24,000 bases of DNA from positions 1,225,117 to 1,249,116 of the forward strand of contig JAXGMD010000001.1 in assembly GCA_040768865.1 (NCBI GenBank), written 5' to 3'. The notes under the pieces were generated by a model. It did no database searches. It was not told the origin of the DNA and worked only from the letters and a program-made list of their open reading frames with translations. The first letter of the stretch is position 1, and the number at the start of each line of letters is the position of its first letter. Of this stretch, positions 1-24,000 are shown piece after piece. This DNA comes from Candidatus Copromorpha sp. GTDB lineage: Bacteria; Bacillota; Clostridia; Peptostreptococcales; Anaerovoracaceae. The translations under genes and the position numbers were made by a program.

Positions 1-1
1 A

Positions 2-589
2 GCGGAAAAATCGTTCACACTGTCGCCGGTCAACAGGCTGGACAGGAATACGACGGGTCTGGTTATCTTCGGAAAGAACGCCGCGAGTCTGAGGTTTCTG
101 ACGAAACTTCTCAGGGAACGCGATGCGGTCTCCAGATATTATATGACACTGGTGGTCGGAAATTTAAGGTCAGAGATGGTTATTGAAGATTCTCTGACGA
201 AGGATGAAAAGACCAACAGGGTTATCGTTGATGAAAACGGTTCTTATGCAAAATCCATCGTACGGCCTGTTGACAACTTTAAGGGTTTTTCACTGGTTGA
301 AGTGGAGCTTGTGACAGGCAGAACCCATCAGATACGGGTGCATATGGCGAGCAAAGGCTTCCCGCTGGCGGGAGACTCCAAATACGGGACGAGTCCGAGG
401 GGCAGGAGGGCCAACGAAAAAATGCGTGAGATGGGTGTAACGACACAGCTGCTGCATGCGTGCCGCCTGGAATTCGGAAATGTCAGTGGCAATGAATTCA
501 TGCCGGAAGGTTTTGGGAAAATGGACGGACTCGTTGTTGAGGCAGGGCTGCCTGAAGATTTTGCGAGAGTTATAGAAAAAATAAGATAG
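2..589 (+). CDS. RluA-family pseudouridine synthase, C-terminal part (5' end lies off the window)
   Basis: The frame is open from the window edge. It translates to ...NRLDRNTTGLVIFGKN... (the RluA catalytic-Asp motif, HRLDxxTSG-like) and GRTHQIRVHMASKGFPLAGDSKYG (the conserved C-terminal RluA/RsuA motif). The track ORF 143..589 is only the part after an internal Met. Confidence 0.85.
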   Translation, partial: AEKSFTLSPVNRLDRNTTGLVIFGKNAASLRFLTKLLRERDAVSRYYMTLVVGNLRSEMVIEDSLTKDEKTNRVIVDENGSYAKSIVRPVDNFKGFSLVEVELVTGRTHQIRVHMASKGFPLAGDSKYGTSPRGRRANEKMREMGVTTQLLHACRLEFGNVSGNEFMPEGFGKMDGLVVEAGLPEDFARVIEKIR

Positions 590-604
590 AATTGGGAGTA
601 TGAA

Positions 605-1159
605 ATGGGTCAATACGGGGAAGAACGGTACAAAGGCTGGAAACGCAGAAATGCACCTTATCTCATCGCAGCCTGCCTGGCGCTGGTGATGGTGCTTCTG
701 GGAGGTCCGGAGGTGATGGACGGAGATTCCATGAGTCCGACACTCAACGACGGCGATTTGCTGATTGTGAGCAAGCACGACTATTCCGAGAAGAGAGACC
801 GCATTCCGGACAGGGATAAAATTGTTATTCTGGAAAAGGCAAAGTCCATGGATGTTGCCGATGATAATATTATTGCCAGGGTAATCGGATTGCCGGGAGA
901 AACGGTTGAAATCAAGAACGGTCAGGTATATATCGACGGTAAAAAGCACATGACCGATGGAGGCATACAGGGTGCTGCCGGCAGAGACATGATGGTGAAA
1001 CTGAAGAAGGGTCATGTCTTTGTTCTGGGAGACAACCGTGAGATGTCGGAATATGACAGCCGCAATGAAAATTTGGGTGTAATAAATATGAAAGATGATA
1101 TCAAGGGCAATGTACTGCTGCGGGTGTGGCCGATTGGGGAATTTGGCACAATAGAGTAA
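605..1159 (+). CDS. lepB: Signal peptidase I (S26 family), copy 1
   Basis: It has an N-terminal TM segment (YLIAACLALVMVLLGG). The catalytic Ser box is GDSMSPTLNDGDLLIV, followed by RVIGLPGETVEI and the GDNREMSEYDSR box. A GGGAG RBS lies 6 nt upstream. Confidence 0.9.
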   Translation: MGQYGEERYKGWKRRNAPYLIAACLALVMVLLGGPEVMDGDSMSPTLNDGDLLIVSKHDYSEKRDRIPDRDKIVILEKAKSMDVADDNIIARVIGLPGETVEIKNGQVYIDGKKHMTDGGIQGAAGRDMMVKLKKGHVFVLGDNREMSEYDSRNENLGVINMKDDIKGNVLLRVWPIGEFGTIE

Positions 1160-1180
1160 AAAATCGATTAAGGGGACATA

Positions 1181-1711
1181 ATGAAAAGTTTTATAAAGGA
1201 CATAATTATAGCACTGCTGATTGTGGGTGCACTGGCTATGGTTATAAAGCCCACAATAGTTAAGGAAAGCTCCATGGAGCCTACCTTGTACGAAAACAAT
1301 TATCTGCTTATCAACAAGATGGAATACAAATTCAAGGATCATCCCGATCCCGGTGATATAATCGTTTTTAATTCGGATCTGGAAAATGAGGAGACGGGCA
1401 AGAAAAAGCTCCTCATTAAGAGAGTTATCGGTGTAGAGGGAGATGTTATTACCATTGAGGGCGGCAACGTTTACCGCAACGGACAGCTGCTCAATGAGGA
1501 TTATCTGTATATGCCGGGCAGTACTATAGAGGATGAGAGCATGGAAATCAACGGGTTTGAGATTCCGCAAGACAGGGTGTTCGTTATGGGCGACCACCGG
1601 GAAGTCAGTATGGATTCACGATCTCCGTCAGTGGGCACCGTTTCGGAGTCGGATATAATGGGAAAAGCCTTTGTGAGGTTATATCCTTTTGATGAAATAC
1701 GCCTGTTTTAG
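1181..1711 (+). CDS. lepB: Signal peptidase I (S26 family), copy 2 (tandem paralog)
   Basis: It has a TM segment (IIIALLIVGALAMVI). Motifs present are SSMEPTLYENNYLLINK, KRVIGVEGDVITI and GDHREVSMDSRS. Confidence 0.9.
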   Translation: MKSFIKDIIIALLIVGALAMVIKPTIVKESSMEPTLYENNYLLINKMEYKFKDHPDPGDIIVFNSDLENEETGKKKLLIKRVIGVEGDVITIEGGNVYRNGQLLNEDYLYMPGSTIEDESMEINGFEIPQDRVFVMGDHREVSMDSRSPSVGTVSESDIMGKAFVRLYPFDEIRLF

Positions 1712-1725
1712 GGCAGAGGGAATAA

Positions 1726-2169
1726 ATGAAACTGATAGCCAACAACAAAAAAGCGAGACATGATTATTTCATAGAGGAAACCTATGAAGCGGGTATCGTT
1801 CTGACCGGTACGGAAATCAAGTCGGTAAGACAGGGCAAGGCCAGCATAAAGGAGAGTTTTGCCAAGGTTGTTGATGGTGAGGTTTTTCTGTTCGGAATGA
1901 ATATAAGTCCCTATGAACAGGGGAACCGTTTCAATGTGGATCCATTGAGGCCGAGAAAGCTTTTGCTCCACAGGAGGGAAATCCGCAAGCTCATCGGATA
2001 TACGACCCAAAAGGGTTTGACTCTGGTGCCGCTGAAGATGTATATTAATAGTGCCGGGCGTGCCAAAATAGAACTGGCTGTTGCAAGGGGCAAGAAAGAA
2101 TATGATAAAAGACATGATATCGCCAAAAGAGATGCGGACAGAAGGATGCAGCAGGCGGTGAGGAGGTAA
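1726..2169 (+). CDS. smpB: SsrA-binding protein SmpB
   Basis: The N-terminus [29 protein letters not shown] and the 147-aa length are typical of SmpB. The gene lies directly upstream of tmRNA. Confidence 0.95.
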
Positions 2170-2172
2170 CAA

Positions 2173-2499
2173 ATGCAGGGATTTTTTGATAAGCTGGGGA
2201 AGACAGCGTCAAATGTAGCAAATACAGCAGCGAGCAAAGCCGGCGAATTCGTTGAGGTTAACAAACTCAAGAACCGCCAGAATGAGCTGAGGACAGATAT
2301 GTCGGCTACAAAGAGAAAGATCGGCGACTATATTTACAAGAAGTTTGAGGACGGTGAGCTGACTGATGAGAAGCTGCTGAATTATTGTAAAAAAATTCAG
2401 GATCTTCGCGAGGAATTCGATGACCTGGACAGACAGATTCTTGAGACGAAGGAGGCACATCAGGCAAAGAGAGACAGCGGCGGCGAAGAGAGGCTGTAA
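2173..2499 (+). CDS. Hypothetical small coiled-coil protein (108 aa)
   Basis: An AGGAGG RBS sits inside the smpB 3' end, and the ATG is 3 nt after the smpB stop. The sequence is charged and heptad-like, with no recognisable family. Confidence 0.55.
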   Translation: MQGFFDKLGKTASNVANTAASKAGEFVEVNKLKNRQNELRTDMSATKRKIGDYIYKKFEDGELTDEKLLNYCKKIQDLREEFDDLDRQILETKEAHQAKRDSGGEERL

Positions 2500-2529
2500 A
2501 GAGGTCCGGATTTGAAGTCGAATATATAT

Positions 2530-2886
2530 GGGGGTGCACTGGTTTCGACGGGGGTGTGGAAATCGGAGAAGCGAGCCGCAGTTGCCCAGTCTGCGTAAAA
2601 AAGGGCCGTTAAAGATAAACGCTAAAACTAAACCTAATTTCGCACTGGCAGCATAGTTCTGCCCCGCGCGTGTCGCCGGATTCCCCTGCAGGTTCGGGTC
2701 GACGCGTCAAACATGCAGGAAAACCTTGCGTGAGCTCCCGGTAGCGTAAGGGAATTACGGGATAGCTGAATGTTCAGCCTGCTTTCGGGCGGTTCAGGAG
2801 GCGAAATATTAAAGCGGAAGCTGCGCTCGGAGAAACTCTGCCGGAAATGCTTTCGGACGCGGGTTCGATTCCCGCCATCTCCACCA
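2530..2886 (+). ncRNA. ssrA: tmRNA (SsrA), 357 nt
   Basis: The 5' GGGGGUG pairs with the 3' CAUCUCC-A-CCA acceptor stem (two G.U pairs). The conserved 5' UGGUUUCGACGGGG is present. The 3' T-arm is GGACGCGGGUUCGAUUCCCGCC. The internal tag ORF at 2621-2656 reads gct aaa act aaa cct aat ttc gca ctg gca gca tag, giving AKTKPNFALAA*. Confidence 0.92.
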
Positions 2887-2894
2887 TCGTATCC

Positions 2895-2935
2895 ACAATC
2901 CTGACGGTCATTTTCACCGCCGGGATTGTTTTTAT
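2895..2935 (+). terminator. Intrinsic terminator after ssrA
   Basis: ACAATCC (2895-2901) pairs with GGATTGT (2923-2929), with partly paired inner arms. A TTTTT run follows. Confidence 0.7.
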
Positions 2936-3390
2936 TTAGGCACTTTAACGTTAATAGTGGTTTTACATAAAAAAAGACTGCGTAGGAAACCAAATTAAAG
3001 TTTTCAGGCAGCCCTTGTTGCTATATTATTAGGTTTATTGCATGGTTTTATCTTCCTGAAATGATGGTTTAATATGTGTCCACGCTTCGGGTTCTGTGAT
3101 AAACTTATTAGCACAATGCAATTTTGCGGTCAAATTTGATTTTTTGACTGTCCACTAAATGGGGTACAGTTCATTTCTCAATTCCCGTTCTTTTTGTTTC
3201 AATTCTTTAATTAAATTCTTTAAGTTCCGGAGAATCCTCGCAGGACTTGCGCAATTGAAAGTCATATATATACTTTGATATTTCCTAAAGGTTATCATTC
3301 GTTTGCTGCATTCATAATCTGCGTGTGTTTTCGAACATTTCACTATCGCACTGACTGCAATAAATTAGAAAAGAACATATGTGAGAAAAA

Positions 3391-3444
3391 ACACTTTATA
3401 TAGTGGATTATAGTGTTGCTAAGGCATATATGTAGTGGTATAAT
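3391..3444 (+). promoter_or_regulatory. nrdJ promoter with NrdR-box-like sites
   Basis: The -35 is TTGCTA (3416-3421), followed by a 17-bp spacer and an extended -10 TGgTATAAT (3436-3444). Box 1, ACACTTTATATAGTGG (3391-3406), matches the published NrdR consensus acaCwAtATaTwGtgt at 14 of 16 positions. A weaker second box, GGCATATATGTAGTGG (3423-3438), starts 32 bp downstream and overlaps the -10. Confidence 0.5.
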
Positions 3445-3518
3445 AACAACAATCAAGACAAAGAAACAGATGTGATAACAACGAAATCAATGATAAAACA
3501 AGAATAGAAGGAGGAGTT

Positions 3519-5807
3519 ATGGCGATTTCAGATATAGGAAAAACCGCCTTGGAGGTGCTAGAACGGCGCTATCTGGGCAAGGATGTGGACGGCAATGTTA
3601 CGGAAGATGTTGAGGGAATGTTTCGCAGGGTCTCCCAAGCCATTGCAGCAGCGGACAAGACTTACGATCCGGAGGCGGACGTGGAGAAGGTCAGCGATGA
3701 GTTTTTTGAGTTGATGACCAGTCTCAAGTTCCTACCCAACTCTCCCACCTTGATGAATGCGGGAAGGCCTCTGGGTCAGCTCTCTGCATGCTTTGTGTTG
3801 CCCGTAGGAGATAGCATGGAAGAAATCTTCGATGCTGTCAAGAATGCCGCATTGATTCATAAGTCCGGCGGCGGCACCGGGTTTTCCTTTTCACGAATCC
3901 GGCAGAAGGGAGCTCAGGTCAAGTCCACCGGCGGCATAGCCAGCGGACCGGTCAGTTTTATGAAAGTCTTCAATGCGGCCACAGAGGCAGTCAAGCAGGG
4001 GGGAACCAGAAGAGGCGCCAACATGGGAATCCTTCGCATTGATCACCCGGATATACTGGAGTTCATCAGCTGCAAGAAGGATACTTCCGACATCACTAAC
4101 TTCAATATTTCCATCGGTATAACTGAGAAGTTTATGGAGGCGGTGGAGAACCGGGAAGATTATGATTTGATTGACCCGAAAACGGGCGTGGCTGTGGATC
4201 ACCTGAACGCAGGGAAGGTCTATAAGTTCATTGTGGATTCCGCATGGGAAAACGGAGAACCGGGAATTATTTTTTTGGACAGACTCAATAAAGACAACGT
4301 GGTGCCGGAGCAGGGGGAAATCGAGAGCACCAACCCTTGTGGCGAGCAGCCTCTTCTTCCCTATGAGAGCTGTAACCTTGGTTCCATCAATCTGACCAAA
4401 ATGGTCAAGTATGTGGATGGAAAAGCACAGGTGGATTATGATCTTCTTCATAAGACCGTAGAGGAAGCGGTTCATTTTTTGGACAATGTCATCGATGTAA
4501 ACAATTATCCCTTGGAAATTATCGATCAGGTGACCAAGTCCATTCGAAAGATTGGACTTGGCGTCATGGGATTTGCGGATCTTCTTCTCCTCATGGAGAT
4601 CCCCTACAACTCCGATCAAGGAGTGGCGCTGGGGGAAAAAATTATGAAGTACATCAATACAGTAGGACATACGGCCAGCAAGAAGTTGGCTAGGGAAAGA
4701 GGGGCTTTCCCGCTCTTCGAAACCAGCATCTATGCTGATGATGAGGAGATTCGAAACGGAACGGTGACCACAATCGCACCTACCGGAACCTTGTCCATTA
4801 TCGGAGGATGTTCCTCCGGCGTAGAGCCCGTCTTCGCCTATGTATACATCCGAAACGTCATGGACGGGGACGAGTTTATAGAAGTGAATCCTATCCTCAT
4901 GGAGAAATTGAAAGAAGCGGGCGTCTACAGTGAAGAACTGATGAAGAAGATTGCCAAGGACGGAACCATTGCCCACTGCATGGAAATCCCGGAGGAGATT
5001 CGGCGCGTTTTTGTCTGTGCTCACGATATCAGTCCCATTGATCATATCAAGATGCAGGCGGCCTTCCAGCGGCACACGGATAACGCGGTCTCCAAGACCG
5101 TCAACTTTGAGAGCACGGCCACCAAGGAAGATGTGGATGAAGTCTACAAACTGGCCTACAAGGAAGGCCTCAAGGGGGTAACCATATACAGAGACGGCAG
5201 CAGAGACGGGCAGGTGTTGAACATCGGAAAGGTATCCGGAAAGGAAGAAGAGAACGTCCCTGAGTTCGGAAAGATTGAGCCTCGGCCCCGATCCACAGTG
5301 ACCCAGGGCTTCACCGAAAAGGTCAAGATCGGTTGCGGAAACCTTTACATCACCACCAACTATGATGAAAATGGAATTTGTGAAGTCTTCACCAGCACCG
5401 GTAAGGCCGGCGGCTGTCCAAGCCAGAGCGAGGCCACGGCGCGTCTTGCCTCTGTGGCTTTGCGCAGCGGCATTTCCATCGAAGAAGTCTACGACCAGTT
5501 GAAGGGAATTCGTTGTCCGTCCACCATCCGGCAACAGGGAATGAGCTGCACCTCTTGTCCAGATGCCATTGCAAAGGCTTTGATGAAGGTCTCTAAGTTT
5601 ATCGATACGGAGAAGGGAAACGGCAAGCTCATCGATGTGCCGGAGGAGTTTGCTCCCCTGAAGAAGGATGCGGAAAATGCACCTACTACCATCTATGTAC
5701 CCAGTTCCGTCAACGCCATCCATCATTGTCCTGATTGTAACGGTGCGGTGGAACACGAAGGCGGCTGTGTCGTATGCAGAAACTGCGGATTCAGCAAGTG
5801 CGGATAA
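3519..5807 (+). CDS. nrdJ: Class II (adenosylcobalamin-dependent) ribonucleoside-triphosphate/diphosphate reductase
   Basis: The 762-aa protein carries PNSPTLMNAG, SACFVL, GGGTGFSFSRIR, the active-site TNPCGEQPL and TIAPTGTLS. The C-terminus has a Cys-rich zinc-ribbon tail (HHCPDCNG...CVVCRNCG). The RBS is GAAGGAGG. Confidence 0.93.
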   Translation: MAISDIGKTALEVLERRYLGKDVDGNVTEDVEGMFRRVSQAIAAADKTYDPEADVEKVSDEFFELMTSLKFLPNSPTLMNAGRPLGQLSACFVLPVGDSMEEIFDAVKNAALIHKSGGGTGFSFSRIRQKGAQVKSTGGIASGPVSFMKVFNAATEAVKQGGTRRGANMGILRIDHPDILEFISCKKDTSDITNFNISIGITEKFMEAVENREDYDLIDPKTGVAVDHLNAGKVYKFIVDSAWENGEPGIIFLDRLNKDNVVPEQGEIESTNPCGEQPLLPYESCNLGSINLTKMVKYVDGKAQVDYDLLHKTVEEAVHFLDNVIDVNNYPLEIIDQVTKSIRKIGLGVMGFADLLLLMEIPYNSDQGVALGEKIMKYINTVGHTASKKLARERGAFPLFETSIYADDEEIRNGTVTTIAPTGTLSIIGGCSSGVEPVFAYVYIRNVMDGDEFIEVNPILMEKLKEAGVYSEELMKKIAKDGTIAHCMEIPEEIRRVFVCAHDISPIDHIKMQAAFQRHTDNAVSKTVNFESTATKEDVDEVYKLAYKEGLKGVTIYRDGSRDGQVLNIGKVSGKEEENVPEFGKIEPRPRSTVTQGFTEKVKIGCGNLYITTNYDENGICEVFTSTGKAGGCPSQSEATARLASVALRSGISIEEVYDQLKGIRCPSTIRQQGMSCTSCPDAIAKALMKVSKFIDTEKGNGKLIDVPEEFAPLKKDAENAPTTIYVPSSVNAIHHCPDCNGAVEHEGGCVVCRNCGFSKCG

Positions 5808-6087
5808 AGAGAGCTCATTATCACCACATGAGTAGAAAAAAATCGGCTCTATGCCAAATTTTGGGATGGAGCCATAATTCATGTTGCTCCAGTTTCAATC
5901 AAAGGTAACAGGAGGCATTGTAGTACTAATGAAGTCCATCAAGAACTATCTCATTGGAATCTAATACACCCGAACTCAAAGCGTATGACGGACAGCATAT
6001 GCTTATTTGTTGTGGTGAATTTTTTCCGGATGAGAGAGCAGACTTTGCAGACCTTTAATTGCGTCTAATAAAGTTTTGGTTAACAAG

Positions 6088-6118
6088 CCTCACTCTGGAA
6101 AAGGAGTGGGGTTTTTTA
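6088..6118 (+). terminator. Intrinsic terminator (about 280 nt after the nrdJ stop)
   Basis: CCTCACTC (6088-6095) pairs with GAGTGGGG (6104-6111), including one G.U pair. A TTTTTT run follows. Confidence 0.7.
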
Positions 6119-6269
6119 TTTTGTGGAGGATTATGTTATGAGTACATATACAGGATATACAAGAGCAAGGGCTGAGGCCAATGCGAATTTCCAAGCGTGA
6201 GTGGCTCAGAGAACTGTTTTACGGACAGAAGATATAGTAGAATGTAACAGAAAGAGATGGAGGAAAACA

Positions 6270-7361
6270 ATGATAGAGATAAAAGGCGCCGTGAATACGG
6301 CAATATGCTATGCCAAAACCGTTGAGGACGAGGCAAGAGAGCAGATAAGAAGAATGTGTGACTATGAGTTCACAAGAGACAGCAAAATCAGAATAATGCC
6401 GGATGTTCACGCAGGTAAAGGCTGTACTATAGGTACAACGATGACAATTCTGGATAAGGCAGTGCCAAATGTAGTAGGGGTTGATATCGGCTGTGGCATG
6501 TACACCGTGAATATCGGAGCGGGAGATATAGATTTTGCTAAACTGGATGCCGTAGTTCACACCATTCCGGCGGGAAGAAATGTTTGGACCGGCAGGCAGG
6601 AACACTTCGATCTGACCAGGCTCAAGTGCTACAGAAATCTGAAACAGACCAGAAGACTGGAGAGAAGTCTGGGAACCCTGGGCGGCGGCAATCACTTTAT
6701 TGAGATTGACAGAGCTGCAGACGGAACAAATTATCTGGTGGTGCATTCCGGCAGCAGAAATCTGGGCAAGCAGGTTGCCGATTACTATCAGGAGCTGGCA
6801 GTGAAATTGAACGCGGAGACAACTATTCCTCAGGATCTCTGCTATCTGGAGGGAAGATATCTGGACGAGTACCTGCATGATGTGGAGATATGTCAGGATT
6901 TTGCGAGAAAAAGCAGGGAGAAGATGGCCGGGATTATTATAGATGAAATGGGATTTGACAACATCGGCGGCTTCCACACCATACACAACTACATTAATAC
7001 CGAGGAGCGAATTTTGAGAAAGGGTGCAATTTCTGCAAAAGCCGGAGAGCTGGTTCTGATTCCAATCAACATGAGAGACGGCAGCATCCTAGCAAGAGGG
7101 AAGGGTAATCCTGACTGGAACTACTCGGCGCCACACGGTGCAGGCAGAATCATGTCAAGAAGAAAGGCAAAGGGGACTTTGGACATGGATGAATATGCAA
7201 AATCCATGGAGGGCATTTACACAACATCGGTGAATGCATCAACATTAGACGAGGCGCCAATGGCCTACAAGTCTATTGATGATATTATCGATGTAGTCGG
7301 CGAGGCTGTTGATATTATTGATGTGCTGAAGCCGGTATATAATTTTAAGGCGGCGGAGTGA
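6270..7361 (+). CDS. rtcB: RtcB-family RNA 3'-phosphate/2',3'-cyclic-phosphate ligase (short form, 363 aa)
   Basis: Motifs present are MPDVHAGKGCTIGTT, VGVDIGCGM, GGGNHFIEID, HNYI and SAPHGAGR (the His that forms the GMP adduct). The start was moved to ATG 6270, which sits behind a GGAGG RBS. The track start at 6201 has no RBS. Confidence 0.9.
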   Translation: MIEIKGAVNTAICYAKTVEDEAREQIRRMCDYEFTRDSKIRIMPDVHAGKGCTIGTTMTILDKAVPNVVGVDIGCGMYTVNIGAGDIDFAKLDAVVHTIPAGRNVWTGRQEHFDLTRLKCYRNLKQTRRLERSLGTLGGGNHFIEIDRAADGTNYLVVHSGSRNLGKQVADYYQELAVKLNAETTIPQDLCYLEGRYLDEYLHDVEICQDFARKSREKMAGIIIDEMGFDNIGGFHTIHNYINTEERILRKGAISAKAGELVLIPINMRDGSILARGKGNPDWNYSAPHGAGRIMSRRKAKGTLDMDEYAKSMEGIYTTSVNASTLDEAPMAYKSIDDIIDVVGEAVDIIDVLKPVYNFKAAE

Positions 7362-7399
7362 GTGATAGATAAACAAAAGTGAAGAAATTTAAAGTGAGA

Positions 7400-7458
7400 T
7401 TGAAGTAATTTTGAAGTTTACATTGAAGTGAGATTGAAGTATAATTGAAGCACTTCAA
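7400..7458 (+). promoter_or_regulatory. Promoter embedded in a phased TTGAAG hexamer array
   Basis: The -35 is TTTACA (7417-7422), followed by a 17-bp spacer and a -10 TATAAT (7440-7445). TTGAAG occurs at 7400, 7411, 7423, 7434 and 7445. The inverted copy CTTCAA at 7453-7458 forms the palindrome TTGAAGcaCTTCAA. AGTGAGATTGAAGTA is a perfect 15-bp direct repeat at 7393 and 7427. Confidence 0.55.
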
Positions 7459-7478
7459 AGTAAAACAGGAGGGTGTTT

Positions 7479-8921
7479 ATGTATCTGGAAGAAATAATTG
7501 GTGATGTACAATTGGAGAGCAGCAAGTTTGAGAGTAAAGAAATTTTGAATCGTGATAATGTTGTAGGATGGCTTAAAACAGTTGCGGGATTTGCCAATGC
7601 ATCGGGTGGTGAATTATATTTGGGCGTTAAGGATAAGACAAATAAATTGGTTGGCTTTGATAGACGAGATGCTGACAATGAACGCAATTACTTCAATAAT
7701 CAAGTAAATGAACATCTGACTCCAAGACCTCAAATGGATATTTCGTTTTTACCATACAAAGTTAGGGATAATGAGCGGTTCATCATAAAAATCAGTATTC
7801 CGGAATCAGTGGTTAAACCAGTAATTCTGAAATACAAAAGTATACCTTCTATATATATGAGAAGAGATGGCTTTACAAATGGAGCTACATATGAAGAAAT
7901 TGTTGAAATGAGTATTAAGAGCAAGAATACACAATATGATATTTTGGTTTCTGATGCTAAATATGAAAAAAGTAAGATATCCAAACTCCATTCATTTTAT
8001 AAAGAACATAATTATGGTGAAGAATTAAAGGAGAAATTTTTGCGTTCTATAGGCTTTGTAAACGAAGATGGATATTTACTGAATGGTGCTGTCTTGTTCC
8101 TGGACGATTACGATGGAAAGAAAACTGAAGTACAATGTTCTGTTTTTTCTGGCTTTAATAAAGGGAGTGAAAGAATAGTAACAGTTAATCGTTTTAATGG
8201 GAATATTATCGAAACAATTGAGTACATCATGGGATTTGTGAACCAGAGAATGAATCGTTCAATGATTAAAAAAATGGATAAAAGAATAAACATCGATGCA
8301 TATCCACAGCGTGCTCTATTTGAAGGTGTGATAAATGCGGTTGCACATAGAGATTATTATTTAGATGGAACCCAGATTCAGGTTGATATGTATAAGGACA
8401 GACTCGAAATTTCTTCGCCCGGTGGATTTTATAGAGGTGAAAGATTCGGTAAAACATATGATTTGTCAGGAGTTATTTCGAAACGAAGAAATGAATTAAT
8501 TTCAAATGTGCTTGTAGGGTGTAATGTTATGGAAGCCGCAGGTACCGGTTTTGATAAGATAATGGAGGAGTACGCAGAAGCAGATCAACCTCACAAACCG
8601 TATATTTATTCTTCATCGGATCATTTCACTTTGGTACTTCCGGATTTGACATACGAAAATGGCGTTAAAGATGAGCGATTAGCAGCCATTTCTTTTGTGC
8701 CTGCTTCAAATAGTACAGAACATGATGAGAAAGTTTTGGCGTTTTGCTATCATCAAGCACACAAAGCGTCAGAAATAGCACAATTCCTCGGTCTTAAAGA
8801 TTCTACATATTTTAGAAACAAAGTGTTAAATAATCTTGTGGAACAGGAGTATTTGTTGAAAAGTAAAGGATTAAGAGCATGGTATTATAGGACAAACTCC
8901 GATTCAGTACAACAACAATGA
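7479..8921 (+). CDS. AlbA_2 (Schlafen-like) + HATPase_c_4 + C-terminal wHTH protein, the family usually annotated as a putative ATP-dependent DNA-binding regulator
   Basis: The N-terminal ESSKFESKE...VVGWLKTVAGFANASGGELYLGVKD is the AlbA_2 signature. RALFEGVINAVAHRDYYLDGTQIQVDMYKDRLEISSPGG is the HATPase_c_4 signature. The C-terminal ASEIAQFLGLKDSTYFRNKVLNNLVEQEYL is wHTH-like. ATG 7479 lies 6 nt after the AGGAGGG RBS. The track start at 7473 is a GTG inside that RBS. Confidence 0.85.
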   Translation: MYLEEIIGDVQLESSKFESKEILNRDNVVGWLKTVAGFANASGGELYLGVKDKTNKLVGFDRRDADNERNYFNNQVNEHLTPRPQMDISFLPYKVRDNERFIIKISIPESVVKPVILKYKSIPSIYMRRDGFTNGATYEEIVEMSIKSKNTQYDILVSDAKYEKSKISKLHSFYKEHNYGEELKEKFLRSIGFVNEDGYLLNGAVLFLDDYDGKKTEVQCSVFSGFNKGSERIVTVNRFNGNIIETIEYIMGFVNQRMNRSMIKKMDKRINIDAYPQRALFEGVINAVAHRDYYLDGTQIQVDMYKDRLEISSPGGFYRGERFGKTYDLSGVISKRRNELISNVLVGCNVMEAAGTGFDKIMEEYAEADQPHKPYIYSSSDHFTLVLPDLTYENGVKDERLAAISFVPASNSTEHDEKVLAFCYHQAHKASEIAQFLGLKDSTYFRNKVLNNLVEQEYLLKSKGLRAWYYRTNSDSVQQQ

Positions 8922-8974
8922 GGAGTTGGTCAGTGGCAGTTGTCTGCAAACTTGTTTAAATGGAAAGAAACTCA

Positions 8975-9013
8975 TTGACCTTTGTCCCTAATAATGTATA
9001 ATAATAGGGACAA
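8975..9013 (+). promoter_or_regulatory. abiE promoter with an operator-like inverted repeat
   Basis: The -35 is TTGACC (8975-8980), followed by a 16-bp spacer and a -10 TATAAT (8997-9002). A perfect 9-bp inverted repeat, TTGTCCCTA (8982-8990) and TAGGGACAA (9005-9013), brackets the -10. Confidence 0.6.
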
Positions 9014-9026
9014 GGGAGATGGTGAA

Positions 9027-9638
9027 ATGAACACAAACATAAGCGAAATGATGAATAAAATAGAAGCAAGTCCTGAAGGCACTGCGTTTATTATTTCTGA
9101 TTTTACAGATTCAATAGGATATGAAACTGCCAAAAAGACATTGGCACGCCTAGAAAAAAAGGGCGTGTTGAGGCGAGTGCTGCGAGGCGTATACGACAAG
9201 CCGGCATATAGTAACCTTCTCCAAGAAGTGGCGGCACCAGATCCGGAACAGATAGCAGAGGCTCTAGCCAGAAGCTATAATTGGACGATAGCACCCAGTG
9301 GAAATACAGCACTTAACTTGTTAGGGCTATCTACGCAAGTTCCTGCCAACTGGGTATTTATAAGCAGTGGTCCATATAAGAAATATGAATTCGGAAGTGT
9401 AAAACTTGAGTTTTTGCACCGCGCTGATAAAACCATAGCCGGGATGTCGCAAACTACAGCAATGGTCATTGAAGCCCTCAAGGCCATAGGACGTGAAAAT
9501 GTTACTGAAGAGCATATAAAGAGGCTCAAGCGGCGTTTGCCAGCAGAGGCAAAAGAGTTGTTGATTGAGGAAGGCAGACACACTTCCCATTGGATTTATG
9601 ACCGGTTCAAAGAGATTTGCAAAGAGGAGGAAAAGTAA
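9027..9638 (+). CDS. abiEi: AbiEi-like (DUF6088-type) type IV TA antitoxin / transcriptional repressor
   Basis: TLARLEKKGVLRRVLRGVYDKPAYS is the wHTH region. APSGNTALNLLGLSTQVPA matches the AbiEi/DUF6088 family as I recall it. The start was moved to ATG 9027, which sits behind a GGGAGA RBS. Confidence 0.8.
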   Translation: MNTNISEMMNKIEASPEGTAFIISDFTDSIGYETAKKTLARLEKKGVLRRVLRGVYDKPAYSNLLQEVAAPDPEQIAEALARSYNWTIAPSGNTALNLLGLSTQVPANWVFISSGPYKKYEFGSVKLEFLHRADKTIAGMSQTTAMVIEALKAIGRENVTEEHIKRLKRRLPAEAKELLIEEGRHTSHWIYDRFKEICKEEEK

Positions 9639-10458
9639 ATGTATGATATTGCAAAGCTGCCTTCTGAAGAACGAATGATATTGTTTCGAAATACGGCTGA
9701 AAAAGCTGGCCGTAACGAGGCAGTCATAGAAAAGGACTTTTGGGTTTGCATAACACTGGATTATTTATTTCATAGATGAATCACGAAAGAGGCTTTTTGA
9801 TTTTCTTCAGAATAAGTTTATGCCGACTTTCAAAGACGGTATGAGCGAAATTATAGGCACGAATGCCGATGTTTTCGTTGCTGAAAATGATGATGGCACT
9901 ATATGCTTTAACTATCCCGGCAGCTTTCATAGCGATGCACTGCAACGTGTTATTCGTTTAGAGATTGGAGCACTGGCAGCATGGACTCCAACTCAAATTG
10001 CCACTGTTAAACCGGATGTCGCGACCTACTATCCAAATATTTTTTCACAGGCAGATACAAATATTCTTACGACTACGGCTGAAAGAACCTTTTGGGAAAA
10101 AGCAACGATACTGCATCAGGAAGCATTCAGGCCTGAAAAATCTACCGTACCGATGAGGTATTCCAGGCACTATTATGACGTGCACTGCATGGTCAAAACC
10201 ACAGTTAAGGAACAAGCTATGGCTCAGCCTAAATTATTGGAGGCAGTTGCGAAATTTAAGCAAAAATTCTATCCCCGCAAATGGGCGAGGTATGAATTGG
10301 CAAGAGTTGGTTCATTAAAACTGTTGCCTGCGGAGCATAGCGTAGAATTATTGCGTGAGGACTATGCAAAAATGCGTTCAATGATTTATGGAAAATATCC
10401 CTCATTTGATGAAATACTTGCCGGTATTACTGTATTGGAAAAAGAAATAAACAAGTAA
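9639..10458 (+). pseudogene. abiEii: AbiEii/AbiGii-family nucleotidyltransferase toxin, disrupted (N-terminal 46-aa stub plus an out-of-frame C-terminal part)
   Basis: ATG 9639 directly abuts the abiEi stop. It encodes MYDIAKLPSEERMILFRNTAEKAGRNEAVIEKDFWVCITLDYLFHR, a typical AbiEii N-terminus, and then hits TGA at 9777-9779. The family resumes in the +1 frame, open from 9754, as ...LFDFLQNKFMPTFKDG...IRLEIGA...ERTFWEKATILH... up to 10458. The GGTxLxK and SEDID-type catalytic motifs that normally lie between these two parts are absent in both frames. Confidence 0.8.
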
Positions 10459-10501
10459 CAAACAAGTAAAATAATAAGTGAAAGTCTGGTCAGAGATGGT
10501 A

Positions 10502-10586
10502 GCAGCAGGACAATATTGCAGGTAACTTTCTTTTATGAAAAGATTGTTAAATAGTGCCTGCAAATTGTGGACAACTGCTGCTTTTT
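10502..10586 (+). terminator. Long imperfect hairpin plus T-run after the abiE remnant
   Basis: GCAGCAG (10502-10508) pairs with CTGCTGC (10575-10581). TTGCAGG (10516-10522) pairs with CCTGCAA (10557-10563). TTTTT follows. Confidence 0.45.
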
Positions 10587-10589
10587 ATA

Positions 10590-10618
10590 TTGCAAAAAAG
10601 CTCGCTTGAATATATAAT
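10590..10618 (+). promoter_or_regulatory. hipBA promoter candidate
   Basis: The -35 is TTGCAA (10590-10595), followed by a 17-bp spacer and a -10 TATAAT (10613-10618). Confidence 0.5.
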
Positions 10619-10677
10619 ACAGTTAATATATTAGCTATAATTTGCTAAAATATCACATAAAGGATAATATATTAATC

Positions 10678-10965
10678 ATGAACACGAATGTTTTGAGTTT
10701 CAAAACCCCATATGAAGTCTCTATGGAAATATCAGAGAAGGCAAAACTCAGGCGGAAGCAAATGAAGCTTACGCAGGCGCAGCTTGCCGAAAAGTCGGGG
10801 GTGAGTTTGGGATCTTTGAAGCGTTTTGAAAGAACCGGCAAAGTCTCTCTTTCGTCTTTATTGAATATAGCTATGGCACTGGGATGCCTGAAAGATTTTG
10901 AAGGTGTATTCAAGAAACCGGAATACACAACCATAGAGGAAATTCTAAATGATAAAAACAGATAG
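10678..10965 (+). CDS. hipB: XRE-family HTH antitoxin (HipB-like)
   Basis: LTQAQLAEKSGVSLGSLKRFERTGKVSLSSLLNIAMAL is an HTH_3 motif. The 3' end overlaps hipA by 17 nt. The start is uncertain: ATG 10678 is preferred over TTG 10642. Confidence 0.75.
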   Translation: MNTNVLSFKTPYEVSMEISEKAKLRRKQMKLTQAQLAEKSGVSLGSLKRFERTGKVSLSSLLNIAMALGCLKDFEGVFKKPEYTTIEEILNDKNR

Positions 10966-12067
10966 AATAGATGTTTTTATAAATGAAAGGCATGTGGGTA
11001 CTCTGGCAGAAACACGGCACAGAGCTGCTTTTCAATATAGTGACGAATGGCTTGAAAACGAATTCAGCATAAGTCCTTTTTCTCTGCCTCTTGAAAGAAG
11101 GCTTTTCATTCCGGAATACAACCCGTTTGAAGGTGTATTTGGAGTCTTTGCGGATACACTTCCTGACGGATGGGGCAGATTGATTGTGGACAGATACATC
11201 AGACAGAAGTTTGGGGTGAATGCCTCCGACATCGGAGGATTTCAAAGGCTGACACTTGTGTCAGATTCCGGACTGGGTGCGCTTAACTATAAGCCTGCAA
11301 TGGATTTTAGCGGTGAAGATTTTGCAGGAAATTACGACGAGTTGGCCGAGGAGTGCGGCAGGCTGCTTAGAGAAGAAAACATCGATAATCTGGATGAACT
11401 CTTTCAGCTTGGCGGATCTACGGGCGGCGCAAGACCGAAAATTCATACAAAAGTAAATGGAGAGGAATGGATTATTAAATTCCCGGCAACCTATGACAGT
11501 CAAAGCATCGGACTGCAGGAATATGAATACAGCCTTTGCGCAAAGGCGTGCGGTATAGAAATGAGTGAAACTCGACTTTTTCCATCAGAAATATGCGCCG
11601 GATATTTCGGTACGAAGCGTTTCGACAGAAAGAGTGATGGCAGAAGAGTTCATATGATTTCCGCAAGCGGGCTTCTGGAGACTTCGCACAGGTACCCGAA
11701 TCTGGATTATAATGAGCTCATGAAGCTGACGCTGCTCCTTACCCGTGACATGCAGGAAGTGAAGAAAATGTACGACCGCATGTGCTTCAATGTATATGCG
11801 CATAATAGAGATGACCATTCCAAGAATTTCTCTTTTCTGTACGACGAGGAAGAAATGCGATGGATAGTGTCTCCTGCCTACGACCTGACATACAGCAGCT
11901 CACAGGGTGGAGAGCACGCAACCACAATTAGCGGGGAAGGGAAAAAACCGGGAAGAGAACACATTCTCCAGGTTGCCAAGATAGCGGGGATAGATGCATC
12001 GTATGCAAAATCAAGGGCGAGAGAGATTGAAGAAGTTGTGAGGGTAATGTTGGGGGAGTACTTGTGA
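10949..12067 (+). CDS. hipA: HipA-family type II toxin Ser/Thr kinase (372 aa)
   Basis: The N-terminal coupling domain is IDVFINERHVGTLA...LPDGWG. The GGSTGGARPK loop, the catalytic HNRDDHSKNFSF and SPAYDLTYS are present. A GAGGA RBS lies 8 nt upstream. Confidence 0.9.
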   Translation: MIKTDRIDVFINERHVGTLAETRHRAAFQYSDEWLENEFSISPFSLPLERRLFIPEYNPFEGVFGVFADTLPDGWGRLIVDRYIRQKFGVNASDIGGFQRLTLVSDSGLGALNYKPAMDFSGEDFAGNYDELAEECGRLLREENIDNLDELFQLGGSTGGARPKIHTKVNGEEWIIKFPATYDSQSIGLQEYEYSLCAKACGIEMSETRLFPSEICAGYFGTKRFDRKSDGRRVHMISASGLLETSHRYPNLDYNELMKLTLLLTRDMQEVKKMYDRMCFNVYAHNRDDHSKNFSFLYDEEEMRWIVSPAYDLTYSSSQGGEHATTISGEGKKPGREHILQVAKIAGIDASYAKSRAREIEEVVRVMLGEYL

Positions 12068-12099
12068 AGATTTGACTCAATTACTTGTCTTAAGATGAT

Positions 12100-12255
12100 G
12101 TGAAAAATGTTATAATACCTATCAAAGCAATATATCAAGATGGAGAACTGGAAGATAGTTCAACTGCAAACTATAAGCTGACAGTTCAAAAAGAGGGAAC
12201 AATAGAGATTAACAGGCAAATTGTCTACTATTCTTTAGATAGCAGATATAACTAA
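12100..12255 (+). pseudogene. Possible RhuM-family (virulence protein RhuM-like) gene fragment
   Basis: A 51-codon open frame reads ...IYQDGELEDSSTANYKLTVQKEGTIEINRQIVYYSLDSRYN*. It resembles, from memory, the central RhuM motif (..I[FY].EGEL.......K........G......V.YYNLD.IISVGYRV) but stops before the SVGYRV block. There is no RBS or proper start. Confidence 0.35.
12108..12116 (+). promoter_or_regulatory. Extended -10 promoter candidate for the methyltransferase operon
   Basis: TGtTATAAT lies at 12108-12116. There is no good -35, and an extended -10 can compensate for that. It is the only strong promoter-like element between the hipA stop and 12273. Confidence 0.4.
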
Positions 12256-12272
12256 AAAACGGAAGGACCATC

Positions 12273-12434
12273 ATGGATAATATAATTGATATTTTGAACG
12301 ACGACAAAGACTTGCAAGCATTAAAAAAGCAGTATGAAGAAAAATACATGAAAAATGCACCACCCTTTAATACTGATGAATATAACGGTATTGATGATTA
12401 CAAAGAACAATTAAAGAAATTAGTGGAAGGCTAA
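12273..12434 (+). CDS. Small acidic hypothetical protein (53 aa), below the track's length cutoff
   Basis: A GGAAGGA RBS (12261-12267) lies 5 nt before the ATG. The protein is MDNIIDILNDDKDLQALKKQYEEKYMKNAPPFNTDEYNGIDDYKEQLKKLVEG*. Its 3' end carries the GGAAGG RBS for the next gene, and its stop is 5 nt before TTG 12440. Confidence 0.45.
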   Translation: MDNIIDILNDDKDLQALKKQYEEKYMKNAPPFNTDEYNGIDDYKEQLKKLVEG

Positions 12435-12439
12435 GCAGT

Positions 12440-14410
12440 TTGATTATAAACATTCAAGACGATATTTTAAAACTTAATAGTATAAAAATTCTTGATAAGC
12501 TTTTGGTTGATAAAACAACGCGAAAAAACATCATGTGGGCTACGGATGCTTATGACGATGCAGGGGAATTGTATGAAAGAAATAAAGAGATAACAATTCA
12601 AGCTGTTACAGGACATAATGCCGGAGTTATCAAAACACGAGCAAGAAAGGCGTTAGAGAGTCAGGAAAAGAGAACGCGACAACATGCGGAGATTTTCACG
12701 CCACTATGGCTTTGCAATTTGATGAATAATCAAACTGATGAAGAATGGTTCGGGAGAAAAGAAGTTTTCAACAAGGATGGAGAGCCAACGGAAAAAGTAA
12801 AATTCCCGGAAGGGAAAACCTGGCAAAAATACATTAAATCAAGGCGGATGGAAATAACTTGTGGAGAGGCTCCTTTTCTCGTTAGCAGATATGATGTTGA
12901 AACAGGCGAAATGATACCTGTTAGTAAACGAATAGGAATACTCGATCGCAAATTGCGGACTGTTAGCGAAAACACCGAAACTGAAGCTGAGTGGATGAAA
13001 TGGACTATAAGAGCTTTTCAAGCGACATATGGCTATGAGTTTCAGGGAGACAATGTCCTTATTGCACGGGTAAATATGCTTATGACATTTGAGGAACACT
13101 TAGAGGATAGATGGGGTAGAAAGCCATCCTACAGGGAATACGAAAAGTTTGCAAATATCATTGCTTGGAACATCTGGCAAATGGATGGTCTAACCGGGAC
13201 AGTTCCGTATTGCAAGGCTAAAGAGGAAGATTTACAGACAAATATGTTCGATAAGATAGGCATGAACTTTGAACCAGAGGAAGAGGATGTACAGCCGCCG
13301 TGCAGGATATATGACTGGTTAGGCAAAAACAGAAGTATAGAATTTATATCGCTTAGGAACAAGAGGGAAAAAATGAAATTTGATTTTATTATCGGGAATC
13401 CACCGTATCAAGAAGAGCAGGAAGGGGACAATAAAACATTTGCTCCGCCTATTTATCACAAGTTTTTGGAAGAAGCATATAAACTATCTGATTGTGTTGA
13501 AATGGTTCATCCTGCCAGATTTTTATTCAATGCGGGAAGTACTCCAAAGGAATGGAACCGCAAGATACTATCAGATCCACATTTAAAGGTGCTGTTTTAT
13601 GAACAAGATAGCAGTAAAGTTTTCCTAAATACTGATATTAAAGGTGGGGTAGCGATAACATATCGGGATAAAAAGCATAAGAATAAACCAATAGGAACTT
13701 TTACAGCGTTTGAAGAATTAAACTCACTATTAAATAAGGTTTATGGAAGTGACGGTTTTGACAGCTTTAGTAAGATTGTGTTTACACGCACAGCATATCG
13801 TTTGACAGATATCATGCATAACGAACATCCTGAAGCATTAAGCCAATTAAGTAAGGGACATGCGTATGATATGTCTACAAATATATTCGAATTGCTGCCT
13901 CAAATTTTTTATGATGAGAAGCCAGATGATGAGACTTATAGTTATATTAAAATTTTGGGACGGGAAAACAATCAGAGAACTTACAAATGGATTCGAAGAG
14001 ATTATGTAAATGATGTTACCAATTTAGAAAAATGGAAAATTATTTTACCAAAATCTAATGGTTCCGGTGCACTTGGGGAGGTATTAACAACACCCCTAAT
14101 CGGGGAACCCCTAATCGGGTCAACAGAATCCTTTATAAGCATTGGTGATTTTGAAACAGAAGAAGAGGTAGTTGCATGTTTGAAATATGTTAAATCGAAG
14201 TTTGCGAGATGCATGTTAGGCATACTTAAGGTTACACAGGACAATCCACCGGAAAAGTGGAAATATATCCCAATGCAGGACTTCACAGAGACTTCTGATA
14301 TTGACTGGTCAAAGTCAATATCAGAAGTTGACGAGCAAATATATAAGAAATATGGGCTAAGCAATCAAGAAATAGAGTTTATTGAATCGCATGTCAAGGA
14401 GATGGAATAA
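12440..14410 (+). CDS. Eco57I-like gamma-class N6-adenine DNA methyltransferase with a C-terminal target-recognition-like domain (656 aa)
   Basis: Motif X-like AEIFTPLWLCNLMNN comes first. Motif I-like RMEITCGEAPFL follows, then motif IV FDFIIGNPPYQ (NPPY at 13397-13408). The C-terminal ...KSKFARCMLGILKVTQ...IDEQIYKKYGLSNQEIEFIESHVKEM is typical of Eco57I/TaqI-type TRD tails. The TTG start is 9 nt after GGAAGG. The alternative ATG (MWATDAY) would remove 31 aa. Confidence 0.88.
   Translation: MIINIQDDILKLNSIKILDKLLVDKTTRKNIMWATDAYDDAGELYERNKEITIQAVTGHNAGVIKTRARKALESQEKRTRQHAEIFTPLWLCNLMNNQTDEEWFGRKEVFNKDGEPTEKVKFPEGKTWQKYIKSRRMEITCGEAPFLVSRYDVETGEMIPVSKRIGILDRKLRTVSENTETEAEWMKWTIRAFQATYGYEFQGDNVLIARVNMLMTFEEHLEDRWGRKPSYREYEKFANIIAWNIWQMDGLTGTVPYCKAKEEDLQTNMFDKIGMNFEPEEEDVQPPCRIYDWLGKNRSIEFISLRNKREKMKFDFIIGNPPYQEEQEGDNKTFAPPIYHKFLEEAYKLSDCVEMVHPARFLFNAGSTPKEWNRKILSDPHLKVLFYEQDSSKVFLNTDIKGGVAITYRDKKHKNKPIGTFTAFEELNSLLNKVYGSDGFDSFSKIVFTRTAYRLTDIMHNEHPEALSQLSKGHAYDMSTNIFELLPQIFYDEKPDDETYSYIKILGRENNQRTYKWIRRDYVNDVTNLEKWKIILPKSNGSGALGEVLTTPLIGEPLIGSTESFISIGDFETEEEVVACLKYVKSKFARCMLGILKVTQDNPPEKWKYIPMQDFTETSDIDWSKSISEVDEQIYKKYGLSNQEIEFIESHVKEME
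14093..14122 (+). repeat. In-frame 15-bp tandem duplication inside the methyltransferase TRD
   Basis: The sequence reads CCCCTAATCGGGgaa CCCCTAATCGGGtca, encoding PLIGE-PLIGS. Confidence 0.85.
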
Positions 14411-17400
14411 TGGCTACACCGAAGATTAAGTCTTTTACCTCTGTGGTTCCTATGATTTATGCCTATAATACTCCCGGGGTTTTGTACCATGAAGGATGGA
14501 CGAAAATAGGGTATACAGAAAAACAATCGGTTGCAGATCGCATCAAGCAACAGACGCACACTGCAGGAATAAAGCCGGTGATTGCATGGCAGGATAACGC
14601 AATATATAAAGACGGATCCGGCGAGTATTTCACTGATTATGAATTTCACGGCTATCTGGAAATTGAGAAAGAGGTGGAACGTGAAAAAGGAACTGAATGG
14701 TTCAAAATTGATGGTGCTAATTCAAAACAATATTTTGATTGCTTTGCAAGTCGTAGCTTTGATGAGATCCCGGAAGAAGAAAGATATTCATACACATTGC
14801 GCGATGAGCAGGCTGAAGCCGTTGCTATGACAAAAGAGTACTTTGAAAATGGTGGCGAGGAGTTTCTTTGGAATGCTAAACCGCGTTTTGGAAAGACTTT
14901 AACATCATATGATTTGATTAGAGAGATGGGATTTAAAAAGGTACTTATCGTTACTAACAGACCCAGCATCTCGAATTCATGGGCGGATGATTTTCACAAA
15001 TTCATAGGATGGAGAGGCGAACTTGCATTTGTATCTGAAACTGACGCGCTGAAAGACAAAAGAGGTGTTTTGAGTCGTGAAGAATATGTAAATCGTACCG
15101 TAGCCCTAGATTCCGAAAAAGCTCCGGGTATGGTTGCATTTGAATCTCTGCAAGGGCTTAAGGGATCCGTATATTTCGGGGGACAAATTGATAAGCTGGA
15201 ATGGATTCATGGAATCAATGATGGATTTGATCTTTTGATTATTGATGAGGCGCAAGAAGGCGTTGACACTATGCGTACAGAACGCGCCTTTAAATCCATA
15301 AAGAGGAAGCATACGCTTTATCTTTCAGGAACCCCGTTTAAAGCCCTTGCCAGTGAGCAGTTTTCTAAAGAACAGATTTTTAACTGGTCCTATGCTGATG
15401 AGCAAGAGACAAAAGCAACATGGAAGAACGAAGATTACAATCCATATGAAATACTTCCGCGACTGGAAATGTATACATATCAACTTTCTGCAATGATTAG
15501 GGAGGAGATAGAGAAAGGGATAGACCTTTCAGAAGATGGTAGTACAGACTATGCATTTGATTTGAACGAGTTCTTTTCAACTAATGAGAGCGGTAAGTTT
15601 ATATATGAGGAAGATGTCAAGAAATTTCTGCATGCACTTTGCTCTCAAGAAAAATATCCGTATTCTACACCGGAATTGCGGCAAGAGTTGTCACATACTC
15701 TTTGGTTATTAAATCGTGTAGCCAGTGCAAAAGCATTAGCCAAATTGTTAAAAGATGATCCGGTCTTCAGGGAATATGAGGTTGTTCTTGCAGCCGGTGA
15801 TGGTCGTCTAGATGATAATGAAGCGACAGAAGCATCATTTGATAAAGTTAAAGAGGCCATAGCAAATAATGAAAAGACAATTACTCTCAGCGTCGGCCAG
15901 CTGACAGTTGGAGTTACCATACCTGAATGGAGTGGTGTTTTGATGCTATGCAATCTGAAGAGCCCATCATCGTACATGCAGGCAGCTTTTCGTGCACAAA
16001 ACCCGTGTATTGTTACTAAAGATGGAAAAAGATATCGCAAGGAAACCGCATATGTATTTGATTTCGACCCGGCGAGAACACTTATCATCTTCGATGAATT
16101 TGCAAACAATCTGTCAAAAGACACAGTGGATGGTCGAGGAACAAAAGGTGATAGAGAGCAAAACATTCGTAGATTATTGAATTTCTTCCCTGTTCTTGGA
16201 GAAGATGATGAGGGAACAATGATTGAACTGGATGCAGCTCAGGTTCTTTCAATTCCAAGACGAATTAAGAGCCAAGAGGTTGTGCGACGTGGATTTATGT
16301 CAAACTTCCTATTCCAGAATATCAGCAATGTATTTGGAGCTCCTGCAGTTGTTCGTGAAATTGTGGAGAAGCTTACACCTGCACATGAAGAAACGAAAAG
16401 GACAGATAAAGAAAAGCTGAAGGACCTAGAAGGTGTTTCTGTAAATGAAGATGGGGAAGTTGAGATTCCGGTGGAAATAGTAATTGGTAAGACCCGAGAG
16501 CTTTTTGGCGAAAAAATATATGAGACTCTCGAATCTGACTTGAATGGAACGCTGAATGGTATTAACAAGAATTCCGAATTTGAGGGGATTGAGAGCGGTA
16601 TAGAGGAAGTCATAGAGACGGTAAAGAATAGCCTTAAGGGAAGTGTTATAAAACCGGCATCCGATGAGTACGATCTCAAATCACGTACTCAGCAGAGGAT
16701 TGAAAAACAGCTAGACAGAGAGATTGAAACTACCTTTATGAAAATAAAGGATGACTATAAGCAACAGGCATCCATAGCAAAGGCAGAGCTCGAACGAAAA
16801 CGGAAAGAGGCGGAATCAGAGCAGGATGTTAAACAAGCCGATGCAGAGTATGAGATGTGTATGGATGATGCCATGAAAGGGCTTATGGAGGCTGCAAAAG
16901 AAACAATAAAGAAGACCATTGATGAAAAACCAAAAGAAGTTATTGAGAAAATAGAAAAGATTCGTGCGGAAGCGGAGAAGAAAACAATAGAGGATACCAT
17001 ACGAGATCACCTTAGAGGTTTTTCAAGAACTATTCCTAGCTTCATCATGGCTTATGGAGATGGAAATATCACCTTAGCGAACTTTGATGAATATACAGAG
17101 GATGATGTTTTTCAAGCGGTTACCGGCATTTCTGAAGAAGATTTCAGATTTTTAAGAGACGGTGGCAATTATGAGAATCCGGAAACAGGTGAGACAGAGT
17201 ACTTTGATGGAAAACTATTTGATGAAGTTGTGTTTAACGATTCAGTTGAAGAGTTCTGGAACAAGAAAATCTCATTAGCTGACTATTTTGACGAAACGCA
17301 TGAAGAAGATATTTTTGATTATATTCCGCCACAGAAAACTAACCAAATATTTACGCCAAGATGGGTAGTTGCTACAATGGTAGATCAATTGGAAGAGAAC

Positions 17401-17733
17401 AATCCCGGCTGTTTTGATGATCCAACAAATACCTTTGCCGACCTGTATATGAAGTCCGGTCTTTATATTACAGAGATTGTAAAGCGGCTATATAGAAGCG
17501 ATGAAATTAAGAAGGTCTATCCTGATAACGAGGAAAGGATTCGTCATATTCTTAGGAATCAGGTGTATGGCATGGCTCCAACCAGAATCATTTATCTGAT
17601 TGCGACTAATTATATTCTGGGATTTGATGAAAGCTTGAAAGATGAGGTAATGAACTTTATTCAATGTGATGCTGCTGAAGCATCGAAAAATGGGAAGCTG
17701 GGGGAAATGGTGGATAAGTTTTTTGATATTTAG
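14410..17733 (+). CDS. Multidomain protein (1107 aa): N-terminal T5orf172/GIY-YIG-like domain, SF2 (ResIII/DEAD-like) helicase, Glu/Lys coiled-coil, and a C-terminal degenerate methyltransferase-like region
   Basis: The ATG overlaps the upstream stop (TAATG, 14408-14412), and an AAGGAG RBS lies 9 nt upstream. Residues 15-100 (IYAYNTPG...TKIGYTEKQSVADRIKQQ...YEFHGYL...GTEWFKI) fit the T5orf172 pattern. Walker A is PRFGKT (GKT at 14890-14898). The DEAQ box is LLIIDEAQEG (15244-15255). Motif III is LYLSGTPF and motif VI-like is MQAAFRAQNP. Residues ~655-875 are E/K-rich. Residues 980 onward read IFTPRWVVATMVDQL...FADLYMKSGLYITEI...VYGMAPTRIIYLIATNYIL, which resembles methyltransferase motifs X and I, but no NPPY follows. 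Confidence 0.88.
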   Translation: MATPKIKSFTSVVPMIYAYNTPGVLYHEGWTKIGYTEKQSVADRIKQQTHTAGIKPVIAWQDNAIYKDGSGEYFTDYEFHGYLEIEKEVEREKGTEWFKIDGANSKQYFDCFASRSFDEIPEEERYSYTLRDEQAEAVAMTKEYFENGGEEFLWNAKPRFGKTLTSYDLIREMGFKKVLIVTNRPSISNSWADDFHKFIGWRGELAFVSETDALKDKRGVLSREEYVNRTVALDSEKAPGMVAFESLQGLKGSVYFGGQIDKLEWIHGINDGFDLLIIDEAQEGVDTMRTERAFKSIKRKHTLYLSGTPFKALASEQFSKEQIFNWSYADEQETKATWKNEDYNPYEILPRLEMYTYQLSAMIREEIEKGIDLSEDGSTDYAFDLNEFFSTNESGKFIYEEDVKKFLHALCSQEKYPYSTPELRQELSHTLWLLNRVASAKALAKLLKDDPVFREYEVVLAAGDGRLDDNEATEASFDKVKEAIANNEKTITLSVGQLTVGVTIPEWSGVLMLCNLKSPSSYMQAAFRAQNPCIVTKDGKRYRKETAYVFDFDPARTLIIFDEFANNLSKDTVDGRGTKGDREQNIRRLLNFFPVLGEDDEGTMIELDAAQVLSIPRRIKSQEVVRRGFMSNFLFQNISNVFGAPAVVREIVEKLTPAHEETKRTDKEKLKDLEGVSVNEDGEVEIPVEIVIGKTRELFGEKIYETLESDLNGTLNGINKNSEFEGIESGIEEVIETVKNSLKGSVIKPASDEYDLKSRTQQRIEKQLDREIETTFMKIKDDYKQQASIAKAELERKRKEAESEQDVKQADAEYEMCMDDAMKGLMEAAKETIKKTIDEKPKEVIEKIEKIRAEAEKKTIEDTIRDHLRGFSRTIPSFIMAYGDGNITLANFDEYTEDDVFQAVTGISEEDFRFLRDGGNYENPETGETEYFDGKLFDEVVFNDSVEEFWNKKISLADYFDETHEEDIFDYIPPQKTNQIFTPRWVVATMVDQLEENNPGCFDDPTNTFADLYMKSGLYITEIVKRLYRSDEIKKVYPDNEERIRHILRNQVYGMAPTRIIYLIATNYILGFDESLKDEVMNFIQCDAAEASKNGKLGEMVDKFFDI

Positions 17734-17747
17734 GACACTGGAGCAAG

Positions 17748-18770
17748 GTGATAAAAATAATGAAAAATGAAAGTACATCAACTAATCATAGACAAGACAA
17801 CTATGTAGATAATCGCATCTGCAACAAAAGCAGTAAAGATGCATTGTTAGGTTTGGCCGTTGCCGATGCATTAGGAGTTCCTGTGGAATTTTCAATAAGA
17901 AAAAGGCTGCAGCAAAATCCGGTTGTTGGAATGCGAGGTTTTGGATCTCATGATGTACCGGCAGGAACATGGTCAGATGACACATCCATGACTATTGCCA
18001 CCATGCAGGCAGTTGCGGATAAAGGTCAAATAGACTATGACGAAATAATGAACAATTTCAGTAAATGGCTCAATGAGGGTGAGTTTACCACCGATGGCAA
18101 AGTATTTGATGTTGGTGGTACATGCCTTCGTGCAGTCATGAAATGGTGCCGAGGTGGTTGCGAGCCAATAGATGCAGGAATGAAAGGTGAACGCAATAAC
18201 GGCAACGGATCTTTGATGCGGTTTTTGCCGGTTCCATTCTATTGTTACTCTAAAGGAATACAAGGCAATGATCTAGTAAAAATCTGCAATGAGATCTCAT
18301 CTCTTACCCACAGTCATGAAATAAGTCGTTTGGGATGCTATATTTACACAATTTTTATGATGGAACTTTTGAGAGGTCATAATCTAAGAGAGGCATATGA
18401 GAATATGCAGAAGGCAGACTATAGCGCTTATTCTGCAGAGAGCATTGGAATATATTCCAGGATATTGAATAATGATATTTCTGTTTTGGCAGAAGAGTCA
18501 ATTGAGTCGGATGGATATGTTGTTTACACATTGGAAGCAGCGCTCTGGTGCCTCCTGAACGGAAAAGATTACAAAAGCACAGCCTTAATGGCAGTAAATC
18601 TTGGTCGAGATACAGATACAGTAGCAGCTGTTGCCGGCTCCATGGCGGGCATTGTCTATGGAAAAGAAAGTATACCGACTGAATGGCTGGAAGTTTTGCT
18701 TAGGAGAGAGTACTTGGAAAATCTTTCAGAAAGATTTGATTGTGCATTAATTCGTACAATTATAGATTAG
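17748..18770 (+). CDS. ADP-ribosylglycohydrolase family protein (DraG/ARH-like)
   Basis: Motifs present are LLGLAVADALGVPVEF, GTWSDDTSMT, NGNGSLMR, THSH, DGYVVYTLEAALWCL and GRDTDTVAAVAGSMAGIVYG (the metal-binding Asp/Thr clusters). The gene starts 14 nt after the helicase stop. The start is ambiguous between GTG 17748 and ATG 17760. Confidence 0.88.
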   Translation: MIKIMKNESTSTNHRQDNYVDNRICNKSSKDALLGLAVADALGVPVEFSIRKRLQQNPVVGMRGFGSHDVPAGTWSDDTSMTIATMQAVADKGQIDYDEIMNNFSKWLNEGEFTTDGKVFDVGGTCLRAVMKWCRGGCEPIDAGMKGERNNGNGSLMRFLPVPFYCYSKGIQGNDLVKICNEISSLTHSHEISRLGCYIYTIFMMELLRGHNLREAYENMQKADYSAYSAESIGIYSRILNNDISVLAEESIESDGYVVYTLEAALWCLLNGKDYKSTALMAVNLGRDTDTVAAVAGSMAGIVYGKESIPTEWLEVLLRREYLENLSERFDCALIRTIID

Positions 18771-18828
18771 ATTATGATATAATCAATCTGCCCCGGATTG
18801 GTGGATCCGAGGCAGATGGTGCTGGTTG

Positions 18829-18918
18829 CTATTTGTGGTAACGACTCAGCCACTTGCAGATATAGTTGGCAATTATACCTGCTACAGTCGAAACTAAAAG
18901 CGCACATAGAATATTCAT
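18829..18918 (-). CDS. Type I toxin candidate: a 29-aa hydrophobic peptide (Fst/Ldr/PepA1-like)
   Basis: It is not in the ORF track because it is too short. The minus strand reads GGAAAGGAGGTGctatATG and then MNILCALLVSTVAGIIANYICKWLSRYHK*, a single TM helix with a basic tail. It resembles S. aureus PepA1 (...SGCAIAFFSYWLSRRNTK) as I recall it. A perfect consensus promoter lies upstream. Confidence 0.65.
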   Translation of the reverse strand: MNILCALLVSTVAGIIANYICKWLSRYHK

Positions 18919-18964
18919 ATAGCACCTCCTTTCCGTTGCCGGTATGGAGATTAGCAACAAACAT

Positions 18965-18993
18965 ATTATAGTGTAAATGGAAATATTTGTCAA
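18965..18993 (-). promoter_or_regulatory. Consensus sigma-A promoter for the toxin mRNA
   Basis: On the minus strand, TTGACA (18993-18988) is followed by a 17-bp spacer and TATAAT (18970-18965). Both hexamers are perfect. The ~40-nt 5' UTR contains the hairpin GTTGC...GCAAC, and its loop ATCTCC could sequester the SD. Confidence 0.7.
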
Positions 18994-19010
18994 TTATTAC
19001 ATAATCACTA

Positions 19011-19038
19011 TTGACTAAATTTATTATGGTGTTATAAT
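19011..19038 (+). promoter_or_regulatory. Promoter for the divergent small RNA
   Basis: The -35 is TTGACT (19011-19016), followed by a 16-bp spacer and an extended -10 TGtTATAAT (19030-19038). It sits back-to-back with the toxin promoter. Confidence 0.6.
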
Positions 19039-19044
19039 GAATAT

Positions 19045-19116
19045 AGGCAAAGCGTACATAGAAACATATGGCACACGAAAACTTCGGAATGGTGGTTCCG
19101 GGGTTTTCTTTTTTGT
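19045..19116 (+). ncRNA. Candidate type I antitoxin sRNA (~65-70 nt), bounded by a promoter and a terminator
   Basis: It starts ~7 nt after the -10 and ends at the intrinsic terminator at 19082-19116. Positions 19049-19062 (AAAGCGTACATAGA) are complementary to toxin codons 3-7, forming a 14-bp duplex with one U.G pair. CATAT at 19065-19069 is complementary to the AUG region. Confidence 0.5.
19082..19116 (+). terminator. Intrinsic terminator
   Basis: CTTCGGAA (19082-19089) pairs with TTCCGGGG (19096-19103), including two G.U pairs. The T-rich tract TTTTCTTTTTTGTTTCTTTT follows. Confidence 0.65.
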
Positions 19117-19148
19117 TTCTTTTATCAACGAACACTTCCGGATTATGG

Positions 19149-19178
19149 TTGAAAAAAGAAAATGGATATAAGTATAAT
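19149..19178 (+). promoter_or_regulatory. fic promoter candidate
   Basis: The -35 is TTGAAA (19149-19154), followed by an 18-bp spacer and a -10 TATAAT (19173-19178). It lies downstream of the terminator at 19082-19116. Confidence 0.4.
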
Positions 19179-19220
19179 ATGTGTAGAGGAAACCAGCAAA
19201 AAGATGCGGAGGGGATAGTC

Positions 19221-20000
19221 GTGAGCAGAATAGAGGATGTGCTCAGGGAATACAAACAACTCGGGATAGATCAGCAGTTGGATTACGATAAATTCTACCT
19301 GTACTCCATTATCACGCATTCAACAGCAATTGAGGGTTCAACGGTAACGGAAATAGAAAATCAGCTTCTTTTTGATGAAGGAATCAGTTCGGGTAAGCCG
19401 ATGCCGGAACAGCTTATGAATCTCGACTTGAAGAAAGCATATGAAAGAGCCTTTGCAGTTGCGGATAACCATGAGGAGATTACAATCGAACTGCTTTGCA
19501 GTTTGTCCGGTATTCTGATGAAGAACACCGGGTCTTTATATAACACAATCGCGGGAACCTTCAGCAGTGCAGATGGGGATTTAAGGCTTTTGAATGTCAG
19601 TGCCGGCCACGGAGGCAAAAGCTATATGGCATGGCAAAAAGTGCCGGGAAGGCTGGAAGAATTCTGTTCCTGGTTGAAAGAGGAGCGGGGAAATCTTAAA
19701 CCCGGAGATATTGAAAGTGCTTACAAGTTAAGTTTTGAAGCACATTACCGTTTGGTAGGTATACATCCTTGGGCGGGTGGAAATGGCAGGATGGCGCGTC
19801 TTGTAATGAATATCATTCAGCGTGAGGCCGGTGTGATTCTATCAATTGTAAAAAAAGAGAGCAGAGCGGAATACATAAAAAGCCTGGCTGATTCACAGGC
19901 TTCGGATAATAACACACCATTTATGAACTTTATGATGGAAAATCATATCCGCAACATAAACGACCAGATACAGGAATATATAGAATCAATCAGAAAATGA
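19221..20000 (+). CDS. Fic/DOC-family protein with an N-terminal inhibitory-helix motif (class II-like)
   Basis: The Fic core motif HPWAGGNGRMAR lies at 19764-19799. The N-terminal STAIEG at 19320-19337 matches the [ST]xxxE[GN] inhibitory motif. The start was moved to GTG 19221, 6 nt after the GGAGGGG RBS. The track start at 19068 lies inside the sRNA/terminator region and has no RBS. Confidence 0.85.
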   Translation: MSRIEDVLREYKQLGIDQQLDYDKFYLYSIITHSTAIEGSTVTEIENQLLFDEGISSGKPMPEQLMNLDLKKAYERAFAVADNHEEITIELLCSLSGILMKNTGSLYNTIAGTFSSADGDLRLLNVSAGHGGKSYMAWQKVPGRLEEFCSWLKEERGNLKPGDIESAYKLSFEAHYRLVGIHPWAGGNGRMARLVMNIIQREAGVILSIVKKESRAEYIKSLADSQASDNNTPFMNFMMENHIRNINDQIQEYIESIRK

Positions 20001-20039
20001 CACTTTAAAATTCAGGCGGGTTTTATTTAACAAAGAGGC

Positions 20040-21655
20040 ATTAGTGTGAAAGAAAATAAAAACAAGCCGTAAGATGGCAATAAAAAACAGGCTATCTAAA
20101 GATAACCGAAAAATCTGTGCAATGAATTAAATTGTTTAGGAGACGAGTAATTCCTCTGAGATGATGCCCTCCTTTTTAAGCAGTTTAATTGCCTGCTTGA
20201 TTGCTTTGGATTTTTGCATTTCCTTAAGTTCGACAGGCATATCGATTTTGTACAAATCGCAAGGGTTCCACATCTCGCCGGTAGACAGCATGTTGAAGAC
20301 GGCGGTGAGAATCATCCTTGCAATAGCAATGATAGCTCGTTTTTTTCCACGGCGTTTCATGATGCGTTCGTATTTGAGTTTGTAGTAAGGAGATTTGTCG
20401 GATTTCACGGCTGCATGAGCAACTTGTACCAATGCAGGTTTGAGATAGACTCCGGCACGTGTAGTCCGAACAGACTTTTTCTTACCGGCAGACTCGTTGT
20501 TACCGGGAGTAAGTCCGGCCCAGCAACATAAACGCTTGGAAGAAGAAAACTGAGACATATCAGTACCAATCTCGGAAATAATAGTTATCGCACTGTTTCT
20601 ATTGATTCCCGGAACGGTACAAAGCAGATTGACAGCATTATCATAAGGTTCAGCCAACGAATCAATTATTGAGTCTATATCAGCAATAGCAGAAGTGATA
20701 TAATCCATATGTGCACGGATGATATGCATGCGATATTTTTGGGGATCAGTCATCTGATAACCCTCGATGGACTCAATGACACTTTCAGACTTATTCTTGA
20801 GTGAACGAAGCAGTCTGGAGGATATTTCTTCGTGGTTGATGGAATTGTCGGACTGTTCAAGAAGGTAATCGATTATAGAGGTGGCTGATTTCCCGAAGAT
20901 ATCGGAAACAACCGAATCCAATGCAACATTACAAACGGTAAGAGCATTTTGAAATCGATTCTTCTCGCTGCTTCTGCAGGAAGTTAATTTATACCGATAC
21001 CTCGTAAACTCTCTGAGAATACGGATAGGTTTGCACGGTATATAGCTTCCGGGCACAAGCCCTAGTCTGAACAAGTCTCCAATCCATTTGGAATCCTTTG
21101 TGTCGTCCTTGTTCCCTTTGACAGCCTTTACCCATTTAGGGTTGGCGATGGTTATGTTAATTTCATCTTCCAAAAGGTTGAACACAGGTATCCAGTATTT
21201 ACCGGTGGATTCCATGCAGATATCACGACAGGAATTGTCCAACAGCCATTTTTTGAACTCAAGAATGGAATTGTTGAAGGTGGAGAAGCGCTTCTTCTGA
21301 TAAGAAGGCTGAACTCCGGAAGTAGTTTTGATGATTGTGGCAACGAGAAAAGATTTGTGAACATCGACACCACAACAAATCTGATAAACAACTTTCATAG
21401 GCAAGCTCCTTTCTAATAAAAATAAAGAAGCCATTGACTGTCTCATCACACAATTTAACAAAGGCGTTAAAACAATTCTTAGTGTACGGATTAGTAATAC
21501 CACTTATTTGTGCTTGAAAGATGGGGCTTACACTGATTATTATGCTGTCTTTAACGAGGAAGTTAATACGACTCACCTCTTCGTGCTTTGTAGTATAGCT
21601 TCTAAAAAGTATTTTATACCAAAGTGAAAGAAGGGTAAGTAGCTTTCACAACTAT
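20040..21655 (-). mobile_element. IS110-family insertion sequence (boundaries approximate)
   Basis: It has a single transposase gene, with ~250 nt of non-coding sequence on its 5' side and ~100 nt on its 3' side. IS110-family elements lack classic terminal inverted repeats, so the ends cannot be fixed by eye. Confidence 0.5.
20136..21398 (-). CDS. IS110-family DEDD transposase/recombinase (420 aa)
   Basis: The N-terminal MKVVYQICCGVDVHK and CMESTGKYW are DEDD_Tnp_IS110 motifs. LCTVPGINRNSAITIISEIG...CCWAGLTPGNNESAGK is the Transposase_20 domain. ATG 21398 sits behind a GAAAGGAG RBS. The track start at 21503 adds 35 unsupported residues. Confidence 0.93.
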   Translation of the reverse strand: MKVVYQICCGVDVHKSFLVATIIKTTSGVQPSYQKKRFSTFNNSILEFKKWLLDNSCRDICMESTGKYWIPVFNLLEDEINITIANPKWVKAVKGNKDDTKDSKWIGDLFRLGLVPGSYIPCKPIRILREFTRYRYKLTSCRSSEKNRFQNALTVCNVALDSVVSDIFGKSATSIIDYLLEQSDNSINHEEISSRLLRSLKNKSESVIESIEGYQMTDPQKYRMHIIRAHMDYITSAIADIDSIIDSLAEPYDNAVNLLCTVPGINRNSAITIISEIGTDMSQFSSSKRLCCWAGLTPGNNESAGKKKSVRTTRAGVYLKPALVQVAHAAVKSDKSPYYKLKYERIMKRRGKKRAIIAIARMILTAVFNMLSTGEMWNPCDLYKIDMPVELKEMQKSKAIKQAIKLLKKEGIISEELLVS

Positions 21656-21680
21656 TTGTGCCGCCGACGAAGGCGGCGGA

Positions 21681-22805
21681 ATGGAGATTATTATGAAACT
21701 GTGGAAATTAATTATTATAATCTTCAGCATTGTTATCGCATTGTTAGTAGCCTTTGCATATAGAAACCTCAATTATGATTACGGAAACGACCGGTTTATG
21801 GAGAAGAAGGGTGCGGCAATCGGGTTCCGGGAGCAAATATACATAACCGAAGACGGCAGTGAAATCGCTTATCTTGAAGGTCCTGACAAGGGAGAGCCGC
21901 TTCTGCTCATTCATGGGCAGATGGTGTCCAAAGAGGATTATGCCAAAGTGCTTCCGGAATTATCAAAGCACTTTCAGATTTTTGCAGTGGACTGCTACGG
22001 TCACGGCAAATCATCAAAAGATCCTGAAAAGTACAACATAATTTCCATCCGCGACGATCTGATTTCATTTATGCACGATGTGATTAAGGAGAAAACCTTC
22101 GTGACCGGGCATTCCTCCGGAGCACTCATTAGTGCAGCGATAGCCGCAGAGAATAAAGAACAGGTGAATGGTCTGCTTCTTGAAGACGGTCCTTTCTTCT
22201 CAACGGAACCGGGGAGGGCGGAAAAGACTTTTGCTTACCTGGACTTTGCAACAATTAATGATTTTCTTTCACAGAACACAGAAAAAAACTATACAAAATA
22301 TTTTCTCGAGCACACATATACGAAAGAACTCTTTAATAAAGACGGTAAAGATAACTGGTCATTTCTTGTGAAAGATCCTTACACAAAACGTATCGATGAA
22401 AACAGCGGCAAAATGCCGGTTGTCTGGTACTATCCTCCTGAAATCGGTTTGAATGGAATGGTTTTTATAACACGCAATCTGCAGGATGGGACAGGTGAGT
22501 ATGATCTGAGGTTCGGTAAAACATTTTATGACTTTTCCTGGTTTAAGGGTTTTGATCAGAGAAAGACGCTGAGTGAAATTGAATGCCCGACAGTAATTCT
22601 TCATGTTGCTCCATCAAAGGAGACAGCACCGAGTTATTATGATGAAAATGGAATTCTGCTTTCCGCAATGGATGAAAAGGATGCGGAAGAAGTACAGTCA
22701 TTAATCAGGGGGAGTAAGCTTAAGTCCGGATATAAATCAGTTCATGATATCCATGCCGACCTGCCGGAGCAGTTCATTGAGGCAGTCATGGAGTTGGCCC
22801 TGTAA
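21681..22805 (+). CDS. Membrane-anchored alpha/beta-fold hydrolase
   Basis: It has an N-terminal TM helix (LWKLIIIIFSIVIALLVAF). LLLIHGQ precedes the oxyanion region. The nucleophile elbow is GHSSG (FVTGHSSGALI), and a C-terminal HDIHAD carries a candidate catalytic His. The alternative start ATG 21693 lies 5 nt after GGAG. Confidence 0.82.
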   Translation: MEIIMKLWKLIIIIFSIVIALLVAFAYRNLNYDYGNDRFMEKKGAAIGFREQIYITEDGSEIAYLEGPDKGEPLLLIHGQMVSKEDYAKVLPELSKHFQIFAVDCYGHGKSSKDPEKYNIISIRDDLISFMHDVIKEKTFVTGHSSGALISAAIAAENKEQVNGLLLEDGPFFSTEPGRAEKTFAYLDFATINDFLSQNTEKNYTKYFLEHTYTKELFNKDGKDNWSFLVKDPYTKRIDENSGKMPVVWYYPPEIGLNGMVFITRNLQDGTGEYDLRFGKTFYDFSWFKGFDQRKTLSEIECPTVILHVAPSKETAPSYYDENGILLSAMDEKDAEEVQSLIRGSKLKSGYKSVHDIHADLPEQFIEAVMELAL

Positions 22806-22908
22806 ATTTTGGGACTCTAACTTTTGCAGTCACCTCACTTCTGTTAACAGGGGGCGAATTATATTTCAGTTAACTTAAACAAATTTTATCTTGCCTGAAC
22901 TATAATTC

Positions 22909-22923
22909 ACATATATTATATGT
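22909..22923 (+). promoter_or_regulatory. Perfect 15-bp palindrome between a TATAAT box and the RBS of the HTH-ligase ORF
   Basis: ACATATA-t-TATATGT lies at 22909-22923, immediately after TATAAT (22901-22906). It is an operator candidate. Confidence 0.4.
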
Positions 22924-22954
22924 AACATCAGGAATAGTTACAGGAGGTAAAAAA

Positions 22955-24000
22955 ATGTCCTTTAGTCAAAATCTTAAAGAAGCACTTGCACGGAACAATA
23001 TGTCCATGACAGAACTGGCGAACAGTACCGGCATTACCTATAACATGATAAAAAAATATTGTGCCGGTGATGCAGAACCGACGGTTTCGTATGCGCTGAA
23101 AATGGCAAAAGAGCTGGATGTGTCCATAGATGAACTCATGAATCATCGGGCTTCCGATCAGAAAAATATGTTCCGAAAAGTTTTTGAACATGACTTTACC
23201 TATATTGAGGGATTTCTTCGCGTTGTAAGGAGAATGCCGGAAAAGGAGGCGCTTGTGGATCCTGCAGCCGGCAGAGTCTGGACATACAGTCAGCTCAACG
23301 GAGATGTAAACAGACTGTCCAATGCTCTTCTTGATGCAGGTGTGATGAAAGGCGATGCTGTCTTGTTTCAGCTGCACAACTGCCCGGAATTCATTTTTTC
23401 GTATCTCGCCCCCCAAAAGATCGGGGCGGTAACAAGCCCTGCGAATCCGGGCTTTTCGCCGGAGGAAACAAAATCATGTCTGGAGTCAAGCAAGCCGAAA
23501 GTATACATATATGATGAGTCGAACAGGGAAGATGTAATCAGGGCTCTCGAATCTCTGGAAGAAAAACCTGAAATTATCATAATGACGGGAGCCGGCGAAT
23601 TGGCGGAGGGGCATATACGCTTCGATGATTTTGTTAAGAAGCACCCTGATACCGAACCGGTGACGGATTTTGAACCTTATATATATGACGAAATCATGAG
23701 ACTTTACACATCAGGAACAACCGGAAAACCGAAAGGTGTGCCGCTTTTCAATGCGAACGAGGTGCTTTCGTGTCACGATGTAATGATGCATTTCCCGATG
23801 AACTCTACGGATGTTTCCATGAACACAACACCATGGTTTCATCGCGGCGGAATACATTCAGGAGGTCCTGCTCCAACATTCTTCGCGGGAGGCAAGGTGA
23901 TTATCATGAAGTTATTCCAGCCTCAGCTTGCACTTAAATATGTACAGAAGTACGGTGTTACATTTCTTGTCGGTACACCGTCAATAATGAAAATGCTGGT
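22955..24000 (+). CDS. XRE-type HTH domain fused in frame to an AMP-forming acyl-CoA synthetase/ligase (3' end off the window)
   Basis: It is absent from the ORF track because no stop occurs before the window end. I translated all 348 codons by hand and found no stop. An AGGAGG RBS lies 7 nt upstream. Residues 1-62 (LKEALARNNMSMTELANSTGITYNMIKKYCAGDAEPTVSYALKMAKELDVSIDELM) form an HTH_3 domain. Ligase features follow: PEKEALVDPAAGRVWTYSQLNGDVNRLSNALLDAGVMKGDAV, then the AMP-binding motif YTSGTTGKPKGV (~23704-23739). Confidence 0.8.
   Translation, partial: MSFSQNLKEALARNNMSMTELANSTGITYNMIKKYCAGDAEPTVSYALKMAKELDVSIDELMNHRASDQKNMFRKVFEHDFTYIEGFLRVVRRMPEKEALVDPAAGRVWTYSQLNGDVNRLSNALLDAGVMKGDAVLFQLHNCPEFIFSYLAPQKIGAVTSPANPGFSPEETKSCLESSKPKVYIYDESNREDVIRALESLEEKPEIIIMTGAGELAEGHIRFDDFVKKHPDTEPVTDFEPYIYDEIMRLYTSGTTGKPKGVPLFNANEVLSCHDVMMHFPMNSTDVSMNTTPWFHRGGIHSGGPAPTFFAGGKVIIMKLFQPQLALKYVQKYGVTFLVGTPSIMKML

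Follow-up and report, generated by a model that had tools for sequence, protein, structure and literature searches.

The question raised by this locus is whether four closely packed genes in a defence island make up one system and to which known class of restriction-modification (R-M) systems they are related. The window analyzed here is a stretch of 24,000 nt from Candidatus Copromorpha sp. (assembly GCA_040768865.1, contig JAXGMD010000001.1, positions 1,225,117 to 1,249,116 of the forward strand). Reading the ORFs of its plus strand, we found a 53-aa acidic ORF (12273-12434), a gene for a 656-aa gamma-class N6-adenine DNA methylase with an NPPY motif and a TTG start (12440-14410), a gene for a 1107-aa nuclease-translocase subunit, hereafter the helicase, composed of a T5orf172 domain, an SF2 helicase, long helices and half of a methylase domain (14410-17733), and a gene for an ADP-ribosylglycohydrolase (ARH) that ends at 18770. 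The ARH would be 340 aa long if translated from GTG 17748 and 336 aa if translated from ATG 17760; the latter, which follows the ribosome-binding site AAGGTGA and is also the start used in an independently made gene prediction for this sequence, is the likelier one. The initial annotation had described a 5-nt gap, a 1-nt overlap (TAATG), a 14-nt gap and ribosome-binding sites lying within the preceding genes. The 5-nt gap between the 53-aa ORF and the methylase, the overlap between the methylase and the helicase, and the ribosome-binding sites all stood, but the gap in front of the ARH is more likely to be 26 nt than 14 nt. The extended −10 element described upstream of the operon is also present (TGtTATAAT, 12108-12116, plus strand). 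However, a consensus scan revealed no acceptable −35 box for it, and promoter-like sites in the region were no more frequent than in shuffled sequences (24 observed, 23.2 expected), so that it is a candidate promoter and nothing firmer. As had been stated, the operon contains no internal terminator: no terminator-like site was found on the plus strand between 12100 and 18770, and the first hairpin followed by a T-run lies 3′ of the operon, at 19077-19108. When neighboring ORFs were scanned against Pfam, AbiEi/AbiEii, HipBA, Fic and IS110 were recovered together with a Schlafen/AlbA_2 ATPase, which confirms the proposed defence/toxin-antitoxin island.

We compared the operon with 88 related loci from several phyla, 87 of which came from other organisms. 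The methylase gene was located directly 5′ of the helicase gene in all loci whose upstream sequence was long enough, both halves of the methylase were present in 72 loci, and the distance from the methylase stop to the helicase start ranged from −4 to +1 in most loci. Throughout, the two genes are neighbors and are coupled in translation. As judged from sequence, the conserved unit is the methylase and the nuclease-helicase, just two of the four genes, and the comparison supports the earlier proposal that these two form a coupled, ATP-dependent, R-M-like module. Relatives occur in at least 580 GTDB species genomes of the Bacillota, Bacteroidota, Actinomycetota, Planctomycetota, Spirochaetota and other phyla, and the helicase is matched by 2946 protein clusters at 50% identity. 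NCBI labels the relatives restriction endonuclease or Eco57I methylase, and we found no characterized member of the family in published work. On the Enterococcus plasmid pDY28-optrA, erm(A) lies a few kb from the pair.

The methylase matched Pfam Eco57I (E 3.5e-20), and its motifs X (FTP, residues 86-88) and I (E138-x-TCGEAP) precede NPPY (residues 320-323; 13397-13408, plus strand), which is the gamma-class order, as the initial annotation had it. The catalytic motifs, including N320, P321, P322 and Y323, were invariant across the aligned homologs. The protein can be divided into an N′ half (residues 1-311), which carries motifs X, I and II/III, and a C half (residues 312-656), which carries NPPY, a variable recognition region and a conserved tail; PADLOC matched the two halves with separate profiles, PDLC03390 (N half) and PDLC03375 (C half). 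In several loci the N′ half was 44-51% identical whereas identity in the C half fell to 22-30%. The most variable structured region spans residues 421-585 (13700-14194, plus strand), where mean pairwise identity was 0.36 (minimum 0.14), compared with 0.56-0.60 in the flanks; this region is probably the target-recognition domain. The best fold matches of the methylase model were PglX/BrxX, LlaBIII/LlaGI, M.BseCI, BpuSI and MmeI.

The helicase begins with a putative nuclease domain of the T5orf172 type, a member of the GIY-YIG superfamily (residues ~10-115; 14437-14754, plus strand), in which Y17, K32, G34, R44 and E96 are conserved. In the window protein itself this domain stays below threshold, both as T5orf172 (18.2 bits against a cutoff of 20) and as MUG113 (20.0 against 22.3). 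At the level of the family the assignment holds: T5orf172 was found in 14 of 25 members (best E 3.8e-7), and three fused homologs (P0124, P0166 and P0250) scored above the cutoff set by Pfam. Its nuclease activity is assumed from membership of the superfamily. The domain is followed by an SF2 (Snf2/ResIII-like) ATPase core (residues ~125-650; 14782-16359, plus strand; Pfam ResIII E 3.5e-12) with a Walker A GKT (K162), DEAQ (279-282), SGTP (306-309) and the motif VI sequence QAAFRAQN (524-531); GKT, DEAQ, SGTP and QxxR are invariant in the family alignment. Neither window protein gave a sequence-level match to PDB chains. An AF2 model of the helicase (pLDDT 83.4, pTM 0.75) had LlaBIII (4xqk) as its top PDB match (E 1.1e-12, 1065 columns), and the fold matches of the ATPase core were LlaBIII, Snf2 remodellers, ZorD and SauUSI.

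The C-terminus of the helicase (residues ~966-1107; 17305-17733, plus strand) corresponds to an orphan methylase half, N′′, which comprises no more than strands beta1-beta3 and has QIFTP as its motif X and DLYMKSGLY as its motif I. It ends right before the point where NPPY would come. An hhalign comparison of N′′ with the methylase matched motif X alone; the assignment comes from the single-chain homolog P0134, which is composed of the equivalents of helicase residues 5-1105 and methylase residues 301-656. N′′ aligns to residues 1039-1169 of P0134, and the next residues of P0134 align to the methylase segment. Conservation of N′′ (0.49) equals that of the ATPase lobes (0.47-0.48), and N978, T982, P983, D1011, Y1013, K1015, S1016 and G1017 are invariant or nearly so. 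A helicase that ends in half a methylase domain, from motif X to motif III, appears to be a new feature. The NPPY/recognition half exists as a separate protein, joined to a second N-half or joined to the helicase: 46 loci had the arrangement [N′-C][Hel-N′′] seen in the window and 26 had [N′][C][Hel-N′′], [N′][Hel-N′′-C] is carried by Pediococcus pRS5 and by plasmids of Enterococcus, and [Hel-N′′-C] also occurs alone. The single-chain T5orf172-helicase-methylase relatives are 1350-1560 aa long. From the logic of these gene arrangements and a monomer model, we infer that the N′′ and C halves pair.

The beginning of the C half is also marked at the nucleotide level. In the window methylase, an SD-like GAGGG (13363-13367) precedes the ATG of Met312 (13373-13375, plus strand), a candidate internal start that would yield a free C half of 345 aa. 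Met312 was invariant in 30 of 30 aligned single-ORF homologs, and in the split homologs the ORF of the C half starts precisely at this point, with MKFDFxIGNPPYQ, after an SD sequence and a stop codon. Pairing of this point with the anti-SD averaged −8.9 kcal/mol, against a background of −2.0 kcal/mol. For 23 of 26 genes it placed the point among the top 5% of positions in the gene, although the genes compared are mutually related and the cases are therefore not independent; in the window methylase the pairing was weaker (−6.3 kcal/mol, rank 0.078). Fused genes retain GGAGGG and GTG at the equivalent point, and a start codon behind an SD-like sequence was found at the beginning of the C half in all of the Shine-Dalgarno-using lineages examined. 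This conservation suggests that the C half is additionally made as a free protein. Alternatively, the SD-like run at the domain junction could be left over from a gene fusion and not serve as a working start. The combination of an SD-like sequence and a start codon at the beginning of the C half appears to be a new feature.

Considering the domain composition of the pair, the single-chain Type ISP enzymes are close relatives: the window proteins likewise contain, in the same order, an N-terminal nuclease, an SF2 helicase-like ATPase, a linker, a gamma-class N6-adenine methylase and a recognition domain, LlaBIII is the top structure match of the helicase and LlaBIII/LlaGI are among the best matches of the methylase, and single-chain relatives of the window proteins exist. 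They differ in that the window module is encoded by two genes and not by one polypeptide, that the chain break falls inside the Rossmann fold of the methylase, between motif III and NPPY, that the nuclease is T5orf172 where Type ISP enzymes have a PD-(D/E)xK domain of the Mrr family, and that an additional N-terminal methylase half (N′) is present. Type ISP enzymes are further characterized by translocation driven by ATP, by cleavage that depends on collision and by protection through m6A on one strand. The suggestion in the initial annotation of a Type ISP enzyme that has been split and reordered therefore fits well with the composition of P0134 and with LlaBIII being the best match among solved structures. 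We consider it fairly likely, on comparison of sequences and folds, that the two genes encode a GIY-YIG-type R-M system related to the single-chain Type ISP enzymes but split between two proteins.

Other classes share fewer features with the pair. The window methylase belongs to Pfam Eco57I, as do the Type IIG/IIL enzymes (Eco57I family, BpuSI, MmeI), and the PADLOC profile for Type IIG (REase_MTase_IIG, PDLC03626) matched both the methylase (E 1.8e-30, positions 965-1359) and the helicase (E 7.4e-18, positions 105-623). An ATPase motor is lacking in the classical IIG/IIL enzymes, which cleave at a fixed distance from their site and combine nuclease and methylase in one chain, whereas the window has two chains with an SF2 ATPase. 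By fold, the methylase is closest to PglX/BrxX (E 2.3e-8), but none of the four proteins had a PADLOC match to PglZ, BrxC, BrxL, DrmA or DrmB, and no domain of the BREX or DISARM partner families was detected in the neighboring ORFs scanned against Pfam. Neither HsdS nor an HsdR with PD-(D/E)xK was found in the operon or in the neighboring ORFs scanned, and Type III systems have a beta-class Mod and a Res with a C-terminal PD-(D/E)xK, by contrast with the gamma-class methylase and N-terminal T5orf172 of the window, leaving the ResIII ATPase lobe alone in common. The earlier exclusion of Type I and Type III is thus supported.

An analogous operon is known from B. subtilis. In DnmA (YeeA)-YeeB-YeeC, a DEAD helicase and a T5orf172/GIY-YIG protein accompany an MmeI-like methylase that lacks a nuclease (Morgan 2009; Nye 2020; Fernandez 2023); the cluster was predicted to act as an R-M system of a Type I-like, helicase-dependent kind in which a single strand is modified. 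It shares with the window the same three functions in one operon, with the methylase first. By its description, however, YeeC is a separate protein with a C-terminal T5orf172, whereas in the window T5orf172 is at the N-terminus of the helicase; and DnmA is reportedly 38% identical to MmeI, whereas the window methylase family resembles MmeI at the level of the fold only (E 1.5e-6, 10% identity), no MmeI chain, 5HR4 included, being retrieved from the PDB at E ≤ 1 with a profile of 30 family methylases. Helicase-linked R-M with an MmeI-like methylase and a GIY-YIG nuclease is a concept published in 2009 (Morgan 2009) and investigated in the form of DnmA-YeeB-YeeC, with precedents in PMC2731913, PMC3553950 and PMC9973331; protection against phage is reported for the Vibrio homologs of DnmA and YeeB (PMC9973331). 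The statement that the architecture fits none of the R-M classes was overstated in view of this concept, of the Type IIG profile that matches both proteins and of the NCBI labels of the relatives.

All of the motifs on which such a system would depend are intact in the window (NPPY, the SAM motifs, GKT, DEAQ, and Y17, R44 and E96 of T5orf172), and methylation, ATPase activity, cleavage and phage protection are predicted activities of the family. By analogy with MmeI, Type ISP enzymes and PglX, the methylase would place m6A on an asymmetric target, probably on one strand. The NPPY/recognition half, either as part of the methylase or as the free 345-aa product initiated at Met312, would also join the N′′ half of the helicase and confer the same sequence specificity on the nuclease-translocase; on unmodified DNA, the SF2 motor would translocate with ATP and the T5orf172 domain would cut. 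More tentatively, and with a probability that we place well short of even, the family may operate by fold complementation, one NPPY/target-recognition half completing either of two SAM-binding half-domains. The C half, supplied from the conserved internal start or from its own gene, would form a stand-alone modification enzyme with free N′ and a restriction enzyme with the N′′ tethered to the T5orf172-translocase. Specificity would then be common to both arms, as with HsdS in Type I systems, but with the Rossmann fold split between beta3 and beta4.

The pair might instead chiefly serve ICEs, mobilizable transposons and plasmids, through addiction, competition between elements or establishment after transfer. 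Close homologs are cargo of a small mobilizable element with a resolvase, MobA/MobL and a large serine recombinase, others lie amid the T4SS genes of an ICE, and relatives were found on 85 plasmids, 45 of which were typed as conjugative or mobilizable. In the window, however, the pair sits in a chromosomal defence/toxin-antitoxin island, and transfer genes were absent among the ORFs scanned. As the main role of the pair this is unlikely, and since R-M systems are generally mobile and addictive, it is a layer over the R-M reading rather than an alternative to it. It is also improbable that the restriction arm is idle in the host, the methylase serving epigenetic regulation and the helicase-nuclease being a relic. 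DnmA-YeeB-YeeC is a case of this kind, as it neither restricts transformation nor protects against phage in B. subtilis, and the methylase is disrupted or frameshifted in some related loci (for example L006-L008, L037, L043 and L077). In the window, by contrast, both frames are complete and all motifs of both proteins intact, and purifying selection on the helicase family is strong across phyla, the nuclease and N′′ included; the movement of the pair as cargo of plasmids and mobile elements also argues against an idle restriction arm.

The other two genes of the operon behaved differently. The ARH is a full-length member of ADP_ribosyl_GH (PF03747; E 2.7e-71, positions 2-287 of 287) that scored under the cutoffs of the NCBIfam equivalogs Tri1 and DraG. 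Its homologs were encountered next to sigma factors and within conjugative elements or other defence islands, and in the places examined never with a helicase of the methylase-helicase family. The 53-aa ORF had no match in Pfam, PADLOC or NCBIfam and is a singleton protein cluster, and no ORF was conserved at its position in related loci. Both genes were missing from all 87 loci from other organisms, where no gene was positionally conserved on either side of the pair, the neighbors being highly variable; in other genomes GmrSD, MNT-HEPN and YaaC genes lie inside or beside the equivalent operon. Lack of conservation of these two neighbors is an outcome that the initial annotation had itself named as refuting its claim. 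It is highly improbable on these grounds that the four genes form a single defence system, as the initial annotation suggested, in which the ARH and the 53-aa protein would have an effector, regulatory or self-immunity role. This holds even though the genes are tightly spaced and co-directional with no terminator-like site before 19077, translation of the methylase is coupled to that of the 53-aa ORF, the 3′ end of which contains the ribosome-binding site of the methylase (GGAAGG), and an independent assembly of the organism shows the four genes in the same layout. The ARH is probably co-transcribed with the pair; by the distribution of their homologs, it and the 53-aa ORF are lineage-specific passengers outside the conserved system.

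For annotation, close packing of an operon within a defence island does not amount to membership of a system, because unrelated defence genes nest in or behind this operon, both here and in the GmrSD, MNT-HEPN and YaaC loci. The methylase-helicase pair is among the commoner uncharacterized R-M-like modules of gut and rumen bacteria and is also carried by plasmids of lactic acid bacteria and Enterococcus. Knowledge of its recognition sites, and of whether it restricts DNA, would be relevant to phage therapy, to genetic access to gut anaerobes and to the spread of plasmids. If the proposed relationship is true, the pair would bring a GIY-YIG-type nuclease into the Type ISP paradigm, and if the sharing of half-domains is real, it would represent a new way of coupling the specificities of modification and restriction.

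Direct reading of the sequence and an ORF scan confirmed the four-gene layout reported in the initial annotation. The ORFs are co-directional on the + strand and encode a net acidic 53-aa protein (12273–12434), a 656-aa methylase with a TTG start (12440–14410), a 1107-aa T5orf172-helicase (14410–17733) and an ADP-ribosylglycohydrolase (ARH; 17748–18770, 340 aa from GTG 17748), with a 5-nt gap, a TAATG stop/start overlap and ribosome binding sites (RBSs) inside the preceding genes. For ARH, ATG 17760, behind AAGGTGA, is preferable to GTG 17748 as the start and was also chosen in a separate gene call on this sequence, so that the gap ahead of this gene is probably 26 nt. The sequence TGtTATAAT is present at 12108–12116 without a convincing −35 box, promoter-like matches in the region were at the chance level (24 found, 23.2 expected), and a region scan found no terminator-like hairpin on the + strand ahead of 19077–19108. 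A 51-aa ORF at 12100–12255 had no family match and was regarded as having arisen by chance within the 5′ leader. The surrounding defence island, also as described, includes genes for a Schlafen/AlbA_2 ATPase, AbiEi/AbiEii, HipBA, Fic and IS110. The first of these, a 482-aa Schlafen/AlbA_2 + HATPase_c_4 protein encoded at 7473–8921 between RtcB and the AbiE pair, is a candidate for another defence gene of the island. Convergent with ARH on the − strand, a 29-aa hydrophobic peptide (MNILCALLVSTVAGIIANYICKWLSRYHK, 18829–18918) with a GGAGGTG RBS looks like a type I toxin; it has a perfect 12/12 σ70-type promoter (18993–18965, − strand), and a strong + strand promoter at 19011–19038 opposes the unit.

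Profile searches matched the 656-aa protein to Pfam Eco57I (E = 3.5e-20), the 1107-aa protein to ResIII (E = 3.5e-12) and the ARH protein to ADP_ribosyl_GH (E = 2.7e-71), and gave zero matches for the 53-aa ORF among the Pfam, PADLOC and NCBIfam profiles. Residues 1–124 of the helicase protein scored just under threshold for MUG113 and T5orf172; T5orf172 was found in 14 of 25 diverse family members and exceeded the Pfam cutoff in fused homologs, and its residues Y17, K32, G34, R44 and E96 are conserved. Two PADLOC "MTase_II" profiles correspond to the N-half (PDLC03390) and the C-half (PDLC03375) of the methylase, and the "REase_MTase_IIG" profile PDLC03626 (1359 positions) matched the helicase at positions 105–623 and the methylase at 965–1359. 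Hma, BREX, DISARM, Druantia and Zorya were rejected: the PADLOC matches of the helicase were weak and partial (DpdE, LeoBC, ZorA) and fall in its coiled-coil and ATPase regions.

The last ~140 residues of the helicase (QIFTPRWVV ... DLYMKSGLY ... QVYGMAP) are motifs X, I and II/III of a gamma-class methylase, because a fused homolog, P0134 (1524 aa), runs from helicase directly into methylase: its residues 2–1169 align with helicase 5–1105 (45% identity) and its residues 1168–1524 with methylase 301–656 (35% identity). The helicase protein ends exactly where NPPY should come next, and its AF2 model (pLDDT 83.4) has strands β1–β3 with their helices and then ends. We refer to this second N-half as N″; its assignment as a half-fold rests on the fused homolog and the secondary structure of the predicted model. 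Mean pairwise identity in N″ was 0.49, compared with 0.47–0.48 for the ATPase lobes, and its motif residues are invariant. The methylase itself carries its own N-half, N′ (FTP at 86–88, E138-x-TCGEAP, YGYEFQGD), followed by a C half with NPPY at 320–323, a hypervariable region at 421–585 (identity 0.36, minimum 0.14) and a conserved tail. An hhalign comparison of the helicase C-terminus with the methylase aligned only 25 columns, around motif X (probability 67%), so that any paralogy of N′ and N″ is distant.

These three parts are combined in four ways in related loci. The arrangement in the window, [N′-C][Nuc-Hel-N″], was found in 46 of 72 loci, and [N′][C][Nuc-Hel-N″] in the other 26, a few of which appear frameshifted or interrupted instead; in most of them the N′ ORF ends in "...KEGR*" and the C ORF starts with MKFDFxIGNPPYQ. 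Pediococcus pRS5 and Enterococcus plasmids carry [N′][Nuc-Hel-N″-C], and [Nuc-Hel-N″-C] also occurs alone. In two loci (L097:637–1806 and L095:877–1899), an extra stand-alone C-like ORF (389 aa, Eco57I), 33–42% identical to the window C half, lies ~4 kb upstream of a fused T5orf172-helicase-methylase gene, with a fragment of another C tail ahead. Such ORFs may be reserve cassettes for specificity; no recombinase was seen in between. The programmed-inversion literature does not cover this family.

Where N′ and C form a single ORF, the first residue of C, Met312, is invariant. The residues ahead of it vary, yet their DNA is purine-rich and resembles a Shine–Dalgarno (SD) sequence: anti-SD pairing of the 15 nt upstream of Met312 averaged −8.9 kcal/mol, compared with −2.0 kcal/mol at all other positions, and in 23 of 26 genes it ranked among the top 5% of positions. 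The SD-like GAGGG of the window (13363–13367) gave −6.3 kcal/mol (rank 0.078), and fused genes have GGAGGG, 7 nt and GTG at the same junction (−11.9 to −12.2 kcal/mol). Copies from Prevotellaceae and other Bacteroidales keep the Met without the purine run, which would fit the generally rare use of SD sequences in Bacteroidota. From these sequence features we infer that the C half may also be translated as a free protein of ~345 aa.

Searching the PDB by sequence, whether with single proteins or with family profiles, brought up no useful relative, and structural neighbours were found by fold comparison only; neither family profile detects any of them at the sequence level. The best match of the helicase was LlaBIII, a Type ISP enzyme (E = 1.1e-12, 1065 aligned columns), followed by Snf2-type translocases, ZorD and SauUSI; the methylase matched PglX/BrxX, LlaBIII/LlaGI, M.BseCI, BpuSI, MmeI, DrdV and M.TaqI. 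The methylase–helicase pair is most likely an ATP-dependent, Type ISP-like restriction-modification (R-M) system. The methylase would mark an asymmetric site with m6A, presumably on one strand, and the recognition-bearing C half would also join the helicase-tethered N″ and so direct the nuclease-translocase to that same site. Where the DNA is unmodified, translocation would be driven by the Snf2-like motor, and cutting would fall to the T5orf172 domain. The system does not belong to Type I, Type III, BREX or DISARM. Nor is it a member of Type ISP, from which it differs in its nuclease fold and its split chain, and by sequence, on a PDB search with the family profile, its methylase is not a member of the MmeI/DnmA family. 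Morgan et al. 2009 (PMC2731913) described nuclease-less MmeI homologs that have a DEAD helicase and a GIY-YIG protein as neighbours and suggested a Type I-like system that modifies one strand, and Sisakova et al. 2012 (PMC3553950) noted uncharacterised Type ISP relatives with helicase subunits and GIY-YIG nucleases. With the DnmA work, these reports mean that the concept was already published; profile libraries also label relatives Type IIG, and the earlier view that the genes fit no known class is not supported. Our literature search found no paper characterising the T5orf172-helicase family and no description of a duplicated N-half, a single C-half or an internal start.

The helicase has more than 8000 database matches, the best 120 of which are all at least 69% identical, and its family forms 2946 clusters at 50% identity. 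Relatives occur in at least 580 GTDB species-representative genomes (Bacillota, Prevotella, Eggerthellaceae, Planctomycetota, a spirochaete, an alphaproteobacterium and Gastranaerophilales) and on 85 plasmids. The helicase is matched by 33 Enterococcus plasmid records, and E. faecium pDY28-optrA (L101, NZ_MW207670.1:47699–52808) carries the fused form and a 248-aa N′ gene, with erm(A) a few kb away. A search for near-identical DNA returned one uninformative 100-bp match in the plasmid collection and none in the phage collection. That the module mainly benefits mobile elements is an unlikely explanation, albeit one compatible with an R-M function.

By tblastn across 88 related loci, a methylase homolog lies directly upstream of the helicase wherever upstream sequence exists, and in the 72 loci with both methylase halves the methylase stop is mostly −4 to +1 from the helicase start. 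An inactive relic with an epigenetic methylase, of which DnmA in B. subtilis is the model, appears distinctly unlikely for a pair whose motifs are intact. DnmA-YeeB-YeeC was found inactive as an R-M system in B. subtilis (Nye 2020; Fernandez 2023); the same papers point to homologs of DnmA and YeeB in Vibrio that do give protection against phage. The L. casei plasmid named in the literature is without YeeA, YeeB and YeeC. In the closest relative, which is ICE-borne and has an 82% identical helicase (L006–L008:6004–7998), the C half of the methylase aligns in another frame over its last 88 residues; this methylase may be frameshifted while the helicase stays intact.

The methylase–helicase core of the initial interpretation stands, and its extension to all four genes is not supported. 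Among the 88 loci, ARH and the 53-aa ORF had tblastn matches in none but L009, which is a separate assembly of this organism, a result that by the initial annotation's own standard counts as refuting their membership. The 53-aa protein forms a cluster of its own, related loci have no conserved small ORF ahead of the methylase, and clustering of flanking ORFs revealed no conserved third gene: the sole recurrent neighbours were GmrSD downstream in 6 loci and a resolvase upstream in 10, flanking genes being otherwise mutually unrelated. The latter gene encodes a serine resolvase/invertase of 202 aa. It lies ~190 nt ahead of the methylase in 10 of 60 loci (L001–L003, L005, L018, L020, L067, L073, L075 and L085) and may be part of the carrying mobile element or an invertase. 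ARH homologs elsewhere lie beside a sigma factor, in another defence island (NERD, Mrr, AIPR) or among relaxase/T4SS genes of a conjugative element. Many close homologs (e.g. P0272–P0275) are ~578 aa long with ADP_ribosyl_GH (~290 positions) as the only recorded domain, about half the protein being unannotated; in a conjugative element (L093), one of them is flanked by an SRA-domain protein and by T4SS coupling genes. Other loci have GmrSD, MNT-HEPN-YaaC or, in a Bifidobacterium plasmid, IS256 between the methylase halves, and the operon seems to be a landing pad for other defence genes. Foreign genes splitting N′ from C were located at L039:4972–6951, L060:1510–3347, L063:5357–6937 and L100:2654–3838. 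Since ARH recurs only in L009 among these loci and unrelated defence genes are inserted in the operon elsewhere, ARH looks like one more variable passenger, and a single system of all four genes is very improbable.

Even though its headline feature, ARH, is incidental and its class was already anticipated, the pair is of interest for its abundance, its occurrence on plasmids from lactic acid bacteria and enterococci, one of which has resistance genes next to the locus, and what is possibly a new way of sharing specificity.

Follow-up and report, generated by a model that had tools for sequence, protein, structure and literature searches.

A degenerate methyltransferase N-half in a nuclease-motor subunit may share one catalytic half with the methyltransferase encoded upstream

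Results

Two overlapping genes encode a methyltransferase and a nuclease-motor subunit

The window, i.e. the whole stretch of 24,000 nucleotides from Candidatus Copromorpha sp. that was analysed, contains two overlapping genes on its plus strand. The upstream gene, A-C (12440-14410; 656 aa from a putative TTG start at 12440), encodes an Eco57I-family gamma-class N6-adenine DNA methyltransferase (MTase), and the downstream gene, B (14410-17733), encodes the nuclease-motor subunit. As claimed in the original prediction, B translates into a multi-domain protein of 1107 aa, and the motifs quoted there were located at aa 16 (IYAY), aa 980 (IFTPRWVV), aa 1009 (FADLYMKSG) and aa 1052 (VYGMAPTR). The stop codon of A-C overlaps the ATG of B (TAATG), which suggests translational coupling.

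Gene A-C comprises two modules. Module A (12476-13372, plus strand) is a canonical SAM-binding N-half with motif X (EIFTP), motif I (EITCGEAPF) and motif II (YGYE), and module C (13373-14410, plus strand) contains the catalytic MTase half from beta4 onwards (FDFIIGNPPYQ) as well as the target-recognition domain (TRD). The protein carries IFTPLWLCNLMNN, EIFTP, EITCGEAPF, YGYE, GNPPYQ and the TRD in one frame. The product matches the Pfam Eco57I model with E = 3.5e-20, and the PADLOC MTase_II models divide it into aa 13-308 (PDLC03390) and aa 309-655 (PDLC03375). In the fused REase_MTase_IIG model, module C matches positions 965-1359, which belong to its C-terminal part. The Glu and Gly of motif I and the Glu of motif II do not vary among 62 A modules, and NPPY, at aa ~319-322 of the window protein, is kept in all 54 C sequences that have this column. 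With motifs X, I, II and IV and a TRD, A-C has the motif complement that would be expected of an active Eco57I-family MTase.

B combines a T5orf172-type domain with a helicase-like motor

The N-terminal domain of B (aa 1-125, 14410-14784, plus strand) is a T5orf172-type domain of the GIY-YIG clan and thus a putative nuclease, an assignment that is based on Pfam matches of its homologues. Two entries were used for this comparison (PF10544 and PF13455). The window sequence falls slightly below the cut-offs for T5orf172 (E = 3.7e-3, 18.2 bits, cut-off 20) and MUG113 (E = 1.1e-3, 19.9 bits, cut-off 22.3), whereas 17 of 23 diverse B homologues match MUG113 and 21 of them T5orf172 (E <= 0.01, 1e-9 in the best case). 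Furthermore, residues of the catalytic type expected in this clan (the Tyr of 'GIY', the K/Y-I-G element, Arg, His and Glu) show little or no variation among the 23 sequences. These are Y17, K32, G34, R44, H80 and E96, along with W97 and F98; D76 is invariant too, and the window protein has all of them. On these grounds the B family can be assigned to T5orf172, in line with the predicted T5orf172/GIY-YIG-like N-terminus. A profile of the domain matched no GIY-YIG structure among the PDB sequences. To our knowledge, the nuclease activity of T5orf172 domains is mostly unproven.

Adjoining this domain is an SF2 (ResIII-type) helicase-like ATPase (aa 126-640, 14785-16329, plus strand), likewise as predicted. 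It matches Pfam ResIII with E = 3.5e-12, and the ATPase motifs of the window protein are intact (Walker A NAKPRFGKT, DEAQEG, SGTPF and QAAFRAQN). Within the family, 57 columns of the ATPase are invariant, including K162, D279/E280, SGT 306-308 (G307/T308) and Q524/R528. When the motor profile was compared with the PDB, UvrB and XPD were the only matches, both near motif I, and profile searches detected no sequence similarity to the motors of LlaGI and LlaBIII.

The motor is followed by a linker (aa 641-863, 16330-16998, plus strand) that is rich in Glu (18%) and Lys (13%). The E/K richness had been noted before, but its interpretation as a coiled coil of ~220 aa is poorly supported. A crude heptad test is passed by aa ~774-803 only, Gly and Pro occur within the first ~110 aa, and homologues have linkers of 70 to 294 aa (median 231). 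Mean identity in the linker is 23%, with zero invariant columns.

The C-terminal tail of B resembles an MTase N-half

Beyond the linker lie a helical coupler-like subdomain (LRGFSRTIPSFIMAYG...; aa 864-959, 16999-17286, plus strand; AF2 pLDDT 94) and a terminal domain, Bn (aa 960-1107, 17287-17733, plus strand), which corresponds to the N-half of a gamma-MTase Rossmann fold, with motif X (IFTP) and a beta1-alpha-beta2-alpha-beta3 order. The AF2 model of the last ~250 aa of B (aa 864-1107) has a pLDDT of 94.2 and places the strands of Bn at model residues 146-148, 189-193 and 220-222. Foldseek searches of the PDB with this model gave LlaBIII (4XQK), DrdV, CamA, LlaGI and BrxX as top matches, all of them N6A DNA MTases and all with a probability of 1.00. 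The best match, LlaBIII, extends over 243 columns, and LlaGI is covered to a similar extent (243-256 columns), with modest E-values (1.8e-3) and a TM-score on the query of 0.43 for the Type ISP matches. The Rossmann/MTase-like fold anticipated for the C-terminal region was thus found by both modelling and structural search.

Pairwise BLAST of the window tail against the upstream segment is marginal: the motif X stretch reaches E = 0.009 and the rest is non-significant. Profiles are more telling. The Bn profile, built from split-class homologues only, i.e. those in which B is not fused to C, aligns with the module A profile in hhalign at a probability of 92% (E = 6.4e-7), pairing FTP with FTP and DLYMKSGLY with EITCGEAPF. 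A profile of fused relatives compared with DrdV (PDB 7LO5; E = 1.7e-4) places the Bn motifs onto motif X and motif I (DPATGTGTF), and this alignment spans both MTase halves, from motif X to motif IV and further. These profile comparisons show Bn to be a homologue of the N-half A of the upstream MTase, whose motifs the tail repeats as originally proposed. Equally in accord with that proposal, motif IV/NPPY is absent from B, which stops before beta4, ~20 aa past a motif III-like Asp.

The modules are shuffled among related loci

B has more than 8000 homologues in many phyla, and its architecture is found in thousands of genomes. The modules occur in several arrangements: A-C followed by B, as in the window; A, C and B as three genes; A followed by a fused B-C; A followed by Bn-C and B; and a single B-A-C chain. 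In all 80 related loci with sufficient upstream DNA, A, C and B follow one another in this order and on the same strand. Among the related loci, A and C are fused in ~32 and separate genes in ~25 (~25 of ~57). Module A is also a separate gene on Enterococcus and Lactococcus plasmids, and a canonical A is encoded in essentially all loci. It adjoins B-C in nine of ten loci.

The original prediction had considered that homologues might usually carry an intact MTase at the end of B, which would imply a simple truncation in this strain. Among representatives of 50%-identity clusters, an NPPY half and TRD stand right behind Bn in 28 of 86, and the split form makes up the majority (52 of 86). Since the split form prevails, B is full length in the best 120 homologues and the missing half is in every split case encoded directly upstream, a simple truncation in the window strain is not implied. 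Fused relatives have an equally degenerate N-half and, in addition, a gene for a second, canonical one. The spacing from KSG to NPPY in B-C fusions is mostly ~100-115 aa, reaching ~150 in a few with insertions. In Alphaproteobacteria Bn-C is a stand-alone protein, and B stops after the coupler-like subdomain. The B-A-C single chains (L090, L094) have two N-halves and one C, so that Bn lacks a C of its own there; the internal start described below is absent from them. Structure prediction for a natural Bn-A-C fusion gave a pLDDT of 32. The proposed kinship with Type ISP enzymes is strengthened by the collinearity of the fused relatives with these enzymes, in addition to LlaBIII being the top structural match.

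It is also conceivable that the locus serves something other than classical restriction, namely a methylation-guided defence or exclusion resembling BREX or MANTIS, in which B would be a translocase and effector and unmodified sites would stay uncut. T5orf172 is annotated as DNA-binding besides nuclease-like, BrxX is among the structural matches, and in newer methylation-based systems the MTase is separate from the helicase-nuclease effector (bioRxiv 10.64898/2026.09.23.753747). However, the related loci were found to have neither BREX nor MANTIS accessory genes nor any conserved neighbours other than A, C and B, and the GIY-YIG catalytic-type residues are kept. Moreover, PADLOC assigns B and A-C to restriction-modification (R-M) models alone (REase_MTase_IIG and MTase_II), the former of which already treats the fusion as an R-M enzyme; other matches of B (LeoBC, DpdE and ZorA3) are weak and cover short stretches. 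We regard a methylation-guided system as improbable.

Bn lacks SAM-binding residues and is the best-conserved domain of B

While FTP of motif X is conserved in Bn, motifs I and II have changed. Motif I reads D-L-Y-M-K-S-G-L-Y, with Lys at the first Gly position in 52 of 53 split-class sequences, and motif II reads G-x-A-P (YGMAP), with Ala replacing Glu in every fused sequence inspected and in ~49 of the 53 split-class ones. FADLYMKSGLY had been described as a SAM loop devoid of its glycines. The loop is indeed degenerate, but only the first glycine is gone (K-S-G), and the acidic residue of motif II, which binds the ribose, is missing as well. K-S-G and A-P are kept in the split, B-C and B-A-C classes, and a Gln and a Pro are likewise invariant. 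These replacements suggest that Bn has lost SAM binding, although in M.TaqI Ala is tolerated at the first Gly position.

One could argue that Bn and C still form an active MTase with non-canonical SAM binding. The fused relatives would then be bifunctional Type ISP-like enzymes, and A would play an accessory or regulatory role. Indeed, natural motif I variants occur in other MTases, and Bn retains the motif III-like Asp and one motif I glycine. Furthermore, at one B-C locus (L092) A is absent within 3 kb. Yet the motif II acid has given way to Ala-Pro almost throughout, and A, encoded in nearly every locus, has all canonical SAM residues without exception. The chances of this alternative appear slim.

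The tail had also been regarded as vestigial. If it were a functionless, decaying relic of a fused ancestor, or if the whole locus were a defunct R-M remnant like dnmA-yeeB-yeeC, an incomplete fold with degenerate SAM motifs would come as no surprise; the DnmA cluster shows no phenotype (PMC9973331), and an IS110 transposase is present in the same island as the locus. The pattern of conservation contradicts this view. Bn has the highest mean identity of the B domains (59%, compared with 55% for the helicase) and 11 invariant columns, the nuclease-like domain, ATPase, A and C motifs of the window are all intact, and the many homologues are spread widely and are full length among the best 120. 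A relic is therefore highly improbable.

A conserved candidate internal start precedes module C

At the A/C junction (13355-13375, plus strand) an SD-like run, AGAGGGA, precedes an in-frame ATG (position 13373), which we propose as a candidate start of a free C protein of 345 aa. Each of the 32 fused A-C genes has this ATG at the junction, despite variable neighbouring amino acids. The mean SD pairing energy at A-C junctions is -9.09 kcal/mol, compared with -3.02 kcal/mol at 1755 other internal ATGs (Mann-Whitney p = 2.5e-19, which overstates the support because related loci are non-independent samples) and -8.93 kcal/mol at the starts of B genes. The window SD, at -6.3, is among the weaker ones. 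The junction Met corresponds to the start of stand-alone C genes, e.g. 'MKFDFCIGNPPY' in Treponema, and all 12 B-C or Bn-C genes likewise keep a start codon at the junction; in those with Leu or Val at this position, the codon is TTG or GTG. Hence, where C is fused to one N-half only, start codon and SD are retained at the junction. Alternatively, the SD and ATG could have been left behind by gene fusions that happened repeatedly and recently; in a rough C tree, fused and split states are interleaved, with at least 17 changes.

These observations bear on the partner of Bn. One C half may be common to two N-halves: together with A it would serve modification and, with the SAM-blind Bn, restriction at the same site that does not methylate. 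We put this forward tentatively, at somewhat less than an even chance. Alternatively, in keeping with the original prediction, Bn could dock onto the complete A-C, and no complementation by free C would occur. Bn might, for instance, imitate one half of another MTase protomer and so take part in a pseudo-dimer. In this case, too, B would be the subunit responsible for restriction in an R-M system, and the binding of Res to a Mod2 dimer in Type III systems may serve as a parallel. The full-length product in the window is A-C, and the B-A-C relatives place Bn beside a complete A-C with neither an extra C nor an internal start. Docking onto A-C leaves unexplained, however, why a start codon with an SD occurs at each C junction with one N-half, and why Bn is continuous with beta4 and NPPY in B-C and Bn-C, with normal spacing from motif I to motif IV and a single DrdV alignment. 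We thus consider it rather unlikely. As regards the docking role suggested for the tail originally, the direction seems right, and the partner is likely to be the C half rather than the whole MTase as such.

Discussion

The locus may represent a compact ATP-dependent R-M system with Type ISP kinship in which B is the restriction subunit; for this best explanation as a whole, including the completion of Bn by free C set out below, we see about an even chance. In Type ISP enzymes (LlaGI and LlaBIII; PDB 5FFJ and 4XQK) nuclease, SF2 motor, coupler, gamma N6A-MTase and TRD follow one another as in the fused B relatives, and in B, too, a coupler and a gamma-MTase half stand behind the motor. The differences are considerable. 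The nuclease-like domain of B is of the T5orf172/GIY-YIG type, not Mrr/PD-(D/E)xK, and a charged linker of variable length is inserted. The motor chain carries an MTase N-half devoid of SAM motifs, and a second, canonical N-half is nearly always encoded alongside. Instead of one polypeptide there are two genes in the window, the chain being split between beta3 and beta4 of the MTase fold.

Type IIL/IIG enzymes (DrdV, PDB 7LO5; MmeI; Eco57I) have the MTase family in common with the window system but differ in having a PD-ExK nuclease, no ATPase motor and one intact SAM-binding half. Where Bn and C are fused, Bn is joined directly to the NPPY half and TRD, as in Type ISP enzymes, DrdV and MmeI. 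The DnmA(YeeA)-YeeB-YeeC system of B. subtilis, for which no restriction phenotype was seen, consists of an MmeI-like MTase, an SF2 helicase and a T5orf172/GIY-YIG protein (PMC9973331). By description, it shares with the window system a gamma N6A MTase (MmeI/Eco57I), an SF2 helicase and T5orf172 in a conserved defence-island operon; unlike in the window, T5orf172 and the helicase belong to two different proteins, a single protein makes up the complete MTase, and the description mentions no half-MTase attached to the helicase. Type III R-M systems (Mod and Res, e.g. EcoP15I) resemble the window in their mod-then-res operon and in a Res that unites SF2 ATPase and nuclease and depends on Mod for targeting. 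Type III Res has a C-terminal PD-(D/E)xK nuclease and no MTase half-domain, and Mod is a complete, dimeric beta-class MTase. Two-piece MTases are known from M.AquI and the alpha/beta form of M.EcoHK31I, C5 MTases made of two assembling polypeptides, each piece being single-copy. The separate A and C genes of many related loci are comparable, whereas in the present system one C half would have the choice between two N-halves, of which one would be cofactor-blind.

In the scenario that we favour, in which C is shared, the upstream gene would yield two products, the full A-C methyltransferase for protection of host DNA and a separate C protein of 345 aa initiated at ATG 13373. The latter would complete Bn in trans by fold complementation and so connect motor and nuclease with the TRD, which reads the DNA, and with the NPPY pocket, which flips the base. 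This B:C holoenzyme would recognize the same asymmetric site as A-C and, lacking SAM binding, would presumably not methylate invading DNA. At unmodified sites it might translocate and cleave in the fashion of Type ISP enzymes. If this is true, the conserved internal translation start would secure the supply of C to both partners, and fold complementation would match the specificities of restriction and modification and avert phage escape via accidental methylation.

Domain architecture of the nuclease-motor protein

The presence of an open reading frame for the 1107-aa nuclease-motor protein, here termed B, was confirmed at 14410-17733 (plus strand). When B was translated and the motifs were located, they lay where the original prediction had placed them, i.e. 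IYAY at aa 16, IFTPRWVV at aa 980, FADLYMKSG at aa 1009 and VYGMAPTR at aa 1052, and the protein reaches its C-terminal end without an NPPY motif. The upstream gene (12440-14410) codes for a 656-aa Eco57I-family N6-adenine methyltransferase (Pfam E = 3.5e-20) with the motifs EIFTP, EITCGEAPF, YGYE and GNPPYQ. We denote it A-C, where A is the canonical SAM-binding N-half and C the canonical NPPY half with the TRD. The stop codon of A-C and the start codon of B share bases in TAATG, and the B start has a good Shine-Dalgarno (SD) site.

The N-terminus of B (aa 1-125) had been assigned to the T5orf172/GIY-YIG-like domains. Taken alone, the window copy stays slightly under the Pfam cut-offs for T5orf172 and MUG113; in a set of 23 diverse homologues, T5orf172 is hit by 21 (best E = 1e-9) and MUG113 by 17. 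An alignment of these homologues revealed Y17, K32, G34, R44, D76, H80 and E96 as invariant. Since this is a GIY-YIG-type pattern, the assignment is right at the family level. A search of PDB with the domain profile retrieved no GIY-YIG structure, and its top match, a fimbrial protein, looks like chance. The SF2 helicase expected next is present as a ResIII-type ATPase (aa 126-640) in which every nucleotide-binding motif is invariant. Its profile matched only the motif I region of UvrB/XPD in PDB and none of the Type I, III or ISP motors; judged by sequence profile, the motor of B is far from any solved one. The E/K-rich stretch that follows (aa 641-863) is the least conserved part of B (23% identity, no invariant column) and ranges from 70 to 294 aa in length among relatives. 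Because only about 30 of its residues pass a crude heptad test and conservation is low, we abandoned the strict coiled-coil reading and refer to this region as a charged helical linker. An NCBIfam search gave nothing useful, and phmmer searches of full-length B and A-C against PDB sequences returned spurious matches only.

The tail of B is a conserved methyltransferase N-half

In a pairwise comparison, the similarity between the tail of B and the upstream methyltransferase is marginal (E = 0.009 for the FTP stretch), but profiles settle the relationship. With the tail profile restricted to split-class proteins, its match to that of the upstream N-half has a probability of 92% (E = 6.4e-7), and FTP is aligned with FTP and DLYMKSGLY with EITCGEAPF. 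Likewise, a profile of relatives whose tail runs into an NPPY domain matches DrdV (7LO5; E = 1.7e-4) in a single stretch that runs from motif X, takes in motif I (DPATGTGTF) and continues past NPPY. An AlphaFold2 model of aa 864-1107, computed from a 98-sequence alignment (pLDDT 94.2, pTM 0.88), consists of a helical subdomain followed by helix, beta1, helix, beta2, helix, beta3. Foldseek searches of PDB with this model returned gamma-class N6A DNA methyltransferases exclusively, among them the Type ISP enzyme LlaBIII (243 columns, E = 1.8e-3, probability 1.00) as well as DrdV, CamA, LlaGI, BrxX/PglX and HsdM. Profiles, model and structural matches together show that the tail combines a coupler-like subdomain with the N-half of a methyltransferase fold (Bn, aa 960-1107), of which the latter had been put forward in the original prediction.

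The SAM motifs of Bn are degenerate in a fixed manner. The first glycine of motif I is replaced by Lys, with K-S-G invariant, and motif II has Ala-Pro in place of the acidic residue. The upstream N-half retains both the motif I glycine and the motif II acid in 62 of 62 sequences. Two relatives carry additional regions. The lactococcal B-C fusion at locus L083 (L. lactis pCV56A, 3398-7756), in which Bn reads LEINSKTGLY and thus again K-[ST]-G, has about 200 further residues before the T5orf172-like domain. In L096 (contig CAVIJC010000035.1, 2239-6384), which has an ordinary A-C gene upstream, the B protein P0131 bears an extra domain of about 280 aa behind Bn (aa ~1100-1381) that is devoid of NPPY. 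It contains a PD-(D/E)xK-like signature (…GDGDF…VWDFKVSK…) and may represent a further nuclease added onto the half-methyltransferase.

Neither a strain-specific truncation nor a relic accounts for the end of B. A protein search yielded at least 8000 B homologues, and the 120 listed, with about 70% identity, have a uniform length of ~1100 aa and a coverage of 99-100%. An exhaustive search with the tail gave 790 cluster representatives; of the 86 with a full-length match, 52 stop right after Bn and 28 run on for more than 250 aa. Moreover, the supposedly vestigial Bn is the best-conserved domain of B, with a mean identity of 59% and 11 invariant columns.

Permutation of the A, B and C modules

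A search with a 5-sequence Bn alignment uncovered related loci in a broad range of bacteria. The 80 genome loci represent Bacillota, Actinomycetota, Bacteroidota, Planctomycetota, Verrucomicrobiota, Desulfobacterota, Spirochaetota, Pseudomonadota and Melainabacteria. Across all relatives found, plasmid loci included, the modules are shuffled (a hyphen denotes one fused chain, a slash separate genes). The arrangement A-C/B of the window recurs in about 32 other loci, and A/C/B, where C begins with MKFDF.IGNPPY, in about 25. A/B-C is found on plasmids of Enterococcus, Lactococcus, Lactiplantibacillus, Bacillus, Paenisporosarcina and Lysinibacillus, B-C/A in loci L093 and L095, and the single chain B-A-C in P0164, P0219 and P0252. 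In Alphaproteobacteria the chain is broken elsewhere, giving A/Bn-C/B on plasmids of Sphingopyxis (L088, 2729-7505) and Rhizobium (L089, 2655-7451). Here, A has 208-215 aa, the stand-alone Bn-C has 526-538 aa with DPFTKSGVF and GNPPYQ, and the shorter B (847-852 aa) ends past the helical coupler-like subdomain. Regardless of the arrangement, K-S-G is present in Bn and the acid of motif II is missing.

Attempts to time the A-C fusions with a tree of C sequences were not informative, as fused and split states interleave (at least 17 changes), which recombination of TRDs probably explains. By eye, a short acidic-hydrophobic motif, (Q)(L/M)SLF(D/E), is recognizable in the tail of A modules after motif III, whether these are stand-alone or fused, as in the window (12440-13372, …LQTNMFDKIG…), L001 (5247-5993), L083 (2704-3396) and L087 (3690-4472); it could be a docking peptide.

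A proposed internal start site for C

In each of the 32 fused A-C genes, an in-frame ATG is located at the junction, two codons ahead of FDF.IGNPPY, and is preceded at 6-12 nt by a G-rich run; the amino acids encoded there vary widely. The mean anti-SD pairing energy of these junction ATGs equals that of the B starts (-9.09 and -8.93 kcal/mol, respectively), whereas 1755 other internal ATGs reach only -3.02 kcal/mol (Mann-Whitney p = 2.5e-19 against the junction ATGs, a generous value because the loci are related). Start-type codons with an SD are likewise present at or near the junction of the B-C and Bn-C genes for which DNA was available (12 of 12, with L093 counting for the codon only). 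At junctions with Leu or Val, the codon is TTG or GTG. L093, a putative Bacteroidota locus, has a junction ATG without an SD, and its B start also lacks one. Neither start codon nor SD occurs at the junction in the two B-A-C genes examined. Hence the rule that fusion of C to a single N-half, be it A or Bn, always goes with a separate start for C. The corresponding site in the window is the ATG at 13373, with AGAGGGA upstream (-6.3 kcal/mol). The predicted product has 345 aa, the same length as a free C protein of Treponema. Such a gene nested inside A-C is overlooked by standard gene callers.

A proposed partner for the half-methyltransferase

Wherever Bn and C share a chain they are directly continuous, and the motif I-to-IV spacing is mostly an ordinary ~100-115 aa (up to ~150 aa in a few chains with insertions). 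We therefore take C as the structural partner of Bn. The main rival explanation is that Bn docks onto the intact A-C enzyme. Two findings speak against completion of Bn in trans by free C: B-A-C chains hold two N-halves per single C, and one B-C fusion, L092 (ERZ26858472 contig, 3001-7575), has no recognizable A module in its 3-kb flanks, the only such locus seen; its internal GTG start is strong (SD -12.0 kcal/mol). An AlphaFold2 run on a fragment of a natural Bn-A-C fusion (P0209) without an alignment was unusable (pLDDT 31.8). On balance, the C half is the most likely partner of Bn. Of the earlier interpretation, the domains and the Type ISP kinship stand, the latter borne out by the LlaBIII match and by the order B-h-Bn-C, which is collinear with Type ISP enzymes.

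In the scheme that we propose, A-C, or A plus C, would be the protective methyltransferase, and free C would complete Bn in trans, thereby attaching a TRD and an adenine-flipping pocket to the motor and nuclease. The B:C complex would be incapable of binding SAM and would thus serve restriction only, and one TRD common to both enzymes would confer one specificity. By analogy with Type ISP enzymes, ATP-driven translocation and cleavage would follow.

Genomic neighbourhood

The A-C and B genes sit in a toxin-antitoxin and defence island (6201-12067 and 17748-21503). Upstream are RtcB (6201-7361), a Schlafen AlbA_2/HATPase_c_4 protein (7473-8921), an AbiEi-like/DUF6088 protein (8982-9638), AbiEii (9820-10458) and HTH plus HipA (10642-12067); downstream are an ADP-ribosylglycohydrolase (17748-18770), Fic (19068-20000) and an IS110 transposase (20136-21503, minus strand). 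HTH, HipA, the ADP-ribosylglycohydrolase and Fic were dismissed as system components, as none adjoins the modules in about 90 other loci; across related loci, no neighbours other than A, C and B are conserved. A 53-aa ORF (MDNIIDILNDDKDLQ…; 12273-12434, plus strand) ends 5 nt ahead of the methyltransferase TTG, but none of the ~90 related loci carries a counterpart, so that it probably does not belong to the system. Farther upstream, a 663-aa minus-strand ORF (3891-5882) lies almost wholly within a ribonucleotide reductase gene (3519-5807, plus strand; Pfam Ribonuc_red_lgC, TSCPD domain) and is most likely a shadow ORF.

Relation to known systems and implications

The system is most likely an ATP-dependent restriction-modification system. 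By architecture and structure, its nearest characterized relatives are the Type ISP enzymes LlaGI and LlaBIII, yet the window system lacks two of their defining features, a single polypeptide and an Mrr-family nuclease. The restriction enzymes of Type ISP, IIG/IIL and III systems also methylate, and in Type I systems a separate S subunit is shared. Here, if our proposal is true, a split in the methyltransferase fold would allow specificity to be shared, with a cofactor-blind half-copy sitting on the motor. By parts list, the nearest relative is the DnmA-YeeB-YeeC cluster, with an MmeI-like methyltransferase, an SF2 helicase and a T5orf172 protein (PMC9973331). We rejected identity with MANTIS/Gao_RL, a four-gene system that includes an AAA+ ATPase. 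PADLOC models the fused form as 'REase_MTase_IIG' and the two methyltransferase halves as separate 'MTase_II' families, so the genes are already catalogued. In the literature we found no description of the split family, of its duplicated half-domain and module permutations, or of the nested start; the assembly logic, if confirmed, would be new.

If true, the scheme would imply that Rossmann-fold halves can be used as exchangeable docking modules, and it predicts that a single TRD swap retargets both activities together. It would also explain the 'half' N-6 methylases and 'truncated' Eco57I proteins that annotation pipelines report beside helicases in thousands of genomes and plasmids of gut and dairy bacteria. 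Gut Clostridia and plasmids of Enterococcus and Lactococcus harbour the family in abundance. One A/B-C version (E. faecium pDY28-optrA, L001, 5247-10356) lies a few kb from the resistance genes optrA and erm(A), and many Enterococcus plasmids, which make up 33 of the 85 matching plasmid records, carry similar copies. This distribution makes the system relevant to the barriers that plasmids and phages encounter.

Follow-up and report, generated by a model that had tools for sequence, protein, structure and literature searches.

The ADP-ribosylglycohydrolase (ARH) gene at positions 17748–18770 on the plus strand of the window, i.e. of the whole 24,000-nucleotide stretch of Candidatus Copromorpha sp. 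DNA analysed here, is not a conserved part of the restriction module behind which it lies. Its product belongs to the ARH family and looks catalytically intact, the gene does not co-occur with homologues of the neighbouring R-M module, and it occupies a slot whose content varies between lineages. On balance, we think it rather probable that the ARH is an intact stand-alone ADP-ribosylhydrolase outside the R-M system, acting alone on marks placed by foreign enzymes.

Read from the GTG at 17748, the gene encodes 340 aa. Public gene calls start at the ATG at 17760 and contain the exact 336-aa product (P0241), and this ATG is more likely to be the start than the GTG. In a Pfam scan, the ORF matches PF03747 (ADP_ribosyl_GH) over its full length and above the gathering score, as membership of this family requires (E 2.7e-71; score 241 bits, cut-off 26.2; profile positions 2–287 of 287). 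The metal-binding signatures WSDDTS (residues 75–80) and GRDTDTVAA (residues 286–294), which had been read as intact in an earlier note on this DNA, are confirmed by comparison with 83 sequences of the subfamily: the ARH retains all positions with a conservation of 95% or more, namely E47, S76, D77, D78, T79, D121, N151–R158, T187, H188, D288, D290 and T291. Within these, the catalytic set E47, D77/D78/T79, D121 and D288/D290/T291 supplies the residues that define the metal site in PF03747 (E, DD[T/S], D, DxDT) and aligns with Lmo0067 and Tri1. From the subfamily, the ARH differs only by G39A and by ~20 extra residues at the N-terminus, an extension unique to it. Given this predicted metal site, the enzyme looks catalytically intact.

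The closest solved relative is Lmo0067 of Listeria monocytogenes (PDB 8ZA7; E 1.9e-68 over ARH residues 32–334 of 340), with which the ARH has the metal-site motifs VPVEF, WSDD[ST]S, FD[IV]G, NGNG and GxDTDT in common. Tri1 (6dre, E 5e-38) and DraG (2woc, E 4e-26) follow, whereas ARH3 is matched at only 1e-12. Going by these sequence matches, the ARH is a Lmo0067-like member of the DraG/Tri1 clade, whose protein-arginine hydrolases it resembles more than it does ARH3.

Upstream of the ARH lie two genes on the same strand, encoding an Eco57I-type gamma N6-adenine methyltransferase (MTase) with a target-recognition domain (12440–14410; PF07669, E 3.5e-20) and the nuclease–motor subunit of a Type ISP-like R-M system (14410–17733; PF04851), hereafter the helicase. 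PADLOC MTase_II profiles span MTase residues 13–655, giving end-to-end R-M coverage, and the two proteins together match a type IIG/ISP profile. In the helicase, a small alpha/beta domain at the N-terminus is followed by an SF2 ResIII helicase, a coiled coil and, at the C-terminus, another alpha/beta domain; the best fold match of the protein's AlphaFold model (pLDDT 77.5) is LlaBIII (4xqk; E 2e-12 over ~1050 columns), and its best 50 matches comprise LlaBIII and SF2 helicases only. In contrast to the Type ISP enzymes LlaBIII and LlaGI (4XQK), this system divides its activities between two genes, with the MTase first, and the helicase tail and the N-terminal part of the MTase have just an IFTPxW motif in common (E 0.02). 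MTase and helicase are a self-contained two-gene Type ISP-like R-M module of which the ARH is not a component. A 53-aa ORF, which matches phrog_8816 (a protein family without an assigned function), was rejected as an operon member, not being conserved among 80 helicase loci.

How the module is usually accompanied can be seen at these 80 loci of helicase homologues; the downstream sequence of 66 runs to 1100 nt or more, enough to hold an ARH. The MTase lies upstream of the helicase in 76 of the 80, and an ARH is present at none, whether searched by tblastn or, even at E ≤ 10, with an HMM of the subfamily. It is likewise missing from the four nearest metagenomic relatives of the helicase (72–82% identity): those at 82, 80 and 75% identity carry GmrSD+DUF4268 3–18 nt downstream, and that at 72% has an uncharacterised 377-aa gene in the ARH position. 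To our knowledge, no Type ISP or related system includes an ARH. At the DNA level, blastn against the closest R-M relative (L082) finds homology over 12438–13668 and 14367–17743 only, ending 5 bases before the GTG of the ARH and ~10 nt past the helicase stop, and in a seven-locus multiple alignment similarity is gone beyond that stop. The phylogenetic distributions also diverge, since ARH-subfamily genes occur in ~8 of 24 congeners, at other sites, whereas an intact helicase occurs in none of the 24 and a single 3′ fragment in one (G020). The earlier note had taken the ARH for a functional cistron of the MTase–helicase system and for a new functional link of a restriction-like module, and had named absence from most homologous operons and an independent phylogenetic distribution as findings that would count against it; both are what was found, and the ARH is therefore unsupported as an R-M component.

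The site directly 3′ of the helicase is instead a slot of exchangeable content, occupied for the most part by defence cassettes of a single gene (GmrSD, Mrr, AbiH, OLD). If a gap of at most 60 nt from the helicase defines a tightly linked third gene, there are 23 such genes, including eight GmrSD, one Mrr, two HATPase_c_3, one AbiH and one OLD, with the remainder mostly uncharacterised; a second Mrr (locus L024) lies at +98 nt, outside this set. Genes more loosely spaced downstream of the helicase are housekeeping genes. In other lineages the slot is empty or contains a different cassette, the ARH being the cassette of the window's species, and the gene order with the ARH recurs in three more metagenome contigs and one draft genome of the same lineage. 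A GmrSD remnant, which would point to replacement by the ARH, was sought in the window without success. As for the closest R-M relative, it sits on a conjugative element and has a ThsB-type TIR gene three genes downstream of the slot.

The junction of helicase and ARH (17734–17759, plus strand) is compact. From the helicase stop at 17731–17733, the 14-nt spacing given earlier holds when counted to the GTG; to the probable ATG the gap is 26 nt, with a GGAG at 17740–17743 and, as ribosome-binding site, AAGGTGAT at 17746–17753. Scans of the sequence between the two genes yielded no terminator and no promoter scoring above 9 of 12 matches, and the region as a whole has no excess of promoter-like sites (27 versus 24.6 expected from shuffled sequence). 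Because neither a terminator nor a strong promoter separates them, the ARH is probably co-transcribed by read-through from the R-M operon. A GC-rich stem-loop at 18786–18817, 16 nt past the ARH stop and flanked by the convergent ARH and a small minus-strand peptide gene, is a candidate for the shared transcript end: the fold of 18760–18850 has an MFE of −31.3 kcal/mol (z −3.7), which none of 200 shuffles equals, and a simple scan does not call the stem-loop a canonical T-run terminator. GC3 is 0.347 for the ARH, 0.342 for the MTase and 0.353 for the helicase, compared to 0.456 for Fic and 0.461 for HipA. The gap of 14–26 nt with no obvious promoter for the ARH alone, the matched GC3 and the recurrent gene order fit co-acquisition and co-expression, and would also be compatible with some local functional interplay between the ARH and the R-M genes.

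With regard to possible sources of an ADP-ribose mark, a Pfam scan of 23 larger ORFs of the window was negative for ART, macro, TIR and SIR2 domains, in agreement with the earlier note; the 23 include every ORF of at least 150 aa that no called gene shadows. Across the 1.9-Mb genome, there is no match to six Pfam families of ARTs, i.e. PF03496, DRAT (PF07357), DarT (PF14487), PF01129, PARP and ART-PolyVal; a divergent endogenous ART is possible because the search comprised these six families, four of which (including PF07357 and PF14487) are also matchless in control genomes. TIR_2 and ThsB_TIR have no match in the genome either. The genome does encode one macro-domain protein and, at a distance of 71 kb, one CobB-like SIR2. 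A hidden ART in the neighbouring proteins, previously suggested as the writer of a local mark, did not materialise: Pfam and PADLOC scans of MTase and helicase were negative, the MTase lies fully under R-M profiles, searching the PDB with the sequences of MTase, helicase tail and 53-aa ORF returned nothing relevant, and the full-length helicase model, which aligns with LlaBIII, has no ART fold among its best 50 fold matches. The 53-aa ORF is also too small to be an ART.

The ORF at 17748–18770 is the genome's only ARH and sits within an island of defence and TA genes. Compared with 5.8 billion proteins, it has its best homologue at 60% identity, encoded in an unrelated context between genes for a transporter and a sigma factor, and within the class the distribution is patchy, with 15 of 398 genomes positive at E ≤ 1e-40. 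Twenty loci of ARH homologues provide 142 neighbours matching 165 Pfam families, each present in at most three loci; ART, Eco57I and ResIII families are not among the 25 families listed, and a conserved partner gene of the subfamily, looked for in all 20 neighbourhoods, is absent. Most neighbours are ordinary (Clp ATPase, MetE, Nramp, transporters), WYL neighbours occur at two to three of the 20 loci, and defence-like neighbourhoods are a minority; because so few look defence-related, a role outside biological conflict is possible. Of 18 genomes with an ARH, just one contains a PF03496 ART that scores above threshold, and it is on a separate contig. A phage origin of the gene was rejected, phage homologues being at most 31% identical and found in jumbo phages. 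Plasmid homologues reach at most 45% identity, and a 53%-identical homologue is transfer-proximal in a mobilisable element, following HIRAN and small ORFs and beside relaxase/MobC.

Several known systems invite comparison. The lmo0067 gene adjoins lmo0066, the gene for an EsaD-homologue toxin, in a type VII secretion hypervariable hotspot (PMC5417603), whereas the window is without secretion or toxin genes; our searches found no published account of Lmo0067 function, and a literature search on DUF6508 likewise gave no result. Tri1, an immunity protein and ADP-ribosylarginine hydrolase of Serratia proteamaculans (6DRE/6DRH), which has the DraG-like fold and the E-D-D catalytic set in common with the ARH, undoes ADP-ribosylation enzymatically, even where the mark comes from non-cognate ART toxins (PMC11606950), and this activity on foreign marks is the one proposed for the window ARH. 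Unlike Tri1, the ARH has no adjacent Tre1-like ART and no T6SS beside it; its N-terminal extension is unrelated to that of Tri1, leaving toxin occlusion without support, and it scores 177.8 bits with the NCBIfam Tri1 model NF041672, below the equivalog cut-off of 490. DraG, the dinitrogenase reductase activating glycohydrolase, belongs to the same Pfam family and has the same metal-site residues, yet the ARH falls short of the DraG equivalog TIGR02662 as well (137.2 bits, cut-off 337), and in contrast to DraG it comes without a nitrogen-fixation context and without a DraT match in the genome (PF07357, matchless in the controls). An ARH-fold eraser gene beside a helicase gene also recalls DarHTG, a validated anti-phage operon of DarT, a UvrD-like helicase and the ARH-like antitoxin DarG3 (PMC13069673). 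However, the window's genome has no DarT match (PF14487, matchless in the controls), and its helicase is an SF2 ResIII/Type ISP motor rather than UvrD-like and is not conserved with the ARH.

The nearest conceptual precedent is the prediction of ART-less, ARG-centred conflict systems by Iyer, Burroughs, Anantharaman and Aravind (2022, Viruses 14:1977, PMC9503650), who proposed that ART-less ARG genes undo viral ADP-ribosylation (section 3.8); the idea that such genes counter viral ARTs is thus already published. The window ARH, too, lies in a neighbourhood of conflict genes and lacks a coupled ART or sirtuin within these 24 kb, the genome's only SIR2 being the one 71 kb away. Nevertheless, these systems came from actinobacteria, planctomycetes and proteobacteria, and their partners are a WYL- or Nudix-HTH regulator (>42%), a coupled phosphatase (~55%) or a chaperone (PMC9503650), a core that is missing from the window's scanned ORFs. 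In the literature searched, we found no experimental test of the orphan-ARG anti-phage prediction.

Against this background, it is quite unlikely that the ARH is a genuine R-M accessory specific to its lineage, stripping phage-ART marks off the motor or MTase or resetting a mark made by the R-M enzymes. The short gap free of a terminator and a strong promoter, the codon-position composition resembling that of the R-M genes and the stability of the arrangement across several samples of the lineage would suit such a role, as would the inclusion of REases and helicases among the variable add-ons of ARG-centred systems (PMC9503650). Yet the restriction neighbour of this ARH is demonstrably not conserved: neither an ARH nor another eraser fills the slot at any of the 80 homologous loci or the four nearest relatives, where the module evidently functions without one, neither the helicase model nor the profile coverage of the MTase reveals an ART fold, and ARH homologues have no preference for Eco57I/ResIII neighbours. 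A housekeeping or metabolic function is unlikely; the ARH would then hydrolyse sirtuin-made O-acetyl-ADP-ribose or reverse an endogenous regulatory mark, and its location in the island would be incidental. ARH3-type enzymes do hydrolyse O-acetyl-ADP-ribose (PMC9503650), and both the CobB-like SIR2 and macro-domain protein of the genome and the mostly ordinary neighbours of ARH homologues are consistent with this function. Its patchy spread in the class and among congeners, the position of the genome's sole ARH inside a defence and TA island and its greater proximity to DraG/Tri1 than to ARH3 argue against it. Moreover, O-acetyl-ADP-ribose is usually deacylated by a macro domain, and the genome already encodes one.

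By analogy, the ARH might also be anti-defence cargo of a mobile element that strips recipient-placed ADP-ribose, as from DarT-type DNA ARTs or RNA ARTs, off incoming nucleic acid. The homologue beside relaxase/MobC, the conjugative element carrying the closest R-M relative, the ARH-like antitoxin of DarHTG (PMC13069673) and the orphan NADAR erasers that phages carry against DarTG1 (PMC11825919) point in this direction, but the scanned ORFs of the island include no integrase, relaxase or conjugation genes, the ARH lies amid host-protective modules rather than at a leading edge, and the characterised relatives of its clade target protein arginine rather than DNA, making this role highly unlikely. 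Degradation of an ADP-ribose-derived immune signal such as the cADPR isomers of TIR systems, another suggestion of the earlier note, is extremely improbable: despite the ThsB-type TIR gene past the slot in the closest R-M relative, this genome has no TIR_2 or ThsB_TIR match that would mark a producer, and ARG domains have been argued to favour macromolecular conjugates over soluble derivatives (PMC9503650). Reversal of foreign, e.g. phage-encoded, ADP-ribosylation, which the earlier note had also listed, is still the most plausible role.

For this stand-alone eraser, we infer expression, substrate and role as follows. Transcribed via read-through from the R-M operon, the ARH would release ADP-ribose from macromolecules of the cell by means of its putative binuclear metal site, with arginine as the most likely point of attachment; the sequence does not tell Arg, Ser, nucleic acid and O-acetyl-ADP-ribose apart as substrates. 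The marks would stem from an extrinsic transferase, either an Alt/Mod-type ART encoded by a phage or an ART toxin that a competitor delivers, and the ARH would therefore represent an orphan broad-spectrum ‘eraser’ immunity gene. More generally, it is conceivable, albeit somewhat doubtful, that stand-alone Lmo0067-like ARHs form a class of single-gene defences that share the slot behind Type ISP-like modules with GmrSD, Mrr, AbiH and OLD and serve as a second line against ART-dependent phages. If so, they would restore host proteins, possibly including the restriction motor, after ADP-ribosylation by injected or early phage enzymes.

Had the ARH been conserved as a third subunit, it would have given restriction enzymes a link to ADP-ribose chemistry; as this is not the case, that question is not opened. 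What the comparison does uncover is that the slot 3′ of a widespread two-gene Type ISP-like module behaves as an exchange site enriched for single-gene defences, which lends guilt-by-association support to a conflict role of an ART-less ARH. Comprising one gene and 336 aa, the window ARH is a compact testable case of the orphan-ARG prediction of 2022.

The open reading frame at 17748–18770 (+) is a real ADP-ribosylglycohydrolase (ARH) gene, as the earlier note had recognized: its product covers the entire PF03747 (ADP-ribosylglycohydrolase) profile in Pfam (E 2.7e-71; 241 bits, cut-off 26.2) and keeps the metal-binding motifs, with WSDDTS at residues 75–80 and GRDTDTVAA at residues 286–294. 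No other gene of its kind is present in the 1.9-Mb single-contig genome. Alignment with 82 single-domain homologues revealed that all positions conserved at ≥95% are kept, among them E47, S76-D77-D78-T79, D121, the NGNGSLMR loop, T187-H188 and D288/D290/T291. Apart from G39A, it deviates only by a polar N-terminal extension (~20 residues) unique to this protein. While the GTG at 17748 lies 14 nt downstream of the helicase stop (17731–17733), public gene calls start the ARH at ATG 17760, and it is this 336-aa sequence that is on record exactly, the 340-aa version being absent. The ATG start leaves a 26-nt gap from the helicase, and AAGGTGAT is well positioned as its ribosome-binding site.

The nearest solved structure is that of Listeria Lmo0067 (8ZA7; E 1.9e-68, residues 32–334), followed by the Serratia immunity hydrolase Tri1 (6DRE, 5e-38), a Thermus ARH and DraG (4e-26), whereas ARH3 (~1e-12) and ARH1 (~1e-4) are much weaker matches. 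Given this ranking, and given that the NCBIfam equivalog models of Tri1 (178 bits, cut-off 490) and DraG (137 bits, cut-off 337) are both matched far under their cut-offs, sequence comparison assigns the ARH to the DraG/Tri1 (protein-arginine type) clade, as an uncharacterised protein distinct from both Tri1 and DraG. The phage family PHROG 6572 (ARH) matches it at 2e-66; its actual homologues in phages, however, reach 31% identity at best and come from jumbo phages.

The gene resides in an island (~7.4–21.6 kb of the window) bounded on both sides by housekeeping genes. To its left are those for pseudouridine synthase, signal peptidases, SmpB, ribonucleotide reductase and RtcB, and to its right those for an alpha/beta hydrolase and an HTH-AMP-ligase. 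From left to right, the island encodes a Schlafen/AlbA_2 ATPase, AbiEi with a truncated AbiEii, HipBA, a 53-aa ORF, an Eco57I-type methyltransferase (MTase), a 1107-aa ResIII helicase protein, the ARH, a convergent 29-aa hydrophobic peptide, Fic and an IS110 transposase. Because three metagenome contigs and an error-rich draft genome from the same lineage show the identical order HipBA-orf53-MTase-helicase-ARH-Fic, and because the ARH shares its GC3 (0.347) with the restriction-modification (R-M) genes but not with Fic and HipA, the ARH has probably travelled, and is probably expressed, with the R-M module in the Candidatus Copromorpha sp. lineage. A sequence scan found neither a terminator nor a convincing promoter between helicase and ARH, and a strong stem-loop follows the ARH at 18786–18817.

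Beyond this lineage, the association dissolves. When one genome from each GTDB species was searched with the helicase, 126 relatives were returned, of which the best 80 loci (49–72% identity) were kept. The MTase lies upstream of the helicase in 76 of these, yet the co-occurrence with the ARH that the earlier note had proposed to measure was seen in 0 of 80 loci, both by tblastn (1e-5) and with an ARH-subfamily HMM (E ≤10). This absence is informative because at least 1100 nt are available beyond the helicase stop in 66 of the loci. In the four closest helicase relatives, taken from a 5.8-billion-protein collection, the ARH position is occupied otherwise: GmrSD+DUF4268 begins 3–18 nt past the helicase in the 82%, 80% and 75% identical relatives, and in the 72% relative (L124) an unknown 377-aa gene overlaps the helicase. 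The DNA of the window is homologous to that of the 82% relative over 12438–13668 and 14367–17743, the match ending five bases short of the ARH GTG, and this comparison uncovered no GmrSD remnant in the window. Similarity is likewise lost directly past the helicase stop in a seven-locus alignment. Since homology stops there, and since neither the ARH nor the acidic 53-aa ORF directly upstream of the MTase (12273–12434, +) is conserved, the latter lacking conservation upstream of homologous MTase-helicase pairs, the conserved unit, judged by these alignments, is exactly MTase plus helicase. The proposal that the ARH closes a new R-M-ARH system as its last functional cistron is thus not supported, absence from most homologous operons being what the earlier note itself had named as evidence against it. 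The 53-aa ORF matches phrog_8816 (function unknown) at E 8e-14.

What follows the helicase instead is variable. Among the 66 informative loci, the first gene is on the opposite strand in 25, co-directional and loosely spaced in 18 (housekeeping where scanned), and co-directional and tightly linked (≤60 nt) in 23. These 23 third genes encode GmrSD (8), Mrr (1), a HATPase_c_3 protein (2), AbiH (1) and an OLD-type AAA_15-TOPRIM protein (1); of the other ten, one is a sugar kinase and one a thioredoxin-like ORF, and the last eight, which include two doubtful calls, either had no match or lay outside the scan. Such variation among loci marks the position behind the helicase of this two-gene Type ISP-like R-M module as a point of exchange, used mostly by defence cassettes of a single gene, and the ARH is one more occupant, in Candidatus Copromorpha sp. 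Counting the 8 GTDB loci together with the 3 closest relatives, GmrSD(+DUF4268) sits at gaps of −16 to +45 nt from the helicase. A second Mrr is found at +98 nt in L024, and further unknown proteins in the slot, besides that of L124, include those of 590 aa (L030), 267 aa (L055) and 215 aa (L047).

The reverse search led to a matching picture. The best ARH homologue among the 5.8 billion proteins is only 60% identical, compared with 82% for the closest helicase relative, and is flanked by an EamA transporter and a sigma factor. Homologues at E ≤1e-40 occur in 15 of 398 genomes sampled from the class. About 8 of 24 congeners carry ARH-subfamily genes (42–49% identity) at other sites, and the helicase is absent from the congeners save for one 3′ fragment (G020:C11:14869-15279; residues 969–1105, 82% identity), a sign that this R-M module may be decaying in a related species. 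In 20 extracted neighbourhoods, 142 flanking proteins matched 165 Pfam families, none of which recurred in more than three loci, and ART (ADP-ribosyltransferase), Eco57I and ResIII were not among the families listed. Defence-type neighbours were a minority in PADLOC (WYL three times, mad2 three times, AbiEii twice, GmrSD once), and an above-threshold PF03496 ART was present in only 1 of 18 ARH-bearing genomes, on another contig. The subfamily is therefore solo, patchily distributed and usually ART-less.

As to function, an eraser has to be reconciled with a missing writer. Pfam scans of the 23 larger ORFs bore out the earlier observation that the window holds no ART, macrodomain, TIR or SIR2 partner. 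Genome-wide, six ART families (ADPrib_exo_Tox, DRAT, DarT, ART, PARP and ART-PolyVal) gave no match, although four of them matched no control genome either, which makes the negative result a weak one; TIR is likewise missing from the genome, which encodes one CobB-like sirtuin, 71 kb from the ARH, and one macro-domain protein. The possibility that a neighbouring protein hides an ADP-ribosylating domain is ruled out within the reach of the tools. A model of the helicase protein (36-sequence alignment; pLDDT 77.5) has the Type ISP enzyme LlaBIII as its best PDB fold match (4XQK; E 2e-12, ~1050 aligned columns), followed by SF2 and Snf2 helicases, with no ART fold among the top 50, and PADLOC type II MTase profiles span MTase residues 13 to 655. 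As an intact eraser that has no writer and sits among conflict genes, in a slot that elsewhere takes up defence cassettes, the ARH is best explained as acting on ADP-ribose marks that outsiders would write. Reversal of foreign ADP-ribosylation, one of the options raised earlier, thus survives as the best guess, but is not new. The hydrolase activity of Tri1 guards against non-cognate ART toxins (PMC11606950; review PMC8120803), ART-less ARG (ADP-ribosylglycohydrolase domain) genes, which REases and helicases occasionally accompany, were explicitly predicted in 2022 to work against the Alt/Mod-type ARTs of phages (PMC9503650, section 3.8), and Lmo0067 adjoins a type VII secretion toxin gene (PMC5417603), all of which are precedents for this reading. 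Validated systems also contain an ARH-like eraser, DarG3 of DarHTG (PMC13069673), and a related one, the phage orphan NADAR AdfN (PMC11825919). The linkage cleaved, and whether phage or bacterial ARTs would be the relevant enemy, we can only infer. That the ARH constitutes a stand-alone defence class sharing the exchange slot with GmrSD, AbiH and OLD appears rather unlikely.

Fusions within the subfamily comprise tandem ARH-ARH, HTH_3-ARH, ARH-DUF6508 and ARH-DUF6508-GIY-YIG. Among the close homologues (P0002–P0013, ~578 aa; P0088 and P0094, ~531 aa), many are tandem proteins and others bear an N-terminal XRE-type HTH_3 domain, suggestive of a DNA-binding eraser or an antitoxin-like regulator. 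DUF6508, an uncharacterised domain on which a literature search found nothing, is fused to ARH at L107:6759-8963 (−), L108:7983-9320 (+) and L110:7593-8933 (−); one such fusion has a C-terminal GIY-YIG nuclease as well, and in L108 a GmrSD-DUF4268-DUF7225 gene follows after 44 nt. A 53% identical ARH resides on a mobilisable element (L089:4339-8082), divergent from relaxase/MobC, where it is preceded by a HIRAN protein and three small ORFs and followed by a WYL-WCX regulator, two Dcm-type methylases, an Mrr-like nuclease and a McrB-like AAA_5 protein, a layout typical of leading-region anti-defence cargo.

Two neighbours in the island deserve mention. The Schlafen/AlbA_2 + HATPase_c_4 protein (7473–8921, +) recurs within a few kb of the R-M module on unrelated contigs: the window has it upstream of the module, and the 80% and 72% relatives (L123:6286-7752; L124:10414-11898) have it two genes downstream, with only 27% identity between the window and L124 copies. 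The 29-aa hydrophobic peptide (MNILCALLVSTVAGIIANYICKWLSRYHK; 18832–18918, −), convergent with the ARH, has sub-threshold Pfam matches only (Ldr toxin, E 0.07). Its gene is preceded by a perfect TTGACA-17-TATAAT promoter (18993–18965, −), back to back with an 11/12 promoter on the opposite strand (19011–19038, +), and the locus looks like a type I toxin-antitoxin system.

Follow-up and report, generated by a model that had tools for sequence, protein, structure and literature searches.

The closest described systems are the par locus of the Enterococcus faecalis plasmid pAD1 and the homologues of that locus on plasmids and chromosomes, which encode the toxin Fst and a pair of RNAs known as RNA I and RNA II. 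Fst is a small peptide of one helix that carries a conserved Trp and ends in a charged tail, and a conserved Trp ahead of a charged C-terminus is a feature of the Fst/Ldr superfamily as a whole (PMC7472228; PMC2887945). The antitoxin RNA begins with a complement of the toxin initiation region, which arises from direct repeats that are transcribed in opposite directions, and ends in a terminator (PMC7472228). In addition, the terminator loops of the two RNAs are complementary, a 5′ structure hides the Shine-Dalgarno (SD) sequence and a helix joins the 5′ and 3′ parts of the toxin mRNA. All of these features are seen or predicted in the locus described here. Fst/par-type type I toxin–antitoxin biology is already well known and what changes here is the layout: par has convergent promoters and a shared bidirectional terminator, whereas here the RNA II-like gene is upstream and divergent, has a terminator of its own and does not overlap the toxin transcript.

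Other known systems share single aspects of this arrangement. In SprA1/SprA1AS (PepA1) of Staphylococcus aureus, the antitoxin region outside the overlap pairs with the SD and start codon (PMC8594479), as is predicted here; however, the gene for SprA1AS is at the 3′ end and there is overlap with the toxin mRNA. The 5′-divergent layout is listed in T1TAdb for Gram-negative families only (PMC8594479). These include TisB/IstR-1, ZorO/OrzO, ShoB/OhsC and DinQ/AgrB, where the sRNA gene is likewise 5′, divergent and non-overlapping, with limited complementarity to its target (PMC8594479; PMC2887945 for Zor/Orz). The preliminary description of this DNA had likened the locus to tisB/istR and zorO/orzO. 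That geometry stands, but the nearest relative is a rearranged par/Fst locus, because the start-region direct repeats, complementary terminator loops, SD-sequestering 5′ structure and 5′–3′ helix are all of the par kind. In the four Gram-negative systems, the sRNA binds at a site far upstream within a long 5′ UTR, whereas the predicted toxin 5′ UTR is only ~40 nt here and the predicted duplex takes in the start codon; their toxins are probably unrelated and they have no hairpin-loop pairing partner. Ldr/Rdl of enterobacteria shares the Trp and charged-tail signature, but in that system the overlap of Rdl with the ldr 5′ UTR is in cis, and the hosts are of another phylum. No report of a divergent or trans-acting type I antitoxin from Firmicutes came up in a literature search.

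The locus was found in a stretch of 24,000 nucleotides (the window), where the intergenic gap between the ARH and fic genes is supported as the site of an unannotated toxin–antitoxin pair, in which a small RNA is predicted to block translation of a 29-residue membrane peptide. From the sequence elements, their conservation, the complementarity of the two RNAs and covariation across lineages, we put the probability at about 0.8 that this is a type I toxin–antitoxin module of the par/Fst kind with a relocated antitoxin gene. The features are collected in Table 1.

Table 1. Features of the putative toxin–antitoxin locus (positions in the window)
Feature	Position	Strand	Basis
Toxin promoter: TTGACA (18993-18988), 17-nt spacer, TATAAT (18970-18965)	18965..18993	-	12/12 consensus positions
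Predicted toxin mRNA (RNA I-like), ~180 nt	18780..18958	-	start near G18958, from the -10 box
5′ arm GUUGCUA of long-range 5′–3′ helix	18952..18958	-	minimum-free-energy fold; pairs with UAGCAAC
Anti-SD element UCUCC, 5′ UTR	18946..18950	-	pairs with SD GGAG in minimum-free-energy fold
SD sequence AAGGAGGTG	18923..18931	-	direct sequence read
Toxin ORF, 29 aa, MNILCALLVSTVAGIIANYICKWLSRYHK; ATG at 18918, stop codon (18831-18829) included	18829..18918	-	sequence read; relatives by tblastn on Firmicutes plasmids
Direct-repeat copy 1, predicted sRNA target on mRNA (-7 to +22; start codon and codons 3-8)	18897..18925	-	duplex prediction, covariation
3′ arm UAGCAAC of 5′–3′ helix, stop codon within	18825..18831	-	minimum-free-energy and consensus folds
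Toxin mRNA 3′ hairpin: 11-bp stem, loop CCACCA (18799-18804)	18788..18815	-	fold -18.5 kcal/mol
sRNA promoter: TTGACT, 16-nt spacer, TGtTATAAT	19011..19038	+	11/12 consensus positions plus upstream TG
Predicted antitoxin sRNA (RNA II-like), ~70 nt	19045..19114	+	start from the -10 box
Direct-repeat copy 2, predicted sRNA recognition region, complementary to toxin initiation region	19046..19074	+	duplex prediction, covariation
sRNA intrinsic terminator: stem 19077-19108, UGGUGG 19090-19095, then T-run	19077..19116	+	sequence scan

At 29 aa, the peptide is below the ~40 aa that bound the Fst/Ldr superfamily; it is hydrophobic from residue 3 to 21, as a single predicted transmembrane helix, and W23 sits between this helix and the charged C-terminus, LSRYHK. 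The helix motif [P/D/S/T]xxxG(C) is present as S10-T-V-A-G14, so that the peptide has SxxxG where Fst has PxxxG. Taken together, the hydrophobic helix with SxxxG, the conserved Trp and the basic tail show the Fst/Ldr signature. The tail, ..KWLSRYHK, resembles that of PepA1. The peptide reaches the threshold of no curated model: Pfam Fst_toxin gave no match at E<=1, Ldr_toxin scored 13.6 bits (below its cut-off of 27), NCBIfam models gave zero matches and the Pfam hits at E<=1, among the models in the library, include no TisB, ZorO, ShoB or DinQ family. The Protein Data Bank, searched with a profile, gave a single chance membrane-protein match and nothing else, the 371-bp locus found no match by blastn among plasmids and phages, and an Rfam scan of the window matched no antitoxin or toxin-mRNA family.

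Other reading frames over the locus were set aside. A 54-aa version of the ORF, extended upstream to a TTG, was rejected since this TTG is the -35 hexamer; a homologue search of indexed proteins with it was empty. The plus-strand ORFs at 18798-18971 and 19037-19171 span promoters or terminators and are not conserved. As was proposed at the outset, a 162-aa ORF is very probably spurious: it runs across the terminator and the two conserved promoters, and relatives lack an equivalent. The same grounds, together with a separate promoter for fic, make the long fic start very probably spurious as well, with a GTG at 19221 as a candidate start.

The assignment to the Fst/PepA1 type is strengthened by more than 100 retrieved relatives, all of which carry an SD and a start codon. 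A tblastn search, which the preliminary description had suggested, found relatives on Firmicutes plasmids as small ORFs that share ..A.YICKWL.. and are unannotated in every plasmid record inspected; the same search with the Waltera peptide as query found no sequence but its own, which is probably due to the low-complexity filter. The family is large and mostly unannotated, with peptides of ~25-38 aa (...SVxA[SG]xxAYYICKWLD...). At least 247 loci were confirmed in species-representative genomes, and the family ranges over Clostridia, Negativicutes and Erysipelotrichia of gut and rumen, plasmids and viral contigs (13 loci). The retrieved loci yielded 107 peptide ORFs, and almost every one has a strong SD. 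In the family alignment, conservation of S10 is at least 90% and position 14 alternates between G and S. Trp is present in 78/78 aligned peptides, but W belonged to the search pattern, and the YICKW core cannot be counted as evidence because this pattern fixes it; plasmid matches that were not chosen by the pattern carry the Trp too. The best toxin-model match in the family is a weak one to Ldr_toxin, sub-threshold in 16/78 peptides with a best E-value of 0.0021.

In nearly all family loci, the antitoxin RNA is convergent with the toxin gene and shares its terminator, and the start region is repeated in direct orientation just past the toxin gene. This repeat lies 40-130 nt past the stop codon in about 90 of about 100 loci and scores 25-43 against a background of 12-20. 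When 12 apparent exceptions were checked, 11 had the complement 43-98 nt downstream of the stop, and the remaining one (L095) had its best complement match at +296. By sequence, the layout of the wider family matches that of classic par/Fst and agrees with the published par architecture (PMC7472228). Convergent members also match the Rfam family RF02442 (SpF66_sRNA) over the whole toxin mRNA, with 46.9 bits for L005 (gathering score 42), 38.6 for L003 and 34.1 for L006; the window, L020, L032 and L100 gave no match. Rfam lists RF02442 only as gene-type sRNA and makes no mention of a toxin, yet it appears to be the toxin mRNA of this peptide family.

It could be asked whether the regulated product is a toxin at all. 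The pair may be real, with the peptide a small membrane protein of physiological role under antisense control and involved in neither addiction nor killing. No curated toxin model was matched above threshold, toxicity is something that we infer, and the functions of chromosomal Fst homologues are unclear (PMC7472228). We nevertheless hold this reading unlikely, as the peptide has the Fst/Ldr signature, the full par architecture extends across the wider family and members of the family occur in tandem arrays as well as on plasmids and viral contigs. Moreover, three predicted layers of translational repression (anti-SD, 5′–3′ helix and sRNA) are typical for toxic products.

The par/Fst reading gains from the toxin mRNA itself. 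The perfect minus-strand promoter, the SD, the ATG and the 29-codon ORF of the preliminary description are all in place, and so is its proposal that the 5′ UTR masks the SD, as UCUCC pairs with GGAG in the predicted fold. Throughout the family, the UTR element is CTCC or CCCC in step with an SD of GGAG or GGGG (Fisher p=0.003 and 2e-6, scored with 4-mers, a strict 5-mer version being too stringent). The GUUGCUA.UCUCC 5′ end is conserved in the related loci L020, L032, L100 and L102, and AAATAGCAACCAG, in the region of the 3′ arm, is invariant throughout the sub-clade to which the window belongs. In an RNAalifold consensus of 31 family sequences, the six pairs of the 5′–3′ helix have 1, 9, 2, 2, 11 and 11 both-side changes, and the terminator helix covaries as well. 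A 5′ structure that hides the SD is predicted for the toxin mRNA. A 3′ hairpin had also been proposed; it is present, with slightly different limits than the 18787-18818 first given. [quoted passage not shown]

On the plus strand, the back-to-back promoter and the strong terminator that had been described were both recovered. The two promoters diverge and the two hairpins are separate; TTTTTTGTTT directly follows the terminator stem. The predicted sRNA has a ~30-nt single-stranded 5′ region and then the terminator hairpin, and the sRNAs of L020, L032, L100 and L102 follow the same plan, a single-stranded 5′ recognition region before a terminator. As fic lies ~110 nt downstream of this terminator in the same orientation, and a same-direction gene follows the sRNA in 4/5 lineages with this layout, the plus-strand elements could be a leader or attenuator of fic, with the repeat being incidental. 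The chance of this is very slight: the following genes are unrelated across lineages, the transcript sequence follows the toxin 5′ coding region and not the downstream gene, and fic has its own promoter (TTGAAA-18-TATAAT, 19149-19178).

The link between the two RNAs is the direct repeat. A 14-nt repeat had been noticed, and both copies, AAAGCGCACATAGA (18897-18910) and AAAGCGTACATAGA (19049-19062), are confirmed; the window has no third match at <=1 mismatch, and the chance expectation is 0.01, with 0/100 shuffles giving two matches. The repeat is longer than was claimed, as GTGCTATATG(AA)TATTCTATGTGCGCTTT matches GTGCCATATG(--)TTTCTATGTACGCTTT. With this AA gap as a small bulge, the predicted sRNA–mRNA duplex covers mRNA positions -7 to about +22. 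Its predicted energy is -34.6 to -37 kcal/mol, which was reached by 0/1000 shuffles, in line with the pairing to the initiation region that had been put forward.

In canonical Gram-positive systems, the antitoxin overlaps the toxin 3′ end (PMC8594479), and a second antisense promoter, TGaTATAAT at 18775-18783, had been suggested to face that end here. The string TGATATAAT does exist at this position, from which a cis-antisense antitoxin might be transcribed. This is barely conceivable, however. The string has no -35 element, a promoter scan made no plus-strand call there, it is located where ARH ends (final codons and stop region), it is missing in L020, L032, L100 and L102, and the start-region repeat has no downstream copy. 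The suggestion of a second promoter was therefore dropped.

The par/Fst module with a relocated antitoxin gene is seen in a sub-clade of five independent lineages (the window, L020-22, L032, L100 and L102), whose peptides end in ...WLSRYxK. The terminator–repeat–promoter module is upstream and divergent in all five, with the repeat ~150 nt upstream; a scored search found no downstream copy in L020-22, L032 and the window, and the layout of L100 and L102 was read by eye. Convergent promoters and a shared bidirectional terminator are found in the rest of the family and not in the window. The toxin promoter scores 10-12/12 at an equal distance from the start codon in five of five lineages, and the sRNA promoter 11-12/12 with TG. 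The flanking genes vary by lineage (fic, yhbY-like, nitroreductase-like, a riboswitch-led gene); the module is an independent cassette whose flanks change. Conservation of the repeat together with the peptide had been named beforehand as the refutation test, and the repeat is present and covarying in 5/5 same-layout lineages. Cognate duplexes are predicted at -29.0 to -37.2 kcal/mol and non-cognate ones at -9.6 to -20.2, and 16 of the 23 mRNA positions that are paired in at least 4/5 lineages have both-side changes, although some of this covariation could come from gene conversion between the copies instead of selection on RNA pairing.

A second line of evidence comes from the hairpin loops. 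In 4/4 lineages that have both hairpins, the loops of the toxin 3′ hairpin and of the sRNA terminator have complementary sequences while the stems are divergent (mRNA/sRNA: CCACCA/UGGUGG in the window, UCGCAC/GUGCGA in two lineages and CCACAAC/GUUGUGG). Since the two hairpins are separate DNA copies, this complementarity is no longer automatic. L032 has no obvious toxin 3′ hairpin. A YUNR U-turn motif, a point of difference from par, is not visible in the window loops, but it is also absent from some par homologues (PMC7472228); the L102 loop contains UUCG.

Tandem arrays of family units occur, and in these the RNA II repeat is 155-202 nt upstream of the next toxin ATG, which is the same geometry as here. 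The upstream RNA could accordingly be a remnant of a decaying par array, left by a lost neighbour unit and regulating nothing now. We regard this as highly unlikely. Both promoters are kept at 10-12/12 in five independent lineages, the ORF is intact and the repeat cognate-specific in 5/5, and complementary loops are retained in 4/5. In addition, no second-toxin remnant was found past the sRNA terminator, where alignment scores equal background.

On the preferred reading, that of a functional par/Fst-type module, the consensus minus-strand promoter would give a ~180-nt mRNA for the single-helix membrane peptide. This mRNA would be closed to translation by its fold, in which the 5′ end is paired with the stop-codon region (GUUGCUA:UAGCAAC) and UCUCC with the SD. 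The back-to-back promoter would give an sRNA of ~70 nt. For the order of binding and the relative stabilities of the two RNAs, what we infer is guided by par: first contact may be made through the loops, sRNA UGGUGG against mRNA CCACCA, and a bipartite duplex of ~25 bp over -7 to +22 would then bury the start codon and block ribosome binding. This duplex may also set off degradation. Upon loss or lower abundance of the sRNA, the peptide would be made and would damage the membrane. The biological role could be the stabilisation of a tmRNA-linked island, or a response to stress or phage.

We tentatively propose, at somewhat less than even odds, that the sub-clade represents a natural switch of a Gram-positive type I antitoxin from cis-encoded (3′-overlapping) to fully trans-encoded (5′-divergent), with the loop contact itself under selection and with the junction of a tandem par array as the likely origin. 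Since the antitoxin and its target are no longer encoded by overlapping DNA, the complementarity that is retained must be maintained by selection. The sub-clade is therefore a natural experiment on par regulation, in which complementarity over the start region and between the hairpin loops is retained, with covariation in both. If the proposal is true, the retention of loops amid drifting stems would be evolutionary evidence for selection on par-type loop–loop contact. One metagenome-assembled genome carries two such loci, of the L022 and L032 types, whose recognition sequences do not cross-react by duplex prediction, and these are candidates for orthogonal, RNA-controlled kill switches or counter-selection markers in anaerobes. 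More broadly, the locus brings to light an abundant and mostly unannotated family of putative type I toxins, carried by Clostridia, Negativicutes and Erysipelotrichia from gut and rumen as well as by plasmids and viral contigs of these bacteria.

The locus between the ARH and fic genes combines a putative 29-residue membrane toxin on the minus strand with a candidate divergent antitoxin sRNA on the plus strand. All of the elements listed in the preliminary description (promoters, Shine-Dalgarno sequence or SD, ORF, terminator and repeat) are present in the window, as tabulated here together with flanking genes and Rfam matches in related loci, which are designated by L-numbers.

Coordinates of elements and flanking genes in the window, and of RF02442 matches in related loci
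Feature	Source	Position	Strand	Details
Toxin promoter	window	18993..18965	minus	TTGACA-17-TATAAT; 12/12 consensus positions
Toxin SD	window	18931-18923	minus	AAGGAGGTG; downstream of toxin promoter
Toxin start codon	window	18918	minus	ATG
Toxin ORF	window	stop 18831-18829	minus	29 codons; product MNILCALLVSTVAGIIANYICKWLSRYHK
sRNA promoter	window	19011..19038	plus	TTGACT-16-TATAAT with upstream TG
sRNA terminator	window	19077-19108	plus	14-pair stem, then T-run
14-mer repeat	window	18897-18910 and 19049-19062		two copies
smpB	window	1726-2169		
tmRNA	window	2530-2886		
RF02442 match	L005	561-777		above gathering score
RF02442 match	L003	560-777		
RF02442 match	L006	561-773		

The two copies of the 14-mer are the sole matching pair of this kind in the window (chance expectation 0.01). 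The repeat had been described with a length that is too short: GTGCTATATG(AA)TATTCTATGTGCGCTTT matches GTGCCATATG(--)TTTCTATGTACGCTTT. Because the repeat extends beyond the 14-mer, the predicted sRNA–mRNA duplex starts just past the SD, spans the start codon and reaches codon 8. The predicted energy is -34.6 to -37 kcal/mol, which was reached by 0 of 1000 shuffled sRNAs (mean -14.7 +/- 3.1). A second antisense promoter, proposed at 18775-18783, was rejected as it lacks a -35 element and is not conserved.

The peptide produces only sub-threshold matches in Pfam, including Ldr_toxin at 13.6 bits (cut-off 27), and no match in NCBIfam. When plasmids were searched by tblastn, unannotated small ORFs were returned from Firmicutes only, and these include MFATLINFLLSIVAGVIAYYICKWLDR in Ligilactobacillus salivarius, MSIFSSFLLSVLASVVAYYICKWLDGDK in Waltera and MSEFLSFILSVLASVVAYYICKWLDKNDW in Mediterraneibacter gnavus, each with a strong SD ahead. 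An alignment-driven scan identified 13 family loci in viral contigs. In species-representative genomes it gave a minimum of 247 confirmed loci, 80 of which were retained; the host classes are Clostridia, Negativicutes and Erysipelotrichia. From the retrieved loci came 107 small ORFs. Most encode 25–38 aa, almost every one has a strong SD, and tandem arrays occur among them. As the YICKW core belonged to the search pattern, its invariance is no evidence; the pattern did not impose the conserved S10, A13 and L24, the spacing of the SD or the small size of the ORFs. On sequence grounds, the peptide is a member of a large, mostly unannotated family. A staphylococcal match, ..ISFVASFIVSVIAGIVANYISDKLNR (L004; pSK1, NC_014369.1 17951-18028), has no in-frame start codon, is flanked by two IS257 copies and is probably a truncated Fst-like gene.

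In par loci, promoters are convergent, the toxin initiation region is covered by DNA direct repeats read in opposite directions, and a bidirectional terminator is shared, whose complementary loops begin contact between the toxin mRNA (RNA I) and the antitoxin RNA (RNA II). The SD is hidden by a 5' stem-loop, the 5' end is sequestered by a helix, and Fst/Ldr peptides have a transmembrane helix with [P/D/S/T]xxxG, a conserved Trp and then a charged tail (Weaver 2020, PMC7472228). Fst-like sequences in Clostridiales had been reported earlier (Fozo et al. 2010, PMC2887945). Here, the start region (-15 to +30) has its best direct repeat 40–130 nt past the stop codon in ~90 of ~100 family loci, scoring 25–43 versus a background of 12–20. 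Twelve apparent exceptions were checked: 11 have a complement 43–98 nt downstream of the stop, allowing G:U pairs and indels, and the remaining one, L095, has its best match at +296. The RNAalifold consensus of 31 toxin mRNAs, window included, recovered the 5'–3' helix, with both-side changes in 9–11 sequences at several pairs, as well as an internal hairpin and the terminator. In the compared leaders, the anti-SD type of the 5' UTR is predicted by SD type: CCCC occurs in 20/33 GGGG-SD loci versus 6/53 GGAG-SD loci (p=2e-6), and CTCC in 27/53 GGAG-SD loci versus 6/33 GGGG-SD loci (p=0.003). By these features the peptide family is par/Fst-like. Since Rfam RF02442 (SpF66_sRNA) aligns to the full length of the toxin mRNA in convergent members (46.9 bits in L005; gathering score 42), the Streptococcus "sRNA" SpF66 looks like a par-type toxin mRNA that encodes a small peptide.

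The minimum-free-energy fold of the window toxin mRNA, taken to start at G18958, contains the same kinds of element. Here, GUUGCUA (18958-18952) pairs with UAGCAAC (18831-18825, stop codon included), CUCC in the 5' UTR pairs with the SD GGAG, and nucleotides 18788-18815 fold into a 3' hairpin with an 11-bp stem. L020, L032, L100 and L102 fold in the same way. [quoted passage not shown]

The divergent layout is found in five independent lineages: the window, L020/L021/L022, L032, and L100 and L102, the last two of which were obtained by a targeted metagenome pattern scan and had their repeat layout read by eye. Their peptides share the signature ...ST.A...YICKWLSRY[LIH]K, with AT replacing ST in L100. 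In all five the start-region repeat lies 149–156 nt upstream of the ATG; no downstream copy was found in the window, L020-22 or L032, where this was tested. The upstream unit has the order terminator, repeat, promoter; judged by this arrangement, it is the canonical RNA II gene, sitting ahead of the toxin rather than behind it. All five sRNA promoters match 11–12/12 consensus positions and have an extended -10 TG, and all five toxin promoters match 10–12/12 at a fixed distance to the ATG. In L100, the sRNA terminator is immediately followed by a glycine riboswitch-like match (4443-4640, minus strand) that precedes a membrane-protein gene and, at 91.8 bits, stays under the gathering score of 110.

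The 5' coding sequence of the toxin varies by lineage, for example ATT CTA TGT GCG CTT in the window and ATC ATC ATG ACT TTT in L020, and the sRNA of each lineage is complementary to its own version. Predicted energies are -29.0 to -37.2 kcal/mol for cognate duplexes, versus -9.6 to -20.2 for all 20 non-cognate combinations. Twenty-three mRNA positions, from -7 to +20, are paired in at least four of the five lineages, and 16 of these have changes on both sides; at the level of sequence, the interaction covaries. That the locus is a decayed remnant is unlikely, as the parts are intact and covarying in five lineages. L022 and L032 occur in one metagenome-assembled genome (Clostridiales bacterium SIG265) with different recognition sequences that cross-pair poorly (~-20 kcal/mol versus -31 and -37 for cognates), which suggests coexisting orthogonal pairs.

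A canonical par locus has a single terminator read by both RNAs, so that its loops are automatically complementary. The window sub-clade has two separate hairpins, whose stems differ and are essentially unrelated in L020 and L102. Their loops are complementary in 4/4 lineages with both hairpins (toxin mRNA/sRNA terminator: CCACCA/UGGUGG in the window, UCGCAC/GUGCGA in L020 and in L102, CCACAAC/GUUGUGG in L100); a toxin 3' hairpin is not evident in L032. In this small number of lineages, the complementarity fits selection on loop–loop contact.

By analogy with par, the toxin mRNA would be produced in a closed form, and an abundant sRNA would meet it via the loops and then zip over the initiation region, blocking ribosome access. 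Loss of the sRNA would permit synthesis of the membrane-active peptide. Beyond the elements, their conservation, complementarity and covariation, we infer the transcripts, toxicity, binding order, RNA half-lives and biological role. A regulated membrane peptide devoid of toxicity is a less likely alternative.

In tandem canonical arrays (L084, L096, L092), 155–202 nt separate the RNA II repeat of a unit from the ATG of the next toxin downstream, which matches the window geometry. The sub-clade may therefore derive from a tandem-array junction, with the outer toxin and outer RNA II later lost, and this origin would explain the homology of the two hairpins. Beyond the window sRNA terminator, no trace of a second toxin was detected. 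The arrays contain 2–3 canonical toxin/RNA II units (L092 1782-2605; L084 2527-2919; L096 61-452), and further arrays occur in L087, L037, L033, L036 and L048. Copies appear degenerate in places: L091 and L092 have extended or truncated ORFs, and the second copy in L027 has no SD.

The locus is part of a chromosomal island. Together with the smpB and tmRNA genes that it follows, the island takes up window 1726-21503, and such a position behind tmRNA is a classic integration-site pattern. The island is rich in toxin-antitoxin and defence-type genes, encoding RtcB, a Schlafen/AlbA protein, a DUF6088/AbiEi-like protein, HipA, an Eco57I-like methylase with ResIII helicase, ARH, Fic and an IS110 transposase. 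The plus-strand unit is unlikely to be a leader for fic, as the sRNA is followed by different genes in different lineages and fic has its own promoter. This promoter, TTGAAA-18-TATAAT, and a GGAGG SD precede GTG 19221 (window 19149-19221). From this GTG, fic encodes a 259-aa protein with an N-terminal S-TAI-E-G motif, which we take to resemble the Fic inhibitory helix motif; a 310-aa ORF from ATG 19068 would begin within the sRNA and cross its terminator. An ADP-ribosylglycohydrolase gene is convergent on the toxin gene in both the window (17748-18770, plus strand) and L102 (10621-11571, minus strand). The two proteins are only 27% identical, and their position may be due to chance or reflect a recurring association.

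A 3'-overlapping RNA has been stated for all Gram-positive families, Fst/RNAII included (PMC8594479). No description of a divergent layout for such a locus was found in the searchable literature, which does not prove its absence. The window locus would be an Fst-like system of Gram-positive type that shares the geometry of Gram-negative-type systems, whereas its target recognition is instead par-type. It is of moderate specialist interest, and its basic biology is ordinary.
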